Part shown: positions 1-49,064 of the stretch, piece by piece | Position numbering within the stretch: position 1 is the stretch's first letter | Layout of the letters: every line of letters starts with the position of its first letter | Assembly: GCA_022710345.1 (NCBI GenBank) | Contig: JAKLHB010000001.1 | Span: 1-49,064 of the forward strand | Reading direction: 5' to 3' | Source of the DNA: Planctomycetota bacterium | GTDB lineage: Bacteria > Planctomycetota > Uabimicrobiia > Uabimicrobiales > JABWCH01 | DNA: 49,064 nucleotides | Notes under the pieces: generated by a model | Databases searched by the model: none | What the model was told of the DNA's origin: nothing | What the model saw: only the letters and a program-made list of their open reading frames with translations | Position numbers and translations under genes: made by a program

Positions 1-1679
1 AATTCATGCCAAAATGCAATCTTTTCTCTTGCTTTGCCAGAGATGCGTTCTTTGGCTTCTTCTAGCCAAACACCATGCCCATATTTGCGTTCGCCCTCTA
101 ACAAAATCGTCCATATTTTCTCTTGTAATTCGCCAGGTAAAACTAAGGCATACGTATTTTTCTCTAAGAGAAGATGGCCTTGATTTTTGTATAAAGCAGC
201 TTCTACATAAGCACCAGCATAGTGGTAAAAATCTTCTGCAAGAGCATAAGAACTTTGGCAAAGATTTTGAAAAAGTGAGATGGCCTTAGGATAATCTCCA
301 CTAAGATAGCGCCATTTTGCATGAAGGCGTAGAAGTGCAGAGGTCCAGCTTATTTCCTTGGAATTTTCTAAGATTTGCAGGGATTGTTCCAGGTAGCTGC
401 CGCGTTCTAATGCTAGTCCAAGCAAGGTTTCCGTAATTTTAGTTTGATCCTGGGAAGCAATTGGCAGTTTTTGAGCAGCGATCCAAAATTCTTTGAGCAG
501 CATTTGATATGTTTTACACCTGTATAAAAGCCGATTGAGATATGCTGCAGGGCATTTCATTCCCGCTTCGCACATTTTTTCTAATTTTTTGATCCCTTCT
601 TCAGCATACGAACCGCCCATTTCAAGTAAAGATACTGCCTGGTTGTTCATTTCTTCAGGATTCAGCCGTTGGGATGCATTTTGCCGCTCTGCATCATACG
701 TTGAATCGAACAATTGCTCATACAATTCTTTCAATTCTTTTTCAATATCTGCAAATGATTTCGGCCGCTCATCGGCTTCCTTGGCAAGGCACTGCATGAC
801 CAATCCATAGAGAGCGTTTTTACTTTTGCGTTGAAAAAAGGAAAAACGGGAGGTTGCTTGATTTTTGATATGCTTTGGCATTTCGTGCGTATGTGCATAC
901 AACCAGCCTCTGAAATCATCCGATACATCAAACGGCTTTTTGCCCTGGCTGAGAAGTTCATATAAAATTAAGCCAAATGCATAGATGTCTGTTTCTTCTC
1001 CAACACCTTTGCTTGATTCATATTGTTGTGGTGACATATATTGGGGTGTACCTAGCATATCACAAGTACGAGTAATCTCGGGTTCTTGCTCAAGCGTGGC
1101 CTCAATGTTTTTGAGGTTTGTTCCATCTGAGGCTGTTTCAGCGGCTCCTTTTAGCTTGGATAATCCCATATCTGTGATTTTTAAAACCCCAGGGCCATCT
1201 TCTTCTTGAGCAATTAAAATATTGCTAGGTTTTAGATCGCGATGAATAATCCCATTTTTATGCAAATGAGCCATGCCTCTGCAAATTTGAATTGCATAAT
1301 CAAACACAATTTCCAAGGGAATATCTTTTTTTTGCTCACGGCTTTTTTGAATGACTGCTTCTAAGTTACCGCCATCCATATATTCAAGAAATAGGCTTGG
1401 CATTCCATCAATCCAATCAAAGTAAAAGGCTGCCACAACATTGGGATGCCTGCCTAATCTCAGCCACGAATGTACCTCACGCTCAAATCGTTTGGCGTGA
1501 GCTTCTTTACAACATTTCATCGCTAATTTTTGGTTTGTGGCAATGTCACAAACCAAATGCACCTCGCCCATTCCACCTGTTCCTAATGTTTTGATATAGC
1601 GATATTTACCTGCCATCACTCTGCCTGGGGCAAGAATATCTTTTTTGATGGTTACTTGAATACGCTTTGAAGGGCTCAT
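1..1679 (-). CDS. Hanks-type Ser/Thr protein kinase with helical-repeat C-terminal region; partial, 3' end runs off the window
   Basis: Absent from the ORF track because no stop lies inside the window. Hand translation from ATG (1679-1677): MSPSKRIQV...YRYIKTLGTGGMGEVHLV (Gly loop), AMKC (Lys), IIHRDLKPSNIL (catalytic loop), ITDMGLS, GTPQYMSPQQ. The frame stays open to base 3. Confidence 0.85.
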   Translation of the reverse strand, partial: MSPSKRIQVTIKKDILAPGRVMAGKYRYIKTLGTGGMGEVHLVCDIATNQKLAMKCCKEAHAKRFEREVHSWLRLGRHPNVVAAFYFDWIDGMPSLFLEYMDGGNLEAVIQKSREQKKDIPLEIVFDYAIQICRGMAHLHKNGIIHRDLKPSNILIAQEEDGPGVLKITDMGLSKLKGAAETASDGTNLKNIEATLEQEPEITRTCDMLGTPQYMSPQQYESSKGVGEETDIYAFGLILYELLSQGKKPFDVSDDFRGWLYAHTHEMPKHIKNQATSRFSFFQRKSKNALYGLVMQCLAKEADERPKSFADIEKELKELYEQLFDSTYDAERQNASQRLNPEEMNNQAVSLLEMGGSYAEEGIKKLEKMCEAGMKCPAAYLNRLLYRCKTYQMLLKEFWIAAQKLPIASQDQTKITETLLGLALERGSYLEQSLQILENSKEISWTSALLRLHAKWRYLSGDYPKAISLFQNLCQSSYALAEDFYHYAGAYVEAALYKNQGHLLLEKNTYALVLPGELQEKIWTILLEGERKYGHGVWLEEAKERISGKAREKIAFWHE

Positions 1680-1720
1680 GCTTGGCGCTGCTTTCCTGGA
1701 AAATTCCTATAAATTTGCGC

Positions 1721-1749
1721 TTGACAAATTTCATACGCTGCTGTAAAAT
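1721..1749 (+). promoter_or_regulatory. sigma70-like promoter, TTGACA-17 nt-TAAAAT
   Basis: ttgaca at 1721-1726, 17-nt spacer, taaaat at 1744-1749. Divergent from the kinase start. Read by eye only. Confidence 0.4.
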
Positions 1750-1755
1750 ATCCAA

Positions 1756-1975
1756 AAACTATGTTATTTCCTTTTTCACTGGGCAAAGAGCCACCCTAAT
1801 TGACTAGGACGTGGCAAGATATGGGGATGATACCTTCTGATGAACTCCCACTTGGAGAGCTACTATCTTAATCCCATAGCAAGCCCAACCGCTTCAGCGG
1901 ACTGGCAGGTAACTGCCCGTTGGTGCAGCAATGAATAAGCATAAGTCTGCATAACTTATACTTAATCTTTTTATA
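1756..1975 (+). ncRNA. Candidate structured small RNA, or long 5' leader of the ferredoxin gene (unclassified)
   Basis: No ORF. More GC-rich than the flanking AT-rich spacer. Several short perfect hairpins: gccac..gtggc, ccgc-ttca-gcgg, ggcag-gtaa-ctgcc (GNRA loop), gcta..tagc. Lies just downstream of the 1721-1749 promoter. Boundaries are approximate. Confidence 0.25.
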
Positions 1976-2043
1976 AGAATATTATTTTTTTTGAAATTTT
2001 TAATTATTATTTTAATCTTCTAGTTACGGGTAAGGAGCCATAT

Positions 2044-2223
2044 ATGGCCCATAAAATCACAGATGATTGCATCACTTGTGGCAGTTGCCAACCTACATGT
2101 CCTGTTTCCGCGATTTCTGCTGGTGAGAAGAAATATGTTATTAATCCTGATGTATGTGTAGATTGTGGAACTTGCGTAGATGCTTGCCCAAGCAGCGCTA
2201 TTGTTCCTGAGCCTAAGAAATAA
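2044..2223 (+). CDS. 2x[4Fe-4S] clostridial-type ferredoxin (59 aa)
   Basis: Below the ORF-track size cutoff. taaggag RBS at 2031-2037, ATG at 2044. MAHKITDDCITCGSCQPTCPVSAISAGEKKYVINPDVCVDCGTCVDACPSSAIVPEPKK contains two CxxCxxCxxxCP motifs. TAA at 2221-2223. Confidence 0.85.
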   Translation: MAHKITDDCITCGSCQPTCPVSAISAGEKKYVINPDVCVDCGTCVDACPSSAIVPEPKK

Positions 2224-2310
2224 TTTTGGTTTTGACTATAACGTTTTTTGGGAACTGATATATTGGCTCCCCAAAATCCGTTATATTGAGCAATAATTTG
2301 GGAAATCCTT

Positions 2311-2366
2311 CAAACAAAAACCGCCAGGCTCTTCTCATATCGAGAAGACCGAGCGGTTTTTGTTTG
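2311..2366. terminator. Long hairpin between convergent ferredoxin and SDR genes (bidirectional terminator candidate)
   Basis: caaacaaaaaccgc (2311-2324) pairs perfectly with gcggtttttgtttg (2353-2366). An A-run precedes and a T-run lies within the arms. Confidence 0.6.
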
Positions 2367-2369
2367 CGG

Positions 2370-3206
2370 CTAGGAATTTTTACGCCTGCTTGCTTTAAAT
2401 GCCTGCAATTTGCCTTTAGTATGCCAATGAAACAGAAATCTCCATAATTTCGGAAACCACCGGTTGATCCAAACTAGGAACTTTCCATGAAATGTGATGA
2501 TGATTTCTGATTTTTTTGCATAAATTCCCTTGAGCATCTGACGCACTGCGGGTTCTGTCTTCATCATCAAGCGGCTTGGCCTTGGATCTGGACGATCTTC
2601 GTGATATACACCTTTATTATCCACTTTCGCAATGTCGCTTTCCACAATGCCAGGGTTGATCCAGCTTACGTCAATTCCTTCATCCGCTAGATCATAATAA
2701 ATAGATTCTGCCAAGCCATTCACTGCAAATTTACTTGCACTATAGGCACTTGATGTTGGCAAGCCAACTCGGCCGCTTATGCTGCCCATTAAGACTAATT
2801 GCCCATGCGAGGCTTTTAATGGAGGCAATACTGCATAGATTGTATTCAACACGCCAAAAAAATTTGTCTCAAATTGTCTTCGGAAATCTTCCACAGTAAG
2901 CTGTTGAAAGAATTCAGCAATCCCAAATCCAGCATTAGCAATCGCAATATCAATGCCGCCTAACTGGGCAGTGCCTGTGGCAACAGCATCTACAAGGCTT
3001 TGTGGTTGGGTTACATCGCAAGAGATGCTGACTGCTTTGCGGCCTATTGCACGAATGTCTGCCGCGACTTTTTCCAATAGCTCTAATCGGCGTGCTGTGA
3101 GAATAACATCCGCACCTTGTTTGGCAAACTCACGAGCTAAACATGCTCCAATGCCTGTGGAAGCTCCTGTGATAAAGACACGTTTGTTCAAAAACCTAAG
3201 TGCCAT
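2370..3206 (-). CDS. Short-chain dehydrogenase/reductase (SDR) family oxidoreductase
   Basis: ITGASTGIG cofactor motif, NAG, and catalytic YSASK in the 278-aa ORF. Confidence 0.9.
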   Translation of the reverse strand: MALRFLNKRVFITGASTGIGACLAREFAKQGADVILTARRLELLEKVAADIRAIGRKAVSISCDVTQPQSLVDAVATGTAQLGGIDIAIANAGFGIAEFFQQLTVEDFRRQFETNFFGVLNTIYAVLPPLKASHGQLVLMGSISGRVGLPTSSAYSASKFAVNGLAESIYYDLADEGIDVSWINPGIVESDIAKVDNKGVYHEDRPDPRPSRLMMKTEPAVRQMLKGIYAKKSEIIITFHGKFLVWINRWFPKLWRFLFHWHTKGKLQAFKASRRKNS

Positions 3207-3221
3207 GGCTGCAAAACTCCT

Positions 3222-4295
3222 TTACCAAAGCAACCGCTCTTGTGTTTGATATAAATCCCAAATTTGGATCAATGCTGAAGAGACTAAACGCGAACCTATT
3301 GCGGCTTTTGGTAACCAGATAAAATTTGGGTCATGCACATCTTGCTCGCTCACACTCTCAGGAAGAATAACAGCAGGCTCGATTTGAATTTTATGGTTCG
3401 TGATGGTATGTCGAATAGATTTTAAGTGATATGAAATTGTTCCAGGAAAATGTGAAGCAACATTTTGTAGGGACCACGATGCAACATGCCGTGCTTCATT
3501 TGGAAAGTCCAAAAGTGATGGAAAAGCAATTTGCCCTTTGAGAAAGTAAAAATTTTCCCATTTCTGCAAAAGAATTTGCTGTTTTTGATTGGCAATCAGA
3601 TAAGCATGCCAAATCACAGGAATTTTTTCAAGCTTTATGGCCAATACAGGATATTGGCTTATTTTTTTTTGCTGGTATGCCTGGCAATTCGCTTGAATGG
3701 GGCAATTCAAACAGTTGGGCTTTTTAGGAAGGCAAATTTTTTGCCCCAATTCCATGATAGCTTCATTCAGATCACCAGGGGAGTATGGCATAGTTTCAAA
3801 TAAAGGATTCAATACATCATAGCACTGCTTGCTTAATACGTTGCTAGAAATTGGTGTATCCCAGCAAAAAAGACGGGCCAAAATTCGTTTTACATTGCCA
3901 TCTACCACAGGTTTTCTTTCTCCAAAGCAAATAGAAGATATGGCTGCTGCTGTATATGGACCAATGGTAGGAATAGTGAGCAAAAGGTCGTGGCTTGTGG
4001 GCAAACTGCCTTGATGATTTTGCATCAAGTAAATGGCAGCCTTTCGCAGATTGCGGGCGCGGCTATAATAGCCTAGGCCACGAAAAGCTTGCAAAACAGC
4101 TTCTTCTGAAGCAGAAGCTAATGTTTGAATATCAGGAAAATGAGAAAAAAAACGAGCTAAAGGATCCAATGCCGTTTGAATCCTGGTTTGTTGCAAGACA
4201 ACTTCTGAAATCCAAACACGATATGGATTGCGGCCAAGTCGAAAAAAATAAGGCTCACGTACAGTATCAAACCAGTTATACAATTCTTGGAGCAT
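3222..4295 (-). CDS. mutY: A/G-specific adenine DNA glycosylase
   Basis: PYRVWISEVVLQQTRI, GLGYYSRARNL (HhH-GPD), Cys cluster CLPKKPNCLNCPIQANC, plus a C-terminal NUDIX-like extension. Confidence 0.9.
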   Translation of the reverse strand: MLQELYNWFDTVREPYFFRLGRNPYRVWISEVVLQQTRIQTALDPLARFFSHFPDIQTLASASEEAVLQAFRGLGYYSRARNLRKAAIYLMQNHQGSLPTSHDLLLTIPTIGPYTAAAISSICFGERKPVVDGNVKRILARLFCWDTPISSNVLSKQCYDVLNPLFETMPYSPGDLNEAIMELGQKICLPKKPNCLNCPIQANCQAYQQKKISQYPVLAIKLEKIPVIWHAYLIANQKQQILLQKWENFYFLKGQIAFPSLLDFPNEARHVASWSLQNVASHFPGTISYHLKSIRHTITNHKIQIEPAVILPESVSEQDVHDPNFIWLPKAAIGSRLVSSALIQIWDLYQTQERLLW

Positions 4296-4309
4296 ACAAT
4301 TGTTTTAGA

Positions 4310-4342
4310 AATATTTCTGCCTCTAAAAGAGGCAGAAATATT
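4310..4342 (-). terminator. 15-bp perfect hairpin immediately after the stop of the small ORF
   Basis: aatatttctgcctct-aaa-agaggcagaaatatt. The trailing U-tract is weak. Confidence 0.45.
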
Positions 4343-4344
4343 GT

Positions 4345-4530
4345 TTATTTGCTAAATTGTTTTTTGACTTGTGCCAAAGCTGCTTCAAATTTTGCTATCA
4401 ACTCTGCTGAATCTGGCATAGCTTCAGCTTGACTTGCGGCTAATGCAACAAGCTTTACAAATGCCACTTTGCCTTGGGCACCGCCAATTTCTTTGGCTTT
4501 TTCATAATATGTAGCTAATTTTTGACCCAT
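4345..4530 (-). CDS. Small hypothetical protein (61 aa from MGQKL)
   Basis: GGAG lies 6 nt upstream of the ATG at 4530. The track ORF extends to 4560, but that start has no RBS. No recognisable family. Confidence 0.5.
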   Translation of the reverse strand: MGQKLATYYEKAKEIGGAQGKVAFVKLVALAASQAEAMPDSAELIAKFEAALAQVKKQFSK

Positions 4531-4553
4531 AAAAACTCCTTTGTAGAATAAAA

Positions 4554-5423
4554 TTAACATGTCAATAAAAATGAATCAAGTCGTGTAGCAATCTGATAAC
4601 CCGCCGCATTTTTGTGTCCGCCACCGCCATGTTGTTTAGCAATCTGGCTTACATCATAGTCTGGCTTATAAGATCGCAATGAATGGGTACGGGTTTCAAG
4701 ATTGATGACATCTATGTATTCCAATGTTTTCCAAGCTTCTGGAGCTGATGATATATCTCGAATATATTGGCATAGTTCAGAAGTATGGCGTGATGATAAA
4801 ACCACCAAACGATTTCCTTGCACAATAGCTTGTTCTACACATTGTTTGAAATAACTATATTTCTTGGATTGCAGCCCATTTAAATATAATTGATCTGTAT
4901 CGCGTATTAAGGGCTGTGATTCTTGGATCCTGGTCTTCATGACTCCAACAAATGTATCCATACCCAATAAGTAGAGCATATCATTGAATAATGATGACTC
5001 TGGAGATGTATGAAGCCATAAATCGTAATCATTTACATGAAATATAAGTTTACTTAAATTTTCAAAGATTGGAACCTCTGGCATCTGTTCCTTCAGGGAT
5101 TCAAACAATACGCTTGCGCCACAACGGTCAAGCTTAAATTTGGCCCATGTATAGTTTCTCAAATACTCCCATGCAGTTTGATGGTGATCAAATAATTCAA
5201 TGCGGTTTGCATAAGCCTGATTCACTAAGGCCGCTGTTTCAGCATTCATCGAGATATCAGCAAGTACAATAAATTCGTTTGTTTTTTTCAACAATCCTAA
5301 CAGGGTAGAATCTACTTGATCATAATCACAATGATAAATTTTTGTGAGTTTTTGAGCATAAAAATGTTGCGCAACAATTGCGCAGCCAGCACCATCTAAA
5401 TCAATGTGAGTTAACAAAATCAT
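4554..5423 (-). CDS. DHH-family phosphoesterase (NrnA-like)
   Basis: HIDLDGAGCA, VLADIS, FDHHQT (DHH) and GGGGHKNAAG (DHHA1 GGGH) motifs. 4-nt overlap with the upstream kinase stop. Confidence 0.8.
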   Translation of the reverse strand: MILLTHIDLDGAGCAIVAQHFYAQKLTKIYHCDYDQVDSTLLGLLKKTNEFIVLADISMNAETAALVNQAYANRIELFDHHQTAWEYLRNYTWAKFKLDRCGASVLFESLKEQMPEVPIFENLSKLIFHVNDYDLWLHTSPESSLFNDMLYLLGMDTFVGVMKTRIQESQPLIRDTDQLYLNGLQSKKYSYFKQCVEQAIVQGNRLVVLSSRHTSELCQYIRDISSAPEAWKTLEYIDVINLETRTHSLRSYKPDYDVSQIAKQHGGGGHKNAAGYQIATRLDSFLLTC

Positions 5424-7477
5424 GATTCAATTTCTTCCTTTGCTTGGCGTTGGCCAATGAATTCTAAACATAGGCGACGATAGCGTTTGACATCGCTATT
5501 GGTAGCATCTAGTTGTGCCAGAGAATTGAATTTTTCTAAAGCAGCCTTGTATTGATTAGCTTGGAACAAAGAGACACCATGGCTAAATATTTCTTGAAAT
5601 TGTGATTCTCTCGTAAGTTCATCTTCGGCTAATTTTTTATAATGCAAAGCGTTTTTATGACTGCTCATGATACCTAGAACACGGTTGAAACATGCGATTG
5701 CTTCTTTCCATTTTCGGACTTTATAAAATTCTTGGCCTTTGTTGTAGAATAAACTAATCTGTTCTAGGCGCTGGTCATCTTCCATGCGCTCCTGCACCTG
5801 GCTCAAAAGTATTTTAGTATCGCCAAAGTCTTGCTCTTGGTCCATTCCTAACACTTTTTCAAAGCGGTCCATGGCTTCACGATATTCACATTTTTCATAA
5901 AGATCGCGGCCTTCGCGATAAAATTGTTCCGTAACCATCCGCCGTTTTTTATCTTTTTCCAAAGATTCACGAGCTTTTTTTAAATATAACTGAGCATCAG
6001 TATGCTCAGGTGCTACAGCCAGCACTTTTTCGAAGGCATCAATTGCATTTTTGTATGCTTTGTTTTTGATATGTAGCAGACCGTCTCGATAACACTGGGT
6101 CACCTGAAGAATCCGAATTTTGCGCTTGACAACTTTGCTTAATCTAAAAGCTACCTCATTTTTAGGATCAAAGTTTAGCGCTTCCTGCAGTAGCGTGTCT
6201 GCCTCATGATATTGTCCATCTTCTATCAATTTTTGGGCGTTTTCTACACTAATGCGAGCATTGTTGAGATTAATTTCCAACTCTGCCAAAATCTTGCTTA
6301 CAATATCTGGCATTTCATGGGCTAAGTCCATTTTTAGGCCGCGTATCCTACTAGAATCTGGATGATTACGCATCACTTCAATAATTTTTGTCACATACTT
6401 ACGTGCTTCATCATGCTGTTCTTCATCATAATAGGATAATGCTTGGGCAGTGAGATCCCGGATATTTCGAATGTCGTCTTCTTCTTGAAGCAAAAAAAAA
6501 GCTTGTTTTCTTTTTGTCAACGCTTCTTGTGCTTCTTGTGGCTTATATCCATAAATAGAAAGGACTTTGTTAAAATGATAGATTGCGATTTCCAGATTAC
6601 GTCGTTCTAATGCACGACGAGCTTTGGACATCAAAGAAGATAAGCTAACATCATTTGAAAAATCAATGCGGTCTGTGGCTTCATTCAAAGCAGCAATTAC
6701 ATCATTTAAATTTGGAAATCGGTCTTGTGGCTTTTTGGCAATCATGCGCAAGATAATTTTTTGCAACTCATTACTAATCTCTGTGTTGATTTTTTTAGGC
6801 GGCACGGGTGTTTCCATAAGGTGCATTTTATAGAGTTCTGCCAAAGTTTTACCTTGATAAGGGACTTGTCCGGTTACCATCTCATATAAAATGATGCCCA
6901 AAGTATATTGATCTGAGTAAGGAGAATAGTTTCCTTGAAATTGCTCTGGTGCCATATACTTAACCTTGCCAACACAGAGATTTTCTGGTGTAATTTTGGG
7001 CATTTGCCAATCGCGCAAGGCTCCAAGCCCCATGATTTTGATTGTCTCATCCTTGCAAATCTTAATATTTTCAGGGGCAAGTTTGCGATGCAAAATTTGG
7101 TGTTCATGTGCAAAAGCTAAGCCTTTAGCAATCTGTAAAAAATAATCAATTGCCTGGGAAATCCCCAATTTCCCTTGACTTTGAAGCAATTCTCGCAGAC
7201 TTGCGCCTGGAATATAGTCCATCACAAATCCAAAATAATTTACTTCATCAATGGATTCAAAGATGTTTAAGAAATTAGGATGATCGAGATTGGCCCACGA
7301 CTGGATCGCAAGCTGGACACGTTTACGAATAGTATCTTTGCTGGCCAATTGCGGATGAATGATCTTAATTGCGCGAGGTACTTTAAGCAATGTATGTTGC
7401 ACTTGATACACTGTACCTGTGCTAGTCACCGCTAATTCGGCTTCGATGAGGTATTCTTGAAGCGTCTGTCCAATCAT
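5420..7477 (-). CDS. Ser/Thr protein kinase fused to a long TPR-like repeat region
   Basis: N-terminal kinase domain (AIKIIHP, HRKLAPENI, MGLGALR, YMAPEQ) followed by about 400 aa of repeated Y/F-x-x-A-helical (TPR-like) units. Confidence 0.9.
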   Translation of the reverse strand: MIGQTLQEYLIEAELAVTSTGTVYQVQHTLLKVPRAIKIIHPQLASKDTIRKRVQLAIQSWANLDHPNFLNIFESIDEVNYFGFVMDYIPGASLRELLQSQGKLGISQAIDYFLQIAKGLAFAHEHQILHRKLAPENIKICKDETIKIMGLGALRDWQMPKITPENLCVGKVKYMAPEQFQGNYSPYSDQYTLGIILYEMVTGQVPYQGKTLAELYKMHLMETPVPPKKINTEISNELQKIILRMIAKKPQDRFPNLNDVIAALNEATDRIDFSNDVSLSSLMSKARRALERRNLEIAIYHFNKVLSIYGYKPQEAQEALTKRKQAFFLLQEEDDIRNIRDLTAQALSYYDEEQHDEARKYVTKIIEVMRNHPDSSRIRGLKMDLAHEMPDIVSKILAELEINLNNARISVENAQKLIEDGQYHEADTLLQEALNFDPKNEVAFRLSKVVKRKIRILQVTQCYRDGLLHIKNKAYKNAIDAFEKVLAVAPEHTDAQLYLKKARESLEKDKKRRMVTEQFYREGRDLYEKCEYREAMDRFEKVLGMDQEQDFGDTKILLSQVQERMEDDQRLEQISLFYNKGQEFYKVRKWKEAIACFNRVLGIMSSHKNALHYKKLAEDELTRESQFQEIFSHGVSLFQANQYKAALEKFNSLAQLDATNSDVKRYRRLCLEFIGQRQAKEEIES

Positions 7478-7510
7478 GTTTCTTCCCCAAGGATAACCTG
7501 ACAGAAGATA

Positions 7511-7531
7511 CTCTAGCTTGAAAAGCTAGAG
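7511..7531 (-). terminator. Hairpin directly after the serS stop
   Basis: ctctagctt-gaa-aagctagag. Followed on the minus strand by tatcttctg. Confidence 0.4.
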
Positions 7532-7532
7532 C

Positions 7533-8792
7533 CTAAAGAACTGTTACCCCGCCCATATAAGGAACCAACACTGGCGGAATCTTAATATGCCCATCAGCCT
7601 CTTGATAATTTTCCAAAATTGCGACCATTAATCTTGGAATTGCTACACCAGAGCCATTCAGTGTATGCACAAATTTTGGTTTTCCGCCTTTCATTTTGTA
7701 GCGAATGTTTGCACGGCGGGCTTGGAAATCTGTGCAATTGCTGCAACTGGAAACTTCAAGCCAACGCTCTACTCCAGGGGCCCAAAGTTCAAGGTCATAA
7801 GTTTTCGCAGAAGAAAAGGACATATCTCCAGTTGCTAAAAGAACAACTCGATATGTCAATCCTAATTGTTGCAAAATTCCTTCGGCATCATGCACTAACT
7901 TTTCTAACGATGCTGCAGATTGATCTTCTGCTACAAAATGGACCATTTCCACCTTATTGAATTGATGCACCCTGAGAATTCCACGAGTATCTTTTCCAGA
8001 AGCACCGGCTTCTCGGCGAAAACAAGGAGTTGCGCTAGTTAGGTAAATAGGCAGCAATTCTCCAGGAATGATTTCATCTTGATAAAAATTAGTTAGGGGC
8101 ACTTCACTTGTAGGGATTAAGAAGAATTCGTCTTTAGCAGAATAGTACATTTCATCTTCTAGTTTAGGCAATTGGCCTGTGCCAGTGATTGTTTTGCGAT
8201 TGACTAAATAAGGCGGAGCAACTTCTTTATATCCTTCGCGGATATGGGTGTCAAGCATGAAATTCAAAAGAGCACGTTCTAAACGTGCACCTAAACCTGT
8301 AAACATGGAAAAACTGCTGCCACTTAATTTTGCAGCTCTATCCAATTCAAATAATCCGAGATTTTTTCCTAAATCCCAATGTGGTTTTGCAGGAAAATCT
8401 TTTTTCTTGGGTTCACCCCAAGTTCGAATGACTTGATTTTTTTCCTCTGTTCCTTCTGGTACATCGTCTGCAGGAATATTTGGAAGCCATAGCATCAGAG
8501 ATTCCAATTCAGCATCAATACGAGCCACCTCAGCATCCAATGCTTTGATCTGGTCAGAAATTTTCCCCATTTCTTCCATGGCTACAGGTGCATCTTGACC
8601 ACTTTGCTTGGCCTTGCTGATTAATTCATTTTTTTTGTTTCGTTCGCATTTTAAGTCTTCGACTTGTGTCAGTTTTTGCCGCCTTAGTTGATCCAATTCC
8701 AGAATTTTTTCTAAATTGACCTTTTCGTGTTTGGCTATAATAGCTTTTTTTACTTTCTCGAGATTATTGCGAATCAGCTTAATATCTAACAT
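7533..8792 (-). CDS. serS: Seryl-tRNA synthetase
   Basis: MLDIKLIRNN start, N-terminal coiled-coil arm, and class II motifs (FRREAGASGKDTRGILRVHQF, GSGVAIPR). The track ORF's 58-aa GTG-initiated N-terminal extension looks spurious. Confidence 0.95.
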   Translation of the reverse strand: MLDIKLIRNNLEKVKKAIIAKHEKVNLEKILELDQLRRQKLTQVEDLKCERNKKNELISKAKQSGQDAPVAMEEMGKISDQIKALDAEVARIDAELESLMLWLPNIPADDVPEGTEEKNQVIRTWGEPKKKDFPAKPHWDLGKNLGLFELDRAAKLSGSSFSMFTGLGARLERALLNFMLDTHIREGYKEVAPPYLVNRKTITGTGQLPKLEDEMYYSAKDEFFLIPTSEVPLTNFYQDEIIPGELLPIYLTSATPCFRREAGASGKDTRGILRVHQFNKVEMVHFVAEDQSAASLEKLVHDAEGILQQLGLTYRVVLLATGDMSFSSAKTYDLELWAPGVERWLEVSSCSNCTDFQARRANIRYKMKGGKPKFVHTLNGSGVAIPRLMVAILENYQEADGHIKIPPVLVPYMGGVTVL

Positions 8793-9127
8793 AACCTTGC
8801 CTTTATGAAAGAAATATAACATTTCTAAGTTTTTTGGCAATTCTTGAATACCGATATGCATACATGTATTGTAGCAAATTTTTACGTGAACGCAACAAAA
8901 AAAGCGTTTTTTTATAATAGAACCACTTGAAAATTTCAAAAGAAGTATGGACGAGCCGAACATCACAACGAGTTATAGCATGTAATTTATTAATACATAC
9001 ATAACATAATATTTTACATTATGTTATGCACATTGAGATAAAGCTAGCGGCTGCATCTCATCACCCAATGTATCATGTATGATGAAGGCAATTTATTGCC
9101 GAGTCATTGCACAACCTTGACTCTCTT

Positions 9128-10243
9128 TTATTTTTTGATTTCTTTTTTTTCGAGCAGGGACTGATATATTCGAAGATAGTCTTTCATCATTTGAGCTTTC
9201 GTGTAATTTTCACGACACTTTTGCTGATTTTCAGCTCCAAGCCATTGGCAATGATCGAGGTGATCAACTAAATAAGCCAAACTTCGGGCGTATGCAACAT
9301 CATCGCCAAGAGGCAGTATAAATTCTCGATTAGGATGGCTTACTAGGTCACGAATATCCCCCACATCCGTGCTCAAAATCGCACATCCTGCAGCCATGGC
9401 TTCTACCATGCAGATAGGCATTTGTTCGCTATCTGAAGAAAGTGCAAAAATATCCATTTGCTTAAAAAATTTAGATGGATCTGGTGCATGGCCTAAGAAT
9501 TTTATTTGAGCAGCATGAGGGCCTTGTTGAGCTAACTGCTCCAACTCTTTTCTGGATGGCCCTTCACCAATGAGCCATAGCTCATGCCGTGCCTCAACAG
9601 GCAGGCGATTGAATGCTTGAATCAGCCGTCCAACATTTTTGACAGGCCTTAGACCTGAAACAAATCCAACTACAGCCGGACTGCCTGGCGTTTTTTTGTG
9701 TCGTTCTGTATAAAACTTAGCATAATCTATCCCATTAGGGACATAAAGCACTTTGGAAGAAGGTAGTTTCCATATATTTTTGGCTATGTTTTCTAATGTA
9801 TGAGAAGGGACAACCACACAATTGCAGTGTGGTAGGAATATACGCCGCGTCCAAATACGCAATGGTTTCTGGCGAAAAAATTCATCTTGATTAAAGCCAT
9901 CTTCGCTATGAATGATTGGGCAAACTGAGGCAAAACAATGGGCCATCACCCATTCAATAGCACCCCAGTTATATGTGAGCAACAAATTGGGTTTTATTTT
10001 TAAGAGAAATTTGCGAATTTCTAAAATATTGTGAAACGTTCGTTTCTTAGGAATTTGCCAATCTGAATACACAACAGGCAGGCTTGTAGGCAAACGATCT
10101 TTGCACGTGTAATCATTATCCATAGCTAAGATAGTATGGCGAAATGGAGTGCCTAAATTTTGAATGATGTCTGAGGTGCGGACTTGTGGTCCGCCTGTGC
10201 TAAATGTAGAAAAGACATGCAATAAATGCCATGATTCATCCAT
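9128..10243 (-). CDS. Glycosyltransferase, GT4/GT-B fold (paralog 1)
   Basis: C-terminal E-x7-E-like region (SSDSEQMPICMVEAMAAGCAILSTDVGD). Clear paralog of the adjacent gene. Confidence 0.8.
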   Translation of the reverse strand: MDESWHLLHVFSTFSTGGPQVRTSDIIQNLGTPFRHTILAMDNDYTCKDRLPTSLPVVYSDWQIPKKRTFHNILEIRKFLLKIKPNLLLTYNWGAIEWVMAHCFASVCPIIHSEDGFNQDEFFRQKPLRIWTRRIFLPHCNCVVVPSHTLENIAKNIWKLPSSKVLYVPNGIDYAKFYTERHKKTPGSPAVVGFVSGLRPVKNVGRLIQAFNRLPVEARHELWLIGEGPSRKELEQLAQQGPHAAQIKFLGHAPDPSKFFKQMDIFALSSDSEQMPICMVEAMAAGCAILSTDVGDIRDLVSHPNREFILPLGDDVAYARSLAYLVDHLDHCQWLGAENQQKCRENYTKAQMMKDYLRIYQSLLEKKEIKK

Positions 10244-10291
10244 GCCATGCTCCTTGCTCTCTTAATTTTTAGCTAACTTTATATTTCATAA

Positions 10292-11380
10292 TTAGTTAAT
10301 AAATTTTTGATAAAGTTTTTGATATTCTTGCATCATCTTGCTCATCGTATATTTTTGTCCACACTGTTTTTGGTTTTCAAGACCAAGCTTTTGGCATACA
10401 TCTAAATGCTCTGCTAAATAACTTAAAGCATCAGCATAAGCATCTTCATCGCCTAAAGTTGTGATAAATCTTTGATTTGCTGGGTGCACCATATGGCGAA
10501 TATCGCCTACATCTGTACTGAGGATAGCGCAGCCGGCTGCCATAGCTTCTAAGATACAAATGGGCATTTGCTCACTTTCAGAAGAAAGAGCGCAAATGTT
10601 CATTTGTTGGAACAATGGGGCAGGATATTCCATATGCCCTAGAAATTTGATTTTGGCAGAATGAGAGCTTTGGCATGCTAGTTGTTGCAAGCGAGATCGT
10701 TCTATACCATCACCGATGATCCATAATTCATGCTGCGAGCTTGCAGGCAGCCGATTGAAGGCGTGGATCAATCGGGAAATATTTTTTACTGGTTTTAAGC
10801 CAGCAACAATGCCAATGATTGCTGGTGAACCTAGAGGCTTTGCTTGCCGTTGACTATAGAATTGATCATAATCAACTCCATTCGCAATATATTGAACTTT
10901 ATCCTCCGGCAATTTCCATGATTCCTCTGCGATTTGCTTTAAGGTATAAGATGGTACAACCACACAATCACAGTGTGGCAAAAATAGGCGACGTATCCAA
11001 ATACGACGTTGCTTTTGCTTTTTTAATTCATCTTCTCGAAACCCATCTTCAGTATGAATGATTGGGCAGATTCGGGTAATATAATGTGCCATTACCCATT
11101 CAATTGTTCCCCAATTATGAGTAAGCAATAAATGTGGCTTTGTTTTTAACAAAAATTTTCGAATTTCCAAAACATTGCGCAAGGTTCGCCTTTTAGGAAC
11201 TCGCCAATCTGAATACACAATAGGTATATTTAGGCCTAGCCGGCTGCTGCAACTATAATCGTCCTCCATGGCAATAATGGTATGGGAAAAGTTGGTGTCT
11301 AACTTTTGAATGATGTCTGCTGTACGAGCTTCAGCACCGCCTATACCAAATGTCGGGAAAACATGGAGTAAATGCTTCAT
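10292..11380 (-). CDS. Glycosyltransferase, GT4/GT-B fold (paralog 2)
   Basis: SSESEQMPICILEAMAAGCAILSTDVGD. Collinear with 9128-10243 along its whole length. Confidence 0.8.
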   Translation of the reverse strand: MKHLLHVFPTFGIGGAEARTADIIQKLDTNFSHTIIAMEDDYSCSSRLGLNIPIVYSDWRVPKRRTLRNVLEIRKFLLKTKPHLLLTHNWGTIEWVMAHYITRICPIIHTEDGFREDELKKQKQRRIWIRRLFLPHCDCVVVPSYTLKQIAEESWKLPEDKVQYIANGVDYDQFYSQRQAKPLGSPAIIGIVAGLKPVKNISRLIHAFNRLPASSQHELWIIGDGIERSRLQQLACQSSHSAKIKFLGHMEYPAPLFQQMNICALSSESEQMPICILEAMAAGCAILSTDVGDIRHMVHPANQRFITTLGDEDAYADALSYLAEHLDVCQKLGLENQKQCGQKYTMSKMMQEYQKLYQKFIN

Positions 11381-11462
11381 AAACTTTCCTATCTAAACTC
11401 CTATTGTGCAACGATGAAAATAGGATTACAAGATAAGCTTAAAGAATACATGTAGGCTAATC

Positions 11463-11490
11463 ATTATAGAAAAGCATTGCCAATATACAA
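11463..11490 (-). promoter_or_regulatory. sigma70-like promoter for the glycosyltransferase pair (TTGTAT-16-TATAAT)
   Basis: Minus-strand ttgtat (11490-11485), 16-nt spacer, tataat (11468-11463). About 80 nt upstream of the ATG at 11380. Read by eye only. Confidence 0.3.
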
Positions 11491-11539
11491 GAAAAATTCT
11501 GCGTATAATCTGTTTTTGGATTTTCAAAAATTCGTTTTT

Positions 11540-12598
11540 TTAATGTGAGTCTGGCTGCACTAATTCAAAATAACGAGTGATGGCTTTTCGATGTTGCAAG
11601 GAGACCTGCCACTTTTGTAAATACTGTTCAGCTTTTCGTTGGAAATCACGATATTGGAGTGGTGTTTGGCTGGTTGTGGTGTTTTCCTCTTGGCCAGCAG
11701 GGAGTTGAATTGTTTGCGACTCCATCCATGAAGCTCCTTGCCCAAACAATGGTTGAATTGATTGAGGCTGAAACCTAGGATTTTGCAAAGGGTTACATCT
11801 GGGATTTTGTTGTCTTTCCTGAGATTTCCTTGGTAATGACTGATCAGAATGATCTACTTGATCTGCTAAAGCCGGGGGTGGCTTTTTTGTCTCGACTTGA
11901 GCTGGAGTATCTACCGGAGTTGGCTTTTTTGTCTCGACTTGAGCCGGAGTTGGCTTTTTTGTCTCGACTTGAGCTGGAGTATCTACCGGAGTTGGCTTTT
12001 TTGTCTCGACTTGAATTGAAGTATCTGCCGGAGTTGGCTTTTCTGTCTTCTCGACTTGAGGCAGGTTGGCTACTGAACTCGGGTTTGCTTGCCCTAAATT
12101 TAGTGGTATTAAATGCCAACTCAGCCAAAGAATCAACCAAAAAACTAAAATCCACGATTCTTTTTGCCAAATAAATATTTTTTTCTTTGATCGAAATTGT
12201 TTTAAATATTGGGCAGCTTCTTGTAAAACCAAGTCTGTTGCCAAAGAACGTGGATGGTTGATAAAAAAGAATGCTGTGGTAATTAAATCAGGAAGTTGGG
12301 CTTCTTGATCCAAAGACTGAGCAACTTGCAATAGAGATGGGGCACACGACAATGCTTGGAGCAGAGCATACACGAGTGCTGCACATAGACCTCCGAACAT
12401 CCACCAATCTGGCAGTAAAAAATTAGGCTTGATTAATAACCAATCTAACCCGATGAGAGCATAAAGAATGACTAAAAAAACACTAGATGGCCAGCTAAAC
12501 CGAATCAAGAATGCCCAATAAATTTGGAAAAAATCTCGTAGGAGTGCTTGCCACCTTTGCTCAGAGAGTTTTTTCAAGACAATTTCGTACTCTACCAT
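11540..12598 (-). CDS. Hypothetical membrane protein with Pro/Thr/Lys-rich tandem repeats
   Basis: Several hydrophobic helices in the N-terminal half, then KKPTP(VDTP)AQVET repeats. The start could be 12598 (MVEYE) or 12631; both overlap the maf stop. Confidence 0.6.
   Translation of the reverse strand: MVEYEIVLKKLSEQRWQALLRDFFQIYWAFLIRFSWPSSVFLVILYALIGLDWLLIKPNFLLPDWWMFGGLCAALVYALLQALSCAPSLLQVAQSLDQEAQLPDLITTAFFFINHPRSLATDLVLQEAAQYLKQFRSKKKIFIWQKESWILVFWLILWLSWHLIPLNLGQANPSSVANLPQVEKTEKPTPADTSIQVETKKPTPVDTPAQVETKKPTPAQVETKKPTPVDTPAQVETKKPPPALADQVDHSDQSLPRKSQERQQNPRCNPLQNPRFQPQSIQPLFGQGASWMESQTIQLPAGQEENTTTSQTPLQYRDFQRKAEQYLQKWQVSLQHRKAITRYFELVQPDSH
11879..12060. repeat. In-frame tandem DNA repeat (42-bp and 30-bp units) inside the membrane-protein gene
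   Basis: ggagttggcttttttgtctcgacttgag(ctggagtatctacc) is repeated about 4.5 times. It encodes KKPTPVDTPAQVET / KKPTPAQVET. Confidence 0.85.
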
Positions 12599-13227
12599 GT
12601 TTGCATTCTCAATGAGGTGACTCGCTCCCATTCTTGGATAAATTGGCGCACTAAGTCCACAGGAAGCCCAACAACATTATCCCAAGGGCCATCCAAACGT
12701 TGCACAAACCGATCTGCTGTTTCTTGGATTGCGTATGCTCCTGCTTTGCCCATGGCTTCTCCTGAGTTAATGTAGTCATGAATTTCAAGATCGCTCATAG
12801 GTCTCATTGTTACATAAGTTTCTGCATATCCAATTAACCCTTGATTCCAGGCCAATGGCCATAGACATACGCCGGTCAAAACACGATGTTTTTGCCGAGA
12901 TAAACGCCAAAGCATGTCGTATGCATGCGAAGCATTTTCTGGTTTCCCCAGGATTTCGTTATGCAAAGCCACAATGGTATCTGCGGATAGAATCAAAATT
13001 TTTTCCCTCTGCTGTGGCGAATATTGAAAAAAAACTTGCTTGAACACTTGCTCAGCTTTTTGCCTAGCCAATTCTTGCACTGCCACAGATGGAATCCAAG
13101 ATGGATTAATTTTTTCTTCGATTTGCGGAGCTATGCTTTGAAATTGGAACCCTGCTTCTCGAAGAAGTTGGCTACGTCTAGGGGATTGAGATGCTAATAT
13201 TAACTCAAAATCCATTGTCTGCTCCAC
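12592..13227 (-). CDS. maf: Maf-like nucleoside triphosphate pyrophosphatase
   Basis: LILASQSPRRSQLL, ILSADTIV, GKAGAYAIQ motifs. Confidence 0.9.
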   Translation of the reverse strand: MEQTMDFELILASQSPRRSQLLREAGFQFQSIAPQIEEKINPSWIPSVAVQELARQKAEQVFKQVFFQYSPQQREKILILSADTIVALHNEILGKPENASHAYDMLWRLSRQKHRVLTGVCLWPLAWNQGLIGYAETYVTMRPMSDLEIHDYINSGEAMGKAGAYAIQETADRFVQRLDGPWDNVVGLPVDLVRQFIQEWERVTSLRMQTW

Positions 13228-13233
13228 AAAACA

Positions 13234-14748
13234 TTAGTTTTCACGTTCATCAAGTGCAGTTTCGTCGGTGTCGCTATCATCATCTAAATCAGCTTCTGAT
13301 TCAGAAACAAAATCATCTTGCTCGATTGCTCCTGATTGAGGCGCTTGTCTCCGGAATTGATTTGATTCTTGCTCAAGAGCTGCCATTTCAGCTTCACGTT
13401 CTTCTTTAGAAATACCTAATTTTTCAAATTCAGCTCGTTTACGCTCTTTGAAGAATAAACGCAAAGGCACTTCAGGAAAATTGAGCAAAGAACGTAATTG
13501 GCCAATCAAATATAATTCATACTTATGAGTGAATAACTTAGGATCGTTGACAAAAAGCACAAATGTAGGTGGGAAAACATCGGTTTGAGTGGCGTAATAA
13601 ATTTTGCCTTGTTTGCCCATGATTAAAGGCGGTGCTTTTTTGGCGTAACTCTGTTTAATGGCGCGGTTGACTTCTCCTGTGCTTACTCTGCGTTGCGATT
13701 GTTTGAAGAGATTTTTTGCTAAATCCAAGGTTGATTGGACATTTTTGCCATCTTTGGCTGTGATAAAGCTGATAGGAGCAAAATACAGATTAGGAAGAAG
13801 GCTGTCAATATAGCCTTGGTATTTACTGGTAGGAATATCCGGGACCAAATCCCACTTATTGATCACAATAATTACAATTTTATTTTCTTCGACAATATAA
13901 TTGGCAATTTCTTTATCCACACGATCAATCTTTTGTGTGGCATCTATCATAAAAATAACCACATCAGCTCGCCGAATGGAGCGTTGAGAGCGATGTTGGC
14001 TGTAATATTGAATGTTGTCTCCCAAGTTCTTGCTGCGTTTGATTCCTGCTGTATCAATGGCGATCAACAATTGTCCATCTTTTTCAAAATACACATCTAC
14101 AGAATCTCTTGTGGTACCTGGAATTTCAGATACAATCATACGCTCTTCTTGAGCTAATACATTGATAAATGTAGATTTACCGCAATTTGGTTTTCCAACC
14201 ACTGCGATTTTCAATTGCACTTCATCAGGCACCACAATTGGAAATGGTTGCAAAAATTCAGTAATTTTAGCTTGCAATGTTTCCAATCCATAGCGTTCTT
14301 GCGCTGAAACAAAAATAGGCAATCCAAAGCCTAATTTGCGGAACGCTTCGCCTTCCATCTCCAATTGATAATAATCTGTCTTATTCGCAAGTAACCAAAT
14401 TCTCTCCAAGTTTTTAAATTTTCGCAAAAGCTCAGCTACGTGAATATCTAATGGCATAACGCCTTCTTTAACATCCACTAAGAACAAAATAAGATCAGCT
14501 TGACGAAGAGCGATTTGGATTTGATGCTCAATTTCTTCATCCAATCGAAGTTCATCTACAATTCCAATACCGCCTGTGTCCACCAATTCACAGTAATGAT
14601 TTCCAAATGAAGCAACCGCTGTCACACGATCTCTGGTGACACCACTAGTAGGATCAACAATGGAAATCTTTTTGCCTGCCAATTGATTGAATAAAGAAGA
14701 TTTGCCAACATTTGGCCTTCCACAAATTGCAATAATAGGTAATTTCAT
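13234..14748 (-). CDS. der: Ribosome-associated GTPase Der/EngA with acidic C-terminal tail
   Basis: Two G domains (GRPNVGKSSLFN...DTGG...NKTD and GKPNCGKSTFIN...DTAG...NKWD), a KH-like domain, and an Asp/Glu-rich extension. The start is probably MKLPIIAICG at 14748. Confidence 0.95.
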   Translation of the reverse strand: MKLPIIAICGRPNVGKSSLFNQLAGKKISIVDPTSGVTRDRVTAVASFGNHYCELVDTGGIGIVDELRLDEEIEHQIQIALRQADLILFLVDVKEGVMPLDIHVAELLRKFKNLERIWLLANKTDYYQLEMEGEAFRKLGFGLPIFVSAQERYGLETLQAKITEFLQPFPIVVPDEVQLKIAVVGKPNCGKSTFINVLAQEERMIVSEIPGTTRDSVDVYFEKDGQLLIAIDTAGIKRSKNLGDNIQYYSQHRSQRSIRRADVVIFMIDATQKIDRVDKEIANYIVEENKIVIIVINKWDLVPDIPTSKYQGYIDSLLPNLYFAPISFITAKDGKNVQSTLDLAKNLFKQSQRRVSTGEVNRAIKQSYAKKAPPLIMGKQGKIYYATQTDVFPPTFVLFVNDPKLFTHKYELYLIGQLRSLLNFPEVPLRLFFKERKRAEFEKLGISKEEREAEMAALEQESNQFRRQAPQSGAIEQDDFVSESEADLDDDSDTDETALDEREN

Positions 14749-14837
14749 AGCATCCATGCAGAGGATCCATAGCATAATGAATCGCTATATATCCTCTGTC
14801 TTTTTGTTAACAGAATAGAAATAGCTATCTATAGCCT

Positions 14838-14865
14838 ACAAAAATGGCTCTGCTGGAGCAGAGCC
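14838..14865 (-). terminator. Rho-independent terminator after htrA
   Basis: ggctctgc-tgga-gcagagcc hairpin, followed on the minus strand by atttttg. Confidence 0.6.
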
Positions 14866-14926
14866 AAACTTATTAAATGTATAAGCAATATTTTAACAAA
14901 TTTTCTATGAAATGGCAAGGAAAATT

Positions 14927-16363
14927 TTATTTTCTTCTTGGTAATACGATATATTGCGAACCACGAGGAGTCACCAAGAGCATGACTACCAAGCTAGGTT
15001 CTTTTTCTAACGATGCTTTTAATTCAGACATAGTTTGTACTTTGATTTGATTCACACGAGCGATTACGCTTCCTTCTCGAATTCCATATTGTTCCGCAAC
15101 GCTGTTGGGTTGAATATTGGTAATGAGAAGGCCTGATTTAATGCGCAGCCTATATTGACGGGCTAGTTCAGGCGTGATTTCTCGAACTTCAATACCTAGT
15201 TCAGAAAGAGGTTGCATTCCGCCTGCATCATCGTCTCCAACATCTTCTTGCATATTCGCACGATCTAAATCCCCAATTGTAACTTCCAACGTAATTTGCC
15301 GATTTTCTCGAGCGATTTCCATGCGAACTTTTTTCCCAATGGCTGTGATAGCTACCAAATTACGCAATTGATTGGGGCTGTAAATGCTGGTTCCGTCAAA
15401 AGCCACAATAACATCGTCTTGTCTCAATCCAGCTTTCTCTGCAGGGCTATCTTTCATTACTTCGGTTACCAGAGCACCTTGTGATTGACTTAATCGTAAT
15501 CCTTTGGCCAATTCTGGAGTAATTTCCTGAATGCGTACACCTAACCAGCCTCTGCGTACTTTTCCATTGGCAATGAGTTGTTCCATCACACTACGAGCCA
15601 TATTGATTGGCACAGCAAATCCAATCCCTAGATTTCCACCTGTACGGCTTGCAATGGCTGTGTTGATCCCAATGATTTCTCCATGCAAGTTCACCAAAGG
15701 GCCGCCAGAATTGCCTGGGTTGACCGCAGCATCTGTTTGGATAAAATCTTCATATTCCACGATGCCAACATTCGCTCGACCCTTGGCACTGATAATTCCG
15801 GCTGTGACTGTTTGATTGAGCCCAAAAGGGTTTCCAATGGCCAAAACCCATTGTCCTACGGCAATTTTATCTGAATCGCCCATGGCTACAAAAGGCAAAT
15901 TTGTTCCTTCAATTTTGAGAACAGCAATATCTGTTTTCTCATCTGTCCCAATGATTTTTGCAGGAAATTCACGTTTGTCCGCAAGACGGACTGTCACCTG
16001 GTCAGCCCCTTGCACAACATGGTTGTTACTGAGGATGTATCCCTTGGGATCCACAATCACACCTGAGCCAAGGCCACGTTGCTCTGGTTCCCTATCCCTT
16101 GGCATAAAAGGAGGCCGTTCTCCAAAAAATCTTCGGAAAAATTCATCGCCAAAAAAATCATACATTGGATCACGCTCTGTTTCCCTGACCTTTTTGGTCA
16201 CCGAAACATTGACTACAGCAGGTGTCACTTTATTTGCTATTGTGGCAAATACTTTGGATTGTTCATCTAAGCGAGCAATGATCTGCTGTAAATTTTCATC
16301 CGAGGTCTGTGCCATCAAAGGGTAAATGGCAATAAAAAGTGCAAAAATAATGCAAATTTTCAT
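14927..16363 (-). CDS. htrA: Periplasmic serine endoprotease DegP/HtrA (trypsin domain plus two PDZ domains)
   Basis: Signal peptide MKICIIFALFIAIYPLMAQ, catalytic-triad context (NNHVV, DIAVLK, GNSGGPLVN), two PDZ-like regions. Confidence 0.95.
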   Translation of the reverse strand: MKICIIFALFIAIYPLMAQTSDENLQQIIARLDEQSKVFATIANKVTPAVVNVSVTKKVRETERDPMYDFFGDEFFRRFFGERPPFMPRDREPEQRGLGSGVIVDPKGYILSNNHVVQGADQVTVRLADKREFPAKIIGTDEKTDIAVLKIEGTNLPFVAMGDSDKIAVGQWVLAIGNPFGLNQTVTAGIISAKGRANVGIVEYEDFIQTDAAVNPGNSGGPLVNLHGEIIGINTAIASRTGGNLGIGFAVPINMARSVMEQLIANGKVRRGWLGVRIQEITPELAKGLRLSQSQGALVTEVMKDSPAEKAGLRQDDVIVAFDGTSIYSPNQLRNLVAITAIGKKVRMEIARENRQITLEVTIGDLDRANMQEDVGDDDAGGMQPLSELGIEVREITPELARQYRLRIKSGLLITNIQPNSVAEQYGIREGSVIARVNQIKVQTMSELKASLEKEPSLVVMLLVTPRGSQYIVLPRRK

Positions 16364-16590
16364 AACTTTCTGCCAGTGCTGTGACTCTTTCAGAGTGCCG
16401 CACTGCCTCCTAAACATCGAAGAAGTACTTCTTCAAAAGACATTGAAAAATAAGAAAACATCTTGTAATCATACTGCCATTTGGTATGTCTTAACTAGAC
16501 AAAAATACGAAAATTGTATTAGAATGTTTGAGATGAGGAATTATTGTACAAACCCAAGAAGAACTCTCGTATAAGATTGCACTGCAGCAA

Positions 16591-16831
16591 AGTTTTTTGC
16601 CGCGAAGCGGCTTGGGGATAAAGCCTGGGGTTTCTAACCCCAGGTTATGTCGAGTCTTATCGTGTCCTGATGGGACACAGGAAACCGTAGCATTCTATCA
16701 AAGAGAACTTTTATTTCCGAGCGAATTTTTATTTGATTGATACCAGAGGTTTCTGTAGTAACACGGAAAGCAAGTTTTACAATCCTTACAATAAAAATGC
16801 ATAATGCAAGTGCTTTATATGCTGAAACTTA
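16591..16831 (+). repeat. Structured repeat unit A (5'-diverged copy, long-tail subtype)
   Basis: Near-identical to 16999-17238. Hairpins gccgc-gaa-gcggc (16599-16611), cctgggg-tttctaa-ccccagg (16624-16644) and gtgtcc-tgatg-ggacac (16662-16678). Confidence 0.9.
16777..16805 (+). promoter_or_regulatory. sigma70-like promoter in the tail of repeat unit A (TTACAA-17-CATAAT)
   Basis: ttacaa at 16777-16782, 17-nt spacer, cataat at 16800-16805. The same arrangement recurs in unit B at 17184-17212. Confidence 0.35.
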
Positions 16832-16931
16832 CTGCGCTTCCCGATTGAATTCAATATAAAAATTAATATACTGTACCCAGGGTTGGTTTGCTCATTCTGG
16901 ATATTGTATTGAATCTGTTTGAGAAGCGCGG
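16832..16931. mobile_element. 100-bp MITE-like insertion with terminal inverted repeats and a TA duplication
   Basis: It interrupts the A|B junction, which is contiguous at the B|C junction (gaaactta|atatctc). Ends are ctgcgcttc ... gaagcgcgg (8/9 complementary), and ta flanks both sides (16830-16831 and 16932-16933). Confidence 0.6.
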
Positions 16932-16933
16932 TA

Positions 16934-17238
16934 ATATCTCTACTCGATGCCGTTGCATGGCCAGGACAAAAAAATTGTCATTTTGCCTTTTCTTTTGTGT
17001 TTTTTGCCGCGAAGCGGTTTGGGAATAAAGCCTGGGGTTTCTAACCCCAGGTTATGTCGACTCTTATCGTGTCCTGATGCGACACAGGAAACCGTAGCAT
17101 TCTATCAAAGAGAACTTTTATTTCCGAGCGAATTTTTATTTGATTGATACCAGAGGTTTCTGTAGTAACACAGAAAGCAAGTTTTACAATCCTTACAATA
17201 AAAATGCATAATGCAAGTGCTTTATATGCTGAAACTTA
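16934..17238 (+). repeat. Structured repeat unit B (full 305-bp unit, long-tail subtype)
   Basis: Starts atatctctactcgatgcc and ends gctgaaactta. Has the same three hairpins as unit A (17006-17017, 17031-17051, 17069-17085). Confidence 0.9.
17184..17212 (+). promoter_or_regulatory. sigma70-like promoter in the tail of repeat unit B (TTACAA-17-CATAAT), pointing into unit C and the island
   Basis: ttacaa at 17184-17189, 17-nt spacer, cataat at 17207-17212. Confidence 0.35.
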
Positions 17239-17447
17239 ATATCTCTACTCGATACCGTTGCATGGCCAAGACAAAAAAATTTGCCATTTTGCCTTTTCTT
17301 TTGTGTTTTTTGCCGCGAAGCGGTTTGGGAATAAAGCCTGGGGTTTCTAACCCCAGGTGTAGATGTGTCTTGCAGTGCCCTGAAGGGGCACCGGAAACTT
17401 CCTATAGCTCGAATCCTCATGTCTGCAGCGACAGAGAATCGCCCTAC
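17239..17447 (+). repeat. Structured repeat unit C (short-tail subtype), the left inverted repeat of the island
   Basis: 17245-17447 aligns to the reverse complement of 26615-26828. The first half is shared with A/B. The second half is a diverged version of the same hairpin architecture (gtgccc-tgaag-gggcac at 17375-17391). Confidence 0.9.
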
Positions 17448-17560
17448 AATATCTGGATACAGATTAAGGATTTTTTTAGTATATTCTAGCACAACAAGTT
17501 AGAATTTCCGAAAATCCACATAAGTGCAAGACTATTTTTTAATAGCAACCATGGAAAGCA

Positions 17561-20500
17561 TTATGAGAGCATGATTTTTTCGGAAACTTTTTTCAGAATT
17601 GTATTGATTTTCTCCAGTTGCTTGGGATTCGGAATGTTTCCAGCAAGCTCGATGCGTAGATGGAATTGGAGGCCACATCCGGCTGTTTCTTGGAGAAGCT
17701 CGCCCATCACTTCGGCGAGATTTTGTAATTCTTCAGGCTTGATAGCTACTTCTGCAATAGGAACGCCAGATTTTTTTGGCTTACCAGGTTGAAGTGGTAC
17801 TAACGAGTCTTCTTTTATAGGGATACGGAGTTTTATTTTGTTGGCTTCTGCCAGAGTGGTTCCAAACGTATGCATACCTGAATCGAGGGTGCATTCCAGA
17901 AGATGAGATTGGATCGCACCCTGGATGGCTTCTCGTACCGTAGGCCAGGGCAAAATTTTTCCACCCTTCTGGGATAAAGCGGAAAAGATGGCTACTGCCG
18001 TTGTTTCTTGTGCCTGCCATGCGCCAGGAAGCTTTTCTGGCATAATGTCATCCATTGGAATGGCCGGCGGTGGCGGTTGTAATCTTGCCGATTCCCAGAG
18101 AAGCCCATTGGGAATCTCTTCGCCCAGTATACTGGCTTCCTGGCAGGTAAGCCAAAGTTTCCCTTCTGCGACCGCTTTTTTCACTGCATTCTGAACTACA
18201 GCTTTGTCCGCTTGGGGAATGGTGACAGATTCTTCATAGCCTTGCTTGGGAACCTGGATAGTGACTCCGGAGAAGTATTGGCATAGATTTTCCAGAGCAA
18301 TCTCAGGATTTTGCCAGAGGCTAGGCAGTTTTCCTGGTGATAAAAAAGACGTGGGTATATCACTTAAGGTGGCGTGTTCGGGTAATACCACTTCCAACGC
18401 TGGATCTTGGAAAGAACTTTCGTCCGGTTCCTCATGCCAAAAGGTCTTTTTCGTGTGATCCGGACGGTTCAATTGAAGTACAAAGAAACCTTCCCTTGCC
18501 CCTTGTACAAGCGTATCCAAAATTTTTTTCGACCGCAACATCTTGGGAAGGTGAGGAAACTGGGCAAACGCATTTACCAGGTCTTTGACACGACGCGAGT
18601 GTTCTCCTTCACGCCAAAGGTCGTAAGGGCCTCCTGGTAGAAGAGCATCTGCGCTGATCTCACTATCCTGAATGCGCACCTCTTTGGTCTGTTTAATCAA
18701 GGAGAATAGCGGCTGATCTTGGATTACGAGCTTGATAGCCTGGATTTCATTCTTCTCGCCTACTGCGACCACAATCGAATAAGCCTGCCGAATCATGTCA
18801 GTAATTTTCTTGCGGGCCGATTCGAGATTGCTGTTGAGGAGCTCTTGCCGGATCGGGTCTAGCTCCTCTTTTTTAAACTGCAACCGCACTTCCTCCCAGC
18901 CCAGATATTCTCGAATGGTATTACGGCAGATATCCAGGCCGTCTTTGGAAGGAACCGCCAATACAATGCTGTTGCGAAAGACCCTGGGCCGATCCGAGGA
19001 GGTAGTTTCTTCGAGAAACCGTCTGGCCTCTGGGTTAGGCTTTCCTGGATCCGAGGCGGCACTCGGGCCAAGAATGGCAAAATGAAAATCGCCGTCATCT
19101 TCTATATCCTTCGGCTTCATCGGCAAGGTATGAACTTTTACTCCCAGTCCTATGGCCCCTTCTTTTAAGCTTTTGATTTTGGGGATTTCGACGATCAACC
19201 TGGATTCGATGACCTCCGGCACTATCCTTAGACAGGCATCGTGGTGCATCTGCTTGAGATTGGGCCTGGAACCTAGCCGCCATGATTTAGGAAGCTTAAG
19301 GCTTTCACCCGTTGCCAGCGCAGCCATGCTTTCGTCCAGGAACCAGGAAATCTGCGCCCAACGGATCAATCCTTTTTCTAGCTCAATCTTATCTGGATGA
19401 GTTGCACCCAAAAGTAGCAACAAATCCCGAGTGAGCGCTTTTTGGCTAATTGGCTGGGAATGCAAAAAGGTAGCTACTACCGCTTGTTCGATCTCCCGGT
19501 GAGACAAAGCGACCTCTTTCTGGATTTCTCTGGCTTTTGTCAGTTCCCCTTCTAAGATGCCTGCCCATGCCTGTTTTTTGCCTTCATACTCTTCCGTAGC
19601 CGCGACATTCGCCAATTCTTGTGCCGCTTCCGAAAGGTCTTTGAAGCCAGGCTTTCCTAAAAAGATGTTGGCACCAATCAGAGGAGAATCGTCCCATTTC
19701 TCCGCTTCCCGCAGAGCTAGAGCAAAGGTTCTGAGAACACCACGTGTGCGCTGGAAACCTTCCAGATTTGTCCATTTGGTATAAAAAATTTCGGTAAGGT
19801 CGGGATGGAAAGGATAGCTCAGGAAGAATCGTTCCTCCGCCTGTTTGCCTTCTTTGCGCGTCTGGTCGTCCAGTTCCCCAATGCCTTTTAAAGCTGCCAC
19901 CAGATGGCAGCGGAAATGGTCTTTGCACTGGATGCTTTCCGGGGTAAAAAAACGCCGACGCAGCACCTCGGCCACATCTTCCTTAACCACCGGCTGGATG
20001 CCTTCCTCACTTTCGCGGCGGAAGATGGAATAAATTTCTTGGGTTAGCTCTTTTCCCAATGTATCGCTTTTTCTTGGATCTGTTGCCAAGAGAGAGGCAA
20101 CCACAGCACAAGAGTCCACCTTGGTAGCCGCCTGGGTCAGGCACTGGAAAAAATTGAGCAACTTGCCACGCCAATTGGGATCCAAAGCCACCTTCTCTCG
20201 TGCATACATCAAAACCTCATCGCAAAGAATCAGAGTGCTGAGGTTTTCCTGCGCAGGCATGCTCAACAGGTCCAGAAGAAGATTTTCTGCCGGGGCACTT
20301 TCCCTTTCCTCCTCCTCTCCCCTGACATGAAGCAGTTTCAGGCCATTTTTACCTGCCAATTGAAATGCCAGAATACTCCACGGATTTTTGAGCCATTTCC
20401 GAGTTCCATCCATGCCCAATACTTCCATGCCTTTTTCCACATCCAGCTTATCAAAAGCCAGAACAGCGATTCGAGCTTGTGCTGGACTGATGCCAATATG

Positions 20501-20860
20501 CTGGCAGAACTCCTGCACGGCAGGCAGAGTGGGCAAATGCTTGGGATCATGGACAAGATGGTATAAGGTGATAAGCGCGTGCGTTTTGCCACCACCATAG
20601 GTAAGTTCCAGTTGATGCACTGCCTTGGCATTTTTCTTAGCCAATCGTAATACCACATCTTTGGCCAGTTCACGTAGATTATAGGTAGGATAGGTCAAAG
20701 AAAAAAACTCCGTAGGGTCTTCATATTGCGAACGCCGATTCTTCTTCATCGCCACATCGTATAAATCAGCAGCAAATAGGGAAAGCGAAAGCTCTCCCGA
20801 CCGGAGTTCCTCCCGAAGGTGGACTACTTCATGCCATGGTTTCCAGGAAAGTTTTGTCAT
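17561..20860 (-). CDS. DUF499-family ATPase (large P-loop protein of helicase-methylase-ATPase type defence cassettes)
   Basis: The N-terminus (KPWHEVVHLREEL...LFAADLYDV...FFSLTYPTYNLREL...LELTYGGGKTHALITLYHL) matches my memory of the DUF499 signature. 1099 aa. Confidence 0.8.
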   Translation of the reverse strand: MTKLSWKPWHEVVHLREELRSGELSLSLFAADLYDVAMKKNRRSQYEDPTEFFSLTYPTYNLRELAKDVVLRLAKKNAKAVHQLELTYGGGKTHALITLYHLVHDPKHLPTLPAVQEFCQHIGISPAQARIAVLAFDKLDVEKGMEVLGMDGTRKWLKNPWSILAFQLAGKNGLKLLHVRGEEEERESAPAENLLLDLLSMPAQENLSTLILCDEVLMYAREKVALDPNWRGKLLNFFQCLTQAATKVDSCAVVASLLATDPRKSDTLGKELTQEIYSIFRRESEEGIQPVVKEDVAEVLRRRFFTPESIQCKDHFRCHLVAALKGIGELDDQTRKEGKQAEERFFLSYPFHPDLTEIFYTKWTNLEGFQRTRGVLRTFALALREAEKWDDSPLIGANIFLGKPGFKDLSEAAQELANVAATEEYEGKKQAWAGILEGELTKAREIQKEVALSHREIEQAVVATFLHSQPISQKALTRDLLLLLGATHPDKIELEKGLIRWAQISWFLDESMAALATGESLKLPKSWRLGSRPNLKQMHHDACLRIVPEVIESRLIVEIPKIKSLKEGAIGLGVKVHTLPMKPKDIEDDGDFHFAILGPSAASDPGKPNPEARRFLEETTSSDRPRVFRNSIVLAVPSKDGLDICRNTIREYLGWEEVRLQFKKEELDPIRQELLNSNLESARKKITDMIRQAYSIVVAVGEKNEIQAIKLVIQDQPLFSLIKQTKEVRIQDSEISADALLPGGPYDLWREGEHSRRVKDLVNAFAQFPHLPKMLRSKKILDTLVQGAREGFFVLQLNRPDHTKKTFWHEEPDESSFQDPALEVVLPEHATLSDIPTSFLSPGKLPSLWQNPEIALENLCQYFSGVTIQVPKQGYEESVTIPQADKAVVQNAVKKAVAEGKLWLTCQEASILGEEIPNGLLWESARLQPPPPAIPMDDIMPEKLPGAWQAQETTAVAIFSALSQKGGKILPWPTVREAIQGAIQSHLLECTLDSGMHTFGTTLAEANKIKLRIPIKEDSLVPLQPGKPKKSGVPIAEVAIKPEELQNLAEVMGELLQETAGCGLQFHLRIELAGNIPNPKQLEKINTILKKVSEKIMLS

Positions 20861-21212
20861 ATATGGATTCTCCTATTATCTTTTCTACTTCCATCAATTC
20901 CTTTATAAGATAGGGCAAATCTTTTTCGATGATATTCCAAATAACATTCATATCAACATGAAAATGTCCATGGATTAAACGGTCTCTAGTTCCTATAATG
21001 CCTTTCCAAGGAATTCGAGTAAATTCTTTGGAAGTTTCTGGAGATATCTTTTTCGCCGCTTCGCCTATCATTTCCAGAAGTCTTAAAACAGCAAGAACCA
21101 GCACTTCTTCATTCTCAAATTCTTGTCTTGTTTTTCCATCAATAAATTTTATTACTTTTTGGCTTGCGTCTAACATATGGCGAATGCGAATTCTGTCTTC
21201 ATGATTGAACAT
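20829..21212 (-). CDS. hepT: HEPN-domain (DUF86) toxin of an MNT/HEPN pair
   Basis: R-x4-H motif in GTRDRLIHGH. About 127 aa. 14-nt overlap with the upstream MNT gene, and the 3' end overlaps the DUF499 start by 32 nt. Confidence 0.85.
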   Translation of the reverse strand: MFNHEDRIRIRHMLDASQKVIKFIDGKTRQEFENEEVLVLAVLRLLEMIGEAAKKISPETSKEFTRIPWKGIIGTRDRLIHGHFHVDMNVIWNIIEKDLPYLIKELMEVEKIIGESIYDKTFLETMA

Positions 21213-21498
21213 ATTCTACCTGGGCTTCTTTTATTACAGCATCACGAAAATATGGACTTAGAAAATCAACCGTATTCAAATCCACTTTTCTTCCGAGCAT
21301 AGAAGAAAGGCTATCTTGTAGCTCAAAAAAAGCAAAACCTGGAGTATGCCCAGATTCAAACTCTACCAATATGTCAATATCACTCTCTGGGCCAAAATCG
21401 TCCCTCAAAACCGAGCCAAATAAGGCAAACTTTTTAATATGATGGACTCTACAAAAATCACTGATTTCCTTTTTCGGAATAAGAATGTTTTTATTCAT
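21199..21498 (-). CDS. mntA: Minimal nucleotidyltransferase (MNT) antitoxin
   Basis: LFGSVLRDDFGPESDIDILVEF (GS-x9-D-x-D). AGGA RBS upstream of the ATG at 21498. The track start at 21534 has no RBS. Confidence 0.85.
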   Translation of the reverse strand: MNKNILIPKKEISDFCRVHHIKKFALFGSVLRDDFGPESDIDILVEFESGHTPGFAFFELQDSLSSMLGRKVDLNTVDFLSPYFRDAVIKEAQVEYVQS

Positions 21499-21561
21499 AA
21501 AACAGTTCCTGTAGTTTAGTATTTTCTGGATCATTAGGGAAGTTTTGTCATAGGGATGCTC

Positions 21562-21798
21562 CTAAAACCTTGTAATTTCTACATAATGGTGTTTTTGACG
21601 TGCCTCTTGCACCATATTTTCCAATCGGGCTGCTACGTCATCTGGAATCCATTCGTTTCCGCACATAGAGCATAAACTAGCAGGTACATCCCTGATTACC
21701 ACGAGACCCTCACCAAAGTCTGTTGTAAAAGTGGTTTTACCTTGTTTTTTTGTTCCACCACACAAGGGACATTGGTCAGGCAAAGTCGCAAGTTTCAT
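21562..21798 (-). CDS. YgiT-type (MqsA N-terminal-like) zinc-finger protein, 78 aa
   Basis: CPLCGG...(27 aa)...CSMCGNEW, a two-CxxC zinc ribbon. gggagaag RBS. No adjacent toxin-like partner. Confidence 0.7.
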   Translation of the reverse strand: MKLATLPDQCPLCGGTKKQGKTTFTTDFGEGLVVIRDVPASLCSMCGNEWIPDDVAARLENMVQEARQKHHYVEITRF

Positions 21799-21816
21799 AA
21801 CTTTCTTCTCCCATTG

Positions 21817-22570
21817 CTAATTTTCTGTCTTCTCAATCCAGGTATCTTGTTTATTCGTGTTCTCTCTCCCCTTTGCTACCAGATGGTTGCTGATGCTTTC
21901 GAGGAGGGATCTTTCTTTGGTGCCATTTTCGGAGAGTTCGATGAGTGCCTGGAGAAATCGGGGGAATATGGCGAGCCTACGCAGTCCTCGAGATTCGAGG
22001 TATTCGTCTACTTTGGCCACATCTCCTTCTTTCCAGAGGTGCATGATGCGATGGATCTGGTCAATCAAAGGAATGGGAAGGTTGTGAGCGGTGGAATAGC
22101 CCATGTTTTTTTGTTTGCGTTGGACCCAGGTTTTGAGCTTGAGTTGGGAGCCGGTGCCTTTGGAAATTGGTTCGTCTTCTTTCATTTCCTCTGCATCGTC
22201 TGCATCGTCTGCATCATCTTCGTCCTCTGTGGTGGAAGATTGCTTCCCCCCGGTGCGAGCCAGAATGTCGTACTGCTCTGTCAGGTCCCGATCCGACAAT
22301 CCACAAGACAGGGAATACAGGATGCACACACCGCTGGGAACCTCATCCATGCCAAAGTCGTGGCGGTGCAAAAGGTAGTATGAGTGCTGCTCGACAAGCG
22401 GCCAGCGGTCTGCGCGCCGGCCAAATATGCAAGGTGGAAATATGCCCATGCCGGACATTCTTCTCATGCACAGAATCCAAAGAAGCCTGCTTCAAGGGAA
22501 ACGCCACCTCGATCAGACGAGGCTGATCGTTGCTTGGTTTATCATTCATCGAAATTGATCCTTTCGGCAT
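21817..22570 (-). pseudogene. DUF1156-family DNA methylase remnant: N-terminal and C-terminal pieces only, in two frames
   Basis: ORF 22343-22570 encodes [45 protein letters not shown] (DUF1156 signature) and then stops. ORF 21817-22467, in another frame, carries a typical C-terminal helix region (LIDQIHRIMHLWKEGDV...FLQALIELS). No SAM-binding or catalytic motifs fit in the about 250 codons available. Confidence 0.7.
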
Positions 22571-22617
22571 CGTTACTTATTTGTTGTCATCACCATCCAT
22601 GGCGCACATTCACGTTC

Positions 22618-22794
22618 TCACAACAGAATCGCCCTTTGAATCGTATCTACCTCTTGCGTTTCAAAATATGCCTCTCCACACTGGGTACATACCCAGGCAG
22701 GAATTTGATTCCAAACGATATGATACCCCTTTCGATCCAAATAAAATGGAGCCGTGCTTTTTTCCATAATGCCTTTGCAATAAATGCATTCCAT
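22618..22794 (-). CDS. YgiT-type zinc-finger protein, 58 aa (not in the ORF track)
   Basis: AGGAGG lies 7 nt upstream of the ATG at 22794. MECIYCKGIMEKSTAPFYLDRKGYHIVWNQIPAWVCTQCGEAYFETQEVDTIQRAILL has CxxC...CxxCGE. TGA at 22618-22620. Confidence 0.65.
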   Translation of the reverse strand: MECIYCKGIMEKSTAPFYLDRKGYHIVWNQIPAWVCTQCGEAYFETQEVDTIQRAILL

Positions 22795-22852
22795 ACTATA
22801 TCCTCCTTCGAAAATCTGCTTACTTTTTCCAAAATTTGCACATCAACCAATT

Positions 22853-25800
22853 TTAGTCCCCTTCCTCCATCTGCCATATTTCCTCTGCTGCTATCACCAC
22901 GCCGCCTCGGGGCTGTCCCAATAGTCTTCCAAATGGATCTTGGATACGCAAGAGCCTTGGGTGGGGTGTAGCGCAATCAAAGACTACATATAGCCAATAA
23001 CGGGAGCGCAGGTTGCAGGCTTTCACCCATTCATTGGTGGAAAGCTCGATATTACCTATATTGGCACGGCCTTTGACCTCGATGGCGCGCTCTTCTCCGT
23101 CCGGACGCTTCGAAACGAGATCAAAACCGGGCCAATGGACAAGCCCGCAAGCCTTTGCTTTCTCTGGCGTGGAAACGTCGCTGACTTGCGCGCCTTTGGA
23201 TTGTTCATGCGCAATGGCGATTTGCATGGCTATTTTTTCCATGTTTTCGTCGTATCTTTGCCCATCGTTTTCGTTATATGCTTGCTGATCTTGCAAGCCT
23301 TGTGGAGGAACTACCAGGGCAAATGCTAGAAAGGTTACCTTCTGCGATACGATCAATTCTGGCTCTCGGGCCAATCGTCGCAGGCTGTTTTCCAATTGGT
23401 GTCCCAAAAGTTTCTGGCGTTCTTTAATTCGCAAGAGTTCTGCCTTGGCTTCTGGATATCCAGCTCGCTCTTTCTCCGTCAACCTGGCTCGAATCATTGC
23501 CAATTCCGCAGATTGGAAATCATAACCGCGTTTGATAAAATTCTGCCTTTCCTCCAAAGCGTCTAGAAGAACCTGTCGTCGCGCCTTAGCAATGGGGAAT
23601 GCGATCTGCTGCAGGATATAAGCCTTGACTCGATCTAAGGAATTTGTAGCCAGGCTGGCAAACGAAATCTCGGCTTCCGGAACCCGCTGTGTGCCTTGCA
23701 GCAGCAATAGAGCTTCGACCGGGCATTCTTCTAAAGTTCCATTCTTATTCTGCCGAATCCCTACCAGCCTGTATTCGAGCACTTCCTTACGAGCGAAGGA
23801 CGGGATCTCAGAATCCGCCTCCCGCTCCACAGTAAAGACTGCCAGATAAAAAAGGTACGCTTCTGGAGCATGGGGGTTGATGAACACGCCGCCTTGTAGT
23901 GCCTCTGGACGAAAGAACGAGCAGACAAAGCTACGAAACTTATCAAAGAAAGGATCCCCAGGACGCAAGAAAATCGCGGAGTTGGGATCAGAAGGCTTGC
24001 AAACAGTAAAATGCTCCTGCTGCGAAGGCAAATAAGCATCCAAAGCATAGAGAAGAAATTCCAGCTTAGGAGGAAACGAGGTAAAGCAAAAATGATCCAT
24101 GCTTCCCTTCATGCCGATTCCCAATAACTCAGCCGCCTTTTCCATGAACCAGTAAACATAGCCAGGCAAAAGATGGTAATATTCTTCTGGATCCATAGCC
24201 CCGCTGGCGGTATTTTTATGATTTTCCTCTGCGGTGAGATGATTGTCCTCTACATCGCAAATTTCCCGCAGCCTTTTTACCGAGACCAGTTCCTCTATTT
24301 TTTTCTCGATCTCTGTGGTTCCTTCCTCGGTAATGGTCTGTTCCATATATTCCTTAAGGGAGATTCCTTCCAACAGCCTGCCGATGCAATCGAATACCTT
24401 GTCCGATCCAAGTTCTTTGCGAATCGTTTCCAGCTTCTTTAAAAGAGTGGCCAGTACCCTGCCTTCCCGGGTGTTTTTGGCGACCAGATTGAGGATCACG
24501 ACCGGATCGTGTTTCTGTCCGTAGCGGTGGATTCGGCCCATCCTTTGCTCTAAGCGGGCTGGATTCCAAGGGATATCGTAGTTGATCATAAGCCAGCAAA
24601 ATTGGAGGTTGATTCCTTCTCCTGCCGCATCGGTTCCTATGAGATAGGTTGCGCCTCCTTCCGCTGCACTTTTCTGGAAAAACTTTACCTGCTCTTCCCG
24701 CTCTTCATACGGCATTCCACCATGAACCTGGGCAATTTTTTCCGTAAACCCAAGCCCTTCCATTCGTCGCACAAGGAAATGAAGCGTATCCCGATGCTCG
24801 GTAAAGATGATGATCTTTTCCTCGCGGTATTGCGGGTCTTGGAGAATCTCTTGCAGTTTGCTGAATTTCGATTCCTCCCCTTTCTGGTATACCCGTTCTG
24901 CCAAGTCTAGAACATTGGAAAGCTGCGATTTTTCTACCTCCAACTCAGCCAATGAAGTGGCTACTATGCCTTCGAGCAGATTGGTTTCGGCAATCTCATT
25001 TTCTTCCTGGCCCTCTTCTGCCTCTTCTTCCTCTGCGGTCTTTTGTTCCCAGACATCCGGATAATTATCGAGCTTACGTTGCAAAGCCATAAGCCCGGCG
25101 GAAGTAATTTTCCCTGAACGGATGGCTTCTATCCAATCTTCTAGCTTCTGAAGGCGGTTCTTTAAAGACTGCACAAGAGCGTAGGTGGAACTCGCCAGAC
25201 GACGCTGAAAAATCATCATGGCAAACCGCACCGCAGAGCGATTTAAAATACGTGCACGGTTGTAGAATGTCCTGAGATAGTCGCTGGTCTTGTCATAAAG
25301 CTCCTGTTCGCTGTCTTCGCCTGAGGTCAATTGATACGTCAATGTATCAGAGATGCGCATGGGATAAAGGGGAGTTCCATCCGCATTCACCATCTCCTCT
25401 TTCGTGCGTCTTAGAAAATGGTGATATCGAAAAGGTTTTCGTCCTTGAGTAGATCCAGGGCATAGATGACCCGAGTAATCACGAAATGATTCCCAGGTAG
25501 GAAAAATCTCGGGAACCAGGAGCTTCCAAAGCGCGTAATAGGGAAAATCTTTCCCCATGTGCGGAGTGGCTGTCAGCAGCAACAAATGCGTTGCATGCCA
25601 GGCAAGCCGCCATCTGGGATCACGGTCTGCAATGCCAGCAAGTGCTTCGGCAAGATGGTATCGTTCGGTCTTGCGCACTCGTAAATCTAGCTCACGATCT
25701 GCGGACAGTTTGTGCGCTTCGTCGAAAATTACCAAATCATAAGGAACCACCGTTTCCTCTTGCAAACGGCAGAACATAGTATCTCCAGCCAAAGTATCCA

Positions 25801-26512
25801 GACTGACAATGACAAAGTCGCTCTCTGGCCCGATAAAAGGATTAGCGGAACGAGCTTCGATGCCCCGGACAATATGAAATCTCAGACCAAATAAGGTTCT
25901 TAGCTCTCGTTCCCAGTTGCCAAGAAGCCCTGCTGGCGGGATAATCAAGACTCTTTTGATCGCTCTTCTGGCGATCATTTCCCGGATATATAAGCCGGAC
26001 ATGATGGTTTTGCCAGCACCGGCATCATCGGCCAGAAGGAAACGCAGGCAAGGCTCTGGTAGCAAATATTCATAGACGGCGACCCGTTGATGAGGCAAAG
26101 GGGCGATCAAAGAAGTCTCTGTGGCAAAAACCGGATTAAACAGATGCCCCAAACCAAGCCTTTCTCCTTCGGCCACCAGTCTTACCATTTCAGGATTCGC
26201 AGAAAAATCTGGGCTTACAGGCTCCGAAGGCTCTTCGGGCCTCTCTATTCCATAAACAGGGCTGGCCTCTTTGGCAATCGTAAGTTCCTGCGCACCATGT
26301 GAACTATACGCAGTCTCGGTATGCAAAATTCGCTGCCAGGCTACCATAGTAGGCTTGGCTTTGCCATTCTCCCAACGATTTATGGTGGCAAACGACACGC
26401 CCAAAATTTCTGCCAAATGGCTCTGCGTCAATCCATGCCTGGCTCGCAATCTTTTGATACGAATTGGATAATCAGACGGAACCTGGTATTTCAACGAACT
26501 ATCCTCGCTCAA
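22853..26512 (-). CDS. SNF2/RapA-like superfamily-2 helicase with N-terminal XRE-type HTH and C-terminal PD-(D/E)xK-like (DUF3883-like) domain
   Basis: HGLTQSHLAEILGVSFATINRWENG (HTH); LLADDAGAGKTI (motif I), FDEAHKL (II), LLLTATP (III), GTDAAGEGINLQ (V), WNPARLEQRMGRIHRYGQ (VI). C-terminus: DLVSKRPDGEERAIEVKG...YWLYVV. Only TTG starts are available (26512 or 26494). Confidence 0.9.
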   Translation of the reverse strand: MSEDSSLKYQVPSDYPIRIKRLRARHGLTQSHLAEILGVSFATINRWENGKAKPTMVAWQRILHTETAYSSHGAQELTIAKEASPVYGIERPEEPSEPVSPDFSANPEMVRLVAEGERLGLGHLFNPVFATETSLIAPLPHQRVAVYEYLLPEPCLRFLLADDAGAGKTIMSGLYIREMIARRAIKRVLIIPPAGLLGNWERELRTLFGLRFHIVRGIEARSANPFIGPESDFVIVSLDTLAGDTMFCRLQEETVVPYDLVIFDEAHKLSADRELDLRVRKTERYHLAEALAGIADRDPRWRLAWHATHLLLLTATPHMGKDFPYYALWKLLVPEIFPTWESFRDYSGHLCPGSTQGRKPFRYHHFLRRTKEEMVNADGTPLYPMRISDTLTYQLTSGEDSEQELYDKTSDYLRTFYNRARILNRSAVRFAMMIFQRRLASSTYALVQSLKNRLQKLEDWIEAIRSGKITSAGLMALQRKLDNYPDVWEQKTAEEEEAEEGQEENEIAETNLLEGIVATSLAELEVEKSQLSNVLDLAERVYQKGEESKFSKLQEILQDPQYREEKIIIFTEHRDTLHFLVRRMEGLGFTEKIAQVHGGMPYEEREEQVKFFQKSAAEGGATYLIGTDAAGEGINLQFCWLMINYDIPWNPARLEQRMGRIHRYGQKHDPVVILNLVAKNTREGRVLATLLKKLETIRKELGSDKVFDCIGRLLEGISLKEYMEQTITEEGTTEIEKKIEELVSVKRLREICDVEDNHLTAEENHKNTASGAMDPEEYYHLLPGYVYWFMEKAAELLGIGMKGSMDHFCFTSFPPKLEFLLYALDAYLPSQQEHFTVCKPSDPNSAIFLRPGDPFFDKFRSFVCSFFRPEALQGGVFINPHAPEAYLFYLAVFTVEREADSEIPSFARKEVLEYRLVGIRQNKNGTLEECPVEALLLLQGTQRVPEAEISFASLATNSLDRVKAYILQQIAFPIAKARRQVLLDALEERQNFIKRGYDFQSAELAMIRARLTEKERAGYPEAKAELLRIKERQKLLGHQLENSLRRLAREPELIVSQKVTFLAFALVVPPQGLQDQQAYNENDGQRYDENMEKIAMQIAIAHEQSKGAQVSDVSTPEKAKACGLVHWPGFDLVSKRPDGEERAIEVKGRANIGNIELSTNEWVKACNLRSRYWLYVVFDCATPHPRLLRIQDPFGRLLGQPRGGVVIAAEEIWQMEEGD

Positions 26513-26614
26513 AATAGTCTTCTGTTTGGGAATAGTAATACTGCCATTTCTTGCCGATTATGGACTAGATTGGGAAGCAAAAATTTCCTAGTTCATAGCA
26601 TTCCAAAAGGTTAT

Positions 26615-26828
26615 GTACGGCGATTCTCTGTCGCTACAGACATGAGGATTCGAGCTATAGGAAGTTTCCGGTGCCCCTTCAGGGCACTGCAAGACACATC
26701 TACACGTGGGGTTAGAAACCGGTTAGAAACCCCAGGCTTTATCCCCAAGCCGCTTCGCGGCAAAAAACACAAAAGAAAAGGCAAAATGGCAAATTTTTTT
26801 GTCTTGGCCATGCAACGGCATCGAGTAG
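26615..26828 (-). repeat. Structured repeat unit D, the right inverted repeat of the island and the 5' leader region of the helicase operon
   Basis: Its reverse complement matches 17245-17447, with roughly seven substitutions by hand count plus an 11-bp tandem duplication (ggttagaaacc x2, 26710-26731). Confidence 0.9.
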
Positions 26829-27469
26829 TTTGATAGGTATGTGTTCAAAACAAAGACTTTTGAGCACCTACCTAATAAGCCGAGTTTCGTATGTTTTTAT
26901 GCATTTCATAGTAAAACAGTTTTCGATAGAGTGTCAAGCAAAATTCAAAAAATCAAGTTTTTTCTATCGTGAGCTTTGGCAAGACCCTTCTTTCCCAGAA
27001 ATTGTGATAGGTTTTTGAACTTGGAGTGGACAAAATTTCTATGGAGCCTATTTAATATGGAGTGTTTTTTTTCGATCTGGCTCTTGGCCTGAAAAATCCA
27101 TCATCAGGTGTTCTGTTTGATAACGAGTTAGATCATAAATAGCGCGTAATACTTTTGCTGATTTTTCAACCTGGATCATATCCTTAATTTTTAGGAGATG
27201 ATCAGCTAATTACTTTTCTTTCTGTAAGTTAGCAATGTTTTTAAACATAAATTATGAAGAATTTTTTCCAGAAAGTAAAATGCAAGATGACTATTTAATC
27301 CTGGATGACACAGCAAGTGCAGGCTAAATGCAAAAGCAATGGAAAAATTACAATACGGATATAACCAACAATTCAAATTTTATAAAAATTTTCAGTAGCA
27401 AATACGCTATATAACTTTTTGTTCTAAGAAGAATTAGCATATTCATGCTATGAAATTTTGAAATAATCC

Positions 27470-27497
27470 TTGCAAAAATTTGAATAAACTTTATAAT
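27470..27497 (+). promoter_or_regulatory. sigma70-like promoter (TTGCAA-16-TATAAT) upstream of the PEP-CTERM gene
   Basis: ttgcaa at 27470-27475, tataat at 27492-27497. About 100 nt upstream of the ATG at 27596, which has an aaaggag RBS. Confidence 0.4.
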
Positions 27498-27595
27498 TGC
27501 ATCGTCAGAAAACTTCTGATTCTAACAGTTTTCGAGACAGATGTAGATTTCCTAACACATTATATCAAAGAATGTTACCTTAAAGGAGAAAACTA

Positions 27596-28192
27596 ATGCG
27601 TAATCTATTCATTATTTGCTTATTAGCTATTTTCAGCTTAGTGCAAGCTGAAGTCATTACCTTGAATATTCTCAGTGATACTACCTGGAAATCCACCAAT
27701 ACGAGCTATGCATCATGGGCCACATTGGGGTTCAATGATAGCGGGTGGAGCACAGCAGACAATGTCAATGGAACCACAACGTATTCAGGTGGTTATTACA
27801 TTTGGGAAGGTGCTAGAACCGGTACCACCAACAATGAAGTATTTTTCCGCAAAATCATTAGCTTTACAGGCACAGTACTTTCTGCTTCCATGGTTTGGGT
27901 GGTGGATGATGATATGGAGATGTACATCAACAACACCCAAGTGTATCGAGAAACGAATGGTGGAGCTGAATCAGGCAGCATGACCATCAACCCAACGTAT
28001 TTCCTTTCGTCAAGCCAAAACATCATTGCATTCCACACCACTGATGGTGATTTGCCAAGTCCACATGATCAAGGAGATCAATATTTTGCGTTCAACATTA
28101 CCTTGGTGGTAGATGTTCCGGAGCCAAGCACCGTGTTATTGGTTGGGCTGATGCTAGCCGCATACGGTTTTTTCAAATTTCGCAAACACTAG
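27596..28192 (+). CDS. Secreted PEP-CTERM-anchored protein with a galactose-binding-like domain
   Basis: Signal peptide MRNLFIICLLAIFSLVQA. C-terminus VPEPSTVLLVGLMLAAYGFFKFRKH (PEP motif, TM helix, basic tail). Confidence 0.8.
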   Translation: MRNLFIICLLAIFSLVQAEVITLNILSDTTWKSTNTSYASWATLGFNDSGWSTADNVNGTTTYSGGYYIWEGARTGTTNNEVFFRKIISFTGTVLSASMVWVVDDDMEMYINNTQVYRETNGGAESGSMTINPTYFLSSSQNIIAFHTTDGDLPSPHDQGDQYFAFNITLVVDVPEPSTVLLVGLMLAAYGFFKFRKH

Positions 28193-28283
28193 GTTTGGTT
28201 GAACCATACAAGTGTTGAAGTTTCTTGAATTTCATCCTTCAGCACGATCATCAATCATACCATGGAGGCCGCAAGCATGCGGA

Positions 28284-29303
28284 ATGTTTATGAGACAAAT
28301 GATTTTGTATTTCATTGTGATATTGTGTGGCATATTAAACCCAGCTTTTAGCACTCTCCTGCTTGAAGAAAATTTTAATTTCTCAGGGCTCTTAACTGCC
28401 AATGGATGGGCAGCCCATAGTAGTAGTGGTGTGAGTCCTATTTCAACAACCACAGGGTTGACCTATGCAGGGTATCCAAGCTCTGGCATTGGACAAGCTG
28501 CGCTTTTAGCAACTACTGGCGAAGATGTCAATCGAGGTTTTACTGCGCAGACAGCCGGGTCCATCTATTTTTCTTTTCTGGTCAGCACGACAAGCAGCTC
28601 GTTAGGCTATTTTTTTCATACCTCAGATCCCATGCCCTCCACCACCTTTAGAGGCAAAGTCTTTATTACCAGCGATGGAACTGGGGATTTTGAATTTGCT
28701 CTGACCATGTCAACTAACACACCAACTGCGATTACCAATGGAAATTATAGCTTTAACACAACCTACCTGGTCGTGCTCAAATACACTATCGTGGCAGGTA
28801 CGAGCAATGACAATGTGTCTTTATTTGTCTTTTCTTCAGGAATGCCTCCTGTCACAGAGCCAGCCCCAACTTTAGGGCCGATCACAGAAACCGTTGCTGA
28901 TTTAGTCAGTATAGGATATGTTGAACTACGTCAACATACTGCAGGTCAAGGAATTACTGTAGATGGTATCCGCATAGCTGATACTTGGCTAGAGTCAACC
29001 ACCTTGATTGATTTAGTGTCATTCTCCGCTATTCCTAAAACCGACAACATCCAAATTGCTTGGCAAACTGCGTCTGAACTTGACAACGCAGGATTTCATC
29101 TCTGGCGTGCTACTGAAGCTAGCCCTTATACCCTGATCACCAATTCCCTGATTCCTGCTCAAGGAACCGCCACAACTGGCGCGTCGTATGACTACAAAGA
29201 TTATGATATTATCCCTGGTACTCGATATTCCTATAAACTGGAAGATATTGATGTAGCCGGTAAAAGCGGTTGGCATGGTCCAGTGAACGCTGAATGCAAG
29301 TAA
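28284..29303 (+). CDS. Secreted hypothetical protein (beta-rich, Ser/Thr-rich)
   Basis: Signal-like MFMRQMILYFIVILCGILNPAFS. The start is uncertain (GTG 28212 / ATG 28284 / 28290). No recognised catalytic motif. Confidence 0.6.
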   Translation: MFMRQMILYFIVILCGILNPAFSTLLLEENFNFSGLLTANGWAAHSSSGVSPISTTTGLTYAGYPSSGIGQAALLATTGEDVNRGFTAQTAGSIYFSFLVSTTSSSLGYFFHTSDPMPSTTFRGKVFITSDGTGDFEFALTMSTNTPTAITNGNYSFNTTYLVVLKYTIVAGTSNDNVSLFVFSSGMPPVTEPAPTLGPITETVADLVSIGYVELRQHTAGQGITVDGIRIADTWLESTTLIDLVSFSAIPKTDNIQIAWQTASELDNAGFHLWRATEASPYTLITNSLIPAQGTATTGASYDYKDYDIIPGTRYSYKLEDIDVAGKSGWHGPVNAECK

Positions 29304-29549
29304 AAGAAACAGATTTTCAGCTTCAATAAAAACGCTCAGGAAATGCTATGACTCTTGAAGCAATTGTTGAAGCAAAAAAACAGAAATCAAAAGCATTGCT
29401 CAAAAGCATGGCGTTTTTCAAATTCGCATTTTTGGTTCTGTAGCGCGCTGAATCACGATGCGACATAGTTTTTACGTTTTCTTTCCTATATTCCGGCCTT
29501 TGCTTTGCAGCAAGCAAGGGCTTAACCGATATCTACAAGGAGCGCAACT

Positions 29550-31274
29550 ATGCGATTGTGGATTATTTTAGCTTTAATGCTTTCTTCCTATTGTTTTGCC
29601 CAAATGGATGAACAATCCAACGCGATTGCAACTGAAAAATCCATTGCTGATTTAGAGATTGCGTTTAGCAAAGATGATTATGATGTTGCAAAGACCACAT
29701 TGTATCAAGGCCAAAAAGGCGTTTTAGCAGAACATCGCACAGCCGTCAATTATGAAACCCAGAAAAAGAAAAAGGCCTTATATGTAGAAGGCACCTCGTA
29801 TCAGATGGGCTATCTAATTGGCTATCTTATGGCTGATGATGTGGAACAAATGACCACGAAATTTTTAGACCGCGTGATCTTTGAATTCATTGGTGTAGAT
29901 GTTGATCCTGACAAGATTCCCCATATTTGGGCCTTCCTAAAAGGCGCGATCCTGGGATTATCGAATGTGATCAAGCCTGATATTCCAACTGCATATCTCC
30001 AAGAAATGGACGGAATTGTTGCTGGATGTAAAGCAGCCAATCCAAATACTAAAGTTAAATTGGATGATTTGTATATGCTCAATGTTGGAATAGATGCATT
30101 GCTTGCCTATATCTATGCGTATGACAAAATTTGGTCGCTAGAAAACACAGGCGTGAGCATTGAAGACTTAAAAATCCCCATTATGTGCAATGCATTCTCT
30201 GTGTTTGGCAAAGCAACAAGCGATGGCAAGCATTATTTTGGTCGTGATTTTATGTTCCCTACGGCTCGAGTTTTTGAATATACCGCATGCCATATCATTT
30301 ATCGTCCCAATGATGGCCGAGTGCCTTTGATCGCAATCACTGCACCTGGTTTTATTGGCTCAATCGCTGCGATGAATAGCCACGGCATTGCTCTTGGAGT
30401 AGATATGTCTCCATCAGGCAACTGCAACGCAAAACGGCCTGGCCTCAATTCCTTGCTTTTAGTGCGCCATGCATGCCATTATGGAACTAGTGCCCAAAAC
30501 GCACTCAACACAATTATTGCAGCCCCACGCGGTGTAACCTGGGATTATGTAATTGCAGATGGCAAATACAACCAAGCTGTTGCAGTAGAAGCAGGATATT
30601 CCACAGCAATACTCGATTTCCTTCAATATGCACCAACAGACCTCAAGGACCTTGGCCTATTGCCAAATCAGGCATTCCTGGATCGGTATGAAAACCAATC
30701 TCATCAAAATGGCCTCATGGTAAGATGGCATAACTATCAATACCCAAAAATATTCTTGCAATTCAACCAGGCATTGTTTCAACATCACCAAAAAACCTAT
30801 AAAAGTGAAGATTTTGGCGAATTCGGATACATCAACAAAACTTTCACAGAGAAAAGTTGCCCCAAAGCCTTTTATTTCGCTCCACAAAGAGAAGAAAAAG
30901 ACGATGTTTTGGTGATGATCAATCACTATGTGATCCCAAGCATGCGACTTTGCGCCATGTATCCTGCAACCGTAAAAGTGGCTGAAGGCAACCTCGATGA
31001 CATTCAATGGCGATATGATGAGCTCAATTACCAAATTCTAACCAATTATGGCAAGATTGATTTTGCGAAAGCTCGTGAGTTGGCTGATTTCTTGGCACCT
31101 TATCATAAGTTCCCAGATTATTACAAACACAATCCACCTAGCAGTGATGGCAAAACATGCATCATTCATGGTAGTGTATCTGTGTGCAACCTGAGCGACA
31201 AAATCATGCAAAGTCATTTTGGATATTTTGCAGATGAGTGGATTACCACAAGCCTAAGCAATTATCTGGATTAA
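29550..31274 (+). CDS. Secreted protein, possibly an Ntn-hydrolase of the peptidase C45 / acyltransferase type
   Basis: Signal peptide MRLWIILALMLSSYCFA. An internal MCNAFSVFGK segment resembles the self-processing Cys site of C45-family enzymes. The family call is tentative. Confidence 0.45.
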   Translation: MRLWIILALMLSSYCFAQMDEQSNAIATEKSIADLEIAFSKDDYDVAKTTLYQGQKGVLAEHRTAVNYETQKKKKALYVEGTSYQMGYLIGYLMADDVEQMTTKFLDRVIFEFIGVDVDPDKIPHIWAFLKGAILGLSNVIKPDIPTAYLQEMDGIVAGCKAANPNTKVKLDDLYMLNVGIDALLAYIYAYDKIWSLENTGVSIEDLKIPIMCNAFSVFGKATSDGKHYFGRDFMFPTARVFEYTACHIIYRPNDGRVPLIAITAPGFIGSIAAMNSHGIALGVDMSPSGNCNAKRPGLNSLLLVRHACHYGTSAQNALNTIIAAPRGVTWDYVIADGKYNQAVAVEAGYSTAILDFLQYAPTDLKDLGLLPNQAFLDRYENQSHQNGLMVRWHNYQYPKIFLQFNQALFQHHQKTYKSEDFGEFGYINKTFTEKSCPKAFYFAPQREEKDDVLVMINHYVIPSMRLCAMYPATVKVAEGNLDDIQWRYDELNYQILTNYGKIDFAKARELADFLAPYHKFPDYYKHNPPSSDGKTCIIHGSVSVCNLSDKIMQSHFGYFADEWITTSLSNYLD

Positions 31275-31302
31275 TCCTAGTTTTCTTTAAGTCAGTTGAG
31301 CT

Positions 31303-31340
31303 AACAAATAAGCGGCTCTTTTGCCGCTTATTTGTTTTTA
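31303..31340 (+). terminator. Rho-independent terminator
   Basis: aacaaataagcggc-tctttt-gccgcttatttgtt followed by tttta. Confidence 0.7.
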
Positions 31341-31559
31341 GGGATTATAATGAATTTTAGGATGCTCTATTTCTGCTGATTTAGCAGTCCCAAGAAAACA
31401 TTCAAAGAAAGTTTACTTTCTTTGCTGTGTTGCTTGGATGGCTAGAAAATAGCCGACAGCACCTGCTGCAATTGGCCGAAAGGCAACGTTTCTTGAGTTG
31501 CTGTTGTGTTCCCTAAAAAAGTTATCATCAATTTTTTTATACTTTTTAGAAAGGTTGTT

Positions 31560-33194
31560 ATGAAATCCTTTTTCATAGTTTTTTTATTTTTATGCTTTAT
31601 TTTTAGCTCTTTTGCAAATGCCGTTTATGTGCGTGACTTGCCCACCACCATTCAGCAGCCAGATGGAACAGAAATCGCCTGTTTTGTCACAGGCGATGAA
31701 TTCTATCATTGGGTCCATGACCAAGAAGGTTATACCATTGTTCAAGACCCTGTGACTGGCTATTGCTGCTATGCAGAATTACAAGACGGCAATATTGTGG
31801 CTTCTCGATATATTGTCGGAGAAGTTCGGCCTGCTGAAGTTGGGCTAGTCAAACATGTCCGCTTACCTGCCCAACAAATTTTAGCCAAAAAACAGGCCAG
31901 ATTGGAAAAATCCAAAAGAATCGTCCGGAAATCTCGTTTAGACGAAATGCAAAATCTGGTTATTTTTATTCGCTTTGCAGATGAAGCAGAATTCACAGAT
32001 ACGATTGATATTTACGAAGACATGTTCAATGATGATACTCCCAATACGAATTCTCTCAGGAATTACTATCTCGAAGTATCTTATGGTCAATTCACCATAT
32101 CCAGCACATTTTATCCTACTCCAGGTGCCACTGTGCTTTCGTACCAAGACCCACAACCTAGAGGATACTACCAAAAATACAATGCAACCACCAATCCCAT
32201 TGGATACAAAAATGACGATGAATACACAGAGCGTCTGCAAACATTGCTCAAAGACGCTGTCAATGCAGTCAAAGCTCAAGTCCCGCCTGGTCTGAACATT
32301 GACTTTGACAACGATGGGTATGTGGACAATCTCTGTTTTATTGCCTATGGAAAACAAGATGCCTGGGCTGATTTGCTTTGGCCGCATCAGTGGGAATTGT
32401 TCATGTATGATGTTTTCATCAATGGCAAACAAGTTTTGACATACAATTTCCAATTGCAAAAATTTTTGGCAAATTCTGGATATAGCGTTTTGATGCATGA
32501 AGCCTTCCATAGTTTAGGCGCACCAGATTTGTACCGCTATTATGATGGTACCATAGACCCTGTGTATCAATGGGATATTATGTGTTGGGATGTTGAGCCT
32601 GCCCAACATATGTGTGCTTTCATGAAGTATAGGTATGGCTTGTGGATTGATCAGATTCCGCTCATCCAGGCTGTAGGCAGATATACACTCAATCCAATTA
32701 CTTCACCCACCGGCAATTGCTATAAAATCGCCCTTTCAGATACTGAATATATTGTCCTAGAATATCGCCAAAAAATTGGAACAAACTTTGAAAGCGCCCT
32801 GCCAGGGAGTGGAATCATTATCTACCGTATTGATACCAAGCAAGATGGCTTAGGCAATGCAGACGGTCCACCAGACGAAGTTTATGTTTACCGCCCAGGT
32901 GGATCCAATACAGTGAATGGGTCCCCGCGATTGGCTCATTTTAGTGACAAGGTAGGCCGGACGAAATTTGACATCACCACCAATCCTTATCCTTTCACCT
33001 CTGACAATCGTAAGATTGCGATTGCTATTTTTGATATTGTAGAAGCTTCCAATTCCATATCCTTTTCTTATTATGCACTGACCATCATTTCTTATGAAGC
33101 AAGCGGTGGTGGATCTTGTGGCAGCACTGGCATTGAAATCGTCTTGTTGTTGGCTCTCCTCTTTTCCGCTAAAAAATTAGGCTTGCGCAAGTAA
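31560..33194 (+). CDS. Secreted zinc metalloprotease (M6 / immune-inhibitor-A-like) with a Gly/Cys-rich C-terminal sorting signal
   Basis: Signal peptide MKSFFIVFLFLCFIFSSFANA. HEXXH in MHEAFHSLGAPDLY. C-terminus SGGGSCGSTGIEIVLLLALLFSAKKLGLRK. The GTG start at 31506 is unlikely. Confidence 0.75.
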   Translation: MKSFFIVFLFLCFIFSSFANAVYVRDLPTTIQQPDGTEIACFVTGDEFYHWVHDQEGYTIVQDPVTGYCCYAELQDGNIVASRYIVGEVRPAEVGLVKHVRLPAQQILAKKQARLEKSKRIVRKSRLDEMQNLVIFIRFADEAEFTDTIDIYEDMFNDDTPNTNSLRNYYLEVSYGQFTISSTFYPTPGATVLSYQDPQPRGYYQKYNATTNPIGYKNDDEYTERLQTLLKDAVNAVKAQVPPGLNIDFDNDGYVDNLCFIAYGKQDAWADLLWPHQWELFMYDVFINGKQVLTYNFQLQKFLANSGYSVLMHEAFHSLGAPDLYRYYDGTIDPVYQWDIMCWDVEPAQHMCAFMKYRYGLWIDQIPLIQAVGRYTLNPITSPTGNCYKIALSDTEYIVLEYRQKIGTNFESALPGSGIIIYRIDTKQDGLGNADGPPDEVYVYRPGGSNTVNGSPRLAHFSDKVGRTKFDITTNPYPFTSDNRKIAIAIFDIVEASNSISFSYYALTIISYEASGGGSCGSTGIEIVLLLALLFSAKKLGLRK

Positions 33195-33454
33195 TTAATA
33201 AAAAAGACTACGGAGACATGGCAGAAAAAGCATGGCAATCATGAAGGCATGCATTCCAGGAACCCGTAGCATAGCCCTTCGGTTTGAGGCCACGAATAGC
33301 GGCCTCAAACGCGAAGTGATTTCGATTTGTAGGCAATACCAATATCCTGTTAAAAATATTGCAAAATTTGTTTTTTTTCCTCAAAAAACAAGATATAATT
33401 TGACTTGATATAGTTTGATTCATCATTTTTTCTTTCAAAATCAGGAGATTTCCA

Positions 33455-36223
33455 ATGTCGAAAAAAAGTCTCACTCAAGCGAATCCTAAAAAATCAAAAA
33501 CAACGCATAAAACAACCAAGCCCAAATCCACGTCCCAAAAATCTAGCAAAACAATAACATCATCGTCGGCCAAAAAGCCAGCTTTGCCGAAAACTCAAAA
33601 AACGAAAAAGACAGCTTTATCGCCAACCAAAAAGACAGCTTTGTCAAAAAGTAAAAAGACAGCTTTGCCAAAAAGCAAAAAGACAGCTTTGCCGGAAACT
33701 CAAAAAACGAAAAAGCCAGCTTTATCGCCAACCAAAAAGACAGCTTTGTCAAAAAGCAAAAAGTCAGCTTTATCGCCAAAGCCAGCTTTATCACCAAAAG
33801 CAGTGACTCACAAACCGGCTTTATCCCAAACAATGATTCCAAAGTCTCCAGCACTCATATCTAAAGCGGCCAAACCAAAAACGCCATCATCAAAATCCGC
33901 ACCCAGCAAATCACAAGAAGCTGTCTTCCCATCTCAACCACAATCCATTGAAGTAGAACCCGGAGAGCCTGGGGAGATTTTTGAGTCCAGCGAGCCAGAG
34001 ATTCCGATCAATCCAGAAACAGTCATGTACTACCAGGACCTGATGCCAGGGGAACCAAAAAAATCGGCTTTTTGGGGGACGCAGTTAACGAATTATGTGC
34101 AAAAACCGTATGTCCAAGAATACATTCAAAAGCATAGCAAAGCCAAGCTATACATCGGCCAAAAGCCTGTCATTCCTAGGGCCAAAAAAATCAGTGGTTG
34201 GAATGATGATGTGCCATACATTTTATCAAGAGAATCCGATGCAGCATTACCATCTTGTACATTTGTTGGCCGGCAAGAGATGTTTGAAGCCTTGCAAGCC
34301 CAACGAACCATTGCTCGACATACAGCCTTGATTGGAATGAGAAAAATGGGAAAAACTGCGTTTGTCAAACGATACTATGACTATTTGTTCACCACGTCCG
34401 AGTCAGTGATTCCATTTTTCTATTCCTTCATGAACCTGGATGAAAGAAGAGGTAGTAAAAAGTCCGTGGTCCAGGTGGCAGAAGAAATGATGATTGTTTT
34501 CTTAAGCCAGGCTTTGGGATTTTTGACGCAAAATAAAACGCTAGCAAACAATAATGAGTTTGATAATCTTTTATTTGCATTAGAAAATTTGCCATCTGAA
34601 GCAAAAGAAATGTATTATGAAATATTCCACCAAATGATCCAATCATGGTATGCTGATGGAACTCTGCGTCCATTATATCAAATGATGCAACGCTCTATAG
34701 ATATTACGCTTAGAATAAAATTTTTCTTCGACCTCTCCCCCGTGATCATGCTAGATGAATACCAGGAAGTTGCTCGGTCGTTTGTGGATGAAAATGGAGA
34801 GAGCTACGATTGTGTGCCAGTGTTGAACAAATACCACTGCAATGATCGAATCTTTCTTTTACTGAGTGGCTCAGGATTAACGACCCGGATGGAAGATGCT
34901 CTGCCGCCGGCATTCGAGTATCGGATCGAACGTGTCCAGTTCGGTTCATTGGAAAAAGAAGATAGCCAGGAATTGGTGAGAAGAACGGTTCAGGCATTGA
35001 ACCTGAATGTGTTTGAAGGGATTGAAGAGAAATTGTACAAGCTCGTGGATGGGAATCCATACTTTATCCAGAGTGTTCTCACCCACAATTCAGCGTATCA
35101 AAAGATGTATGGCGAAAAAAAGGATTTTACAAAATTGGCAGGGCTATTAAAAGCCTATCGCTTTGAATGCACGGATGAAGCAGGAAAAATCTATGATTTC
35201 TGGCATTGGTACCTGATCCGAAATTGGCAAGCATACCCAGCATTCTTGAAATTTGGACAAGCAGTGTATCAAATTTTAAGATTTTTAGTGAATGCCAAGC
35301 AGGCAGTGCCGCTTCAAACGATTCAGGACATGATGAAGCAAGAGCTTCAGGGACAAAAAGATGCATTGACCATAGAACGATTGGTGGCCCGAATATTGAT
35401 CCATTTAGGAAGGATTGATTTGATTAAATGGAAATCCGCCTCAAATATGATCTTTATCGCCAAAGAGCCAACCATTGTGGCGAGCATTCAGGCAATTAAA
35501 TATGATTTGTTCTATCCCGAAGATCCACAAGAACTCCATCGGGAAGAAAATATGGAGCAGCATATCCTGGATATCTATAAGACACGAGAGAGTCTGGAAG
35601 AACTGGCAACGCAGGTAAAAAAGATGCAGGAAAATGTGGACACCATACACAAAGACCTAAAGAAAGTGAAGCAGGCAGGAACTGGAAAAGTAAGCCATGA
35701 ACAAGGCAAGGACGCAGAAGCCGAAGTCCGAGGCATGATTCAGAGGAGGGAAGGGATATTTGCCCCATACCCGATCCTGGGCAATGTGCGAAATGAAAAA
35801 ATCCAGGACCCAAGCAGCAAGCTGGAATACGAACTGGATTGCGTGGCAGATATAGACCCAGTTCAATTGCCATTGAAAGATATTCCAATGGCCAAGATTT
35901 CCTACGTTGGAATTGCCCAAGCTAGGGGATCAGCAGGATCGGCTCATCAAAAGTCCATCACCATTGCATCCTTGGATCAGGAACCAACGTCCAAAGCCAT
36001 GCTTGTGGTCGAGGTCAAGGATCAAAAGAAAAAGACGGATATATCCCAGGCCTTGCATTTTATCCAAAGCCTGGAAGCCTTGCAACGAATGCACAGCCTA
36101 ACCCAGGTTTATGCCGTGTTCTATTCTTGCTCTGGATTCTACAAAAATGCCATGCAGGAACTGATCAAGCGCCATGTTGTTGTGGCTGAATGCGACAGGT
36201 CAAAGGAGCACGCTTGCACATAG
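33455..36223 (+). CDS. Lys-rich repeat tail + AAA-type ATPase (archaeal-ATPase-like) + C-terminal DUF234-like nuclease-fold region
   Basis: aggag RBS. Residues 1 to about 170 are KKTALSKSKKTALPKS-type repeats. Then Walker A ALIGMRKMGKTAF, Walker B VIMLDEYQ, LLLSGSG, GNPYFI. C-terminus: YELDCVADID...LVVEVKDQKKK. Confidence 0.75.
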   Translation: MSKKSLTQANPKKSKTTHKTTKPKSTSQKSSKTITSSSAKKPALPKTQKTKKTALSPTKKTALSKSKKTALPKSKKTALPETQKTKKPALSPTKKTALSKSKKSALSPKPALSPKAVTHKPALSQTMIPKSPALISKAAKPKTPSSKSAPSKSQEAVFPSQPQSIEVEPGEPGEIFESSEPEIPINPETVMYYQDLMPGEPKKSAFWGTQLTNYVQKPYVQEYIQKHSKAKLYIGQKPVIPRAKKISGWNDDVPYILSRESDAALPSCTFVGRQEMFEALQAQRTIARHTALIGMRKMGKTAFVKRYYDYLFTTSESVIPFFYSFMNLDERRGSKKSVVQVAEEMMIVFLSQALGFLTQNKTLANNNEFDNLLFALENLPSEAKEMYYEIFHQMIQSWYADGTLRPLYQMMQRSIDITLRIKFFFDLSPVIMLDEYQEVARSFVDENGESYDCVPVLNKYHCNDRIFLLLSGSGLTTRMEDALPPAFEYRIERVQFGSLEKEDSQELVRRTVQALNLNVFEGIEEKLYKLVDGNPYFIQSVLTHNSAYQKMYGEKKDFTKLAGLLKAYRFECTDEAGKIYDFWHWYLIRNWQAYPAFLKFGQAVYQILRFLVNAKQAVPLQTIQDMMKQELQGQKDALTIERLVARILIHLGRIDLIKWKSASNMIFIAKEPTIVASIQAIKYDLFYPEDPQELHREENMEQHILDIYKTRESLEELATQVKKMQENVDTIHKDLKKVKQAGTGKVSHEQGKDAEAEVRGMIQRREGIFAPYPILGNVRNEKIQDPSSKLEYELDCVADIDPVQLPLKDIPMAKISYVGIAQARGSAGSAHQKSITIASLDQEPTSKAMLVVEVKDQKKKTDISQALHFIQSLEALQRMHSLTQVYAVFYSCSGFYKNAMQELIKRHVVVAECDRSKEHACT
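33572..33830. repeat. In-frame tandem and nested DNA repeats encoding the Lys/Thr/Ala/Pro-rich tail
   Basis: aaaaagacagctttg(c/t)c(a/g)aaaag units, plus a larger duplication of about 103 bp (about 33578-33650 vs 33681-33753). Boundaries are approximate. Confidence 0.8.
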
Positions 36224-36318
36224 TAATTGCAATTTTTGCATATTCTAAATTTCCTTTTTACCTATAGAGCAGGACAGGCGTTTGCTGGCTGCGTTCTACG
36301 TTATGCCGTCTTGACAAG

Positions 36319-39300
36319 TTATTTCTTTTCCAAAAAATCTTTCACATTTCCCCATTGTTTTAAGCTCACGCTAGGTTGGGCTAATGTGCCGCGAACAGAG
36401 AGGGAAAACAAATCTTGTGTAAGCCCATTCCAAACTTTGTCAATCAATGGGATGCGAGGCAATAAATCCGAGGTAAAATGGGTTAGCAGGGTTAATTCAA
36501 GATTGCCATCAAAATCAACAGTTCCACTGCCCGAAATAGAAATCACGGAAGAGTCAAATCGCAGCGATGTGATGGTGGCTTGATTTTCGAATAGACCTAG
36601 ATTGATTTCGCCTTCTCGAAATGCTGGCCGTGAAGGTAATGAAAAAATGTCTAGCAAAGCCAGGAAGATAGGAAATTGCCAAATGGCCCCATCTTTGAGC
36701 AAAAGATGGCCTTTGCCTGTGAGGGTTTTGCTACTGTGCAAATTTCCTTGGAAAAAAAGTTCACCATTGAGCAAGCCAGACATCGTGGCTTTAGCATTAG
36801 GACCGTCTGCCAGTGCCATTTCTATGCCATTTAAATGGGCATTTTGAGTTGAGATAAAACCCTTATACGCTCCATAAGGGCTGACATCAAAAACTAGGCT
36901 GCCTTGAAAATCACCATCATAAAAAGTGCCTGTCATATTGTGTAAAAATAAGTAATTTTGGAAAAATTGGATTGTACTTTTCCAATTGCGCAAAACCATC
37001 CTTTTAGCTTTGACCATCCCATTGGAAATGCTTCCTTGGATATGGTGTTTGCCTTGGTATGCATATCCTTGTAATTCTACATTGCCTTGGACATGTTGCA
37101 AAAAACCATCGGGTTTCATGGGTGCATCTAAGTTTTGCAATTGCATTTGATATTCAAGGTAATCATCGCCGCCTATATATTGAGATAAGTTCAGTCGAAA
37201 TTGCTGAAGGATTCCTTGAGGTTCCAAGGACTTCATCAAGTCTGGGAAATATTTGGCGATGGCCTGGCGAAGCTCGGAGTCAATTTTTAAATTATATCCA
37301 ACAATGCTTAATTTTAAGCAATTTTTTGCCTTGCTTTTGGTCTCTTGAATAGCATAAAAATTGCCGTTGAACTCTACGGAGCTTTGGTCCCAAACGCCTA
37401 AAATATGATGAAATGCAACTTGGCCATCTGCAACATATACACCAACACGGGGTTTATCTGCGACCACAGTCAAATGGGGGATTCTGTATGGAAATTTTTG
37501 GTATTTCAGGCTGCAACCTTGGGGTAAGATATGAAGCCTTGTTTTTGATTGAGTGCCTTTTTTGAGCATTTTCCAATGGATTGCAATAGGGCCTGTTGGC
37601 TCAAATTCATCCCAAAGTGTTTTATATTCTGACTCCAAGCAACGGTATAATGTAGAGTCTAATTGAATCATCTTGCCTTGGATTTCCAAATCCATTGCTT
37701 CTGGCATCATTTGTCCATGCAATGCAATTTGCCCTGTACCACTTCTAGCCTGCAATGACTTAATTTGGCAATAATCAGGTTTAATCAAAAGCTGAGCCGT
37801 TCCTGCTTCTATAGGATAGGGAAATGGCCGATAGTGCCCTTGTAAATTTGCCAATGCTATGCTCGCCTGCCATTGAATAGGCTGCTGAGGGCTCTGTCTC
37901 TCAAGCGAAATATTGCCGGCCAGCCGGCCAGTACAAGAAAAATCATCCCAAATCTTTTGTACATCTTTGGGCATAGCAAGATAGAGTTCTCGATCCAGTG
38001 ATATTTCGCGAGCTGTTATGTCAAGCAACAGTTTTTTCTGAATCAAGGAGCCTTGTAACTTTACCATGCCTTGCTCTTTAGACCCTGTTAAATCTTTGAA
38101 TTCAAAATGATGGGGTGCTAATTGAAGTTGGCCGTAAATCTTGTGTAAACGATACGGAAATTCACGATAAGCAGCGCTCATGTCTTTGAGTTGAACGCTG
38201 GCATGCCAATCCAATTCTTTGCTTGTGGCTTGCTTCTTTAACTCTACCACTAAGTCCATGCTGCCTCGTGGAGAAAAATCGGTCCAAATCATGCTATATT
38301 CTTTGCCCAAAGCCTTGATTAAATCTAATTCTAAGCCAATATTCGTACCGACCACACGAATTTGGACTTGAAGCCCGACTTTGGGAATAGGAATGATTGC
38401 TCCAGAAATATCCAGCAGTCCTTGGCCTTTGGTCGCTTTGATTCCATTGAAAGTGACTTTTCCACGCTGGAGATGGATTGTTCCCTGGACATTTTCCACA
38501 GCATAAGGAAAGTCTTGGTAGCATACTTTAGCTCGGTTAGGAATCACTAAAACATGGAAAGATGGAGGATCGTAATTGCCACGCGGTTTTTCTACATGGC
38601 CTTGGATACTCACGAGGCCTTGGGGTTTTAGATTATCCCAAACATCTTGAATATCGTGGAGCCATGACTTAGGGTCTTTGTCCAATGCAAAAGCATTATA
38701 AGCTGCTTGGTCTAATACAAGGTCTGTGACCTTAAAATCTATGCTATAGGCTACAGGATAAGGTTTGGTGATAGGCCAAACCTTGCCTTTGACTTCAATT
38801 TGAGCAGGGCAACTTTGACTTTGCGCTGTAATACCATGCAATGTGACGCAATGATTTTCAAAGGACAATTGGGCATTGTGCACAAATGCAGGATATGGAA
38901 CTTCTTCGAAGATTGTTTTGACCTTAGAGCACGTTGCTGTTGCTCTGGGCAATTGTAGCAAAGTTTTTTCAAAAAAGACTTCAGCATTGACTTGCCCTTC
39001 GGGCTGCAATACATCCCATATCTCAGAAATTTCAGGCAAGCTAAGCAGCTCTCGATTTAATATGAGGCCATCTAATTTCAATGAAAATGGTTCTATGATC
39101 TCTAAACTGTCCAAACGAATTTTTGCTGGATTTTGGAGCAATGCGGTTCCTTGCGCCATTTTCCAGTGCATGGCTTTTAAGCACGCAATGTCTGGCAATA
39201 GCTGTGCTTCAAATGCAAAATCTTGGATCAAGAGGCTTTTATATTGAAGTTGGCCTTGTTTGAACCCAACTGCAATATCCCAATCCCAACCTTTTTGAGG

Positions 39301-40485
39301 GGTATGCGAAACCTTGGCATTGACAGCAAATTTGCCTTGTGGTTGGAGCATATCCCAATATAGCTTGAATTGGGGCCAGAAAGAGTAAATCAGAGTCGCC
39401 AAGTTACTATCCAAAGGCAAATCATCGAGCTGCAAACGCACAGAAGATTCTTGGCCTGGCTTTAAAGCACCATCCTGAATTTCAATGGGCCGGCCATTCC
39501 ATAATGCTTTGGCCCAGAAATTACGAATTCGGCCTCGATCTAATCTAAATCCGCTTTGGATATCGGTTAGCTCTAAGCACATATCCTTAGAACAAAAGAT
39601 GCCTTGGGTTTGGCGAAATTGACAATTGAAATGTAAAGATGGATCATCTTGGGCAAGTCCTTCAAATTGGATATTCGCAATTTCAATTTCTCCTTGCAAC
39701 TGGATATGCTCTTGCAGGCGAGTGACTAGTGGGAAGTTGGGGCTAATTTTTGATACAATGGCAGGGATGCTTAAGATACAAGGTTCATTGGCCTGAATGA
39801 GCAATTTATCGCTTGGGTTATACTTGCCTTGGAAATGGATATCTCCTGTCAAATCGCTTTGCAATGTGACAGAGATTTCATACTCTCCTAAGCTTTGATC
39901 TGCTTTATGATGGCGCAGAGAAAGCCCAATATTGCGGATGCTAAAAGCTTCCTTTAAGATGTCCGATGCCTCAATACTGATGACTCCACCTTGAATTTTC
40001 CATATCACGCCAGGGTCAAAAAATGCCTGAGCTTCTTGAATGGCTTGATCCACCTTTACTTTGAGTGGCAGAGTTGGCAAAAGCCCGTTAGTTCCTGCGG
40101 CCGTAGTTTCAGTCTGTGAGGCACTCAACAATCTAGTCCAATTCAACCTACCTGCTGCATCTCGTTCTACATGAACATAAGGTTCAACTATAGTAATGCT
40201 TTGTATTTTAGGTTTTCCGAAAAAATCTAGGCTTACTTCTATGCTGCGAACCGACAATAATTCTTGTCCATTTCCATGCAAGAGTACAAAATCGTGTAAA
40301 GAAAAATTCTGTTGTAACCACGAAATTTCCCAATTCCCTCGCCATAGTAATGGCTCTTGAACTTTTGTGCCTAATTCTATGGCGCTGGTATATACAGCGC
40401 TATAAAGCCAATAAGAAATTCCAAAATAGATTAGTCCTAAAAAAAACAACCCGCTCAACAACGATTTTTTTTTGCGAAAAAACAT
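36319..40485 (-). CDS. Giant AsmA/TamB-like envelope protein (1388 aa)
   Basis: N-terminal anchor SLLSGLFFLGLIYFGISYWLY. The AsmA-like C-terminal region ends ...LSVRGTLAQPSVSLKQ. Internal modules of about 110-130 aa are repeated. Confidence 0.65.
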   Translation of the reverse strand: MFFRKKKSLLSGLFFLGLIYFGISYWLYSAVYTSAIELGTKVQEPLLWRGNWEISWLQQNFSLHDFVLLHGNGQELLSVRSIEVSLDFFGKPKIQSITIVEPYVHVERDAAGRLNWTRLLSASQTETTAAGTNGLLPTLPLKVKVDQAIQEAQAFFDPGVIWKIQGGVISIEASDILKEAFSIRNIGLSLRHHKADQSLGEYEISVTLQSDLTGDIHFQGKYNPSDKLLIQANEPCILSIPAIVSKISPNFPLVTRLQEHIQLQGEIEIANIQFEGLAQDDPSLHFNCQFRQTQGIFCSKDMCLELTDIQSGFRLDRGRIRNFWAKALWNGRPIEIQDGALKPGQESSVRLQLDDLPLDSNLATLIYSFWPQFKLYWDMLQPQGKFAVNAKVSHTPQKGWDWDIAVGFKQGQLQYKSLLIQDFAFEAQLLPDIACLKAMHWKMAQGTALLQNPAKIRLDSLEIIEPFSLKLDGLILNRELLSLPEISEIWDVLQPEGQVNAEVFFEKTLLQLPRATATCSKVKTIFEEVPYPAFVHNAQLSFENHCVTLHGITAQSQSCPAQIEVKGKVWPITKPYPVAYSIDFKVTDLVLDQAAYNAFALDKDPKSWLHDIQDVWDNLKPQGLVSIQGHVEKPRGNYDPPSFHVLVIPNRAKVCYQDFPYAVENVQGTIHLQRGKVTFNGIKATKGQGLLDISGAIIPIPKVGLQVQIRVVGTNIGLELDLIKALGKEYSMIWTDFSPRGSMDLVVELKKQATSKELDWHASVQLKDMSAAYREFPYRLHKIYGQLQLAPHHFEFKDLTGSKEQGMVKLQGSLIQKKLLLDITAREISLDRELYLAMPKDVQKIWDDFSCTGRLAGNISLERQSPQQPIQWQASIALANLQGHYRPFPYPIEAGTAQLLIKPDYCQIKSLQARSGTGQIALHGQMMPEAMDLEIQGKMIQLDSTLYRCLESEYKTLWDEFEPTGPIAIHWKMLKKGTQSKTRLHILPQGCSLKYQKFPYRIPHLTVVADKPRVGVYVADGQVAFHHILGVWDQSSVEFNGNFYAIQETKSKAKNCLKLSIVGYNLKIDSELRQAIAKYFPDLMKSLEPQGILQQFRLNLSQYIGGDDYLEYQMQLQNLDAPMKPDGFLQHVQGNVELQGYAYQGKHHIQGSISNGMVKAKRMVLRNWKSTIQFFQNYLFLHNMTGTFYDGDFQGSLVFDVSPYGAYKGFISTQNAHLNGIEMALADGPNAKATMSGLLNGELFFQGNLHSSKTLTGKGHLLLKDGAIWQFPIFLALLDIFSLPSRPAFREGEINLGLFENQATITSLRFDSSVISISGSGTVDFDGNLELTLLTHFTSDLLPRIPLIDKVWNGLTQDLFSLSVRGTLAQPSVSLKQWGNVKDFLEKK

Positions 40486-40511
40486 AATCGTTATCCCTTG
40501 ATTTAGTTTTG

Positions 40512-41459
40512 CTATAACGGATTGGGAGGAGCCAATTTGGTATCCTGATCATGCACTTCCCAAATTTGTTTGGCACTGATCACAATATCGTCAAAATTTG
40601 TTTGGCTATTTGCAGATATCCAATGAATTGGAAATCGTTTTAGCCAAGTAAGTTGGCGTTTTGCAAAACGTCGCGTATTTTGCTTGATCTTAGGAATGAG
40701 ATCGTTCATCAGGGATGAATCATGGAGAGCAGCGATCGTTTCTTTATACCCGATAGCTTGGGACGCAGTGTGGGACAGAGGATAAGGTAGTGCTAGGAGC
40801 CGCTGAGTTTCAGCAATAAGGCCATTTTGAATCATTTGATCAACTCGCTGTTCGATTCGGTCATATAAGGCTTGCCTTTCCCAAGCCAAGCCAATGAAGC
40901 AAGGTGCATAGAGTGCAGGGGGATTAGTGCATTGTTTTTGCCAAAGAGAGATTGGTTTGCCAGTGCTATAAAAAACCTCTAATCCACGAATGATGCGCCT
41001 TAGATCGTGACAAGAAATTTTTTGGGCAGAAACTGGGTCTATTTGACATAACCTCTGGTATAATTCTTGAGGATATTCTTTGGCTAGAGAGTTTCTGAGT
41101 GCCCAATTGGCTGGTGGTCCGTCAAAAATGCCCTCTAAAAGTCCTTTGACATATAATGCAGTTCCGCCCACCATCAAGACAGTTTTACCACGCTGATGAA
41201 TTGCCGCAATTGTTGCTGCAGCATCCTCTATAAACATCCCCACACTATATGATTCCCAAGGATCACAAATATCAATCAAATGATATGGTGTACAGCGTTC
41301 TTCTGCAGAAGGTTTAGCAGTCCCAATATCCATCCCGCGATATATTGCCATAGAATCTGCAGATATAATTTCTGATTCAAAGTGTTTAGCTAATTCTGTG
41401 GCTAGTTTTGTTTTGCCACTAGCAGTAGGGCCAAATAAAATCAAAAGTGGAATGGTCAT
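40512..41459 (-). CDS. miaA: tRNA dimethylallyltransferase
   Basis: LILFGPTASGKTKLA P-loop, SADSMAIYRGMDIGTAKP, and length and architecture typical of MiaA. Confidence 0.95.
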   Translation of the reverse strand: MTIPLLILFGPTASGKTKLATELAKHFESEIISADSMAIYRGMDIGTAKPSAEERCTPYHLIDICDPWESYSVGMFIEDAAATIAAIHQRGKTVLMVGGTALYVKGLLEGIFDGPPANWALRNSLAKEYPQELYQRLCQIDPVSAQKISCHDLRRIIRGLEVFYSTGKPISLWQKQCTNPPALYAPCFIGLAWERQALYDRIEQRVDQMIQNGLIAETQRLLALPYPLSHTASQAIGYKETIAALHDSSLMNDLIPKIKQNTRRFAKRQLTWLKRFPIHWISANSQTNFDDIVISAKQIWEVHDQDTKLAPPNPL

Positions 41460-41503
41460 CTCACAATCTGCTTTAAAAAATTCAAGTATAACTTGCCATA
41501 TTG

Positions 41504-41555
41504 AAAAAAACTGTTTGAACCAAATGATGGATACATTTTGATTTGGTTCAAACAG
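41504..41555 (-). terminator. Rho-independent terminator after rny
   Basis: 15-bp perfect stem ctgtttgaaccaaat / atttggttcaaacag, followed on the minus strand by ttttttt. Confidence 0.75.
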
Positions 41556-41579
41556 CAGTAAAATGAAAGGAGATATTCG

Positions 41580-43127
41580 TTATTTAGCATATTCGATGAT
41601 GCGAGTCTCTCGTACCACAGTCACCTTGATTTCTCCAGGATAGGTCATTTCTTCTTCAATTTTTTGAGCTATTTTACGAGCCAATAAGATTGCTTTGTTA
41701 TCGTCTAACTGTGTGGCATTGACAATGCAACGCACTTCTCTACCAGATTGAATAGCATACGCAAAGTCAACACCTTGGAAAGATAACGCAATATCTTCTA
41801 AACGTTGGAGACGTTTTAGATGCCGATCTAGTGCAATTTTGCGTGCACCAGGACGATCTAAACAAATAGTATGTGCTATTTGCAAGAGCACTGCATAGAG
41901 AGAACGCGCAGGCACATTTTCATGATGAGCGGCAACAGCATTGACCACATCTGCATGTTCTTTGCAGCGTTTTGCAATGTCTGCGCCTACTTGAGCATGA
42001 TTGCCTTCTTGTGTTTCATCACTCACACGGCCGATGTCATGAAGTAAAGCACATCGCCGAGCAAGTGAAATATCGAGATTCAGTTCTCCAGCCATAATTG
42101 CGGTTAGTTGTACGACTTCCATAGTGTGTTGCAATAAGTTTTGGCCACTCACTAGATGGAATTTCATCTTACCAACTAATTCTATCTCTACAGTTTGAAG
42201 GTGGGTAACACCTGCATCATACGCAGCCTGATTGCCAGTCTCCATGATAATGGCAGCCATTTCCTTTTTGGTACTTTCGACCACTTCCTCAATTCTGCCA
42301 GGATGAATACGTCCATCCAGAATGAGTTTTTCCATGGATTTACGAGCAATTTCTCTGCGTACGGCATTAAATCCAGATACCACCACCACACCGGGAGTAT
42401 CGTCCACAATCACATCAATGCCAGTGTTTTTTTCAAATACCCTAATATTACGGCCTTCACGGCCAATAATCCTGCCTTTCATTTCGTCATTCGGGATATC
42501 AATTGTGGAAACCACATTGTCTGCTGTATGTTCTACAGCGCAACGTTGTACTGCCAAAGCCAAAATATCTCTGGCTTTGCGTGCTGCATCCATTCTGGCA
42601 CGAGCCATTGTTTTTTCAATCAAATGAGCGACATCACTTTCCATCTGTTCTTCAAGCTTTTTGAGCAAAATTTCAGTGGCTTGCTCTTTGGAAAGGCCAG
42701 AAATTTCATGCAAAGTGCGTTGTTCTTGCTCTATAATTGTCTCAATCTCGTGGGAACGGTCTTGAACTTGTTTGCTTTCTTGCTCCAGGTGTTCCTTGAG
42801 TTGAGTAAGTTGCTGATCTCGTTTTTCTAATTGCACAGCACGTTCATTTAAAGTTTCCTCTTTTTGCATAAGTCGTTTTTCGACCACGCGTAGTTCTTTG
42901 CGGACGGCTGACATCTCGGCTTCGAATGCTTCCTTTTTTTTGAAAATTTCATCTCTTGCTGCAAGTTCACATTCTTTTAGCAATTGTTCGGCTTCTTTTT
43001 GCGCTTCTTCAATGATTGTTGCAGCATCATGTTTAGCATTGCGTTCCATGATCCTAGACCATAAAACGCGAAGCACAAAGCCTAAGATTAAGCCAGCCAT
43101 GCCGATAGCTAGATGAATCAAATCCAC
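41580..43127 (-). CDS. rny: Ribonuclease Y
   Basis: N-terminal TM helix, coiled coil, KH domain (GRIIGREGRNIR), HD domain (LLHDIGR...AAHH). Confidence 0.95.
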   Translation of the reverse strand: MDLIHLAIGMAGLILGFVLRVLWSRIMERNAKHDAATIIEEAQKEAEQLLKECELAARDEIFKKKEAFEAEMSAVRKELRVVEKRLMQKEETLNERAVQLEKRDQQLTQLKEHLEQESKQVQDRSHEIETIIEQEQRTLHEISGLSKEQATEILLKKLEEQMESDVAHLIEKTMARARMDAARKARDILALAVQRCAVEHTADNVVSTIDIPNDEMKGRIIGREGRNIRVFEKNTGIDVIVDDTPGVVVVSGFNAVRREIARKSMEKLILDGRIHPGRIEEVVESTKKEMAAIIMETGNQAAYDAGVTHLQTVEIELVGKMKFHLVSGQNLLQHTMEVVQLTAIMAGELNLDISLARRCALLHDIGRVSDETQEGNHAQVGADIAKRCKEHADVVNAVAAHHENVPARSLYAVLLQIAHTICLDRPGARKIALDRHLKRLQRLEDIALSFQGVDFAYAIQSGREVRCIVNATQLDDNKAILLARKIAQKIEEEMTYPGEIKVTVVRETRIIEYAK

Positions 43128-43424
43128 TGTCTCTCCTTTCTTGATTTATGGAACGTGAAAAGTGGATTTGGTTGTTTTAGAGAATATATACCATACATTA
43201 TGGCAAAATCAACAAAATTTTGACAGGAATCTTGATATGCTCAAAAGGATGCCTAAAAATATCTGAGCATAATATAACATTTATTTTTTTTAGTCTTTAT
43301 TCACCATATAGTTAGAATTTTACATAAAATTTTGTTGTAATTTATTGGGAGCCGGATTAGAATTTTAGCAAATTTTTTGAGCAAAAATTTGCTTAAAATG
43401 TTTAGAATATTGCAAAGGATTTTT

Positions 43425-44768
43425 ATGGAAAATATCCAAGGAAAAAATATATCCCCTGGAACAAATAGTGAACCTGTTGCAGTAGAAGAACATACTGATG
43501 GCATGCAACTTGCTTTAAGCAATTTGCTTCAACCCAATGCTTCTCCAGATGATATACCTCAACTGAAAGCTGCAAAAAAATTTGGAGTTTTATTTATTCT
43601 TCTGAAAGAATTGTCTAAATCAAACTTAACAAATTTTTGGGTAAAAATTGCAATTCTCCTATTATTTTCTCAAGAAACAAATAAAACAGCCTGGACATCC
43701 CAGGAATTAGACCAAGACTTACATTGGCTGCAAAAAGAAGCGCGAAGTAGAATTATATCCCAATTAGTCAAAACCAATTGGCTTATTTTTCAAGATAGCA
43801 CATACCAGATGTCTGCTTTAGGAAAAAGTCTTTTGACTATGTTAGTTGGTCTAATGGATCGAGAAAATACCCAAGATTCGTTAGATACAAGTATCTCTTC
43901 ACTTACCTTGGCCGAAATTTCCCAAAGTGACCCGACAAATACATTGCGCATGTTCTTAAACGAACTCACCAGAATTGATCAGGAAATTCAGAGCACATTG
44001 GAGAGTAAATCCGAGCATCATCTGAGAAAAGCCAGCAGCAGGATTCGTAACCAATTTAGCGTTGCGATTAAATCCAGAGAGCATCTCGAAAATCTCCCAA
44101 CGAATGATTTTAATACATATCGCTTGAAACAAGAAGTGCACGAAAGACTTTCGGCATTTCACGCGCGGCTCTCACAGATTCAACGAGCACAAAATGATAT
44201 GATTGCACGCAAAATCATTTTAGCCGATCAATCCTTGACTCAACACGATATTGCAGAATTTTTGGTCAATGCAGATATGAAAGATTTGGTGAGACTAGGG
44301 AAAAAGGCCATCAGTTATCCGGTGAATGTACTAGATTTTGTGCCGCAGCTTATGGTCTATGAAACAGAATGGTATCTTGAAAAAGAGCGGAGTAAAGATG
44401 AGAGACGCGGTTGGACTGAAATGGAATTGGCCAACGAAAGTCAAGATCGCCTTGTCACATATAGTCGCTTCCTCCAGTTCACAGGAGAGGTGAATCATGC
44501 GTTGAGCCGATCTTCAGAACTCATTATTGAACAATTTATTCCATACGAAAATTGGACAACTTCAGCGTTTCGATTTTGCATGCTTTCAGTTTTGGAAAGC
44601 GGAGAAGTACCTGCAAATTTGGTGGCAGACGAAGCTGTAGCGTGCCCTAAACTCAAAGTTGCAGAACCAGACGGAGTATCTACTGCAGTATTAAATGACG
44701 ATATCACAGGCGTAAAAGAAATCACACGCGGCATTGTGACTGCTGTCCATGTTGAGGGAAAAAAATAA
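43425..44768 (+). CDS. Kleisin-like subunit candidate (MksF/JetA-like) of an SMC-type complex
   Basis: Call rests on position (first of three coupled genes before an SMC-like ATPase), size of about 447 aa, and a winged-helix-like segment (TSQELDQDLHWLQKEARSRIISQLVKTNWLI). The start is uncertain (TTG 43377 / ATG 43398 / ATG 43425 with an aaagga RBS). Confidence 0.5.
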   Translation: MENIQGKNISPGTNSEPVAVEEHTDGMQLALSNLLQPNASPDDIPQLKAAKKFGVLFILLKELSKSNLTNFWVKIAILLLFSQETNKTAWTSQELDQDLHWLQKEARSRIISQLVKTNWLIFQDSTYQMSALGKSLLTMLVGLMDRENTQDSLDTSISSLTLAEISQSDPTNTLRMFLNELTRIDQEIQSTLESKSEHHLRKASSRIRNQFSVAIKSREHLENLPTNDFNTYRLKQEVHERLSAFHARLSQIQRAQNDMIARKIILADQSLTQHDIAEFLVNADMKDLVRLGKKAISYPVNVLDFVPQLMVYETEWYLEKERSKDERRGWTEMELANESQDRLVTYSRFLQFTGEVNHALSRSSELIIEQFIPYENWTTSAFRFCMLSVLESGEVPANLVADEAVACPKLKVAEPDGVSTAVLNDDITGVKEITRGIVTAVHVEGKK

Positions 44769-45550
44769 TGGATACATTAGAAAAAGAAGCTAGTTTAATT
44801 TGTGCACGATTGCTCAGGCGAGGATACATCAAAAAAAATGAGATTCCTCAGCTCGAGCTCAATGAGCGATTGCGCCGTGCAGTGCAAGAACGTTTTCAGC
44901 AAACCGGTGTTCAGTTGGTCTCTAATTCATCCTCATTATATTATGCTGTCCGCTTCTTGCCTGAAGTCCAAGAATCATTTGAAACAACCGATAGTTTTGG
45001 CCTCAAAGCCAATGAAATCGCCATGCTCGTAGTTTTGTGGTGTAAATTGATTTTGCCAAAACGCTTGAGTTTGGGAAATGCAAGCGCTACTCCTACAATG
45101 CCCAAAGAAGCAACCGTGAAGCCCAATCCAGTAGAACAACCAAGCAATGGAAATGGCAAAGATGAAGAAGACGATTTGCCAGGCGCAAATAAGTACTTTG
45201 TCAAAGTCGAAGAACTATTTGCTGAATTTAAGTCTCAGTTTGCTTCGCGAAATTTCTTTAGCACAACGCTGAGCCGTTTGAGCAATCTCAAATTCATCCG
45301 TATTCGCGATGAAATCATCAGTGAAGGAATTTTGCTGGATCTTTTGATTGACGGCAATCAGATGGCCATGGAAATCAAGCGATCTGCCTTAGCATATAAA
45401 ATTGCTGGACTTGGAGAAGACGAAGAACTAGATGAGGAAGGCGAGACAGAAATTTTGGACGAAGAACCAGCAAATATCGAAGTTGGAACCACAGAGAGTA
45501 CAGATACCAGAAAACCAGTTGACAACAGCATCAGCACAGGAAAAGCGTAA
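44768..45550 (+). CDS. KITE-like subunit candidate (MksE/JetB-like) with an acidic C-terminus
   Basis: The TAATG overlap with the upstream gene suggests translational coupling. 260 aa. Acidic tail GEDEELDEEGETEILDEE. Family assignment is by context only. Confidence 0.45.
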   Translation: MDTLEKEASLICARLLRRGYIKKNEIPQLELNERLRRAVQERFQQTGVQLVSNSSSLYYAVRFLPEVQESFETTDSFGLKANEIAMLVVLWCKLILPKRLSLGNASATPTMPKEATVKPNPVEQPSNGNGKDEEDDLPGANKYFVKVEELFAEFKSQFASRNFFSTTLSRLSNLKFIRIRDEIISEGILLDLLIDGNQMAMEIKRSALAYKIAGLGEDEELDEEGETEILDEEPANIEVGTTESTDTRKPVDNSISTGKA

Positions 45551-45675
45551 AGTGTCCGATACCGCTTTGCTACTGATTAGCCTTTTTGGGGAAACTCCCA
45601 AAATTCGCTATCTTGAACTTTTCCAATCTTTTGTACCTCTGCAAGCCGCGTTCTATCAAATCAATCAGCGATCTT

Positions 45676-45701
45676 GAGCGAAGCTCAGCTTCGCTCTTTT
45701 T
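45676..45701 (+). terminator. Terminator-like hairpin 19 nt upstream of the SMC-like gene start
   Basis: gagcgaagc-tca-gcttcgctc followed by ttttt. Confidence 0.45.
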
Positions 45702-45719
45702 ATTCAATAAGGGAAATCT

Positions 45720-48506
45720 ATGTTTCGATTCAAATCATTGGAGTTGATGAACTGGGACTGCTATCCCTATTATAGGGTGCCCTTGGATGGAGATATTATT
45801 CTTTTAGTCGGTCCTAATGGCAGCGGCAAAACTACATTCTTAGATGCGTTGCGAGTGTTGATGAATGGCCAGCGCTTGAGCAAAGGCCGAACTTTACATC
45901 ATTATATTCAAAAAGATGTAGAACTAGCCATGATCAAGGGCGTAGTGACGAACCAATTGGTTGGAACTCGTCGTCCTTTTGCCCATTTAGGTATCTATGG
46001 TGATGTGGATGTATCCTTAATTTGCTTAATCTACAATCACGGTGTTGACAAAATTGAAAAAGAATATTTTATTCTCAAAGGCGATATTCCGGTAGAGCAA
46101 ATCAAAGATTTAAAAGGCAGCTTGCGACCTCTGCAATATTCCAGATATTTAGAAGAAGCCGGAGTTTCGCGCTCCACTCTCAAGCTCATTGCCCTGGAAC
46201 AAGGCCAAACAGACCGCATTGGCCAGCTTGATCCCAATGAGCTCCTGCAATTGGTCATGGATATCACTGGCAATCGAGAAATCATTAAGAAATATGAAGA
46301 AGCAAGATTAAATTATCGAAGATCTTCTCAACAGCTCATTGAGATGCGCACAGAATATAACAAAATTTGCCAGCAGACCCGGCAATTGGAGCAACAGGCC
46401 AAAGAAGCCCAGACTTTCAAAGAACTACTAGGCGAACGAAAGATCATTGAGCAAGAAAAATTACCGCTCGCTCGTTGGTATCATTGCTTAAACCAGATTG
46501 CTCTCGTGGAAACAAGCTATCAAGAAATCCAGCAAAAAAAGATCGCTTTGGAAAAGCGCATTCAGACTATTTTGCAAGAGCAACAAACCCTGCAGGGCAA
46601 AATCACACAAATCGAAAAAGATCAGCAAAGCTTCAAGCAACGCCAACAAGAAAAAGATCAAGAACTCCAGCGTTTGCACCAGCAAATCGGCCAATCCCAA
46701 TCAGAATGGCAGCGATTGGACACCTTACGTCAGCAAGCTGAAGAAGTGCATATTGAGGAAGATCAGGCGACATTACAAAAAGAATTAGATCAATCTAAAG
46801 AACAATATTACCAACTCAAAAATCAGCTAACCCAAGCCCAAGAACAACTTCAATCGCTTCGTAAAGAACGCGATCAAATGAGCCGTAGGAAATTGCCCAG
46901 TTTTCCAGATGAAGTGGATCAATTTCGGGCTGTGCTCCAGCAAAATAAAATTGATCATCTGCTGTTTGCCGAAGGCATTGAAATCACCAATCCCAAGTGG
47001 CAACTTGCAATTGAAGCATTTTTAGGCAGAGAACGTTTTTCAATTGTCGTGCATCCCAAAGATTTTCTACGCGCTAAAAAACTCGGTGAACAACATCGGT
47101 ATGGTTTTTACATTAGCCCTTTTGATTCAAGTGCACTGCCTTCTAAAATTCACCCTAATTCAGCTTTGGCGAATGTTAAACCTTTGGATCCTCGTATTCA
47201 GGGCCGTTTGTCAGGGCTCAATGACATTCTCTTAGTGGATACTGTAGAACAAGGCCATCAATATCCGAATGACATCACCATCACGGTGCAAGGCTATCGC
47301 CAAGATCGCCGCGGCGGTATTTTTATTGCACGCGATGTTCGATTCTATTGCGGTGGTTTAGCCATTGAAAAACAATTGAATGACCTCAATGAACAAATCA
47401 CCACACAAAAAGACCTGGTGGATCGCTTAACAGCCGAACTGCAAAAAATCAACAGTAAGATTCAAGAAAATGAAAAAAAGATGGCTGCATTCCAGATCAT
47501 CACTCAATGGCAAGCATCCCAAAAACGCTATGAAGAGCTGCAAAAACAGGGAGAAGAATTGCTCAGAGTGGTGAAAGAATTGGGCCAACAACGCAACCAA
47601 ATCGCCACAGAATTAGAAGAATTTAGCGAATCCAAAACATCGGTCTTGACAGAACAACGCGAATTGCAACGCGAAAAAGACAGAATTGAGCGAGAACAGC
47701 GACAGTTGGACGATAATCTGCAAGAAAAACAAGAGATGCTCCAACAACTTCGATGGCAAAAAGAAGAACTCAACAAACTCATTCCTGCACCAGGCCAAGC
47801 TGCATATACCCCTGATCAATTGGAAACCCCAGAATGGCTCAATCGCAAACTCCAAGACCTGATCCAAAACATCGAACGCTTCCCAGGCTGCAAAGATTTA
47901 GCCCTGATTCCATTATATGAACATGAACAAAAAGAGCTAGAATCCAAGAAAACACAACTAGACCGCCAAGAACAGGATCAAGAACAGCGCACCCAAGAAC
48001 TCGAACTCTGCCGCAAAGACTATAAAGAAATGATTGACCAGACCATTAACTTTTACAATAAATCTGTCAAAGAATTGGCTATTCTAGCAGGGTGCAAAAT
48101 GCGTGTAGTCCTTGAATGGGGTAAAGGCGAGGCTTTGGTAGAAGATGCCAAGCTCTTTGTCAAAGTAGGCTTTGATCAAAAACATGAAGTGGACATCCAT
48201 GATAAATCACTCTCAGGCGGCCAAGATGTTATTTCAAGCTTGATCTTGCTCATTGGTTTATCCCAAATTGAGGAAGAACGAGGCAGCGGCTTCTTTATCA
48301 TGGACGAACACAATGCCCACTTAGACATGCTCCGCATCATGGAAGTCGGCCGATTCCTGCGCTCTACAAAAGCCCAATTCGTACTCACCACCCCCACGAC
48401 AGAAAACGTCGCAGCCCTTTCTGTGGCGGATTTAATCATGACTTTTAGCAAACGCGATGCACCTTCCCGTTATGCCCCCAAACCAAGGTATATTCGAAGA
48501 ATGTAG
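45720..48506 (+). CDS. SMC-like ABC ATPase (MksB/JetC-like): head - coiled coil - hinge - coiled coil - head
   Basis: Walker A LLVGPNGSGKTTFLDAL. Long Q/E/K-rich coiled coils. Hinge-like WQLAIEAFLGRERFSIVV. Signature LSGGQ. Walker B GFFIMDEH. Confidence 0.8.
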   Translation: MFRFKSLELMNWDCYPYYRVPLDGDIILLVGPNGSGKTTFLDALRVLMNGQRLSKGRTLHHYIQKDVELAMIKGVVTNQLVGTRRPFAHLGIYGDVDVSLICLIYNHGVDKIEKEYFILKGDIPVEQIKDLKGSLRPLQYSRYLEEAGVSRSTLKLIALEQGQTDRIGQLDPNELLQLVMDITGNREIIKKYEEARLNYRRSSQQLIEMRTEYNKICQQTRQLEQQAKEAQTFKELLGERKIIEQEKLPLARWYHCLNQIALVETSYQEIQQKKIALEKRIQTILQEQQTLQGKITQIEKDQQSFKQRQQEKDQELQRLHQQIGQSQSEWQRLDTLRQQAEEVHIEEDQATLQKELDQSKEQYYQLKNQLTQAQEQLQSLRKERDQMSRRKLPSFPDEVDQFRAVLQQNKIDHLLFAEGIEITNPKWQLAIEAFLGRERFSIVVHPKDFLRAKKLGEQHRYGFYISPFDSSALPSKIHPNSALANVKPLDPRIQGRLSGLNDILLVDTVEQGHQYPNDITITVQGYRQDRRGGIFIARDVRFYCGGLAIEKQLNDLNEQITTQKDLVDRLTAELQKINSKIQENEKKMAAFQIITQWQASQKRYEELQKQGEELLRVVKELGQQRNQIATELEEFSESKTSVLTEQRELQREKDRIEREQRQLDDNLQEKQEMLQQLRWQKEELNKLIPAPGQAAYTPDQLETPEWLNRKLQDLIQNIERFPGCKDLALIPLYEHEQKELESKKTQLDRQEQDQEQRTQELELCRKDYKEMIDQTINFYNKSVKELAILAGCKMRVVLEWGKGEALVEDAKLFVKVGFDQKHEVDIHDKSLSGGQDVISSLILLIGLSQIEEERGSGFFIMDEHNAHLDMLRIMEVGRFLRSTKAQFVLTTPTTENVAALSVADLIMTFSKRDAPSRYAPKPRYIRRM

Positions 48507-48560
48507 CTAACCTTGCAACGGTATATTCGAAGAATGTAGCTAACCTTGAAGTGAAACACA

Positions 48561-48594
48561 AAAAGGCACAAAATTGATTTGTGCCTTTTTATTT
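48561..48594 (+). terminator. Rho-independent terminator after the SMC-like gene
   Basis: aaaaggcacaaa-attga-tttgtgcctttt followed by tatttg. Confidence 0.65.
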
Positions 48595-48638
48595 GTGCAT
48601 GCAACTTTGCCAAGAAAACATGCAAAGGAAATATGAGT

Positions 48639-49064
48639 GCTTAGCCGTGCCGCTTAGCATGCTAGAAAACGTCCGATAGCGTCTGCTGGAATTGGCGGGA
48701 GTTGCAAGGAGGTGGAAAGGAGGCAAAAAAAATAAAGCGTGTGCCAATTCAGCAGCGCCCCAGAAATCGTCCAAAGGAAAGTTGCGCGCTTAGCCGTGCT
48801 GCTTTGCAGGCTAGAAAGCGTCCGATAGCGTCTGCTGGAATTGGCGGGAATGGCAAGGAGGTGGAAAGGAGGCAAAAAAAATAAAGCGTGTGTCAATTCA
48901 GCAGCGCCCCAGGAAGCGTCCAAAGGAAAGTTGCGCGCTTAGCCGTGCTGCTTTGCAGGCTAGAAAGCGTCCGATAGCGTCTGCTGGAATTGGCGGGAAT
49001 GGCAAGGAGGTGGAAAGGGAGCCAAAAAAATAAAGCGTGTGCCAATTCAGCAGCGCCCCAGAAA
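48639..49064. repeat. Tandem array of 149-bp noncoding repeat units (at least 2.9 copies, truncated by the window edge)
   Basis: Unit starts (gcttagccgtgc) at 48639, 48788 and 48937. Units 2 and 3 are nearly identical and unit 1 is more diverged. 149 is not a multiple of 3. Confidence 0.9.

Follow-up and report, generated by a model that had tools for sequence, protein, structure and literature searches.

A hairpin-rich array in a Planctomycetota genome as a probable product of nested and duplicated miniature transposable elements with a REP-like cassette

Miniature inverted-repeat transposable elements (MITEs) and mosaic repeats of bacteria include the Correia elements of Neisseria, the BOX and RUP repeats of pneumococci, and the BIMEs of enterobacteria. 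REP and REPIN elements have been described together with RAYT (Y1, HUH) transposases (Bertels & Rainey 2011, PMC3116915), and REPs with a GTAG tag have been reported in Planctomycetes and Verrucomicrobia (Di Nocera et al. 2013, PMC3733652). The Acido-Lenti-1 RNA motif (Rfam RF01687) was described by Weinberg et al. (2010, PMC2864571), and the supplement of that paper locates it near group II introns in Lentisphaerae. Here we compare with these systems a hairpin-rich locus in a stretch of 49,064 nt from a Planctomycetota bacterium (contig JAKLHB010000001.1, positions 1 to 49,064; hereafter the window), in which an earlier note had described a tandem array of an unclassified element (head-to-tail units A, B, and C plus an inverted unit D) as a candidate structured RNA family. 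The observation itself is confirmed, and the reading that was attached to it is only partly right. We consider it probable that the region consists of four copies of miniature transposable elements belonging to two families (T1 and T2), which carry a REP-like cassette and were nested and then duplicated.

Units A, B, and C on the + strand and unit D on the - strand are all present, with three hairpins (hp1, hp2, and hp3) common to all four (Table 1), and the change from a U-A to a C-G pair in hp3 (GTGTCC..GGACAC in A vs GTGCCC..GGGCAC in C and D) is real. Unit B matches unit A (16592-16831) with 98% identity along 240 nt, C and D are 97% complementary over ~215 nt, and both the 46-nt core and the 21-nt hp2 had zero occurrences in dinucleotide shuffles of the window. 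The array had been delimited as 16591-17447, but the composite spans 16560 to 17519. The mismatch noticed in hp3 of unit B exists as a C·C opposition; however, it lies at the loop side rather than at the base of the stem. Likewise, the hairpin TTTCTGT-AGTAAC-AC(G/A)GAAA does occur in the A and B stretches, but it is not specific to them; it is the hairpin at the 5' terminus of the element whose end lies in unit C. Every copy of the repeat in the window is intergenic. A coding explanation was rejected, as the ORFs that overlap unit C (17211-17489 on the + strand and 17193-17492 on the - strand) are not conserved between units. Tandem Repeats Finder reported no array at the locus because the units are mosaic, without simple head-to-tail copying.

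Table 1. Positions of the repeat units, hairpins, junctions, and associated features in the window (R1, covariance model described in the text)
Feature	Position	Strand	Remark
hp1, GCCGC-GAA-GCGG[C/T]	16599-16611 (A), 17006-17018 (B), 17312-17324 (C); 26749-26761 (D)	+ (A, B, C); - (D)	
hp2, CCTGGGG-TTTCTAA-CCCCAGG	16624-16644 (A), 17031-17051 (B), 17337-17357 (C); 26705-26736 (D)	+ (A, B, C); - (D)	
hp3	16662-16678 (A), 17069-17085 (B), 17375-17391 (C); 26671-26687 (D)	+ (A, B, C); - (D)	
T2 terminal hairpin, TTTCTGT-AGTAAC-ACGGAAA	16750-16769; second copy 17157-17176	+	overlaps T2 terminal inverted repeat
T1 5' part (unit A)	16560..16743	+	starts AGAACTCTCGTATAAG, ends TTGATTGATAC
Hairpin cassette of unit A	16599..16678	+	R1 48.1 bits; three hairpins in minimum-free-energy fold
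Left GATAC, 5-bp target-site duplication of T2 into T1	16739..16743	.	both junctions carry GATAC
T2 block (CAGAGG... to ...CAATATCTG)	16744..17455	+	swollen by 306-nt internal duplication and 100-nt insertion
Predicted sigma-70-like promoter match in T2, TTTACA-N18-CATAAT	16776..16805; second copy 17183-17212	+	10/12 matches
Third, unrelated 100-nt miniature repeat	16832..16931	+	at TA, now duplicated
Unit B, duplicate of T1 core and middle through T1/T2 junction	16999..17150	+	
Complete T2a copy including unit C	17151..17455	+	R1 43.5 bits
T1 3' part (GATACAGATTAAGG...CCGAAAATCCAC)	17456..17519	+	begins with right GATAC copy
Unit D, 5'-truncated T2a copy	26614..26828	-	R1 32.1 bits

The junctions show that T2 inserted into a resident T1 and duplicated GATAC. 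Uninterrupted T1 copies read TTGATTGATACAGATTAAGG where the T1 of the window holds T2, and the 5' end of T2 (CAGAGGTTTCTGTAGTAACAC) is preceded by unrelated flanks at five other loci. The GATAC|CAGAGG junction is found twice, and the 3' end of T1 reappears after unit C, where it is 92-98% identical to the corresponding ends of 15 further T1 copies. An unequal crossover between two near-identical 53-nt cassette cores duplicated 306 nt and produced unit B, which is preceded by T2 sequence and followed, like unit A, by the GATAC|CAGAGG junction. The third, 100-nt repeat was inserted later in the first copy; it is bounded by CTGCGCTTC and by CCGCGCTTC in reverse complement, it is missing at the otherwise identical B-to-C junction, and further copies with ~90% identity were found at three other loci (L109, L128, and L148). 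Unit D, inverted and located 9.2 kb away, is a truncated and decaying T2 copy in which 11 nt of hp2 are duplicated internally and CAGG has become CACG; this duplication accounts for its low R1 score, and the mismatch in hp3 of unit B is a further case of decay in a single copy. What had been taken for a tandem array of RNA genes is a miniature repeat within another miniature repeat, followed by unequal crossover; the apparent unit structure results from these events, and the array is not a new RNA gene family.

Beyond the window, T1 and T2 are two related non-coding, non-autonomous families of interspersed repeats, with a length of ~245 nt for T1 and ~290-400 nt for T2, each of which holds one internal cassette of ~100 nt with the three hairpins. 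hp2 was detected 72 times on 68 metagenome contigs. Most of these contigs derive from the samples that also yielded the window, and contig ends hold many of the copies. The distinct upstream flanks number at least 31 for T1 and at least 7 for T2. About 30 copies have the T1 5' boundary in common while their upstream flanks are unrelated. Each family has its own ends (CAGAGGTTTCTGTA.../...TCTG in T2), fixed against unrelated flanks. Target-site duplications of 6 bp flank T1 at two loci (TTATGG at L109 and TATGGG at L149), with a near-match at another (ATCAAA at L110), and are absent in L106, L114, and the window copy. For T2, the duplications are 5 bp long (GATAC in the window and ATTAC at L127) and are absent in L117 and L133. 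Only about half of the copies with both flanks have clean target-site duplications. The T2b copy at L127 has a terminal inverted repeat in which 12 of 14 positions agree, whereas the terminal inverted repeats judged by eye are poor in the window T2a (~6/9) and unconvincing in T1 (~7/11).

These features resemble those of MITEs in several respects: T1 and T2 are short repeats without coding sequence that number in the dozens and keep their ends at unrelated sites, have short target duplications at several copies and terminal inverted repeats in one T2 variant, contain promoter-like sequences, and often lie directly upstream of genes. Their modular build and their nested and tandem arrangements are also reminiscent of MITEs and mosaic repeats. 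Unlike in MITEs, however, a single strongly structured internal cassette with relatives across phyla is common to two families whose termini differ. Neither the window nor the fetched flanks of the low-GC copies encode a transposase of any type, no parent element with T1 or T2 ends is present in the window, and a search for tRNA and tmRNA genes or fragments as integration sites found none. IS200/IS605-derived ends, attC sites, and type III toxin-antitoxin repeats were rejected on anatomy because the hairpins lie inside the unit, the target is duplicated, no toxin or cassette is adjacent, and the unit size is wrong. At the HtrA locus L099 (63% identical), only htrA-engA-maf is shared and the array is missing, so that this locus supplied no orthologous copy. 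We suppose that T1 and T2 were moved as whole units by a transposase that acted in trans and made staggered cuts of 5-6 bp. The feature is fairly ordinary, a pile of small selfish DNA repeats with a cassette related to a known and widespread bacterial repeat.

The cassette is conserved as a structure, and the covariation that the earlier note had named as a check was found in a larger alignment. For hp1 and hp2, 97.8% of the alignment cells are paired and 11 of 13 pairs have changed on both sides, a level of covariation reached in none of 500 shuffles (0/500). All pairs of hp3 covary (5/5), and this hairpin was found in 79/92 instances compared with 11/92 shuffled ones. The family is real, with conserved and covarying hairpins, but it is not a new RNA gene family. 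G·T oppositions are far more frequent than A·C oppositions (17:2 at hp3, 15:3 at hp1/hp2), which indicates that the strand on which the hairpins were originally read is the one that folds, either as single-stranded DNA or as RNA. The fold z-scores are modest (-2.4 and -1.8), and per-column variability among T1 copies did not convincingly separate stems from non-stems. The hairpins of the cassette have probably been retained because they fold in the single-stranded state on this strand.

With regard to the identity of the cassette, the copies in the window score below the gathering threshold of RF01687 (37 bits, covariance model) and gave no match to it at E<=10 over 16400-17600 or 16585-16660; the Rfam search of these copies yielded nothing relevant at either level, only junk matches. 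A similar search of 121 kb of loci from the low-GC organisms returned one tRNA only. When the stems and spacing of the window copies served as the search pattern instead, more than 97 loci from at least 7 phyla were retrieved, and these loci reach 38-55 bits with RF01687, the match lying on the opposite strand. The element is not unclassified: its relatives match a listed motif and behave like NYAG- or GTAG-tagged REPs beside Y1 transposase genes, which amounts to the clear match to a known repeat that the earlier note had named as speaking against its own reading. Hairpins hp1 and hp2 of the cassette are related, in an AT-shifted form, to the motif that Rfam lists as Acido-Lenti-1, as is shown for these relatives. 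The model R1, which was built from the pattern loci, gives the window copies 32-48 bits, values that are partly circular in that the stems were fixed by the pattern.

The layouts agree closely. In RF01687, a stem of 8 bp closed by a short loop (20-21 nt in all) is separated by a 12-nt linker from a stem of 5 bp with a loop of 3 nt; in the window, 12 nt likewise separate a 21-nt hairpin from one of 13 nt. Both repeats are multi-copy and are not tied to particular genes. In contrast to RF01687, the loop and linker in the window are AT-shifted, the motif forms an internal cassette, with a third hairpin, in larger elements, and the wobble pairs favor the strand opposite to that annotated in Rfam. 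The Rfam seeds, when reverse-complemented, read small hairpin-GACA..GTAG-hairpin, which resembles GTAG-tagged REPs (PMC3733652), and the Lentisphaera seeds carry GTAG. RF01687 is probably annotated on the wrong strand, and it is indicated to be a REP-like mobile repeat tied to Y1 transposases that occurs in far more phyla than its name suggests.

Y1_Tnp genes (PF01797, NF033573) lie between inverted arrays of the motif at four loci (L004, L008, L083, and L095) from three Planctomycetota genomes. Their products pass the NCBI IS200 model and fall below the cut-off of the NCBI model for REP-associated transposases. Neither the window nor the fetched low-GC loci contain a Y1 gene. The tag 5' of the main hairpin is NYAG across 88 relatives (GTAG in 12/88) and AAAG in the window. 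Similar to REPs, the hairpins are short, GC-rich, and extragenic, and occur in high copy number in clustered and mosaic arrangements. Further similarities are confined to the relatives, namely the NYAG or GTAG tag, convergent doublets ~175 nt apart as well as palindromic elements, and the inverted arrays around Y1 transposase genes. The window differs from GTAG REPs in its AAAG tag, from REPINs in that the cassettes of T1 and T2 are all single and in one orientation without inverted doublets, and from REPs in general in that the hairpins are carried inside larger units with target duplications. Most likely, the cassette would serve for recognition, as a module taken over from a REP/Y1-transposase system. 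The same structured cassette in two different miniature transposons raises the questions by what route such modules pass between elements and what maintains them. We tentatively suggest, as a broader possibility that we consider less probable than not by some distance, that Acido-Lenti-1 is not a small RNA gene but a REP-type repeat that belongs to a Y1-transposase lineage, occurs in at least 7 phyla, and is annotated on the wrong strand, and that this module was captured in the present Brocadiae-like planctomycete as the internal cassette of two target-duplicating MITEs. Such elements would combine the two main classes of miniature repeats in bacteria, and the module would still be selected to fold, for instance as an RNA leader with a promoter directly upstream of genes.

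One point against reading the region as nested miniature transposons with a REP-like cassette is that it is not evident why a repeat moved by a cut-and-paste enzyme should require internal hairpins specific to one strand, which leaves room for an RNA role of the cassette. It might act in cis as a module carried by the mobile elements, transcribed from the T2 promoter or by read-through, and serve as a transcript stabilizer, a processing site, or a 5'-leader for adjacent genes. Such a role, to which we assign about one chance in four, is compatible with mobility and is supported by the wobble asymmetry that favors one folding strand and by the listing of the related motif as an RNA in Rfam. In addition, a match to TTTACA-N18-(C/T)ATAAT in T2 lies ~100 nt upstream of the cassette and points into it (with CATAAT as the -10-like site in the window and TATAAT in other T2 copies), and T1 3' ends are located 18-27 nt upstream of start codons at 5/12 distinct sites; the promoter-like sites within the elements may drive neighboring genes. 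However, promoter-like sites are not enriched in the region (5 found vs 3.4 expected from shuffles), and about equally many T1 copies, including that of the window, face the 3' end of a convergent gene. No intrinsic terminator follows the cassette on the + strand, and the only match on the - strand is a weak one at hp2. The modest fold z-scores also weigh against an RNA, and G·T wobble pairs are tolerated in hairpins of single-stranded DNA as well.

A less probable alternative is that T1 and T2 are REPINs or IS200/IS605-derived palindrome-associated elements, for which a Y1/HUH (RAYT-like) transposase that acts on the hairpins would itself have carried out the movement, without any cut-and-paste enzyme. 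The Y1 genes flanked by relatives of the cassette, the strand specificity of the structure, and the frequent adjoining or nesting of copies would fit this explanation, which we nevertheless regard as unlikely. The hairpins are internal rather than subterminal, and Y1 transposition is not known to yield target duplications or terminal inverted repeats, whereas target duplications of 5-6 bp and the 12/14 terminal inverted repeat of one T2 variant were observed. Moreover, inverted doublets are missing in this organism, the tag is AAAG instead of GTAG, and the fetched loci lack a Y1 gene.

The view implied by the earlier note, that the units are independent genes for trans-acting small RNAs multiplied by duplication, appears very unlikely, although the hairpins are conserved and covarying, T2 contains a promoter-like site, and the region is non-coding. 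Against it, dozens of copies have transposon-like ends and target duplications, copies are nested in one another, single copies are truncated or damaged, no terminator was found, the window copies reach no Rfam family, and the two "subtypes" are alike in the cassette only. It is still more improbable that C and D form a functional switch that inverts or mobilizes the 9.2-kb Hma-type defence island between them, for although the inverted arms are 97% identical over ~215 nt and enclose HmaC, a HepT/MNT toxin-antitoxin pair, and HmaA, unit D is 5'-truncated and damaged so that the outer ends are no matched pair, the repeat is scattered over many unrelated sites, no recombinase is nearby, and the opposite orientation was not seen (L118, the sole other copy of the locus, covers unit A only). 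The repeats surround this defence island, adjoin gene starts, and break the assemblies of this organism.

Nested miniature mobile repeats, lying in a cluster, make up the feature, whose three-hairpin module (the cassette, with hairpins hp1-hp3) is part of a known, widespread REP-like family. The earlier note had proposed a tandem array of an unclassified element, a candidate structured RNA family; the hairpins and their covariation are borne out, while the units prove to be nested mobile repeats and not a new family of tandem RNA genes, and no tandem array was reported by Tandem Repeats Finder. Sequence reading of 16000-18200 together with repeat scans recovered four units with three hairpins each: A and B are 98% identical, C carries on the part common to both, and D is an inverted copy 97% complementary to C. 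Every unit has hp1 (GCCGC-GAA-GCGG(C/T), preceded by a T-rich run) and hp2 (CCTGGGG-TTTCTAA-CCCCAGG, damaged in D by a point change and an 11-nt internal duplication), with hp3 reading GTGTCC-TGATG-GGACAC in A and GTGCCC-TGAAG-GGGCAC in both C and D. Neither the 46-nt core nor the 21-nt hp2 ever turned up in shuffles of the window. Two details differ from the first description: the mismatch in hp3 of B adjoins the loop rather than the stem base, and a fourth hairpin (TTTCTGT-AGTAAC-AC(G/A)GAAA), taken for a trait of A and B, is 5'-terminal in the element terminating in C.

Coordinates of the repeat units, neighbouring genes and other repeats in the window
Feature	Position	Strand	Remark
htrA	14927-16417	-	start flanks the array
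Unit A	16592-16831	+	98% identical to B
GATAC at which T1 is interrupted	16739-16743
T2 block	16744-17455		ends in ...CAATATCTG
100-nt element	16832-16931
Unit B	16999-17238	+
Unit C	17245-17448	+
T1 remainder	17456-17519		begins with GATAC
Linkers in A, B and C	16612-16623; 17019-17030; 17325-17336
HmaC	17561-20860		between C and D
HepT/MNT toxin-antitoxin pair			between C and D
216-aa ORF			between C and D; without matches
HmaA	22853-26512		between C and D
Unit D	26614-26828	-	inverted
Glycosyltransferase gene pair	9128-11380		1146-nt offset
72- and 42-nt repeats	11870-12055		within ORF 11540-12631
Single copy related to 149-nt units	31390-31476		70-74% identity
24- and 57-nt periodic repeats	33571-33771		near 5' end of ORF 33455-36223
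149-nt tandem units	48610-49064		three, continuing past the window end

A scan of metagenomes with the 21-nt hp2 found 72 copies on 68 contigs, the majority from the window's own sample series; many of these copies sit at the end of a contig, where a repeat that breaks assemblies would be expected. Flank comparison delimited two families, T1 and T2. T1, ~245 nt long, extends from AGAACTCTCGTATAAG to CCGAAAATCCAC, its copies following at least 31 different upstream sequences, and the T2 5' end, CAGAGGTTTCTGTAGTAACAC, is found at unrelated sites, with 3' variants of ~290-400 nt in length. Several copies with both flanks are bordered by short duplications, exact except for a near-match in L110, namely TTATGG, TATGGG and ATCAAA for T1 (in the fetched loci L109, L149 and L110, respectively) and ATTAC for T2 in L127, where the 3' end, reverse-complemented, agrees with the first 14 bases at 12 positions. 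Because such duplications are absent from other copies and the ends of T1 show no clear inverted repeat, we infer the mode of T1/T2 movement rather than show it. Nested or tandem arrangements are common elsewhere (e.g., L101, L128, L139, L150, and L160).

The history of the array can be read from its junctions. Intact T1 copies have ...TTGATTGATACAGATTAAGG..., and the window copy is interrupted at GATAC and resumes with GATAC after the T2 block, reaching its normal end in a stretch 92-98% identical to 15 other T1 ends, so that T2 must have entered T1 and duplicated 5 bp there. In unit B, T2 upstream sequence is followed by the core, the T1 middle and the same junction of GATAC with CAGAGG, which is the product expected of one unequal crossover between the near-identical 53-nt T2 and T1 cores. 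The duplicated unit giving B is 306 nt, whereas A and B are spaced by 407 nt; the excess is due to the 100-nt element, which lies at a duplicated TA and has CTGCGCTTC at one end and, at the other, CCGCGCTTC in reverse complement. Since L109, L128 and L148 also contain this element (~90% identity), it represents a third miniature repeat family of this organism, unrelated to T1/T2. In unit D, the first ~100 nt of T2 are missing. At the two variable positions of the linker the bases are the reverse of what the family consensus predicts: the T2-type C..G is found in A, although A is a T1 copy, and the T1-type T..A in B and C, a further sign of exchange between cores.

The element had been regarded as unclassified; the window has no Rfam match at gathering. 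When one-genome-per-species data were searched with the window's own stems (loop and linker free), more than 97 loci were found, among them loci in Acidobacteriota, Planctomycetota, Verrucomicrobiota, Armatimonadota, Myxococcota ('Deltaproteobacteria'), Desulfobacterales, a Cytophagia MAG, and Pseudomonadota. These loci score 38-55 bits against Rfam RF01687 (Acido-Lenti-1); every match is on the complement of the strand first described, often in convergent pairs spaced by ~175 nt, and the RF01687 model has the same layout as the window's hp2-linker-hp1. The hp1/hp2 part of the cassette has relatives, catalogued before, in many phyla. The window copies themselves are below detection by RF01687 even at E<=10, and other low-GC copies likewise fall short. 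With a model derived from the loci in the various phyla, the window copies reach 32-48 bits (partly circular, the stems being fixed by the search pattern). Acido-Lenti-1 was originally described without a function, in Acidobacteria and Lentisphaerae and sometimes near group II introns (PMC2864571 supplement).

Covariation appears in the larger alignment that the first description had called for. For hp1/hp2 in 87 distinct sequences, pairing holds in 97.8% of cells and both partners have changed at 11 of 13 pairs, in an alignment fitted to the model, which favours structure; none of 500 shuffles reached the observed values, and pairing fell to 30-50% when partners were slid. Hairpin hp3, which played no part in sequence collection, follows hp2 by 20-27 nt in 79 of 92 instances (11 of 92 when shuffled), with more than 12 different stems and covariation at all five pairs; the U-A to C-G change seen between units is real and is one instance of this wider pattern. 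G·T exceeds A·C by 17 to 2 at hp3 and by 15 to 3 at hp1/hp2, and these one-sided wobble pairs identify the folding strand as the one first described, which carries the NYAG tag 5' of the hairpin, and not the one annotated in Rfam. All RF01687 matches in loci L001-L097 lie opposite to the strand favoured by G·T/A·C and by the GTAG position; the annotated strand of RF01687 is probably reversed. The wobble asymmetry fits either a single-stranded DNA or an RNA fold, and fold-energy z values (-2.4 and -1.8 on the + strand, -3.65 on the - strand) leave the choice undecided. Single-stranded DNA is the substrate of HUH/Y1 enzymes (IS200/IS605 and REP-associated transposases).

Among the relatives, the motif has the behaviour of a REP element. 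When neighbouring ORFs were clustered, a single recurrent protein stood out, a 149-aa Y1 transposase (Pfam PF01797, E = 4e-24 to 5e-27), which is above the NCBIfam cut-off for IS200/IS605 transposase and below that for REP-associated tyrosine transposase. Its gene is present in four loci from three Planctomycetota genomes, each with motif arrays in inverted orientation on both sides. The reverse-complemented Lentisphaera Rfam seeds read small hairpin-GACA...GTAG-main hairpin, and the four bases before hp2 are NYAG in 88 relatives (GTAG in 12 of them). REPs that carry a GTAG tag and are associated with Y1 transposases are known from the literature, with Planctomycetes and Verrucomicrobia among their hosts (PMC3733652); in the literature searched, where the motif gets only passing mention, we found no statement that Acido-Lenti-1 is a REP. 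The window copies have AAAG at the tag position and never form inverted doublets. Four PPYE01 contigs (L100, L123, L145, and L166) carry a large palindromic element, estimated at roughly 200 nt, with an hp2 identical to the window's, a compensated hp1 (GCGCT-GAA-GGCGC) and a second arm with a different stem (CCCAAGG...CCTTGGG), resembling a REPIN doublet but with non-identical arms. In the closest high-similarity relatives, SDBV01 contigs L146 and L158, the cassette is preceded by a separate GTAG-tagged hairpin, GTAGGGCCGTGGTTCACCCACGGCC, and thus lies within a REP cluster.

The window (42% G+C) contains genes for seryl-tRNA synthetase, Maf, EngA, HtrA, MiaA, and RNase Y, all with housekeeping roles; tRNA and transposase genes are absent. 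The array is bordered on one side by the htrA start and on the other by a 1099-aa gene, whose 3' end faces it, and the 9.2-kb interval from C to D holds genes of an Hma defence system (17561-26512) that looks incomplete or rearranged, as no methylase HmaB is visible there. HtrA has a 100% identical match on a JGI contig (sample 3300019216), and its nearest relatives, one named Candidatus Brocadiae, are 58-63% identical, which makes a Brocadiae-like planctomycete the probable source. The relative's locus (L099, HtrA 63% identical) shares only htrA-engA-maf and lacks the array.

The sequences of T1 and T2 suggest possible effects on neighbouring genes. T2 carries TTTACA-N18-(C/T)ATAAT directed into the cassette, and T1 a weaker match, TTGATA-N17-TAGTAT, close to its 3' end; promoter-like matches in the array region are no commoner than in shuffles. 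At 5 of 12 distinct sites a same-strand start codon follows the T1 3' end at a distance of 18-27 nt, and at about as many, the window copy included, that end faces a convergent gene. In L109, L110, L120, L136 and L140, T1 3' ends, located 18-27 nt ahead of a start codon, adjoin purine-rich, ribosome-binding-site-like sequence resembling the T1 5' end (GAGAAC); either a preference for such targets or selection of a promoter or leader that is mobile may lie behind this.

Other repeats were also observed in the window. The 149-nt units are 89-90% identical, and their family, including the single related copy, has no Rfam match at gathering. The periodic repeats are AAAAAGACAGCTTTG-like, and neither ORF associated with the shorter repeats has a Pfam match. 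The adjacent paralogous family-4/group-1 glycosyltransferase genes, with 71-79% DNA identity, are a tandem gene duplication.

Follow-up and report, generated by a model that had tools for sequence, protein, structure and literature searches.

The minus strand of the window (the whole analysed stretch of 49,064 nucleotides, from an uncultured Planctomycetota genome) carries an operon that a preliminary description read as a helicase, DUF1156 methylase and DUF499 ATPase cassette with a decayed methylase and embedded small genes. The locus raises the question of which system this is, how its methylase was lost, and whether the remainder could still act.

Identity and composition of the operon

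Searches with PADLOC, Pfam and NCBIfam profiles identified the locus as Hma, a known three-gene anti-phage system that also goes by the name of Type-1 DUF499-centred BREX-related (BR) system. The best PADLOC matches of the triad were HmaA (4.5e-161, covering residues 103-1178), HmaB (2.1e-15) and HmaC (1.5e-69). We regard this identity, jointly with the history of the locus set out below, as highly probable. The operon and its surroundings comprise the following features.

17561-26512, minus strand: Hma operon of eight ORFs (PADLOC, Pfam and NCBIfam)
22853..26512, minus strand: hmaA, 1219 aa, XRE-type HTH, Snf2 helicase and C-terminal PD-(D/E)xK (NOV_C) nuclease (PADLOC, Pfam)
22618..22794, minus strand: orphan YgiT-type zinc-ribbon gene, 58 aa, MqsA-N-terminal-like (TIGR03831, 39.5 bits)
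22380..22570, minus strand: hmaB N-terminal remnant, in ORF 22343-22570 (PF06634, PADLOC HmaB)
22376..22384, minus strand: junction of a 2266-nt internal hmaB deletion (two blastn alignments to L092)
21817..22380, minus strand: hmaB C-terminal remnant, last ~177-188 residues, in ORF 21817-22467 (homology to HmaB C-termini)
21806..21810, minus strand: junction of a 310-nt deletion, with loss of a DUF4258 toxin gene (comparison with L092)
21562..21798, minus strand: orphan YgiT-type zinc-ribbon antitoxin gene, 78 aa (TIGR03831, 47.5 bits)
21199..21534, minus strand: MntA-like minimal nucleotidyltransferase (MNT), type VII TA antitoxin (NTP_transf_2, 6.9e-13)
20829..21212, minus strand: HepT-like HEPN RNase toxin gene (PF01934, 9.9e-23)
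17561..20860, minus strand: hmaC, DUF499 AAA+/STAND-type ATPase, 1099 aa (PADLOC HmaC 1.5e-69, PF04465 6.5e-18)
26614..26828, no strand: dispersed structured repeat, right-hand copy, lying 101 nt upstream of hmaA in inverse orientation to the left copy
16561..17448, no strand: left-hand cluster of the same repeat, ending 112 nt downstream of hmaC

The order is thus hmaA, YgiT, hmaB N-terminal stub, hmaB C-terminal stub, YgiT, MNT, HepT and hmaC. All seven tightly packed genes of the preliminary description are present, with the strand and coordinates that it gave (Pfam, TIGR03831 and PADLOC matches), and its readings of the small genes as YgiT fingers and an MNT/HEPN pair agree with matches to TIGR03831, NTP_transf_2 and HepT-like models; the eighth ORF, 21817-22467, had been overlooked. 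The profile check that it proposed likewise assigned the 1099-aa product to DUF499 and the 75-aa product to DUF1156. The intergenic gaps in the operon are 58, 47, 18 and 27 nt, and the MNT and HepT genes overlap by 14 nt.

The Hma locus was acquired horizontally. It lies between htrA and a PEP-CTERM gene, and the G+C content of the operon is 0.49-0.51 as against about 0.41 in the flanks; values for the small inserted genes are 0.35-0.43, with 0.35 for each of MNT and HepT.

Both hmaA and hmaC are full length with complete catalytic motifs, together forming about 7 kb of ORF with no stop codon or frameshift. HmaA (1213 aa in the JGI call) contains HTH_3 (1.1e-10), SNF2-rel_dom (6.3e-11), Helicase_C (9.4e-24) and NOV_C (1.6e-17) domains. 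It keeps helicase motifs I, II, III and VI and the nuclease residues D1131, E1145, K1147 and E1161, each of which is at least 96% conserved across 81 relatives. HmaC aligned over its full length (residues 1-1099) to relatives in tblastn at 50-67% identity and is 86% identical to the N-terminus of HmaC in the closest relative, L092; its Walker A GGGKT and the DE of Walker B do not vary among 24 relatives. Pairwise dN/dS was 0.10 for hmaA and 0.05 for hmaC. In Tajima relative-rate tests against L092, which retains an intact HmaB of 983 aa, neither protein showed acceleration (HmaA, median 58 vs 55 lineage-specific changes with 80 outgroups; HmaC N-terminus, 9 vs 7). The window keeps 94.1% of the family-conserved columns in HmaA and 92.9% in HmaC, against 98.9% and 97.4% for the median relative; the set contains no close sister of the window, which confounds both comparisons.

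Two deletions, in hmaB and in a toxin-antitoxin pair

The two hmaB stubs account for opposite ends of the methylase. ORF 22343-22570 begins with 64 genuine DUF1156 residues and, past the frameshift, runs on for 11 more to a stop; it matched only positions 1-42 of 73 in PF06634 (3.2e-14) and positions 9-55 of 967 in the PADLOC HmaB profile, and showed 75-93% identity to the HmaB N-termini of 74 loci (L092 4478-4637). ORF 21817-22467 (216 aa) gave no HMM match, and over residues 29-216 it shares 43-60% identity with the HmaB C-termini of 56 related loci and 66% with that of L092, where the stub corresponds to residues 807-983. The NCBI product of this stub (P0001, 177 aa) is called from the ATG at 22350, and this codon overlaps the stop of the N-terminal stub as ATGgaTGA. 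The blastn alignments to L092 end at 4637 and resume at 6904, meeting at window position 22380, where a CTCAT/CTAT-like microhomology of 4-5 nt is present on both sides. From the N- to the C-terminal match, hmaB spans 750 nt here and 2936-3905 nt in 50 loci. A single 2266-nt, microhomology-bounded deletion has thus taken HmaB residues about 53-806 and, as 2266 is not a multiple of three, shifted the reading frame. The deleted part comprises the entire methyltransferase core and the nested target-recognition domain. The earlier view of a decayed methylase stands, but the decay is not diffuse: the loss is one clean internal deletion, beyond which the C-terminal end of the protein is still encoded by an ORF of its own.

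A second deletion, of 310 nt, removed a toxin gene of the DUF4258 family (RelE/ParE superfamily) and left the YgiT antitoxin without its partner. Exactly L092 7446-7755, encoding a 104-aa DUF4258 protein (2e-21), is absent from the window, with breakpoints inside two Shine-Dalgarno-like GGAGAA repeats. The 78-aa YgiT protein is 87% identical to the product of the L092 gene directly 3' of DUF4258, in the same position, and weaker homologues lie between hmaB and hmaC in L043 and L046. DUF4258 is catalogued as a RelE/ParE-superfamily toxin family, and DUF4258-MqsA fusions exist (PMC11980606). Both zinc-ribbon genes resemble the antitoxins of DUF4258/YgiT (MqsA-N-like) pairs and pass the TIGR03831 cut-off of 20.2 bits; they differ from such pairs in that neither has a neighbouring toxin gene and neither protein has an HTH domain. 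The 58-aa protein retains four of four cysteines and has homologues of 63-77% identity, mostly 67-96 aa long, its own C-terminus being about 10-18 aa shorter than that of the family. The space upstream of its gene is insufficient for a toxin gene, and in L162 a family member directly follows a DUF4258 toxin gene.

The MNT/HepT pair resembles type VII MntA/HepT systems in that MNT lies upstream of HepT with a short overlap, the GS...DxD motif of MNT and the RDRLIH (Rx4H) motif of HepT are visible, and Pfam domain thresholds are passed. MNT also matched the PADLOC PDC-S09 model (1e-27). The pair differs in that its scores (47.9 bits for MNT with the MntA model, and 27.6 bits) fall under the NCBIfam equivalog cut-off of 60, in that the HepT motif reads Rx4HxH whereas the usual form is Rx4HxY, and in that the 3'-terminal 32 nt of the HepT gene lie within hmaC in a different frame. 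No HepT homologue was found in the 80 related loci.

Relation to described systems

The comparison set comprised 80 related loci, with downstream genes locatable in a subset. Where they could be located, the order was hmaA-hmaB-hmaC, with hmaB after hmaA in 73 loci and hmaC after hmaB in 42. The view in the preliminary description that embedded genes are atypical was not upheld. Cargo of more than 300 nt lies between hmaA and hmaB in 61 of 71 loci (86%) and between hmaB and hmaC in 27 of 40 (68%), and this cargo is rich in defence and TA domains; both intergenic slots of Hma are general landing sites for such cargo. Insertions occur in 66.5% of hma loci, and the locus has been termed an insertion hotspot (PMC11232893). 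Nor is the family as little characterised as had been stated, because HmaA was tested in 2024 (PMC11232893) and the triad was reclassified in 2026 into DUF499-centred BR systems of Types 1-3 (PMC12839542).

Like the Hma system of Halomonas meridiana (PMC11232893), the locus has an HmaA with a Snf2 helicase and C-terminal NOV_C domain keeping D / ExK / E, an HmaC DUF499 ATPase, the hmaA-hmaB-hmaC order and foreign genes between core genes. It differs in that hmaB is reduced to two stubs, in that HmaA bears an extra N-terminal XRE-type HTH, common to 76 of 81 clade members, and in its cargo, which consists of small TA-type genes instead of Septu, PARIS and AAA_21. With Type-1 BR systems (PMC12839542) it shares the tripartite set of ATPase, N6-methyltransferase and helicase-REase, a canonical DUF499 ATPase with no fused HEPN domain, and HEPN and MNT as auxiliary effectors within the locus; in contrast, its methylase is predicted to be non-functional, and HepT is a free-standing gene that overlaps the hmaC start in another frame instead of being joined to it. 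Type 3 BREX (BrxC / PglXI / BrxHII with PglZ, BrxA and BrxF) has a homologous helicase, methylase and ATPase, and HmaA matched PADLOC BrxHII at 2.6e-91. It differs in that genes for PglZ, BrxA and BrxF are absent here, the ATPase matches HmaC/DUF499 and not BrxC, and the helicase bears its own PD-(D/E)xK nuclease. The Snf2 core of HmaA also resembles DISARM DrmD (PADLOC 9e-103; NCBIfam 327 bits). However, 327 bits lies below the NCBIfam equivalog cut-off of 610, DrmA, DrmB and DrmC genes are absent, and HmaA is by far the better match.

Possible activity of a methylase-null locus

HmaA of H. meridiana alone, a helicase and NOV_C nickase, protects E. coli from T4, lowering the phage about 100-fold in a manner requiring motif VI and the PD-(D/E)xK residues; no toxicity was seen without HmaB, and hmaB is missing from 14.7% of hmaA loci (PMC11232893). 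We consider the most likely reading of the present locus, with modest confidence, to be a methylase-null Hma with an HmaA-centred, modification-independent activity and a HepT/MNT module. The cell would no longer mark its own DNA through HmaB, and HmaA may still act on incoming DNA as a modification-independent helicase-nickase, as the Halomonas protein does alone, with HmaC probably joining it as a sensor or scaffold. MntA/HepT would be an independent RNase toxin restrained by MNT, of the auxiliary-effector type common in BR loci, where HEPN and HEPN-MNT are frequent (PMC12839542). The two YgiT genes would be leftovers, at most buffering against related toxins. Residual activity of HmaA and HmaC is itself proposed tentatively: under an R-M-like scheme with the methylase guarding self DNA, as argued on comparative grounds only (PMC12839542), a methylase-null locus should be toxic or switched off, and this counts against it.

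It is nearly as likely, and a serious though somewhat doubtful possibility, that the entire Hma module ceased to work when HmaB was lost, so that only the MntA/HepT pair may remain active. In related BREX systems the methylase PglX is needed for both defence and methylation, and HmaB may similarly have been part of the working complex, the deletion being recent enough that hmaA and hmaC still look intact. The C-terminal stub has barely diverged: its change count is in weak, non-significant excess (median 13 vs 8.5), its dN/dS is 0.12 and its frame is free of stop codons. The deletion may thus be so recent that intact hmaA and hmaC carry no information on selection. Decay of hma loci is common, as in L082/L083, where hmaA, hmaB and hmaC are fragmented, in L084, with an IS element in hmaA, and in L092, whose hmaA is interrupted by an in-frame TGA. 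Erosion of the present locus is evident from its two separate deletions and its shortened YgiT gene, and the below-median conserved columns would suit a relic as well. Against such a relic stand the uninterrupted hmaA and hmaC frames with every catalytic residue present, the absence of rate acceleration relative to a sister lineage retaining hmaB, and the activity without toxicity of HmaA alone in the sole system tested (PMC11232893). Moreover, the deletion-bearing strain recurs at 99.9-100% identity in several metagenomes, in five short contigs from other samples spanning at most 20175-22093.

Protection of self DNA by another DUF1156 or N6-adenine methylase, encoded elsewhere in the genome and acting in trans, or service of the HmaB C-terminal fragment in the complex, would keep the locus R-M-like. 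The open frame of this stub, an ATGgaTGA overlap compatible with translational coupling, a dN/dS resembling that of hmaA and the presence of two hma loci (L074 and L080) on one contig of one relative's genome are in line with this idea, but we consider it very unlikely, since no methyltransferase domain was found among the scanned ORFs of the 49-kb window, the stub entirely lacks the catalytic core and target-recognition domain, its first helix-turn-helix-like segment appears truncated in the alignment, and comparable fragments elsewhere are pieces of broken genes. Only marginally less unlikely, and compatible with the main explanation, is a mobile composite in which the 215-nt inverted repeats carry or invert the island as a unit. 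The copies flank both ends of the operon, are 97% complementary in two blocks (92% counting an 11-nt indel) and enclose an island of foreign G+C; the left cluster holds two 407-nt-spaced units and one full copy at 17245-17448. The repeat, however, is a high-copy dispersed intergenic family found in 69 metagenome contigs, mostly at contig ends and beside ordinary housekeeping genes; the Pfam families most frequent in adjacent ORFs do not include transposases or defence genes, the island neither contains nor adjoins a transposase or integrase, and the search found neither an empty site nor a second insertion. That the true population has an intact hmaB, the deletion being an assembly artefact or minority variant, is the most improbable alternative. 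The 22380 junction is covered by only two assemblies, the window and one JGI contig, possibly from the same reads or sample; these agree with 2 mismatches in 23.3 kb, a deletion with microhomology in unique sequence is not normally made by an assembler, and the 21806-21810 junction is confirmed by the five further contigs.

The locus is an ordinary, partly decayed member of a described family, and its unusual feature is the methylase deletion, not the embedded genes.

Operon architecture and class assignment

Eight co-directional ORFs, separated by 18-58 nt or overlapping, occupy the minus strand at 17561-26512. Searches with Pfam, PADLOC and NCBIfam profiles recovered the seven genes in the order listed in the preliminary description, including the DUF499 protein of 1099 aa (6.5e-18) and the DUF1156 protein of 75 aa (3.2e-14). 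The list was not complete, as a 216-aa ORF, the C-terminal stub (remnant) of hmaB, had been overlooked. The features of the operon are as follows, the slots being the gaps between core genes.

22853-26512, minus strand: HmaA, 1219 aa; HTH_3, Snf2 (SNF2-rel_dom), Helicase_C and NOV_C domains; PADLOC HmaA, 4.5e-161
22618-22794, minus strand: YgiT-type zinc finger in the hmaA-hmaB slot, 58 aa; TIGR03831, 39.5 bits (cut-off 20.2)
22343-22570, minus strand: N-terminal stub of hmaB, 75 aa; DUF1156, 3.2e-14; PADLOC HmaB, 2.1e-15, only profile positions 9-55 of 967
21817-22467, minus strand: C-terminal stub of hmaB, 216 aa; without HMM match, assigned by homology
21562-21798, minus strand: YgiT-type zinc finger in the hmaB-hmaC slot, 78 aa; TIGR03831, 47.5 bits (cut-off 20.2)
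21199-21534, minus strand: MNT, 111 aa; NTP_transf_2, 6.9e-13
20829-21212, minus strand: HepT, 127 aa; HepT-like, 9.9e-23
17561-20860, minus strand: HmaC, 1099 aa; DUF499 (PF04465), 6.5e-18; PADLOC HmaC, 1.5e-69

The JGI gene call of a contig carrying the same operon (L001) places at 7984-8214 (window 22647-22877) not the YgiT gene at 22618-22794 but a 76-aa ORF that overlaps it in a different frame. It leaves the DUF1156 stub uncalled, and the remnants appear as anonymous hypothetical proteins. Annotation pipelines cut such remnants into small anonymous ORFs.

PADLOC lists the helicase/methylase/ATPase triad as the Hma system. A comparative study of 2026 renamed it as the DUF499-centred BREX-related (BR) systems and defined Type 1 by a PD-(D/E)xK nuclease at the C-terminus of the helicase, Type 2 by an HKD nuclease at the N-terminus of the helicase together with a separate DUF3780 gene, and Type 3 by PglZ and iSTAND (BrxB/BrxF-like) genes with a helicase without nuclease fusion (PMC12839542). 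By these definitions, the window architecture is Type-1 BR: HmaA is a Snf2 helicase with a C-terminal PD-(D/E)xK (NOV_C) domain, HmaC is a DUF499 AAA+/STAND ATPase with Walker A and B motifs, and hmaA-hmaB-hmaC are co-directional in the order that is identical in relatives where the downstream genes can be located. The HmaB component of this type, a DUF1156 N6-adenine methyltransferase that has a nested TRD and a C-terminal HTH triad, is lacking. Unlike Type 2, the operon ORFs gave zero Pfam matches to PLD/HKD or DUF3780. Type-3 BR and Type 3 BREX differ in that PglZ is absent from the operon and the scanned window ORFs and that the helicase carries NOV_C. DISARM differs in that DrmD scored 327 bits against a cut-off of 610 and the partners DrmA, DrmB (DUF1998) and DrmC/DrmE are absent. 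HmaC scored 80 bits against the NCBIfam DUF499_antiphage equivalog (cut-off 1200). The family is known, the locus is one of its degenerate members, and it is categorically nothing new.

The preliminary interpretation was largely right, but outdated on the state of study of the family and on its cargo. The family had been described as having little characterisation, but HmaA has been tested in Halomonas meridiana (PMC11232893) and the family was classified in 2026 (PMC12839542). In H. meridiana, HmaA alone reduced T4 ~100-fold, the defence required helicase motif VI and the NOV_C PD-(D/E)xK residues, and HmaA nicked supercoiled DNA and was not toxic without HmaB; across the hmaA loci of the same study, 85.3% had hmaB and 66.5% carried genes inserted between core genes (PMC11232893). 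The embedded genes had been called atypical, whereas cargo is the norm. Scanning genome contigs yielded 80 loci, from many phyla, with HmaA 48-58% identical; hmaB follows hmaA in 73 of the 80, and hmaC follows hmaB in 42. The gap exceeds 300 nt between hmaA and hmaB at 61 of 71 loci and between hmaB and hmaC at 27 of 40. The slot ORFs encode AAA_21/SMC-like ATPases, DUF2813 and UvrD domains, AbiEii, SMODS, Schlafen/AlbA_2, Fic, TIR, and DUF4258 with MqsA-like proteins. Since the slots of relatives show such gaps and such defence and toxin-antitoxin domains, the embedded genes are typical, and the unusual feature of the locus is the truncated methylase.

The hmaB deletion and the state of hmaA and hmaC

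The closest relative with an intact HmaB (983 aa) is L092, a 9.7-kb Logan contig reached via the cluster at 90% identity to which the 78-aa YgiT protein belongs. The window and L092 are 74% identical in HmaA, 86% in the HmaC N-terminus and 87% in YgiT. A closer ancestor with intact hmaB was sought, and none was nearer than L092; the next best HmaB C-terminus was 64% identical. The blastn alignments with L092 stop at L092 position 4637, restart at 6904 and meet at window position 22380, with short CTCAT/CTAT-like microhomology at the junction. From this alignment, hmaB is reconstructed as having lost 2266 nt, no multiple of three, in a single deletion. What is left corresponds to HmaB residues ~1-52 and 807-983 (L092 numbering) in different frames, and residues ~53-806, comprising the whole catalytic core and the nested target-recognition domain, are gone. 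HmaB N-termini match residues 13-69 of the 75-aa ORF at 75-93% identity, and HmaB C-termini match residues 29-200 of the 216-aa ORF, in the other reading frame, at 43-60% identity. The two hits span 750 nt in the window versus 2936-3905 nt in 50 loci. The N-terminal stub consists of 64 authentic and 11 frameshifted residues. The C-terminal stub has kept an open frame, and its NCBI gene call is a 177-aa protein starting at an ATG that overlaps the stop of the N-terminal stub (ATGgaTGA). Stand-alone HmaB C-terminal proteins were considered as a recurrent kind and rejected, the many short matches being contig-end fragments or pieces of broken genes.

In HmaA, motifs I, II, III and VI of the helicase and residues D1131, E1145, K1147 and E1161 of the nuclease are retained, and HmaC retains Walker A (GGGKT) and Walker B (DE), which are invariant in relatives; the catalytic motifs of both proteins are at least 96% conserved among relatives. 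Relative-rate tests against L092 showed no acceleration of HmaA (median 58 versus 55 changes, 80 outgroups) or of the HmaC N-terminus (9 versus 7 changes). The HmaB C-terminal stub showed a modest excess (median 13 versus 8.5), significant with 27% of outgroups, and deviates alone at nine well-conserved columns, compared with three for L092; its dN/dS is 0.12. Tests for relaxed selection after the deletion, by relative rates and dN/dS, were negative for hmaA and hmaC and only weakly suggestive for the stub. The dS of the hma genes (~1.6) is saturated and gives no timing of the deletion. Because hmaA and hmaC are not accelerated and the excess in the stub is modest, the deletion probably happened recently compared with these divergences. 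That hmaA and hmaC are intact gives only weak evidence of continued selection.

Decay is also visible at other hma loci. The hmaA, hmaB and hmaC genes of L082/L083 are each in pieces, an rve-family IS element lies inside hmaA of L084, and codon 202 of hmaA in L092 is an in-frame TGA where the window encodes Trp.

Cargo turnover in the two slots

The hmaB-hmaC slot of L092 contains, in order, a DUF4258 gene (2e-21), a YgiT homologue, a decayed second hmaB 3' end, UPF0175 and DUF3368; its hmaA-hmaB slot contains an antitoxin-like gene and a split PIN gene. The segment 7446-7755 of L092, the DUF4258 gene, is exactly missing from the window, with breakpoints in two SD-like GGAGAA repeats, so that the 78-aa YgiT gene now directly follows hmaB. 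DUF4258 is a toxin family of the RelE/ParE superfamily whose members occur as fusions or pairs with MqsA-like antitoxins (PMC11980606). In another contig, L162, a DUF4258 gene is likewise followed by a relative of the 58-aa YgiT protein. A cognate DUF4258 toxin gene is absent just upstream of either YgiT gene in the window. Given the pairing in L092 and L162 and the missing toxin, both window YgiT genes are orphan antitoxin-type genes. The 58-aa protein is 10-18 residues short at its C-terminus and keeps the four Cys. The lower dS of the YgiT gene (0.70; hma genes ~1.6) suggests a cargo younger than the core.

The decayed second copy in L092 (8008-8192), immediately behind the DUF4258-YgiT cassette, spans the last ~60 hmaB codons. 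It has lost 1 nt, contains a stop codon and shows 79% identity to the hmaB 3' end of L092 itself. This arrangement suggests that the cassette was inserted within the 3' end of hmaB and carried a replacement for that end.

HmaA begins with an XRE-type HTH (window 26320-26512, residues 1-65; HTH_3, 1.1e-10), which is present in 76 of 81 relatives (loci L002-L081). A split MqsA, composed of this helicase HTH, which weakly resembles the MqsA/TIGR03830 HTH half, and the 58-aa zinc-ribbon half, was rejected as a functional split: the zinc-ribbon gene is downstream, the 76 relatives have the HTH without such a gene, and the normal partner of the YgiT family is DUF4258.

The adjacent MNT (GSx(n)DxD) and HEPN (Rx4-6H) genes, arranged as in type VII toxin-antitoxin pairs (MntA/HepT), overlap by 14 nt and pass the Pfam thresholds; their NCBIfam MntA and HepT scores are 47.9 and 27.6 bits (cut-offs 60). 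The HepT catalytic motif (20970-21000) reads RDRLIHGH, which is Rx4HxH, and the characterised motif, with its AMPylated Tyr, is Rx4HxY. No HepT relative was found in the PDB at E <= 0.01. HEPN and HEPN-MNT are frequent auxiliary effectors of BR loci (PMC12839542). MNT, HepT and the 58-aa YgiT have zero homologues among the 80 related loci (tblastn). Homology with L092 restarts 13 nt ahead of the start codon of hmaC, and the HepT ORF therefore ends 32 nt inside hmaC (20829-20860), in another frame; a single-nucleotide indel there would give a HEPN-DUF499 fusion, and such fusions are reported for many Type-1 BR systems. The possibility that HepT is a detached N-terminal HEPN of DUF499 was rejected on the lack of HepT homologues in those loci, the start of the relatives' HmaC at residues 1-8 without extension, and the MNT partner and different G+C of HepT.

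Island context and functional interpretation

Housekeeping genes flank the operon: those for Maf, Der and HtrA lie to one side, those for a PEP-CTERM protein and peptidases to the other; the Der GTPase homologues with an organism name are all from Planctomycetota (~48-54% identity). The G+C content is 0.49-0.51 in the hma genes, ~0.41 in the flanks and 0.35-0.43 in the small inserted genes, a contrast that speaks for a foreign island that took up its cargo later. Inverted repeat copies at 17245-17448 and 26614-26828, 97% complementary in two blocks, bracket the island, and more tandem units lie at 16561-17238. The ~100-nt core of the repeat has three hairpins and occurs in two subfamilies with one compensatory pair between them. 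A 20-mer of the repeat was found in 69 metagenome contigs (loci L093-L161), chiefly at contig ends; there it lies next to ordinary housekeeping genes, and the commonest Pfam families of its neighbours include neither transposases nor defence genes. Rfam gave no match for the repeat, and neither Rfam nor tRNA matches were found in the window or the repeats. A promoter/terminator scan gave no excess over the shuffled expectation. A composite transposon bounded by the inverted repeats was rejected: the repeat belongs to a generic family dispersed through this genome, and there is no sign that it mobilises the island.

Other features of the window were also observed. A 767-nt AT-rich segment (26829-27595, G+C ~0.35) without an ORF of at least 60 aa separates the right-hand repeat from the PEP-CTERM gene. 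A 72-73-nt tandem duplication, 97% identical, lies at 11870-12014 inside a 363-aa ORF (11540-12631) without Pfam or PADLOC match. Three co-directional plus-strand genes at 43377-48506 encode 463, 260 and 928 aa; the 928-aa product is an SMC-like ATPase matching PADLOC JetC (1.8e-34) and LmuB, the other two have zero Pfam or PADLOC matches, and the three may form a Wadjet/MksBEF-like module.

The literature suggests that HmaC would be a sensor or scaffold ATPase, that HmaA would move along DNA by translocation and nick it, and that HmaB would have marked self DNA. Without HmaB, the favoured reading of the locus is a modification-independent HmaA/HmaC activity, like that of Halomonas HmaA alone, to which we give slightly less than an even chance; MntA/HepT would most likely be an independent RNase module beside it. 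The main rival, a recently inactivated relic, is a substantial possibility well short of even. The visible decay of L082/L083 and L084 and the TGA in L092 hmaA favour it, and the retained motifs of HmaA and HmaC and their unaccelerated rates are set against it. An assembly artefact is a minor alternative; the operon is also on the JGI contig, which shows 2 mismatches over 23.3 kb, and five short contigs from other samples are 99.9-100% identical, covering at most 20175-22093. Methylation supplied in trans and repeat-mediated mobility are likewise minor explanations, the latter facing a repeat whose neighbours elsewhere are housekeeping genes.

The stronger proposal, that hmaA and hmaC have been kept under selection after the methylase loss and still give immunity, we regard as rather doubtful. 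If true, the locus would be a natural methylase-null in which Type-1 BR/Hma needs no HmaB-dependent self-marking, either against autoimmunity or for restriction. The logic would be unlike that of BREX and R-M, with HmaC sensing, not methylation status, gating the HmaA nickase. The locus also records cargo turnover in both hma slots at nucleotide resolution, including an exact toxin excision between two ribosome-binding-site repeats that left an orphan antitoxin behind. Its interest lies chiefly in being a cleanly reconstructed natural methylase-null with an intact nuclease-helicase and ATPase, and its comparison with an hmaABC relative such as L092 bears on the modification dependence of BR/Hma immunity.

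What the first reader, a model, noticed from the sequence alone, without database searches (positions are those of the whole stretch)
20846..21563. The MNT/HEPN pair looks like an insertion: it is flanked by direct repeats that duplicate the DUF499 RBS and first four codons
- On the minus strand, the sequence after the zinc-finger stop reads AGGAGcATCCctATGACAAAACTTcCC (21563-21537). This gives a dead-end mini-ORF, MTKLP-stop.
- The real DUF499 start reads AGGAGaATCCatatATGACAAAACTTtCC (20874-20846), giving MTKLSWKP....
- The roughly 690 bp between the two copies hold exactly the mntA and hepT genes. The HEPN ORF ends by reading through the second repeat into the DUF499 gene.
- This is a recombination scar showing that a toxin-antitoxin cassette was dropped precisely at the start of the ATPase gene.
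Basis: seen in the sequence. Interest (0 to 1): 0.6.

Follow-up and report, generated by a model that had tools for sequence, protein, structure and literature searches.

The report
Fossil ATPase start flanking toxin-antitoxin cassette
A 29-base copy of the ribosome-binding site and first five codons of an anti-phage ATPase gene sits upstream of an inserted toxin-antitoxin pair; it is a genuine recombination scar at a spot where such defence operons often swap accessory genes, but it is a modest finding rather than a new kind of system.

Summary
The repeat is real. On the minus strand, 21564-21536 and 20875-20845 match at 26 of 29 aligned bases plus a 2-nt indel. No shuffle reached that score, and no other copy exists in the 5-Mb genome. 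The repeats bracket a 52-nt leader, mntA and hepT.

The upstream copy is a fossil HmaC (DUF499) start. It scores higher against a start-site profile from 49 related loci than any other position in the window, including the live HmaC start.

The operon is a decayed Hma / Type-1 BREX-related system with its methylase reduced to a stub. In 46 of 69 related loci the methylase|ATPase junction carries 138-3610 nt of varied cargo, so it is a cargo hot spot. At least three other loci carry similar fossil duplicates of the flanking core genes.

- The nearest relative without the cassette shows hepT deletion remnants, not an empty single-copy site.
- The hepT|HmaC-start fusion is shared by three lineages.
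- That fusion is probably older than the duplication.

No transposase, integrase or terminal inverted repeats are present. The best explanation is illegitimate or homology-facilitated recombination between Hma variants carrying different cargo. This is a scar of a known kind, of moderate-to-low interest.

The parts
21536..21564 (-). Upstream repeat copy. It is a fossil HmaC translation-initiation region: TAG (ZnF stop) overlapping AGGAG, a 7-nt spacer, then ATG ACA AAA CTT CCC T.
   Evidence: The family PWM score is 18.8 bits, the top score in the window. The 7-nt SD-ATG spacer and Pro5 codon match relatives.
21534..21551 (-). Dead-end mini-ORF MTKLP-stop. Its TAA overlaps an in-frame ATG (21534) that would add 12 residues to MntA.
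   Evidence: MntA homologue profiles and gene calls in six assemblies start at 21498 instead.
21199..21498 (-). mntA, a minimal nucleotidyltransferase antitoxin of 99 aa.
   Evidence: Pfam NTP_transf_2 6.9e-13. NCBIfam MntA 9.7e-13, below the curated cut-off. PADLOC PDC-S09 1e-27.
20829..21212 (-). hepT, a HEPN RNase toxin of 127 aa. Residues 114-127 are read-through of the HmaC SD/start.
   Evidence: Pfam HepT-like 9.9e-23. The R-x4-H motif and invariant columns are kept, and the 14-aa tail is absent from homologues.
20845..20875 (-). Downstream repeat copy: the live SD and start of HmaC. It has a 9-nt spacer, and the extra AT puts hepT out of frame with the ATGA stop used in L109.
17561..20860 (-). 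HmaC / DUF499 AAA+ ATPase, 1099 aa, intact.
   Evidence: PADLOC HmaC 1.5e-69. Pfam DUF499 6.5e-18.
21562..21798 (-). YgiT-type zinc-ribbon gene of 78 aa. It is orphaned here; in relatives it pairs with a DUF4258 toxin.
   Evidence: TIGR03831 1.6e-12. DUF4258-ZnF pairs occur in G004, L052 and L058.
21817..22467 (-). C-terminal stub of the HmaB (DUF1156-type) methylase.
   Evidence: It aligns to the C-end of methylases in G004 and about 70 loci.
22853..26512 (-). HmaA, a fusion of HTH, SNF2 helicase and NOV_C.
   Evidence: PADLOC HmaA 4.5e-161. Pfam.

Best explanation
The upstream copy is a fossil of an HmaC (DUF499 ATPase) ribosome-binding site and first 16 coding bases. It was left directly after the YgiT zinc-finger gene when two versions of the methylase|ATPase junction of an Hma / Type-1 BREX-related operon were joined by recombination.

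One version had the zinc-finger gene directly in front of HmaC, as in L052. The other had mntA-hepT already fused to the HmaC SD/start, as in L109 and ancestrally in G004.

The left join is illegitimate. It lies 16 nt into the first HmaC start and leaves the dead-end ORF MTKLP*. The right side is either a homologous crossover inside HmaC (homology-facilitated illegitimate recombination, i.e. a cargo swap between alleles) or, less likely, a second illegitimate join with duplication of the target.

No dedicated mobile-element machinery is involved. The conserved core genes on either side act as recombination handles, which is why this junction is a general cargo hot spot.

Shown here:
- the repeat and its statistical significance;
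- that the upstream copy is HmaC-start-like;
- the cargo hot spot;
- analogous fossils in other loci;
- that the hepT|HmaC fusion is shared by three lineages.

Inferred:
- which segment was the incomer;
- the type of crossover on the right side;
- the timing of the event.

A later 2-nt insertion in the live spacer made hepT run 32 nt into HmaC.
For: Repeat significance.

The upstream copy matches the family HmaC-start consensus (M-T/A-K-L-P-W) better than the live start does (18.8 v 11.9 bits). It is the top hit of 98,098 window positions.

L052 shows ZnF followed 30 nt later by ATGACCAAACTTCCCTGG.

Hot spot:
- 46 of 69 loci have 138-3610 nt between the methylase stop and the HmaC start; 23 have 73 nt or less.
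- The cargo is heterogeneous: AAA_15/21 ATPases, DUF1016/YhcG nucleases, DUF433/DUF5615, DUF4258, Fic, STAND.

Analogous scars:
- L026 has a 230-nt truncated HmaC 5' copy, then a DUF433 cassette, then full HmaC. The two copies are 90% identical. Their differences fall 1/3/14 by codon position (14 synonymous v 3 non-synonymous codons). They therefore diverged as functional alleles before being joined.
- L058 and G004 carry 61-nt and 42-nt copies of their own methylase 3' end just after the ZnF gene.

hepT homology ends at residue about 113, exactly where the repeat begins.

The hepT-TIR fusion is shared with L109 and G004.
Against: - Only one close comparator lineage lacks the cassette, and it shows secondary deletion, so no true empty site or donor allele has been seen.
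- The L109 contig starts inside mntA, so its upstream context is unknown.
- For the window itself, 29 nt is too short to tell allelic origin from in-situ duplication.
- The upstream and downstream copies share window-specific states (ACA, CTT, ATCC in the spacer) not seen in L109 or G004. That fits a recent local duplication or gene conversion equally well.
- Only 4 of about 47 cargo loci show recognisable fossils of core genes.
Confidence: 0.65

Rival explanations
1. A free mntA-hepT segment was inserted once into an ancestral ZnF|HmaC junction. The insertion event itself created a 29-nt target duplication, and all three lineages (window, G004, L109) descend from it.
For: - The repeats flank exactly the leader, mntA and hepT.
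- hepT family homology ends at the repeat edge.
- L052 has the predicted uninterrupted architecture.
- G004 also has ZnF upstream of hepT remnants.
Against: - Third-codon divergence is 0.49 between the window and G004, and 0.29-0.34 between the window and L109. A neutral upstream copy that old should match the live copy at about 65-78%, not 26/29 (binomial P about 0.003-0.09).
- The G004 spacer has no HmaC-start fossil (PWM -4.8) and carries a methylase fossil instead.
- A 29-nt target duplication fits no known transposase.
- There is no recombinase and there are no terminal inverted repeats.
Confidence: 0.17
2. Local templated duplication. Replication template switching, or repair of a break or deletion between ZnF and mntA, copied 29 nt from the nearby HmaC start as filler. 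This would be unrelated to how the cassette arrived.
For: - The two copies share lineage-specific bases absent from the L109 and G004 starts.
- The region shows other deletions: the methylase stub, loss of DUF4258, and the G004 remnants.
Against: - The upstream copy has the consensus Pro5 codon and the 7-nt spacer of relatives, which the live copy lacks. A copy of the present live sequence would need reversions, or the live copy changed afterwards.
- The copy sits exactly where an HmaC start is expected after ZnF, as in L052.
Confidence: 0.12
3. The upstream copy is kept by selection as a leader. A strong SD and a 5-codon ORF whose TAA overlaps an ATG (TAATG) would load ribosomes and couple translation into mntA.
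For: The geometry AGGAG-7 nt-ATG-5 codons-TAATG is seen. The copy is unchanged in six assemblies.
Against: - Those assemblies are the same species, so their identity carries no information.
- MntA profiles align from residue 13 of the long ORF, and gene callers start at 21498, which has its own AGGA SD.
- Neither G004 variant has such a leader upstream: the ZnF-side spacer and the mntA upstream region in C164.
- This would explain maintenance, not origin.
Confidence: 0.05
4. Chance resemblance of two AT-rich start regions.
For: Both are SD+ATG contexts, which share AGGAG and ATG by function.
Against: 0/200 and 0/100 shuffles. Unique in 5 Mb. None of 44 control loci shows it.
Confidence: 0.01

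Closest known systems
Homology-facilitated illegitimate recombination (HFIR) during foreign-DNA uptake (de Vries and Wackernagel, PNAS 2002; cited from my own knowledge, not read here)
   Same: One end is anchored in homology (a core Hma gene). The other end is joined illegitimately with 0-1 nt of microhomology. This leaves a truncated duplicate of recipient sequence next to new cargo. L026 shows the two copies were diverged functional alleles.
   Different: This is inferred from sequence only. For the window the duplicate is 29 nt, so the allelic origin cannot be shown. No transformation or donor has been observed.
Hma system (PADLOC HmaA/B/C), equal to the Type-1 DUF499-centred BREX-related system (PMC12839542, NAR 2026)
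   Same: SNF2 helicase with a C-terminal NOV_C module and a DUF499 ATPase, in the canonical order with the methylase between them. That paper reports auxiliary HEPN, MNT and other effectors associated with these systems.
   Different: Here the methylase is a 216-aa stub, so the system is probably defunct. The paper describes HEPN fused in frame to the DUF499 N-terminus. Here hepT is a separate gene that overlaps HmaC out of frame.
MntA-HepT type VII toxin-antitoxin pairs
   Same: The nucleotidyltransferase gene lies upstream of, and overlaps, the HEPN RNase gene. The R-x4-H motif and family invariants are retained.
   Different: The NCBIfam equivalog cut-offs are not reached (27.6 and 47.9 bits v 60). 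hepT has lost its native C-terminal codons and stop, and carries a 14-aa tail encoded by the HmaC start region.
Transposon or IS target-site duplication; integron cassettes
   Same: Direct repeats of target sequence flank inserted genes.
   Different: - No transposase or integrase is present.
- No terminal inverted repeats or attC-like element are present.
- 29 nt is far longer than usual target-site duplications.
- The copies differ by 3 substitutions and an indel.
Cargo hot spots flanked by conserved core genes (for example P2/P4 defence hot spots, Rousset et al. 2022, cited in PMC12839542)
   Same: Conserved flanking genes with highly variable defence or toxin-antitoxin cargo between them.
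   Different: Here the hot spot lies inside a defence operon, between its methylase and ATPase genes, and not in a phage or satellite.

Membership tests
Hma / Type-1 BREX-related (DUF499-centred) system | SNF2-type helicase HmaA | tested here: met
   PADLOC HmaA 4.5e-161. Pfam SNF2-rel_dom, Helicase_C and NOV_C.
Hma / Type-1 BREX-related (DUF499-centred) system | DUF499 AAA+ ATPase HmaC | tested here: met
   PADLOC HmaC 1.5e-69. Pfam DUF499 6.5e-18. The NCBIfam DUF499_antiphage score is well below its equivalog cut-off.
Hma / Type-1 BREX-related (DUF499-centred) system | Intact N6 DNA methylase HmaB (DUF1156 type) | tested here: not met
   Only a 216-aa C-terminal stub remains, with no Pfam or PADLOC hit. 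It aligns to methylase C-ends of relatives.
MntA-HepT type VII TA | HEPN RNase with the R-x4-6-H motif | tested here: met
   Pfam HepT-like 9.9e-23. R76-D-R-L-I-H81 is invariant in alignment A1.
MntA-HepT type VII TA | Cognate minimal nucleotidyltransferase immediately upstream and overlapping | tested here: met
   NTP_transf_2 6.9e-13. The mntA 3' end (21199) and the hepT start (21212) overlap by 14 nt.
MntA-HepT type VII TA | Antitoxin AMPylates the toxin; toxin cleaves RNA | not testable with these tools
   Biochemical property.
Transposon/IS insertion with target-site duplication | Transposase or integrase, and terminal inverted repeats at the insert ends | tested here: not met
   No such ORF lies in 17.5-26.5 kb. 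There are no inverted repeats at the cassette ends.
Homology-facilitated illegitimate recombination scar | Truncated duplicate of a recipient gene next to the insert, adjacent to an intact homologous copy | tested here: met
   A 29-nt fossil in the window and a 230-nt fossil in L026.
Homology-facilitated illegitimate recombination scar | The two copies derive from different alleles, with divergence concentrated at synonymous sites | tested here: inconclusive
   Met in L026 (14 synonymous v 3 non-synonymous codons). The window copy is too short to test (1 coding difference).

The most novel reading that the evidence does not exclude
The methylase|ATPase junction of Hma / Type-1 BREX-related operons is a dedicated cargo-exchange site. 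Accessory toxin-antitoxin and defence modules would be swapped between alleles by recombination anchored in the conserved core genes. Each swap would leave datable fossil copies of the methylase 3' end or the ATPase 5' end. Such swaps may also be the route by which HEPN toxins became fused to the N-terminus of DUF499 ATPases. The out-of-frame hepT/HmaC overlap seen here, and the ATGA stop-start overlap in L109, would be intermediates on that route.
Probability: 0.35. Interest if true: 0.55.

Novelty: new member of a known kind. Interest (0 to 1): 0.33.

Why it matters
The scar shows how small toxin-antitoxin modules become embedded inside anti-phage operons without any mobile-element machinery. 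Two thirds of the related loci sampled here carry cargo at the same junction. Fossil duplicates of core genes could be used to order and date acquisition events. The hepT-HmaC overlap is also a plausible intermediate towards the HEPN-DUF499 fusions reported to be widespread. For this particular genome the consequence is small, because the system has already lost its methylase.

Tried and rejected
No read-level test for strain variants lacking the cassette could be made, and read laying was not used.
- The metagenome pattern scan for SD+HmaC start found only the window's own species plus three chance hits in unrelated genes.
- A search with an HmaC N-terminal fragment used a hybrid query: the first 60 aa came from the window and the last 17 aa from G004. 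It returned many short N-terminal ORFs. The three I inspected (L110-L112) are frameshifted or decayed Hma loci on long-read contigs, not duplications. I dropped the idea of a recurrent break after 'NLRELA'.
- An apparent similarity between the window spacer and the G004 spacer (P=0.03) is better explained as a copy of G004's own methylase 3' end.
- The G004 'ATGAAGAAACCG' is not supported as an HmaC-start fossil (PWM -4.8).
- The L044 repeat belongs to a GxxExxY/PDDEXK_3 element with its own CACAGAGG repeats. It is not a core-gene fossil.
- No close HepT relative was found in 400 Planctomycetota genomes (45% identity or less). No second copy of the cassette exists in the window's own genome.
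- Rfam and the promoter/terminator scans of the region found nothing notable.
- The G004 contig C164 (HNH-MNT-HmaC) shares exactly 99 nt with C528 and carries a 25-nt tandem artefact. I treat it as an alternative variant in the sample joined by scaffolding, not as proof of a second locus.
Full report
**Observation**

On the minus strand the zinc-finger gene (21798-21562) ends in TAG. That stop overlaps AGGAG, and the sequence continues CATCCCT ATG ACA AAA CTT CCC TAA. The live HmaC start reads T AGGAG AATCCATAT ATG ACA AAA CTT TCC TGG.

- They match at 26 of 29 aligned positions, with a 2-nt (AT) insertion in the downstream spacer.
- The shared 12-mer is unique to these two sites in the window. 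The expected count is 0.02, and 0 of 100 shuffles gave two or more.
- The repeat finder lists the pair.
- A gapped local alignment gives z=7.4 (0/200 shuffles). In 44 other cargo-bearing Hma loci the same test never exceeded z=2.4.
- The pattern occurs nowhere else in the 5.0-Mb assembly.
- The upstream copy is identical in all six independent assemblies of the species. The downstream copy is identical in the four contigs that reach it.

**Genes**

PADLOC, Pfam and NCBIfam identify the following on the minus strand:

| Gene | Coordinates | Evidence |
|---|---|---|
| HmaA, HTH-SNF2-NOV_C helicase | 26512-22853 | PADLOC 4.5e-161 |
| YgiT zinc ribbon | 21798-21562 | TIGR03831 1.6e-12 |
| mntA | 21498-21199 | Pfam NTP_transf_2 6.9e-13 |
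| hepT | 21212-20829 | Pfam HepT-like 9.9e-23 |
| HmaC / DUF499 | 20860-17561 | PADLOC 1.5e-69 |

The 216-aa ORF at 22467-21817 is only the C-terminal stub of the methylase. This is the Hma system, also described as a Type-1 DUF499-centred BREX-related system (PMC12839542). It is decayed here.

hepT is 127 aa, whereas its 12 closest homologues end at 111-115 aa. Family homology stops at residue about 113, which is exactly where the repeat begins. The remaining 14 residues are read-through of the HmaC SD and start.

**The upstream copy is an HmaC-start fossil**

Across 80 Hma loci from many phyla the ATPase N-terminus is M-[A/T/P]-K-L-P-W-K-P-W, and three loci read exactly MTKLPW. I built a 16-nt profile from 49 of these starts.

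- The upstream copy scores 18.8 bits, the single best of 98,098 positions in the window.
- The live start scores 11.9 bits.

The upstream copy also keeps the 7-nt SD-ATG spacer and the Pro5 codon found in the closest relatives. The live copy has a 9-nt spacer and Ser5.

**A cargo hot spot**

In 69 loci where both the methylase stop and the HmaC start are visible, 23 have them 73 nt or less apart (often 3-26 nt, or overlapping). The other 46 have 138-3610 nt between them.

The 91 ORFs in these gaps are heterogeneous:
- AAA_21/AAA_15 ATPases (15 ORFs);
- DUF1016/YhcG nucleases;
- DUF433 and DUF5615/PIN_10;
- DUF4258;
- Fic;
- STAND NTPases.

A related series is visible:

| Locus | Arrangement between methylase and HmaC |
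|---|---|
| L052 | DUF4258 - ZnF - 30 nt - ATGACCAAACTTCCCTGG (HmaC) |
| L058 | DUF4258 - ZnF - DUF433 - HmaC |
| L026 | ZnF - ATPase pair - truncated HmaC 5' - DUF433 - HmaC |
| G004 | DUF4258 - ZnF - spacer - HmaC |

**Closest relatives**

In a 5.8-billion-protein search, HmaC's nearest relatives are 100% identical (its own species), 78% identical (G004-like, a Ca. Brocadiia MAG), and then 64% or less.

*G004-like lineage.* Two Logan contigs and contig C528 show ZnF, a 119-nt spacer, and an intact HmaC. The spacer contains:
- a 42-nt copy of the locus's own methylase 3' coding region (score 49 against 25±3.7 for shuffles);
- two hepT 3' fossils ('DMNIIWNI' and 'ELKKIGA') contiguous with the HmaC SD;
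- no HmaC-start fossil.

A second G004 variant, C164, has mntA, hepT deleted after codon 3, and then the same SD. C164 and C528 overlap by exactly 99 nt, which looks like an assembly k-mer, so they are alternative variants in that sample.

*L109 lineage.* A third lineage (hepT 76% identical at protein level; 83.5% nt identity across the aligned mntA-hepT segment) ends ...GAAAAAATAGGAGCTTTGCAATGAAAAAGTTGCCCTGGAAA. The hepT stop overlaps the ATG of an HmaC.

The fusion of hepT's 3' end to the HmaC SD is therefore ancestral to all three lineages. The cassette-free relatives are secondary losses of the toxin, not empty sites.

**Timing**

Third-codon divergence is 0.29-0.34 between the window and L109, and 0.49 between the window and G004. 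A neutral copy as old as the hepT-HmaC fusion should match the live copy at roughly 65-78%. Observing 26/29 has P of about 0.003-0.09.

The two copies also share spacer bases (ATCC.T) and codons (ACA, CTT) that the L109 and G004 starts lack. This favours a later event, or gene conversion, over the original insertion. The numbers are small, so the inference is weak.

**Mechanism**

No transposase, integrase or terminal inverted repeats are associated with the cassette. Analogous scars exist elsewhere.

- *L026.* It has a 230-nt truncated HmaC 5' copy that begins at the SD. The copy is 90% identical to the live one, with differences falling 1/3/14 by codon position (14 synonymous, 3 non-synonymous codons). 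The two copies therefore diverged as functional genes in different lineages and were then joined. That pattern is what homology-facilitated illegitimate recombination predicts.
- *L058 and G004.* Each carries a copy of its own methylase 3' end directly after ZnF, which is the mirror-image scar.

I therefore read the window's repeat as the same kind of scar. A ZnF|HmaC junction and an mntA-hepT|HmaC junction were combined, with the left break 16 nt into HmaC. Which segment was the incomer, and whether the right side was a homologous crossover, remain inferred.

A later AT insertion in the live spacer explains why hepT misses the ATGA stop and runs 32 nt into HmaC.

**Rivals and verdict**

The rival explanations are scored in their own section of this report:
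- a single ancient insertion with target duplication;
- a local templated duplication;
- a selected leader ORF;
- chance.

This is a new example of a known kind of scar, of moderate-to-low interest. The wider hot-spot pattern is the more interesting lead.

Noticed in passing
window 17245-17448 and 26614-26828: Inverted repeats of about 205 nt, 97% complementary, bracket the whole helicase-to-ATPase island. Related repeat units are piled up at 16561-17398.
   Followed up: partly
window 21799-21816, compared with G004 C528 (L016) 1609-1966: The DUF4258 toxin gene that precedes the YgiT zinc-finger gene in G004, L052 and L058 is absent from the window. About 58 nt stand in place of about 358 nt, which leaves an orphan antitoxin-like ZnF.
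   Followed up: partly
L016 (G004 C528) about 2263-2305, and L058 3632-3692: Copies of 42 nt and 61 nt of each locus's own methylase 3' coding region (…LQALIELS…) lie just downstream of the ZnF gene. The same methylase segment is involved in two very distant loci, and this is unexplained.
   Followed up: partly
L044 3464-3497 and 3882-3915: A GxxExxY/PDDEXK_3 gene inserted at the methylase|HmaC junction is flanked by CCACGGAGG.CACAGAGG.CTCAGAGA repeats. The methylase's last 11 codons are encoded by the left repeat.
   Followed up: no
L017 (G004 C164) 790-840: A 25-nt tandem duplication sits at the point where contig C528 ends, and it frameshifts HmaC in the MAG scaffold. It is probably a scaffolding artefact. 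Logan contigs of the same sequence have an intact 1097-aa gene.
   Followed up: yes
L026 2191-3980 and several other loci (L040, L097, L029, L091, L042, L071, L083, L093): A gene pair recurs as cargo directly upstream of HmaC. It consists of an AAA_15/AAA_21 ATPase of about 420 aa and a partner of about 190-260 aa.
   Followed up: no
L111 and L112 (ENA long-read contigs): These are decayed Hma loci reduced to N-terminal HmaC fragments, surrounded by DUF433, DUF5615/PIN_10, HicB and AbiEii modules.
   Followed up: partly

Follow-up and report, generated by a model that had tools for sequence, protein, structure and literature searches.

Hma systems are composed of three genes, encoding the helicase-nuclease HmaA, the DUF1156 methylase HmaB and the DUF499 ATPase HmaC (PADLOC, Payne et al. 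2021; Liu et al. 2024, PMC11232893), and have been reclassified as a Type-1 DUF499-centred BREX-related (BR) system by Rakesh & Krishnan 2026 (PMC12839542). The HmaA protein of Halomonas is able, with neither HmaB nor HmaC present, to protect E. coli against T4, and a survey of hmaA neighbourhoods showed that hmaB is missing from 14.7% of them (PMC11232893). A relative of Hma, MANTIS (Gao_RL), is a Type-2 BR system (Shaw et al. 2026, bioRxiv 10.64898/2026.09.23.753747), in which knockout of the methylase gene mtsC causes loss of restriction and no toxicity, a full-length MtsC without catalytic activity is tolerated only when the nuclease is mutated as well, and a swap of the methylase TRD retargets the nuclease (10.64898/2026.09.23.753747).

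Using PADLOC and Pfam to assign the family, we identify the locus present in the window (the whole stretch of DNA that was analyzed, 49,064 nt) as an Hma system (hmaA-hmaB-hmaC), i.e., a Type-1 DUF499-centred BREX-related system, in that it shares with described Hma systems the three genes, their order and their strand, an HmaA with Snf2 and NOV_C domains, and an HmaC with a DUF499 domain. The three genes are colinear and all on the minus strand, and the same order is present in every related locus that is long enough to contain them. It differs from the described systems in that hmaA encodes an N-terminal XRE-type HTH, and in that hmaB lacks positions 55-895 of the HmaB profile and is out of frame. 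The locus is a degenerate member of the Hma family, with two of the three defining genes intact and the third a pseudogene. With MANTIS it shares a DUF499 AAA+ ATPase, a helicase-nuclease effector, and a family methylase of the alpha group of adenine methylases (FAGGG and DPPY motifs, central TRD, acidic flexible CTD); MANTIS differs in having a fourth gene, MtsB (DUF3870), which is absent here, and a PLD nuclease effector, whereas the locus in the window is of Type-1, with a PD-(D/E)XK nuclease fused to the Snf2 helicase.

Our analysis confirmed that both partners of the methylase are uninterrupted, as the original prediction had stated. The hmaA gene (22853..26512, minus strand) encodes 1219 aa, matches PADLOC HmaA (E=4.5e-161) over profile positions 70-1131 of 1176, and contains the Pfam domains HTH_3, SNF2-rel_dom, Helicase_C and NOV_C, i.e., an N-terminal XRE-type HTH, a Swi2/Snf2 helicase and a C-terminal PD-(D/E)XK nuclease. 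In columns that are near-invariant among 33 orthologues, it keeps the helicase motifs GAGKT (165-169), DEAH (264-267) and QRMGR (656-660) and the nuclease residues D1131, E1145-x-K1147 and E1161, so that the nuclease-like C-terminus that had been noticed in this protein retains its catalytic residues; these residues match the D/E/K/E set that is essential in the Halomonas protein. Of 324 near-invariant columns, HmaA departs from the consensus at 26, more than any other of the 34 sequences compared, and it is also the most isolated of them (nearest neighbour at 58% identity, against a median of 82%). Given this isolation, and given that an intact orthologue (L073) departs at 22 columns, these deviations do not show relaxed selection on HmaA. 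The hmaC gene (17561..20860, minus strand) encodes a 1099-aa ORC/Cdc6-type AAA+ ATPase, matched by PADLOC HmaC (E=1.5e-69) and Pfam DUF499, which aligns end to end with 80 relatives at 51-75% identity and keeps its Walker A (GGGKT, 89-93) and Walker B (D214-E215) motifs.

The three genes lie on an island bracketed by an inverted repeat of ~205 nt, the left copy of which (17245..17448) is 97% complementary to the right copy (26614..26828). The GC content of the hma genes (0.49-0.51) is above that of the flanks (0.40-0.415), with that of a MntA/HepT gene pair inserted between hmaB and hmaC being 0.35. As the hma genes exceed their surroundings in GC, the island is foreign, i.e., horizontally acquired, and has not yet drifted to the composition of its host.

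The internal deletion in hmaB

The region between hmaA and the inserted genes upstream of hmaC contains two overlapping minus-strand open reading frames, 22570..22343 (75 aa) and 22467..21817 (216 aa), which are in different frames, the second being +1 relative to the first. The 75-aa product carries the DUF1156 signature that had been recognized by eye, as demonstrated by a Pfam DUF1156 match (E=3e-14) that covers only positions 1-42 of the 73 in the model, and by a PADLOC HmaB match limited to positions 9-55 of 967. Using tblastn, residues 14-69 of this product align to the start of hmaB in related loci, with the native start of the gene probably being the ATG at 22549. The 216-aa product had no Pfam or PADLOC matches, and in the same tblastn searches its residues 29-207 matched the C-terminal ~180 aa of full-length HmaB from ~70 loci (44-59% identity, E down to 1e-64), while its first 28 residues are the N-terminal piece read out of frame, a chance-open extension. 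In every relative, the matches to the N- and C-terminal pieces are separated by about 2.3-2.6 kb of gene.

In order to map the endpoints, we used an HmaB profile of 1076 positions, built from 43 intact relatives. A search of the six-frame translation of the 49-kb window matched only profile positions 4-56 (22531..22373; 103-108 bits) and 892-1072 (22392..21832; 241-246 bits). The two matches share the nucleotides ...GCAGCACTCATACTACC..., which are read as CRAALI in one frame and as (S)YYLL in the other, and because the matches overlap only on these shared nucleotides, the junction is pinned to 22384-22378, with ...GCA GCA CTC A on one side and TA CTA C... on the other. Independent support came from the closest DNA relative, a Brocadiia-class MAG (L112; 69% nucleotide identity over 513 nt, and the best relative in protein identity, at 60-65%), where homology at both the nucleotide and tblastx levels starts at window position 22383-22380, with none upstream. 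The N-terminal remnant thus delimited (22379..22570, profile 4-54) is extended by out-of-frame codons up to the stop at 22343, and the C-terminal remnant (21817..22380, profile 896-1072) is in the +1 frame.

By comparison with the profile, the lesion in hmaB is a single, out-of-frame internal deletion of ~840 profile positions (55-895), or about 2.4-2.5 kb, by which the N-terminal ~54 codons were fused, out of frame, to the ~180 codons at the C-terminal end. Both the ancestral sequence and the precise length of the deletion are estimated from the profile, and the offset between the frames implies a deleted length of the form 3n+2. A near-identical intact allele, from which breakpoints and microhomology could be read, was sought and not found, the best being L112 at 69% nucleotide identity. 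A rearrangement, instead of a deletion, was rejected, as no further piece of the gene was detected anywhere in the window when its six frames were searched with the HmaB profile. The original prediction had described a frameshifted stub; the stub is real, with 251 codons of space for hmaB against the about 1,000-1,070 profile-covered codons of intact relatives, in line with the expectation that full-length methylases are far longer, but the lesion is one deletion and not a frameshift accompanied by shrinkage. Its proposal that the acidic stretch forms the joint between the two frames does not hold. The acidic run EDEDDADDADDAEEMKEDE (22171..22227, minus strand), which is predicted to be disordered, aligns in the profile to the acidic linker found in all intact HmaB relatives and is the native linker of the HmaB C-terminal domain, with the change of frame occurring about 150 nt upstream of it.

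Examination of what was lost showed that motif I (DPFAGGG, profile 137-143), a Cys-rich insert that corresponds to the TRD (profile 336-412) and motif IV (DPPY, profile 639-642) are all located inside the deleted interval, in agreement with the original prediction, where no SAM-binding or catalytic motifs could be seen. It is exactly this part of the protein in which intact relatives have similarity to MethyltransfD12 and N6_N4_Mtase. There were no HmaB-profile matches to the motif I or motif IV region elsewhere in the window, and neither methylase domains nor HmaB-like sequence beyond the remnant were found in these 49 kb. At the N-terminal side, the DUF1156 helical domain is incomplete (Pfam 1-42/73 here, 1-53/55 in intact relatives), and this truncation at position 42 of 73 means that the endpoint of the deletion is not a domain boundary. 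At the C-terminal side, the helical/HTH-like domain with its acidic linker is still present (profile 892-1072). These results demonstrate that hmaB is a pseudogene, and that production of a methylase from this locus is impossible.

We also analyzed the C-terminal remnant as a protein. It is free of stop codons over its 187 codons, and its C-terminal sub-profile score of 245 bits falls among those of 26 independent intact genes (243-293 bits). An AlphaFold model built with a 46-sequence alignment predicts a confident helical bundle at query residues 109-189 (pLDDT about 76-95), with low pLDDT for the first ~50 residues and the acidic linker; the low-confidence start of the model is as expected of a fragment torn from a larger domain. 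PDB sequence searches with the C-terminal piece gave no match, and Foldseek against PDB returned nothing with E<1.

hmaB in other Hma loci

Our survey covered 80 genome loci, gathered by a scan with HmaC (51-75% identity), 30 metagenome loci and 7 exact-protein contexts. All 73 of the other loci that reach the 5′ end of hmaB have the hmaB profile covered end to end, and a large internal hmaB deletion is absent from every one of them; 6 of the 73 are split by frameshifts only, several of these in long-read MAGs, where the split is a possible sequencing error. A conserved short hmaB variant can be rejected, since the form is absent among the >100 loci surveyed, and the short two-piece protein with intact catalytic residues that the original prediction had considered as a counter-case was seen in 0 of the 73 loci, with no catalytic residues being present here either.

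A search with the C-terminal piece against 5.8 billion proteins returned almost only proteins of 176-333 aa, and we followed up contexts of these short proteins, each of which turned out to be an artefact or an eroded locus and not a natural short form. One was a fragment at a contig end (L113), and two were frameshifted genes (L112 and L116). Others, i.e., L114/L115, L117/L118 and probably P0097, are 5′-truncated, with gene calls that begin at a conserved Met at profile position 805. In L114/L115, hmaB is truncated at profile position 726 and hmaC is also cut, to 415 aa. In L117/L118, the truncation is at position 792, beside a fragment of a Y2 transposase (Y2_Tnp), and hmaA is absent. In the P0097 locus, known from gene calls and not from DNA, all that is left of hmaB is a C-terminal remnant (a 273-aa call, starting at ~profile 805) located 93 nt after a split helicase. 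These eroded loci are like the locus in the window in that hmaB is a C-terminal remnant next to hmaC. They are different in that their lesions are 5′ truncations (at 726, 792 and about 805) accompanied by further loss, with hmaC truncated or hmaA absent or split, whereas the window contains an internal deletion, and keeps the first 54 codons of hmaB and both partner genes. Erosion of hmaB is recurrent, but the form present in the window is a one-off lesion and not a family.

Consequences of the methylase loss and alternative readings

The observations are most probably explained by a single internal hmaB deletion in an Hma locus on an acquired island, i.e., by a recent pseudogene with intact partner genes, where restriction and modification were lost together. 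A clean remnant, intact partner genes and unameliorated GC point to a recent event, in that the score of the C-terminal piece is in the intact range, neither hmaA nor hmaC is shortened or lacks its motifs, and the composition is that of foreign DNA. Together with the stop-free remnant, these same features make fresh inactivation the best of the three readings first offered, the others being a system that works without self-methylation and one with modification supplied in trans. The deletion may date from during or soon after the acquisition of the island. A stop-free remnant of 187 codons would, however, also be expected under continued selection on the C-terminal domain.

An intact nuclease gene next to a lost methylase raises the expectation of autoimmunity, and MANTIS suggests how such a lesion could be tolerated. 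If the MANTIS results can be extended to Hma, the methylase of the family would carry the sole sequence-recognition module that directs the helicase-nuclease, and loss of the whole of HmaB would turn off modification and targeted restriction at once, with no autoimmunity and no immediate selection against intact hmaA and hmaC. Since in MANTIS targeting is lost along with the whole methylase, without toxicity, most of the expected autoimmunity paradox disappears, and since the TRD and the catalytic core were here removed together, i.e., the kind of lesion that is tolerated, hmaA and hmaC need not vanish at once. By this analogy, we infer that the restriction-modification-like mode of the locus is off, and that its loss was harmless. 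In Type III and Type ISP restriction-modification systems, and in BREX, the methylase is required for target recognition in restriction. These systems are different in protein families and composition, but the logic may be the same, in that loss of the whole Mod or methylase would disable restriction, and hence would be tolerated. The restriction-off mechanism is borrowed from a Type-2 relative and not from an Hma system, and in the one Hma system tested HmaA alone defended, so that the HmaA encoded here may retain some stand-alone activity.

With recent loss of hmaB as the preferred reading, the locus is probably a recent case of ordinary gene decay in a known system, and not a new kind of system. 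It is also a natural experiment, a wild genome where a Type-1 BR methylase is gone and the nuclease gene is intact, which agrees with the MANTIS knockout made in the laboratory. For annotation it serves as a warning, in that a locus with HmaA, HmaC and a DUF1156 match may be scored as a complete Hma system, when methylation from the locus is impossible.

The alternative that survives best, although we regard it as improbable, is that the locus is a working, methylase-free derivative where HmaA, perhaps together with HmaC, is a modification-independent helicase-nuclease, with the C-terminal piece, translated from an ATG at 22467, maybe acting as an adaptor. The protection of E. coli from T4 by HmaA alone and the 14.7% of hmaA loci without hmaB (PMC11232893) are consistent with this, as are hmaA and hmaC genes that are intact with their motifs, a C-terminal remnant that is stop-free and scores within the intact range, and the confident helical bundle at residues 109-189. 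However, the remnant begins with ~50 low-pLDDT residues that come from a larger domain now broken, no ribosome-binding site is evident ahead of 22467, and MANTIS restriction needs all of its components. That other eroded loci contain C-terminal remnants reflects ascertainment, the C-terminal piece having been the query, and decay in those loci extends to other genes, with a truncated hmaC in L114 and no hmaA in L117. A more specific form of this proposal, that the HmaB C-terminal domain continues to be produced, alone or with the 54-residue N-terminal peptide, and serves as an adaptor that keeps HmaC and HmaA working without self-methylation, we consider very unlikely; if true, it would represent a natural step from restriction-modification-like to modification-free defence.

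We also considered that the deletion is an assembly artefact or a minority haplotype, and that the true dominant genome has an intact hmaB. The source is metagenomic, and a third contig (L095), with only 2.3x coverage, breaks inside the remnant at window position 22093 and is uninformative on the junction. Against this, a separately assembled JGI metagenome contig of 32 kb (Ga0116241_10002172), which may stem from the same community, or even from the same reads, as the window, contains the same junction; over 23.3 kb it aligns to the window without gaps at 99.99% identity, the only two mismatches being in a repeat upstream of hmaA. No repeat that would collapse in assembly was found within the hmaB remnant, and an out-of-frame junction is typical of a real deletion. 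Together, these findings make an artefact very unlikely.

Provision of modification and targeting in trans, from a second hmaB or a BR-type methylase elsewhere in the genome, likewise has a very low probability. More than one Hma locus per genome or bin is possible, as the related bin GCA_013359215.1 holds two different ones (L059 and L112), but the 49-kb window contains no HmaB-like sequence or other methylase domain, and a paralogue would have to interact with this particular HmaA and HmaC. A natural two-piece or recoded (programmed frameshift) DUF1156 protein, for which the overlapping frames with good family similarity on each side could be taken as a sign, has next to no likelihood, as the catalytic and AdoMet motifs are gone, the Pfam domain is interrupted in its middle, recoding would require a +1 shift where there is no slippery sequence, and none of the >100 other loci has the same form.

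Inserted genes and other features of the island

Inserted genes are reported in 66.5% of Hma loci (PMC11232893), and the presence here of unrelated small cassettes between the hma genes (YgiT-type and MntA/HepT) is shared with described Hma systems and fits the reported insertion hotspot. A search of the window with Rfam gave no RNA family matches, and the counts of promoters and terminators in the window equal the shuffled expectation. Between hmaA and hmaB lies a YgiT/MqsA-like zinc-ribbon gene (22618..22794, minus strand; 58 aa) with two CxxC pairs and a weak, sub-cutoff Pfam match to MqsA_antitoxin; in relatives such as L013, hmaA directly adjoins hmaB, with no zinc-ribbon gene between them. 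Downstream of the hmaB remnant, a second YgiT-type zinc-ribbon gene (21562..21798, minus strand; 78 aa) is 83% identical to a 93-aa orthologue in L112, where it follows a DUF4258 toxin gene that has no counterpart here, and the gene in the window is probably an orphan antitoxin. Homologues of this gene are located between hmaB and hmaC in L009, L035 and L041. When assessed for an MqsA/YgiT-type assignment, the matches were weak, sub-cutoff Pfam matches to the zinc-ribbon part, with no HTH. The genes immediately upstream of hmaC are confirmed as a HepT/MntA pair, with a nucleotidyltransferase gene and a HEPN gene that are adjacent and overlapping: the mntA-like gene, encoding the antitoxin of the pair (21199..21534, minus strand; Pfam NTP_transf_2, E=7e-13; PADLOC PDC-S09), is followed by the hepT-like gene for a HEPN RNase toxin (20829..21212, minus strand; Pfam HepT-like, E=1e-22), which overlaps the start of hmaC by 32 nt.

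The hmaB 5′ end as a possible insertion hotspot in related loci

Two related Hma loci, which belong to two unrelated phyla, carry a direct repeat (~115-120 nt) of the 5′ end of the methylase gene hmaB, with 84% identity to the resident gene start in L018 (69-194 vs 3622-3783) and 94% identity in L079 (3737-3859 vs 5902-6066). In both loci the repeat is followed by an inserted defence cassette and then by an intact hmaB, the cassette being made up of Abi_C, DarT and Macro in L018, and of an AAA_21 ATPase and DUF4276 (PARIS-like) in L079. Both repeats stop at the same point, right after ...HIWPARR, i.e., position 44 of the HmaB profile. This breakpoint, common to L018 and L079, points to a specific insertion hotspot within the conserved hmaB start, with insertion regenerating the gene. 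The endpoint of the hmaB deletion in the window lies 10 codons beyond this breakpoint. Weaker cases of an hmaB 5′-end repeat are present at L040 5316-5378 and L043 2248-2343.

Two other Hma loci are further along in decay. In L114 (3937-7342), hmaB is 5′-truncated at profile position 726 and followed by a Fic gene, and the ATPase gene hmaC is shortened to 415 aa. In L117 (9625-15538), a locus lacking the helicase gene hmaA, hmaB is truncated at profile position 792 and adjoins a Y2_Tnp fragment; hmaC is intact, with a DUF1016/YhcG nuclease gene ahead of it.

Small genes between hmaB and hmaC

A single MAG of the class Brocadiia, GCA_013359215.1, contains two different Hma loci or haplotypes, L059 and L112, and the gene arrangement in the window resembles a mosaic of both. 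L112, the closest relative, has the order hmaB - DUF4258 - YgiT - hmaC, where the DUF4258 toxin gene precedes a gene for a YgiT-type zinc-ribbon protein that is 83% identical to the 78-aa protein of the window. Comparison of window positions 21798-21817 with L112 1608-1967 identified no counterpart of the ~315-nt DUF4258 gene in the window, the zinc-ribbon gene there starting 19 nt past the hmaB stop; this absence is probably a second small loss, which would leave an orphan antitoxin. A MntA/HepT toxin-antitoxin pair (20829-21534) is also inserted between hmaB and hmaC, with a GC content of 0.35 vs 0.49 in the adjoining hma genes, and the first 32 nt of hmaC lie within hepT. In L059, whose HmaC is the closest relative (75% identity), mntA is likewise directly upstream of hmaC.

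Repeats bracketing the hma island

The entire hmaA-hmaC island is enclosed by two inverted copies of a ~205-nt repeat, located at 17245-17448 (left) and 26614-26828 (right), with 97% complementarity and a single 11-nt indel. Immediately outside hmaC, at 16561-17238, are further tandem copies, in which a 240-nt unit is present twice, 407 nt apart. The hairpin CCTGGGGTTAGAAACCCCAGG has three exact matches (16624, 17031 and 17337), one in each tandem copy and one in the left bracket copy. An Rfam search of the window returned no match. Taken with a jump in GC (0.49 vs 0.40), these repeats suggest a mobile or recombination-delimited island.

A SMC-like cluster and the HmaA N-terminus

Three plus-strand genes at 43377-48506, ending 560 nt before the end of the window, encode proteins of 463 aa and 260 aa, for which the family search gave no match, and a 928-aa SMC/MukB-like ATPase (PADLOC JetC, E=2e-34; Pfam SMC_N and AAA_15), and are possibly a MksFEB/Wadjet-like condensin module.

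The N-terminal end of HmaA differs from its description in the literature, where it is a TUDOR domain, in that residues 19-62 form an XRE-type HTH (26512..26320; Pfam HTH_3, E=1e-10). This HTH was likewise recorded in the helicases of two related loci, L116 and the P0097 locus.

What the first reader, a model, noticed from the sequence alone, without database searches (positions are those of the whole stretch)
33455..36223. Histone-H1-like lysine-rich repeat tail fused to an ATPase with a C-terminal nuclease-fold module
- The first 170 residues or so are KKTALSKSKKTALPKS / PALSPK repeats. They are very basic and low in complexity, reminiscent of eukaryotic H1 tails and bacterial histone-like Lys-rich proteins.
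- They are followed by an archaeal-ATPase-type P-loop domain (GMRKMGKT, MLDEYQ, GNPYFI), a coiled-coil segment, and a DUF234-like region with D...E-x-K-like residues (ELDCVADID ... VVEVKD).
- The gene stands alone between unrelated convergent and divergent neighbours in the accessory part of the window.
- A DNA-coating tail on an ATPase plus putative nuclease fits a single-gene DNA-sensing or defence protein, but its function is unknown.
Basis: partly seen in the sequence, partly recalled or inferred. Interest (0 to 1): 0.6.

Follow-up and report, generated by a model that had tools for sequence, protein, structure and literature searches.

The report
Lysine-tailed ATPase-nuclease from a huge paralog family
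This gene encodes an ATP-driven DNA-cutting enzyme with a long, histone-H1-like positively charged tail, and it is one of at least 24 diverged but intact copies in a single uncultured planctomycete genome, an unusually large expansion whose biological role is still unknown.

Summary
The 922-aa ORF at 33455-36223(+) is real and has the motifs described. Its parts, in order:
- a 184-aa Lys/Thr/Ala/Ser/Pro tail (net +32) built from DNA tandem repeats;
- a conserved 88-aa extension with no known relatives;
- an AAA+ ATPase of the PF01637 (ATPase_2) type, closest to Orc1/Cdc6, with a winged helix;
- a single helix of about 70 residues;
- a C-terminal PD-(D/E)xK nuclease of the Mrr_cat type, not DUF234, with E755/D795/E853/K855 intact and a disordered insert in its beta-hairpin.

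The 5-Mb draft genome (an uncultured Planctomycetota MAG) holds at least 24 distinct copies, probably 30 or more, and some lie in tandem. The copies form one clade, each module is under purifying selection (dN/dS 0.11-0.23), and each recoverable N-terminus has its own version of the basic tail.

There are no transposon ends, no conserved partner gene, no PADLOC hit and no defence-island context.

The molecular reading is well supported: a DNA-tethered, ATP-gated nuclease. The biological role is inferred: a conflict/defence repertoire, DNA maintenance, or a selfish family. I class it as a new variant of a known but uncharacterised architecture. Interest is moderate.

The parts
33282..33310 (+). 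Perfect 10-bp-stem hairpin (GTTTGAGGCC-9 nt-GGCCTCAAAC) in the upstream leader shared with type-A paralogs
   Evidence: Read directly. The same element occurs upstream of the C443 copy with compensatory changes. Its function is unknown.
33348..33454 (+). Conserved promoter and 5' leader block of type-A paralogs. Holds a TATAAT box at 33394-33399 and a GGAG ribosome-binding site at 33444-33447.
   Evidence: About 107 nt upstream of the ATG is 78-80% identical to the leaders of C443, C579 and C423. Homology stops beyond about 100-215 nt. Sequence read. The simple sigma-70 scan did not call it, because the TTGCAA-TATAAT spacing is 29 nt.
33455..36223 (+). Whole ORF, 922 aa
   Evidence: GC content is 0.428 against 0.416 for the genome.
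33455..34006 (+). Polycationic low-complexity tail, residues 1-184, net charge +32, no aromatic residues. Presumed disordered.
   Evidence: Composition. Present in every recoverable paralog N-terminus, with copy-specific repeats.
33571..33798 (+). DNA tandem repeats that encode the KKTALSxS units: 24-nt unit, 48-nt and 105-nt higher-order units, plus an 18-nt array
   Evidence: Tandem Repeats Finder.
34007..34270 (+). Conserved N-terminal extension, residues 185-272 (INPE..MYYQDLxPGEP ... W.DDVPYILSR). No known relatives.
   Evidence: Mean column identity is 83% among 12 aligned paralogs and dN/dS is 0.14. No Pfam or PDB match. pLDDT is low. Absent from tail-less relatives.
34271..35116 (+). 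AAA+ P-loop ATPase of the ATPase_2 (PF01637) type, residues about 273-554
   Evidence: AlphaFold pLDDT is mostly above 90. Foldseek top hit is 2qen with TM 0.70 to the target, followed by archaeal Orc/Cdc6. The family profile hits 2fna and 2qen. Relatives pass the PF01637 cut-off.
34334..34357 (+). Walker A motif GMRKMGKT, residues 294-301
   Evidence: The pattern LIG[ML]RKMGKT was found in all 23 fragments that matched it. It lies in invariant columns.
34742..34765 (+). Walker B motif VIMLDEYQ, residues 430-437
   Evidence: The matching pattern (V/I)(I/V)(M/I)LDEYQ was found in 18 fragments. D434 is at least 90% conserved across 86 relatives.
35135..35506 (+). Helical region plus winged helix-turn-helix, residues about 561-684
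   Evidence: The model shows H-H-H-beta-beta. The profile matches IclR/MarR/ArsR-type winged helices at profile positions 380-437.
35534..35746 (+). Single helix of about 70 residues, a putative dimerising coiled coil, residues 694-764. Its C-terminal end carries E755.
   Evidence: Weak leucine-zipper hits. Its length varies among paralogs through heptad-like duplications.
35774..36190 (+). Mrr_cat-type PD-(D/E)xK nuclease module, residues 774-912. Catalytic residues are D795 (35837-35839), E853 (36011-36013) and K855 (36017-36019).
   Evidence: D, E and K are the only invariant columns across 25 diverse relatives. Relatives pass the PF04471 cut-off. The window module scores 17.9 bits against a cut-off of 21 once the insert is removed. 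The model gives a beta-beta-[loop]-beta-alpha-beta-alpha-beta topology with block-mean pLDDT 92-97.
35855..35995 (+). Low-complexity insert in the beta-hairpin between the D and ExK motifs, residues about 801-847. Part of it is predicted disordered.
   Evidence: pLDDT is below 50 for model residues 634-657, which are protein residues 818-841. The motif-to-motif distance ranges from 38 to 148 residues among paralogs. There is almost no insert in the G008 relative.

Best explanation
What it is: a cytoplasmic, multi-domain, ATP-dependent DNA nuclease. It is one member of a lineage-specific family of at least 24 (probably 30 or more) paralogs in an uncultured Planctomycetota bacterium.

Proposed mechanism:
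1. The disordered polycationic tail (net +19 to +46 in every copy) holds the protein on DNA through non-specific electrostatic contacts, as H1 C-terminal tails or the PAKKA tail of mycobacterial Ku do.
2. The Orc1/Cdc6-like AAA+ module and its winged helix read a DNA feature and act as an ATP switch.
3. The long helix pairs two chains.
4. Pairing brings two Mrr-type PD-(D/E)xK domains together to cut DNA.

Shown: the domain identities, the intact catalytic and nucleotide-binding residues, the repeat nature and universality of the tail, the expansion, purifying selection, and the absence of transposon ends.

Inferred: DNA binding by the tail, dimerisation, ATP gating, cleavage, and the biological role.

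My preferred role is a diversified repertoire of self/non-self DNA surveillance nucleases, that is, a conflict or defence function. The architecture (NTPase switch plus REase effector), the effector swapping in relatives and the paralog diversification fit that class best. The role is the weakest step.
For: Architecture:
- AlphaFold model with mean pLDDT 82.4.
- Foldseek top hit 2qen (a PF01637 ATPase), then archaeal Orc/Cdc6.
- The family profile hits 2fna and 2qen at E about 1e-7 to 1e-8 and winged helices.
- PF01637 and PF04471 score above their curated cut-offs in relatives.

Active sites:
- Walker A and Walker B were identical or near-identical in every fragment where the pattern was found.
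- E...D...ExK are the only invariant or near-invariant columns of the C-terminal module across 25 relatives.

Tail:
- It is a DNA tandem repeat.
- All 17 tails measured are strongly cationic and lack aromatic residues. The two database proteins that seemed to lack the tail have mis-called starts.
- About 30 of the 41 Lys-rich windows in the genome belong to this family.

Expansion:
- 68 matches in the genome, and 55 of 651 contigs carry a piece.
- 24 distinct N-terminal cores, all below 98% nucleotide identity to each other.
- The copies form one clade with 100/100 support.
- dN/dS is 0.11-0.23 in every module.

Conflict-like features:
- Some relatives carry HATPase_c_2 in place of the nuclease.
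- Tail, coiled coil and nuclease loop all vary in length.
- Mosaic 90-95% identity tracts suggest recombination among copies.
- NTPase plus Mrr-like REase conflict systems are described in Planctomycetes (PMC7159879).
- A basic Lys-rich repeat tail modulates DNA binding in M. smegmatis Ku (PMC3553676, abstract).
Against: - There is no match to any PADLOC defence model, even at E <= 1.
- Neighbours of the window gene, of its paralogs and of distant relatives are mostly housekeeping or unrelated genes, with no conserved partner such as a methylase or an immunity gene.
- 24 to 30 or more copies is far above anything reported for defence NTPases. PMC7159879 reports a record of six paralogous systems.
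- The family is confined to one genus-level lineage and is not spread horizontally.
- The window protein itself does not reach Pfam cut-offs for PF01637 or PF04471. Both assignments are transitive.
- No biochemical or expression data could be obtained.
- All copies come from one 79.5%-complete MAG, plus contigs of one JGI metagenome (3300010429) for the three homologs whose source was looked up.
Confidence: 0.5

Rival explanations
1. A housekeeping DNA-maintenance or nucleoid-organisation family. The tailed ATPase-nucleases are chromatin-associated enzymes, for example in recombination, repair, decatenation-like processing or nucleoid remodelling. The organism needs them in many specialised or dosage-increasing copies.
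For: Contexts are housekeeping or unrelated, not defence islands. GC content is native. All modules are under strong purifying selection. The tail is compositionally like nucleoid-associated Lys-rich proteins. The AAA+ plus winged-helix module is Orc1/Cdc6-like.
Against: A housekeeping function is rarely restricted to one genus. Five of the nine genomes in the same order gave no match at the threshold used. Core functions do not normally need 24 or more diverged copies with hypervariable regions. Relatives swap the effector domain.
Confidence: 0.2
2. A selfish gene family. The gene, with its own promoter, spreads within the genome using its own nuclease through homing-like or recombination-driven copying. 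The copies persist because they are hard to lose.
For: The family is multi-copy and dispersed, with tandem arrays. A conserved promoter and leader travel with each copy. Mosaic high-identity tracts and orphan 3' fragments indicate frequent recombination. Many contigs break inside the copies.
Against: There are no terminal inverted repeats and no conserved 3' flank, and upstream homology ends within about 215 nt. No two copies are near-identical: 24 N-terminal cores are all below 98% identical, with a median of about 74% at the DNA level. dN/dS is 0.11-0.23 in every module, including the tail-adjacent extension, so selection acts on protein function. PD-(D/E)xK plus AAA+ in one chain is not a known transposase design (my own knowledge).
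Confidence: 0.1
3. A family of STAND-like or Orc-like regulators, not nucleases. The AAA+ module and winged helix act as ATP-dependent DNA-binding regulators, and the C-terminal PD-(D/E)xK fold is used only for binding or sensing.
For: AAA+/STAND plus wHTH is a common regulator design (my own knowledge). Some relatives replace the nuclease with an HATPase_c_2 kinase-like module. The large disordered insert sits inside the nuclease hairpin.
Against: The catalytic E, D, E and K are the only invariant or near-invariant positions of the module across 25 relatives and all paralogs. That pattern is hard to explain without catalysis.
Confidence: 0.1

Closest known systems
PF01637 (ATPase_2, 'archaeal ATPase') proteins with a C-terminal PD-(D/E)xK domain: the DUF234 (PF03008) and DUF1703 architectures, and Mrr fused to NACHT (PMC1913061, PMC3424549)
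   Same: The order is the same: AAA+ module, helical/winged-helix linker, then a restriction-endonuclease-fold domain. Walker A and B are intact. Relatives score above the PF01637 cut-off. The solved members 2qen and 2fna are the best structural and profile matches. These families are also uncharacterised experimentally, as far as the two papers state.
   Different: The nuclease here is Mrr_cat-type, not DUF234 or DUF1703. Additions are a 90-300-aa polycationic repeat tail, an 88-aa novel extension, a helix of about 70 residues and a 38-148-aa insert in the nuclease hairpin. The expansion to at least 24 copies in one genome is also new.
Mrr, a type IV methyl-dependent restriction endonuclease (Mrr_N winged helix plus Mrr_cat, PF04471)
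   Same: A winged helix is followed by an Mrr_cat-type catalytic domain with D...ExK.
   Different: Mrr has no AAA+ ATPase, no coiled coil and no basic tail. The window protein's own score (17.9 bits) is below the PF04471 cut-off of 21. Dependence on DNA modification is untested.
Archaeal Orc1/Cdc6 initiators (1w5t, 2qby)
   Same: The fold is AAA+ followed by a C-terminal winged helix. They are the second-best group of structural matches.
   Different: Sequence identity is only 11-13%. Orc1/Cdc6 has no nuclease. There are 24 or more copies, and they are not at an origin. No role in replication is implied.
Lys-rich repeat tails of nucleoid proteins: eukaryotic H1 C-terminal domain, Chlamydia Hc2 (PMC2848022), the mycobacterial Ku PAKKA tail (PMC3553676)
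   Same: The tails are Lys/Ala/Pro/Ser/Thr-rich, lack aromatic residues, are built from short tandem repeats, and vary in repeat number and sequence.
   Different: The likeness is in composition only. There is no H1 globular domain and no Hc1/Hc2 family match. Lys content (about 23%) is lower and Thr/Ser content higher than my recollection of H1. The tail is N-terminal and fused to an enzyme.
NTPase-centred conflict systems of multicellular or complex bacteria, and Avs/STAND defence proteins (PMC7159879; Avs3, 8dgc)
   Same: An NTPase switch is fused to an REase (Mrr-like) effector. The domains are modular, paralogs diversify, and such systems occur in Planctomycetes.
   Different: There are no TPR, WD40 or other sensor repeats, no vWA/MoxR partners, no PADLOC hit and no defence-island context. 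Copy number is several times the reported maximum of six.

Membership tests
Pfam ATPase_2 (PF01637) AAA+ ATPases | Direct HMM match of the window protein at the curated cut-off (33.2 bits) | tested here: not met
   One search gave only AAA_22, AAA_14 and AAA_35 at 15-17 bits, with no PF01637 hit at E <= 1. The paralog P0003 has a precomputed weak PF01637 hit.
Pfam ATPase_2 (PF01637) AAA+ ATPases | Homology through relatives and profiles | tested here: met
   Relatives L013, P0027, P0030, P0036, P0044 and P0054 score 35-45 bits, at or above the cut-off. The family profile hits the solved PF01637 proteins 2fna (4e-8) and 2qen (1.4e-7).
Pfam ATPase_2 (PF01637) AAA+ ATPases | Walker A GxxxxGK[ST] and Walker B hhhhDE present | tested here: met
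   GMRKMGKT and VIMLDEYQ are conserved across the paralogs. G115, K116 and D250 are at least 90% conserved in 86 relatives.
Pfam ATPase_2 (PF01637) AAA+ ATPases | AAA+ alpha/beta domain plus helical lid plus winged-helix fold | tested here: met
   Model pLDDT is 82. Foldseek top hit is 2qen with E 4e-10 and TM 0.70 to the target.
Pfam Mrr_cat (PF04471) PD-(D/E)xK nucleases | HMM match at the curated cut-off (21 bits) | tested here: not met
   The native sequence gave no hit. With the insert excised it scored 17.9 bits, E 0.0035. Relatives L014, P0008, P0025, P0027 and P0028 score 22.8-31.8 bits, above the cut-off.
Pfam Mrr_cat (PF04471) PD-(D/E)xK nucleases | Catalytic E ... D ... (D/E)xK residues | tested here: met
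   D795, E853 and K855 are invariant and E755 is at least 90% conserved across 25 relatives. All four are invariant in the paralogs.
Pfam Mrr_cat (PF04471) PD-(D/E)xK nucleases | alpha-beta-beta-beta-alpha-beta core topology | tested here: met
   The model has a helix ending at residue 764, strands at 774-784, 791-800 and 848-855, a helix at 863-880 and a strand at 884-891, with block-mean pLDDT 92-97. No separate structural search of this domain was possible.
Pfam Mrr_cat (PF04471) PD-(D/E)xK nucleases | Metal-dependent DNA cleavage | not testable with these tools
   This needs biochemistry.
DUF234 (PF03008) | HMM match to PF03008 | tested here: not met
   No hit in the window protein, its isolated C-terminal module or the 15 relatives scanned.
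Linker histone H1 / bacterial H1-like proteins (Hc1, Hc2) | Homologous domain (H1 globular winged helix, or the Hc1/HC2 families) | tested here: not met
   No such Pfam hit at E <= 1.
Linker histone H1 / bacterial H1-like proteins (Hc1, Hc2) | Lys-rich, repeat-built basic low-complexity region | tested here: met
   This is a compositional likeness only.
Linker histone H1 / bacterial H1-like proteins (Hc1, Hc2) | DNA binding and compaction | not testable with these tools
   This needs EMSA or microscopy.
Known anti-phage defence systems (PADLOC-DB v2) | Match to a defence-protein model | tested here: not met
   0 families at E <= 1.
Known anti-phage defence systems (PADLOC-DB v2) | Recurrent location in defence islands | tested here: not met
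   Neighbours are mostly housekeeping or unrelated genes in three metagenome loci, 19 paralog contigs and three distant relatives. The window copy lies about 7 kb from an Hma operon and about 7 kb from an MksFEB-like triad, separated from them by unrelated genes.
Insertion sequences / transposons | Conserved element ends (terminal repeats) on both sides | tested here: not met
   Only 100-215 nt of upstream leader is shared, and there is no shared 3' flank.
Insertion sequences / transposons | Near-identical copies from recent transposition | tested here: not met
   24 N-terminal cores are all below 98% nucleotide identity, and the median identity of long HSPs is 74%.
STAND / Avs-type pattern-recognition NTPases | C-terminal sensor repeat array (TPR, WD40, LRR) | tested here: not met
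   There are no repeat-domain hits, and the model shows none. Avs3 is only rank 49 in Foldseek, through its NTPase.

The most novel reading that the evidence does not exclude
The planctomycete maintains a large, recombining repertoire of 24-30 or more chromatin-tethered, ATP-gated nucleases. Each has its own H1-like tail, winged helix, coiled-coil length and nuclease-loop insert. Together they act as an innate-immune-like array that patrols the nucleoid, analogous in logic to NLR repertoires. Alternatively, the basic disordered tails drive DNA-dependent condensates of Orc/Cdc6-like ATPases, as reported for metazoan initiators (this comparison rests on my own recollection). Either would be a new organisational principle for bacterial DNA surveillance.
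Probability: 0.15. Interest if true: 0.8.

Novelty: new variant of a known kind. Interest (0 to 1): 0.55.

Why it matters
The AAA+ (PF01637) plus PD-(D/E)xK architecture is widespread but has no experimentally established function. This lineage offers an extreme natural experiment:
- dozens of intact, selected paralogs;
- a modular polycationic tail whose sequence turns over while its charge is kept;
- an ancestral tail-less copy (C183) in the same genome for comparison.

If the tail tethers the enzyme to DNA, the family is a clear bacterial case of an H1-like disordered region recruited to target an enzyme. If the repertoire is a defence or conflict array, it extends the known scale of paralog diversification of bacterial NTPase-effector proteins several-fold.

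There is also a practical point. The family fragments the assembly, and gene callers mis-place its start codons, which hides the tails in databases.

Tried and rejected
- First AlphaFold run with only 6 close sequences failed (pLDDT 36.6). A repeat with 86 sequences succeeded.
- The pattern scan of 185,579 species genomes found no relative. Relatives were found only through the genome search in the same family and order.
- PDB sequence searches with the single protein, the C-terminal profile and the N-extension profile gave nothing significant.
- NCBIfam and PADLOC gave nothing.
- The BFVD viral fold search gave only generic AAA+ matches.
- Ser/Thr kinase association: a Pkinase plus FGE-sulfatase gene lies directly downstream of copies on C68/C447, C487 and C416. 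The genome has 165 kinase-domain ORFs, and enrichment at contig level is not significant (16 observed against 12.9 expected, p = 0.22). I rejected it as a conserved partner.
- H1/CDK-like S/T-P-x-K motifs are only weakly over-represented in the tails (46 observed against 30 expected). They are not a defining feature.
- Mobile-element reading: rejected for lack of element ends and of near-identical copies.
- The metagenome-contig scan was not used. The exhaustive HMMER search already showed that the tailed subfamily collapses to one 50%-identity cluster plus fragments.


Full report
**1. Observation**

The ORF 33455-36223 (+) exists exactly as given: ATG start, TAG stop, 922 aa.

Residues 1-184 are a Lys/Ser/Thr/Pro/Ala low-complexity segment with 41 K, 0 R and 9 D+E, for a net charge of +32. 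At the DNA level this segment is a genuine tandem array. A 24-nt unit repeats about 7 times, and 48-nt and 105-nt higher-order units are present, the latter at 94% identity. This is not a chance compositional fluctuation.

- GMRKMGKT at residues 294-301
- MLDEYQ at residues 432-437
- GNPYF at residues 533-537
- ELDCVADID at residues 793-801
- VVEVKD at residues 851-856

Two details need correcting. The upstream neighbour, an M6-like peptidase, is co-directional and not divergent. And the gene is locally solitary but is far from unique in the genome (section 3).

**2. Domain identities**

Direct HMM searches on the window protein are weak. Pfam gives only sub-threshold AAA_22, AAA_14 and AAA_35 hits, NCBIfam gives nothing useful, and PADLOC gives nothing.

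Identification came through relatives:
- An exhaustive HMMER search of 1.84 billion cluster representatives with a tail-trimmed family profile found only 106 proteins at E <= 1e-3, and 12 at E <= 1e-30.
- The more distant hits are proteins of about 600 aa. Many reach Pfam's curated cut-offs for ATPase_2 (PF01637) and for Mrr_cat (PF04471).
- A profile of 86 family members hits the two solved PF01637 ATPases, 2fna and 2qen, at E about 1e-7 to 1e-8. It also hits winged-helix regulators over profile positions 380-437.

An AlphaFold model built on that alignment is confident, with mean pLDDT 82.4 and pTM 0.67. In protein numbering it shows:
- a P-loop alpha/beta domain with helical lid, residues about 273-554;
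- a helical region plus winged helix, residues about 561-684;
- one uninterrupted helix, residues 694-764;
- a beta-beta-[disordered loop]-beta-alpha-beta-alpha-beta module, residues 774-912.

Foldseek's best PDB match is 2qen (TM 0.70 normalised to the target), followed by archaeal Orc/Cdc6 proteins. The ATPase dominates the whole-chain search, so I tested the C-terminal module separately:
- Across 25 diverse relatives the only invariant columns are D795, E853 and K855. G751 and E755 are at least 90% conserved. This is the canonical E...D...ExK constellation.
- With its low-complexity insert excised, the window module scores 17.9 bits on Mrr_cat, against a cut-off of 21.
- DUF234 (PF03008) never scored in any protein tested.

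The overall design, a PF01637-like AAA+ module, a helical linker and an REase fold, is described in the literature for DUF1703, DUF234 and Mrr-NACHT proteins, without experimental function (PMC1913061, PMC3424549).

Residues 185-272 are strongly conserved among paralogs. Mean column identity is 83% and dN/dS is 0.14. This region has no Pfam or PDB relative and folds with low confidence.

**3. The expansion**

Searching the window's own genome gave 68 matches. The genome is 5.0 Mb in 651 contigs and is 79.5% complete.

A six-frame census shows:
- about 7 full-length copies inside contigs, plus about 35 fragments where contigs end inside a copy;
- 55 of 651 contigs carrying a piece;
- 32 N-terminal core segments and 33 C-terminal nuclease segments.

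Counting conservatively, 24 N-terminal cores are all below 98% identical to one another at the DNA level, and 23 C-terminal segments are distinct. Only C447 and C68 are an overlapping duplicate.

Several copies are arranged head to tail (C465, C528, upstream of the C332 gene, C385). Short orphan 3' nuclease fragments follow full genes on C83, C120 and C305.

The 'homologs' returned from 5.8 billion protein clusters are this organism's own paralogs or come from a closely related population. P0005 is C332 (100%), P0004 is essentially C579 (99%), and P0002 and P0003 are extra members not in this assembly.

The organism is an uncultured, deep-branching Planctomycetota bacterium. Its RNase Y is 78% identical to that of an 'uncultured Planctomycetota' MAG, and nearly all other matches come from Planctomycetota.

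Taxonomic spread within the order, which has 9 genomes in the collection:
- Only this genus has the tailed high-copy type.
- G003 has at least 7 tail-less copies of about 650 aa.
- G008 has one tail-less copy.
- G001 has a version with a Lys/Ser/Thr-rich tail that lacks the nuclease.
- The window's own genome also keeps one ancestral-type tail-less copy, C183.

A maximum-likelihood tree places all 15 alignable copies of this genome in one clade with 100/100 support. The clade sits on a long stem and has short internal branches. This is an in-situ burst, not repeated acquisition.

Every module is under purifying selection, with median dN/dS of 0.11-0.23. Walker A, Walker B and GNPYF are conserved wherever the region is present. 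Gene GC content (0.428) matches the genome (0.416).

**4. What varies among copies**

Three regions change in length and sequence.

(i) The tail:
- It is 91-294 aa long in the copies with a complete N-terminus, with copy-specific repeat units such as KAKAAKTT, KTKAPTAKVA, AKKAVPKT and KKTALSKS.
- It always carries a net charge of +19 to +46 and essentially no aromatic residues.
- Two database proteins that seemed to lack the Lys-rich part have mis-called starts. The open frames continue upstream to MSKKSL... and include full tails.
- Of the 41 ORFs in the genome with such a Lys-rich window, about 30 belong to this family.

(ii) The coiled-coil helix, which carries heptad-like duplications in one subgroup.

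(iii) The loop between the D and ExK motifs of the nuclease, which spans 38-148 residues. It is almost absent in the G008 relative.

At the DNA level the copies are about 74% identical overall, but they contain mosaic tracts of 90-95% identity. This suggests recombination or gene conversion between paralogs.

**5. Is it a mobile element?**

Shared sequence outside the ORFs is limited to 100-215 nt of promoter and leader, in two types. The window copy is type A, with a TATAAT box at 33394-33399, a GGAG site at 33444-33447 and an upstream hairpin at 33282-33310. There is no shared 3' flank and there are no terminal repeats. No copies are near-identical. I reject an IS or transposon.

**6. Context**

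No partner gene recurs beside the copies. The only clustered neighbour is a Ser/Thr kinase plus FGE-sulfatase fusion, which lies directly downstream of four copies. The genome encodes 165 kinase-domain ORFs, and enrichment at contig level is not significant (p = 0.22).

Neighbours across 19 paralog contigs, three metagenome loci and three distant relatives include DnaK/DnaJ, YebC, ATP synthase, LigA, a glycosidase, a PKS cluster, MFS transporters and DUF1501/DUF1800 genes. These are not defence islands.

The window copy lies about 7 kb from an Hma operon and about 7 kb from an MksFEB-like triad. Both come from earlier notes and my Pfam scan. Unrelated secreted-protein, AsmA-like, miaA and rny genes lie in between.

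**7. Mechanism**

Supported by the data: an intact AAA+ nucleotide site, a winged helix, a long helix suited to pairing, an intact PD-(D/E)xK site, and a conserved polycationic tail.

Inferred steps:
- The tail tethers the enzyme to DNA non-specifically. Precedents are the PAKKA tail of M. smegmatis Ku, which modulates DNA binding (PMC3553676), and the Lys-rich pentamer repeats of Chlamydia Hc2, which vary in number (PMC2848022).
- The Orc/Cdc6-like AAA+ and winged-helix module recognises a DNA feature and switches with ATP.
- The helix dimerises the protein so that two nuclease domains can make a double-strand cut.

For the biological role I favour a diversified conflict or defence repertoire, for three reasons. 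The protein has the NTPase-switch plus REase-effector logic described for Planctomycetes and other complex bacteria (PMC7159879). Relatives swap the effector for HATPase_c_2. And the paralogs diversify in putative recognition and spacing elements.

Against this stand the absence of any defence-model hit, the neutral contexts, the narrow phyletic range, and a copy number several times the reported maximum of six. The rivals are a housekeeping nucleoid enzyme family, a selfish gene family, and non-catalytic regulators. They are scored in their own section.

**8. Novelty and verdict**

The core architecture is a known but uncharacterised kind. Three things are new:
- the fusion to an H1-like tandem-repeat tail and a novel 88-aa extension;
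- the disordered insert inside the nuclease hairpin;
- the expansion to at least 24 (probably 30 or more) selected paralogs in one genome.

I rate it a new variant of a known kind, with interest 0.55.

Caveats:
- All evidence comes from one fragmented MAG, plus contigs of one JGI metagenome for the homologs whose source was checked.
- Both Pfam assignments are transitive for the window protein.
- No biochemistry exists.

Noticed in passing
G000 contigs C83:8010-8150, C120:8121-8318, C305:849-1028 (genome coordinates, not in the window): Short orphan fragments matching only the last 55-75 residues of the nuclease module lie downstream of full-length family genes. They are probably relics of unequal recombination in tandem arrays. 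Superficially they resemble the displaced C-terminal cassettes of polymorphic toxin loci.
   Followed up: partly
G000 contigs C68:20088-23082, C447, C487, C416, C125: Ser/Thr protein kinase plus FGE-sulfatase fusion genes lie directly downstream (C68/C447, C487, C416) or upstream (C125) of family copies. The genome has 165 kinase-domain ORFs, and the association is not significant at contig level (p = 0.22).
   Followed up: yes
window 33282-33310: A perfect 10-bp-stem hairpin lies upstream of the type-A promoter block and is conserved with compensatory changes upstream of the C443 copy. Type-B copies carry a different conserved hairpin (TGGCCAGAGTGAGTAGGTCAACCGAAAACCCTGGCCA) about 150-200 nt upstream. 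Both elements occur mostly next to family genes.
   Followed up: partly
G000 contigs C70, C551, C442, C638, C559, C122 (tails of paralogs): Some tails contain one or two extra degenerate copies of the first core motif (GINPEAMSYQDLTPGEP). This suggests that the segment is a short linear motif that can be duplicated.
   Followed up: no
G000 contigs C375:2918-3521, C527:872-1520, C192 (first 381 nt of the minus strand): A second kind of Lys/Thr-rich ORF (MSS[IM]QDKKTKAKLQAKKTTT...TKATTGKTKAATG repeats) is cut by contig ends. It could be a third tail type of the same family or an independent small basic protein.
   Followed up: no
L001:9800-10010 and L002:1-575 (JGI metagenome 3300010429 contigs): The public gene calls for P0002 and P0003 start too far downstream. 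The open frames extend upstream to MSKKSL... and include full Lys-rich tails. The minus-strand 'genes' called there are shadow ORFs of the Lys codons. The window has one too, at 33543-33854(-).
   Followed up: yes
Distant relatives P0036, P0058, P0082, P0084, P0101, P0102, P0106: In these PF01637-type relatives the C-terminal nuclease is replaced by a different module. P0036 scores as HATPase_c_2 (anti-sigma-factor-kinase-like) in Pfam, and the other six look similar by eye. This is an effector swap on the same ATPase chassis.
   Followed up: partly
G000 contig C612:13308-14226: A probable secreted protein (N-terminal hydrophobic signal-like segment) has a C-terminal Lys-rich repeat (KSKSKAKKLTTTKSKAKKL). 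It is unrelated to the family.
   Followed up: no
L101:3276-7280 (JGI 3300079575): Two tandem 578-aa ATPase_2 paralogs (one is P0027, ATPase_2 plus Mrr_cat) lie next to a large PKS gene. Tandem duplication of this architecture also occurs outside the window's lineage.
   Followed up: no
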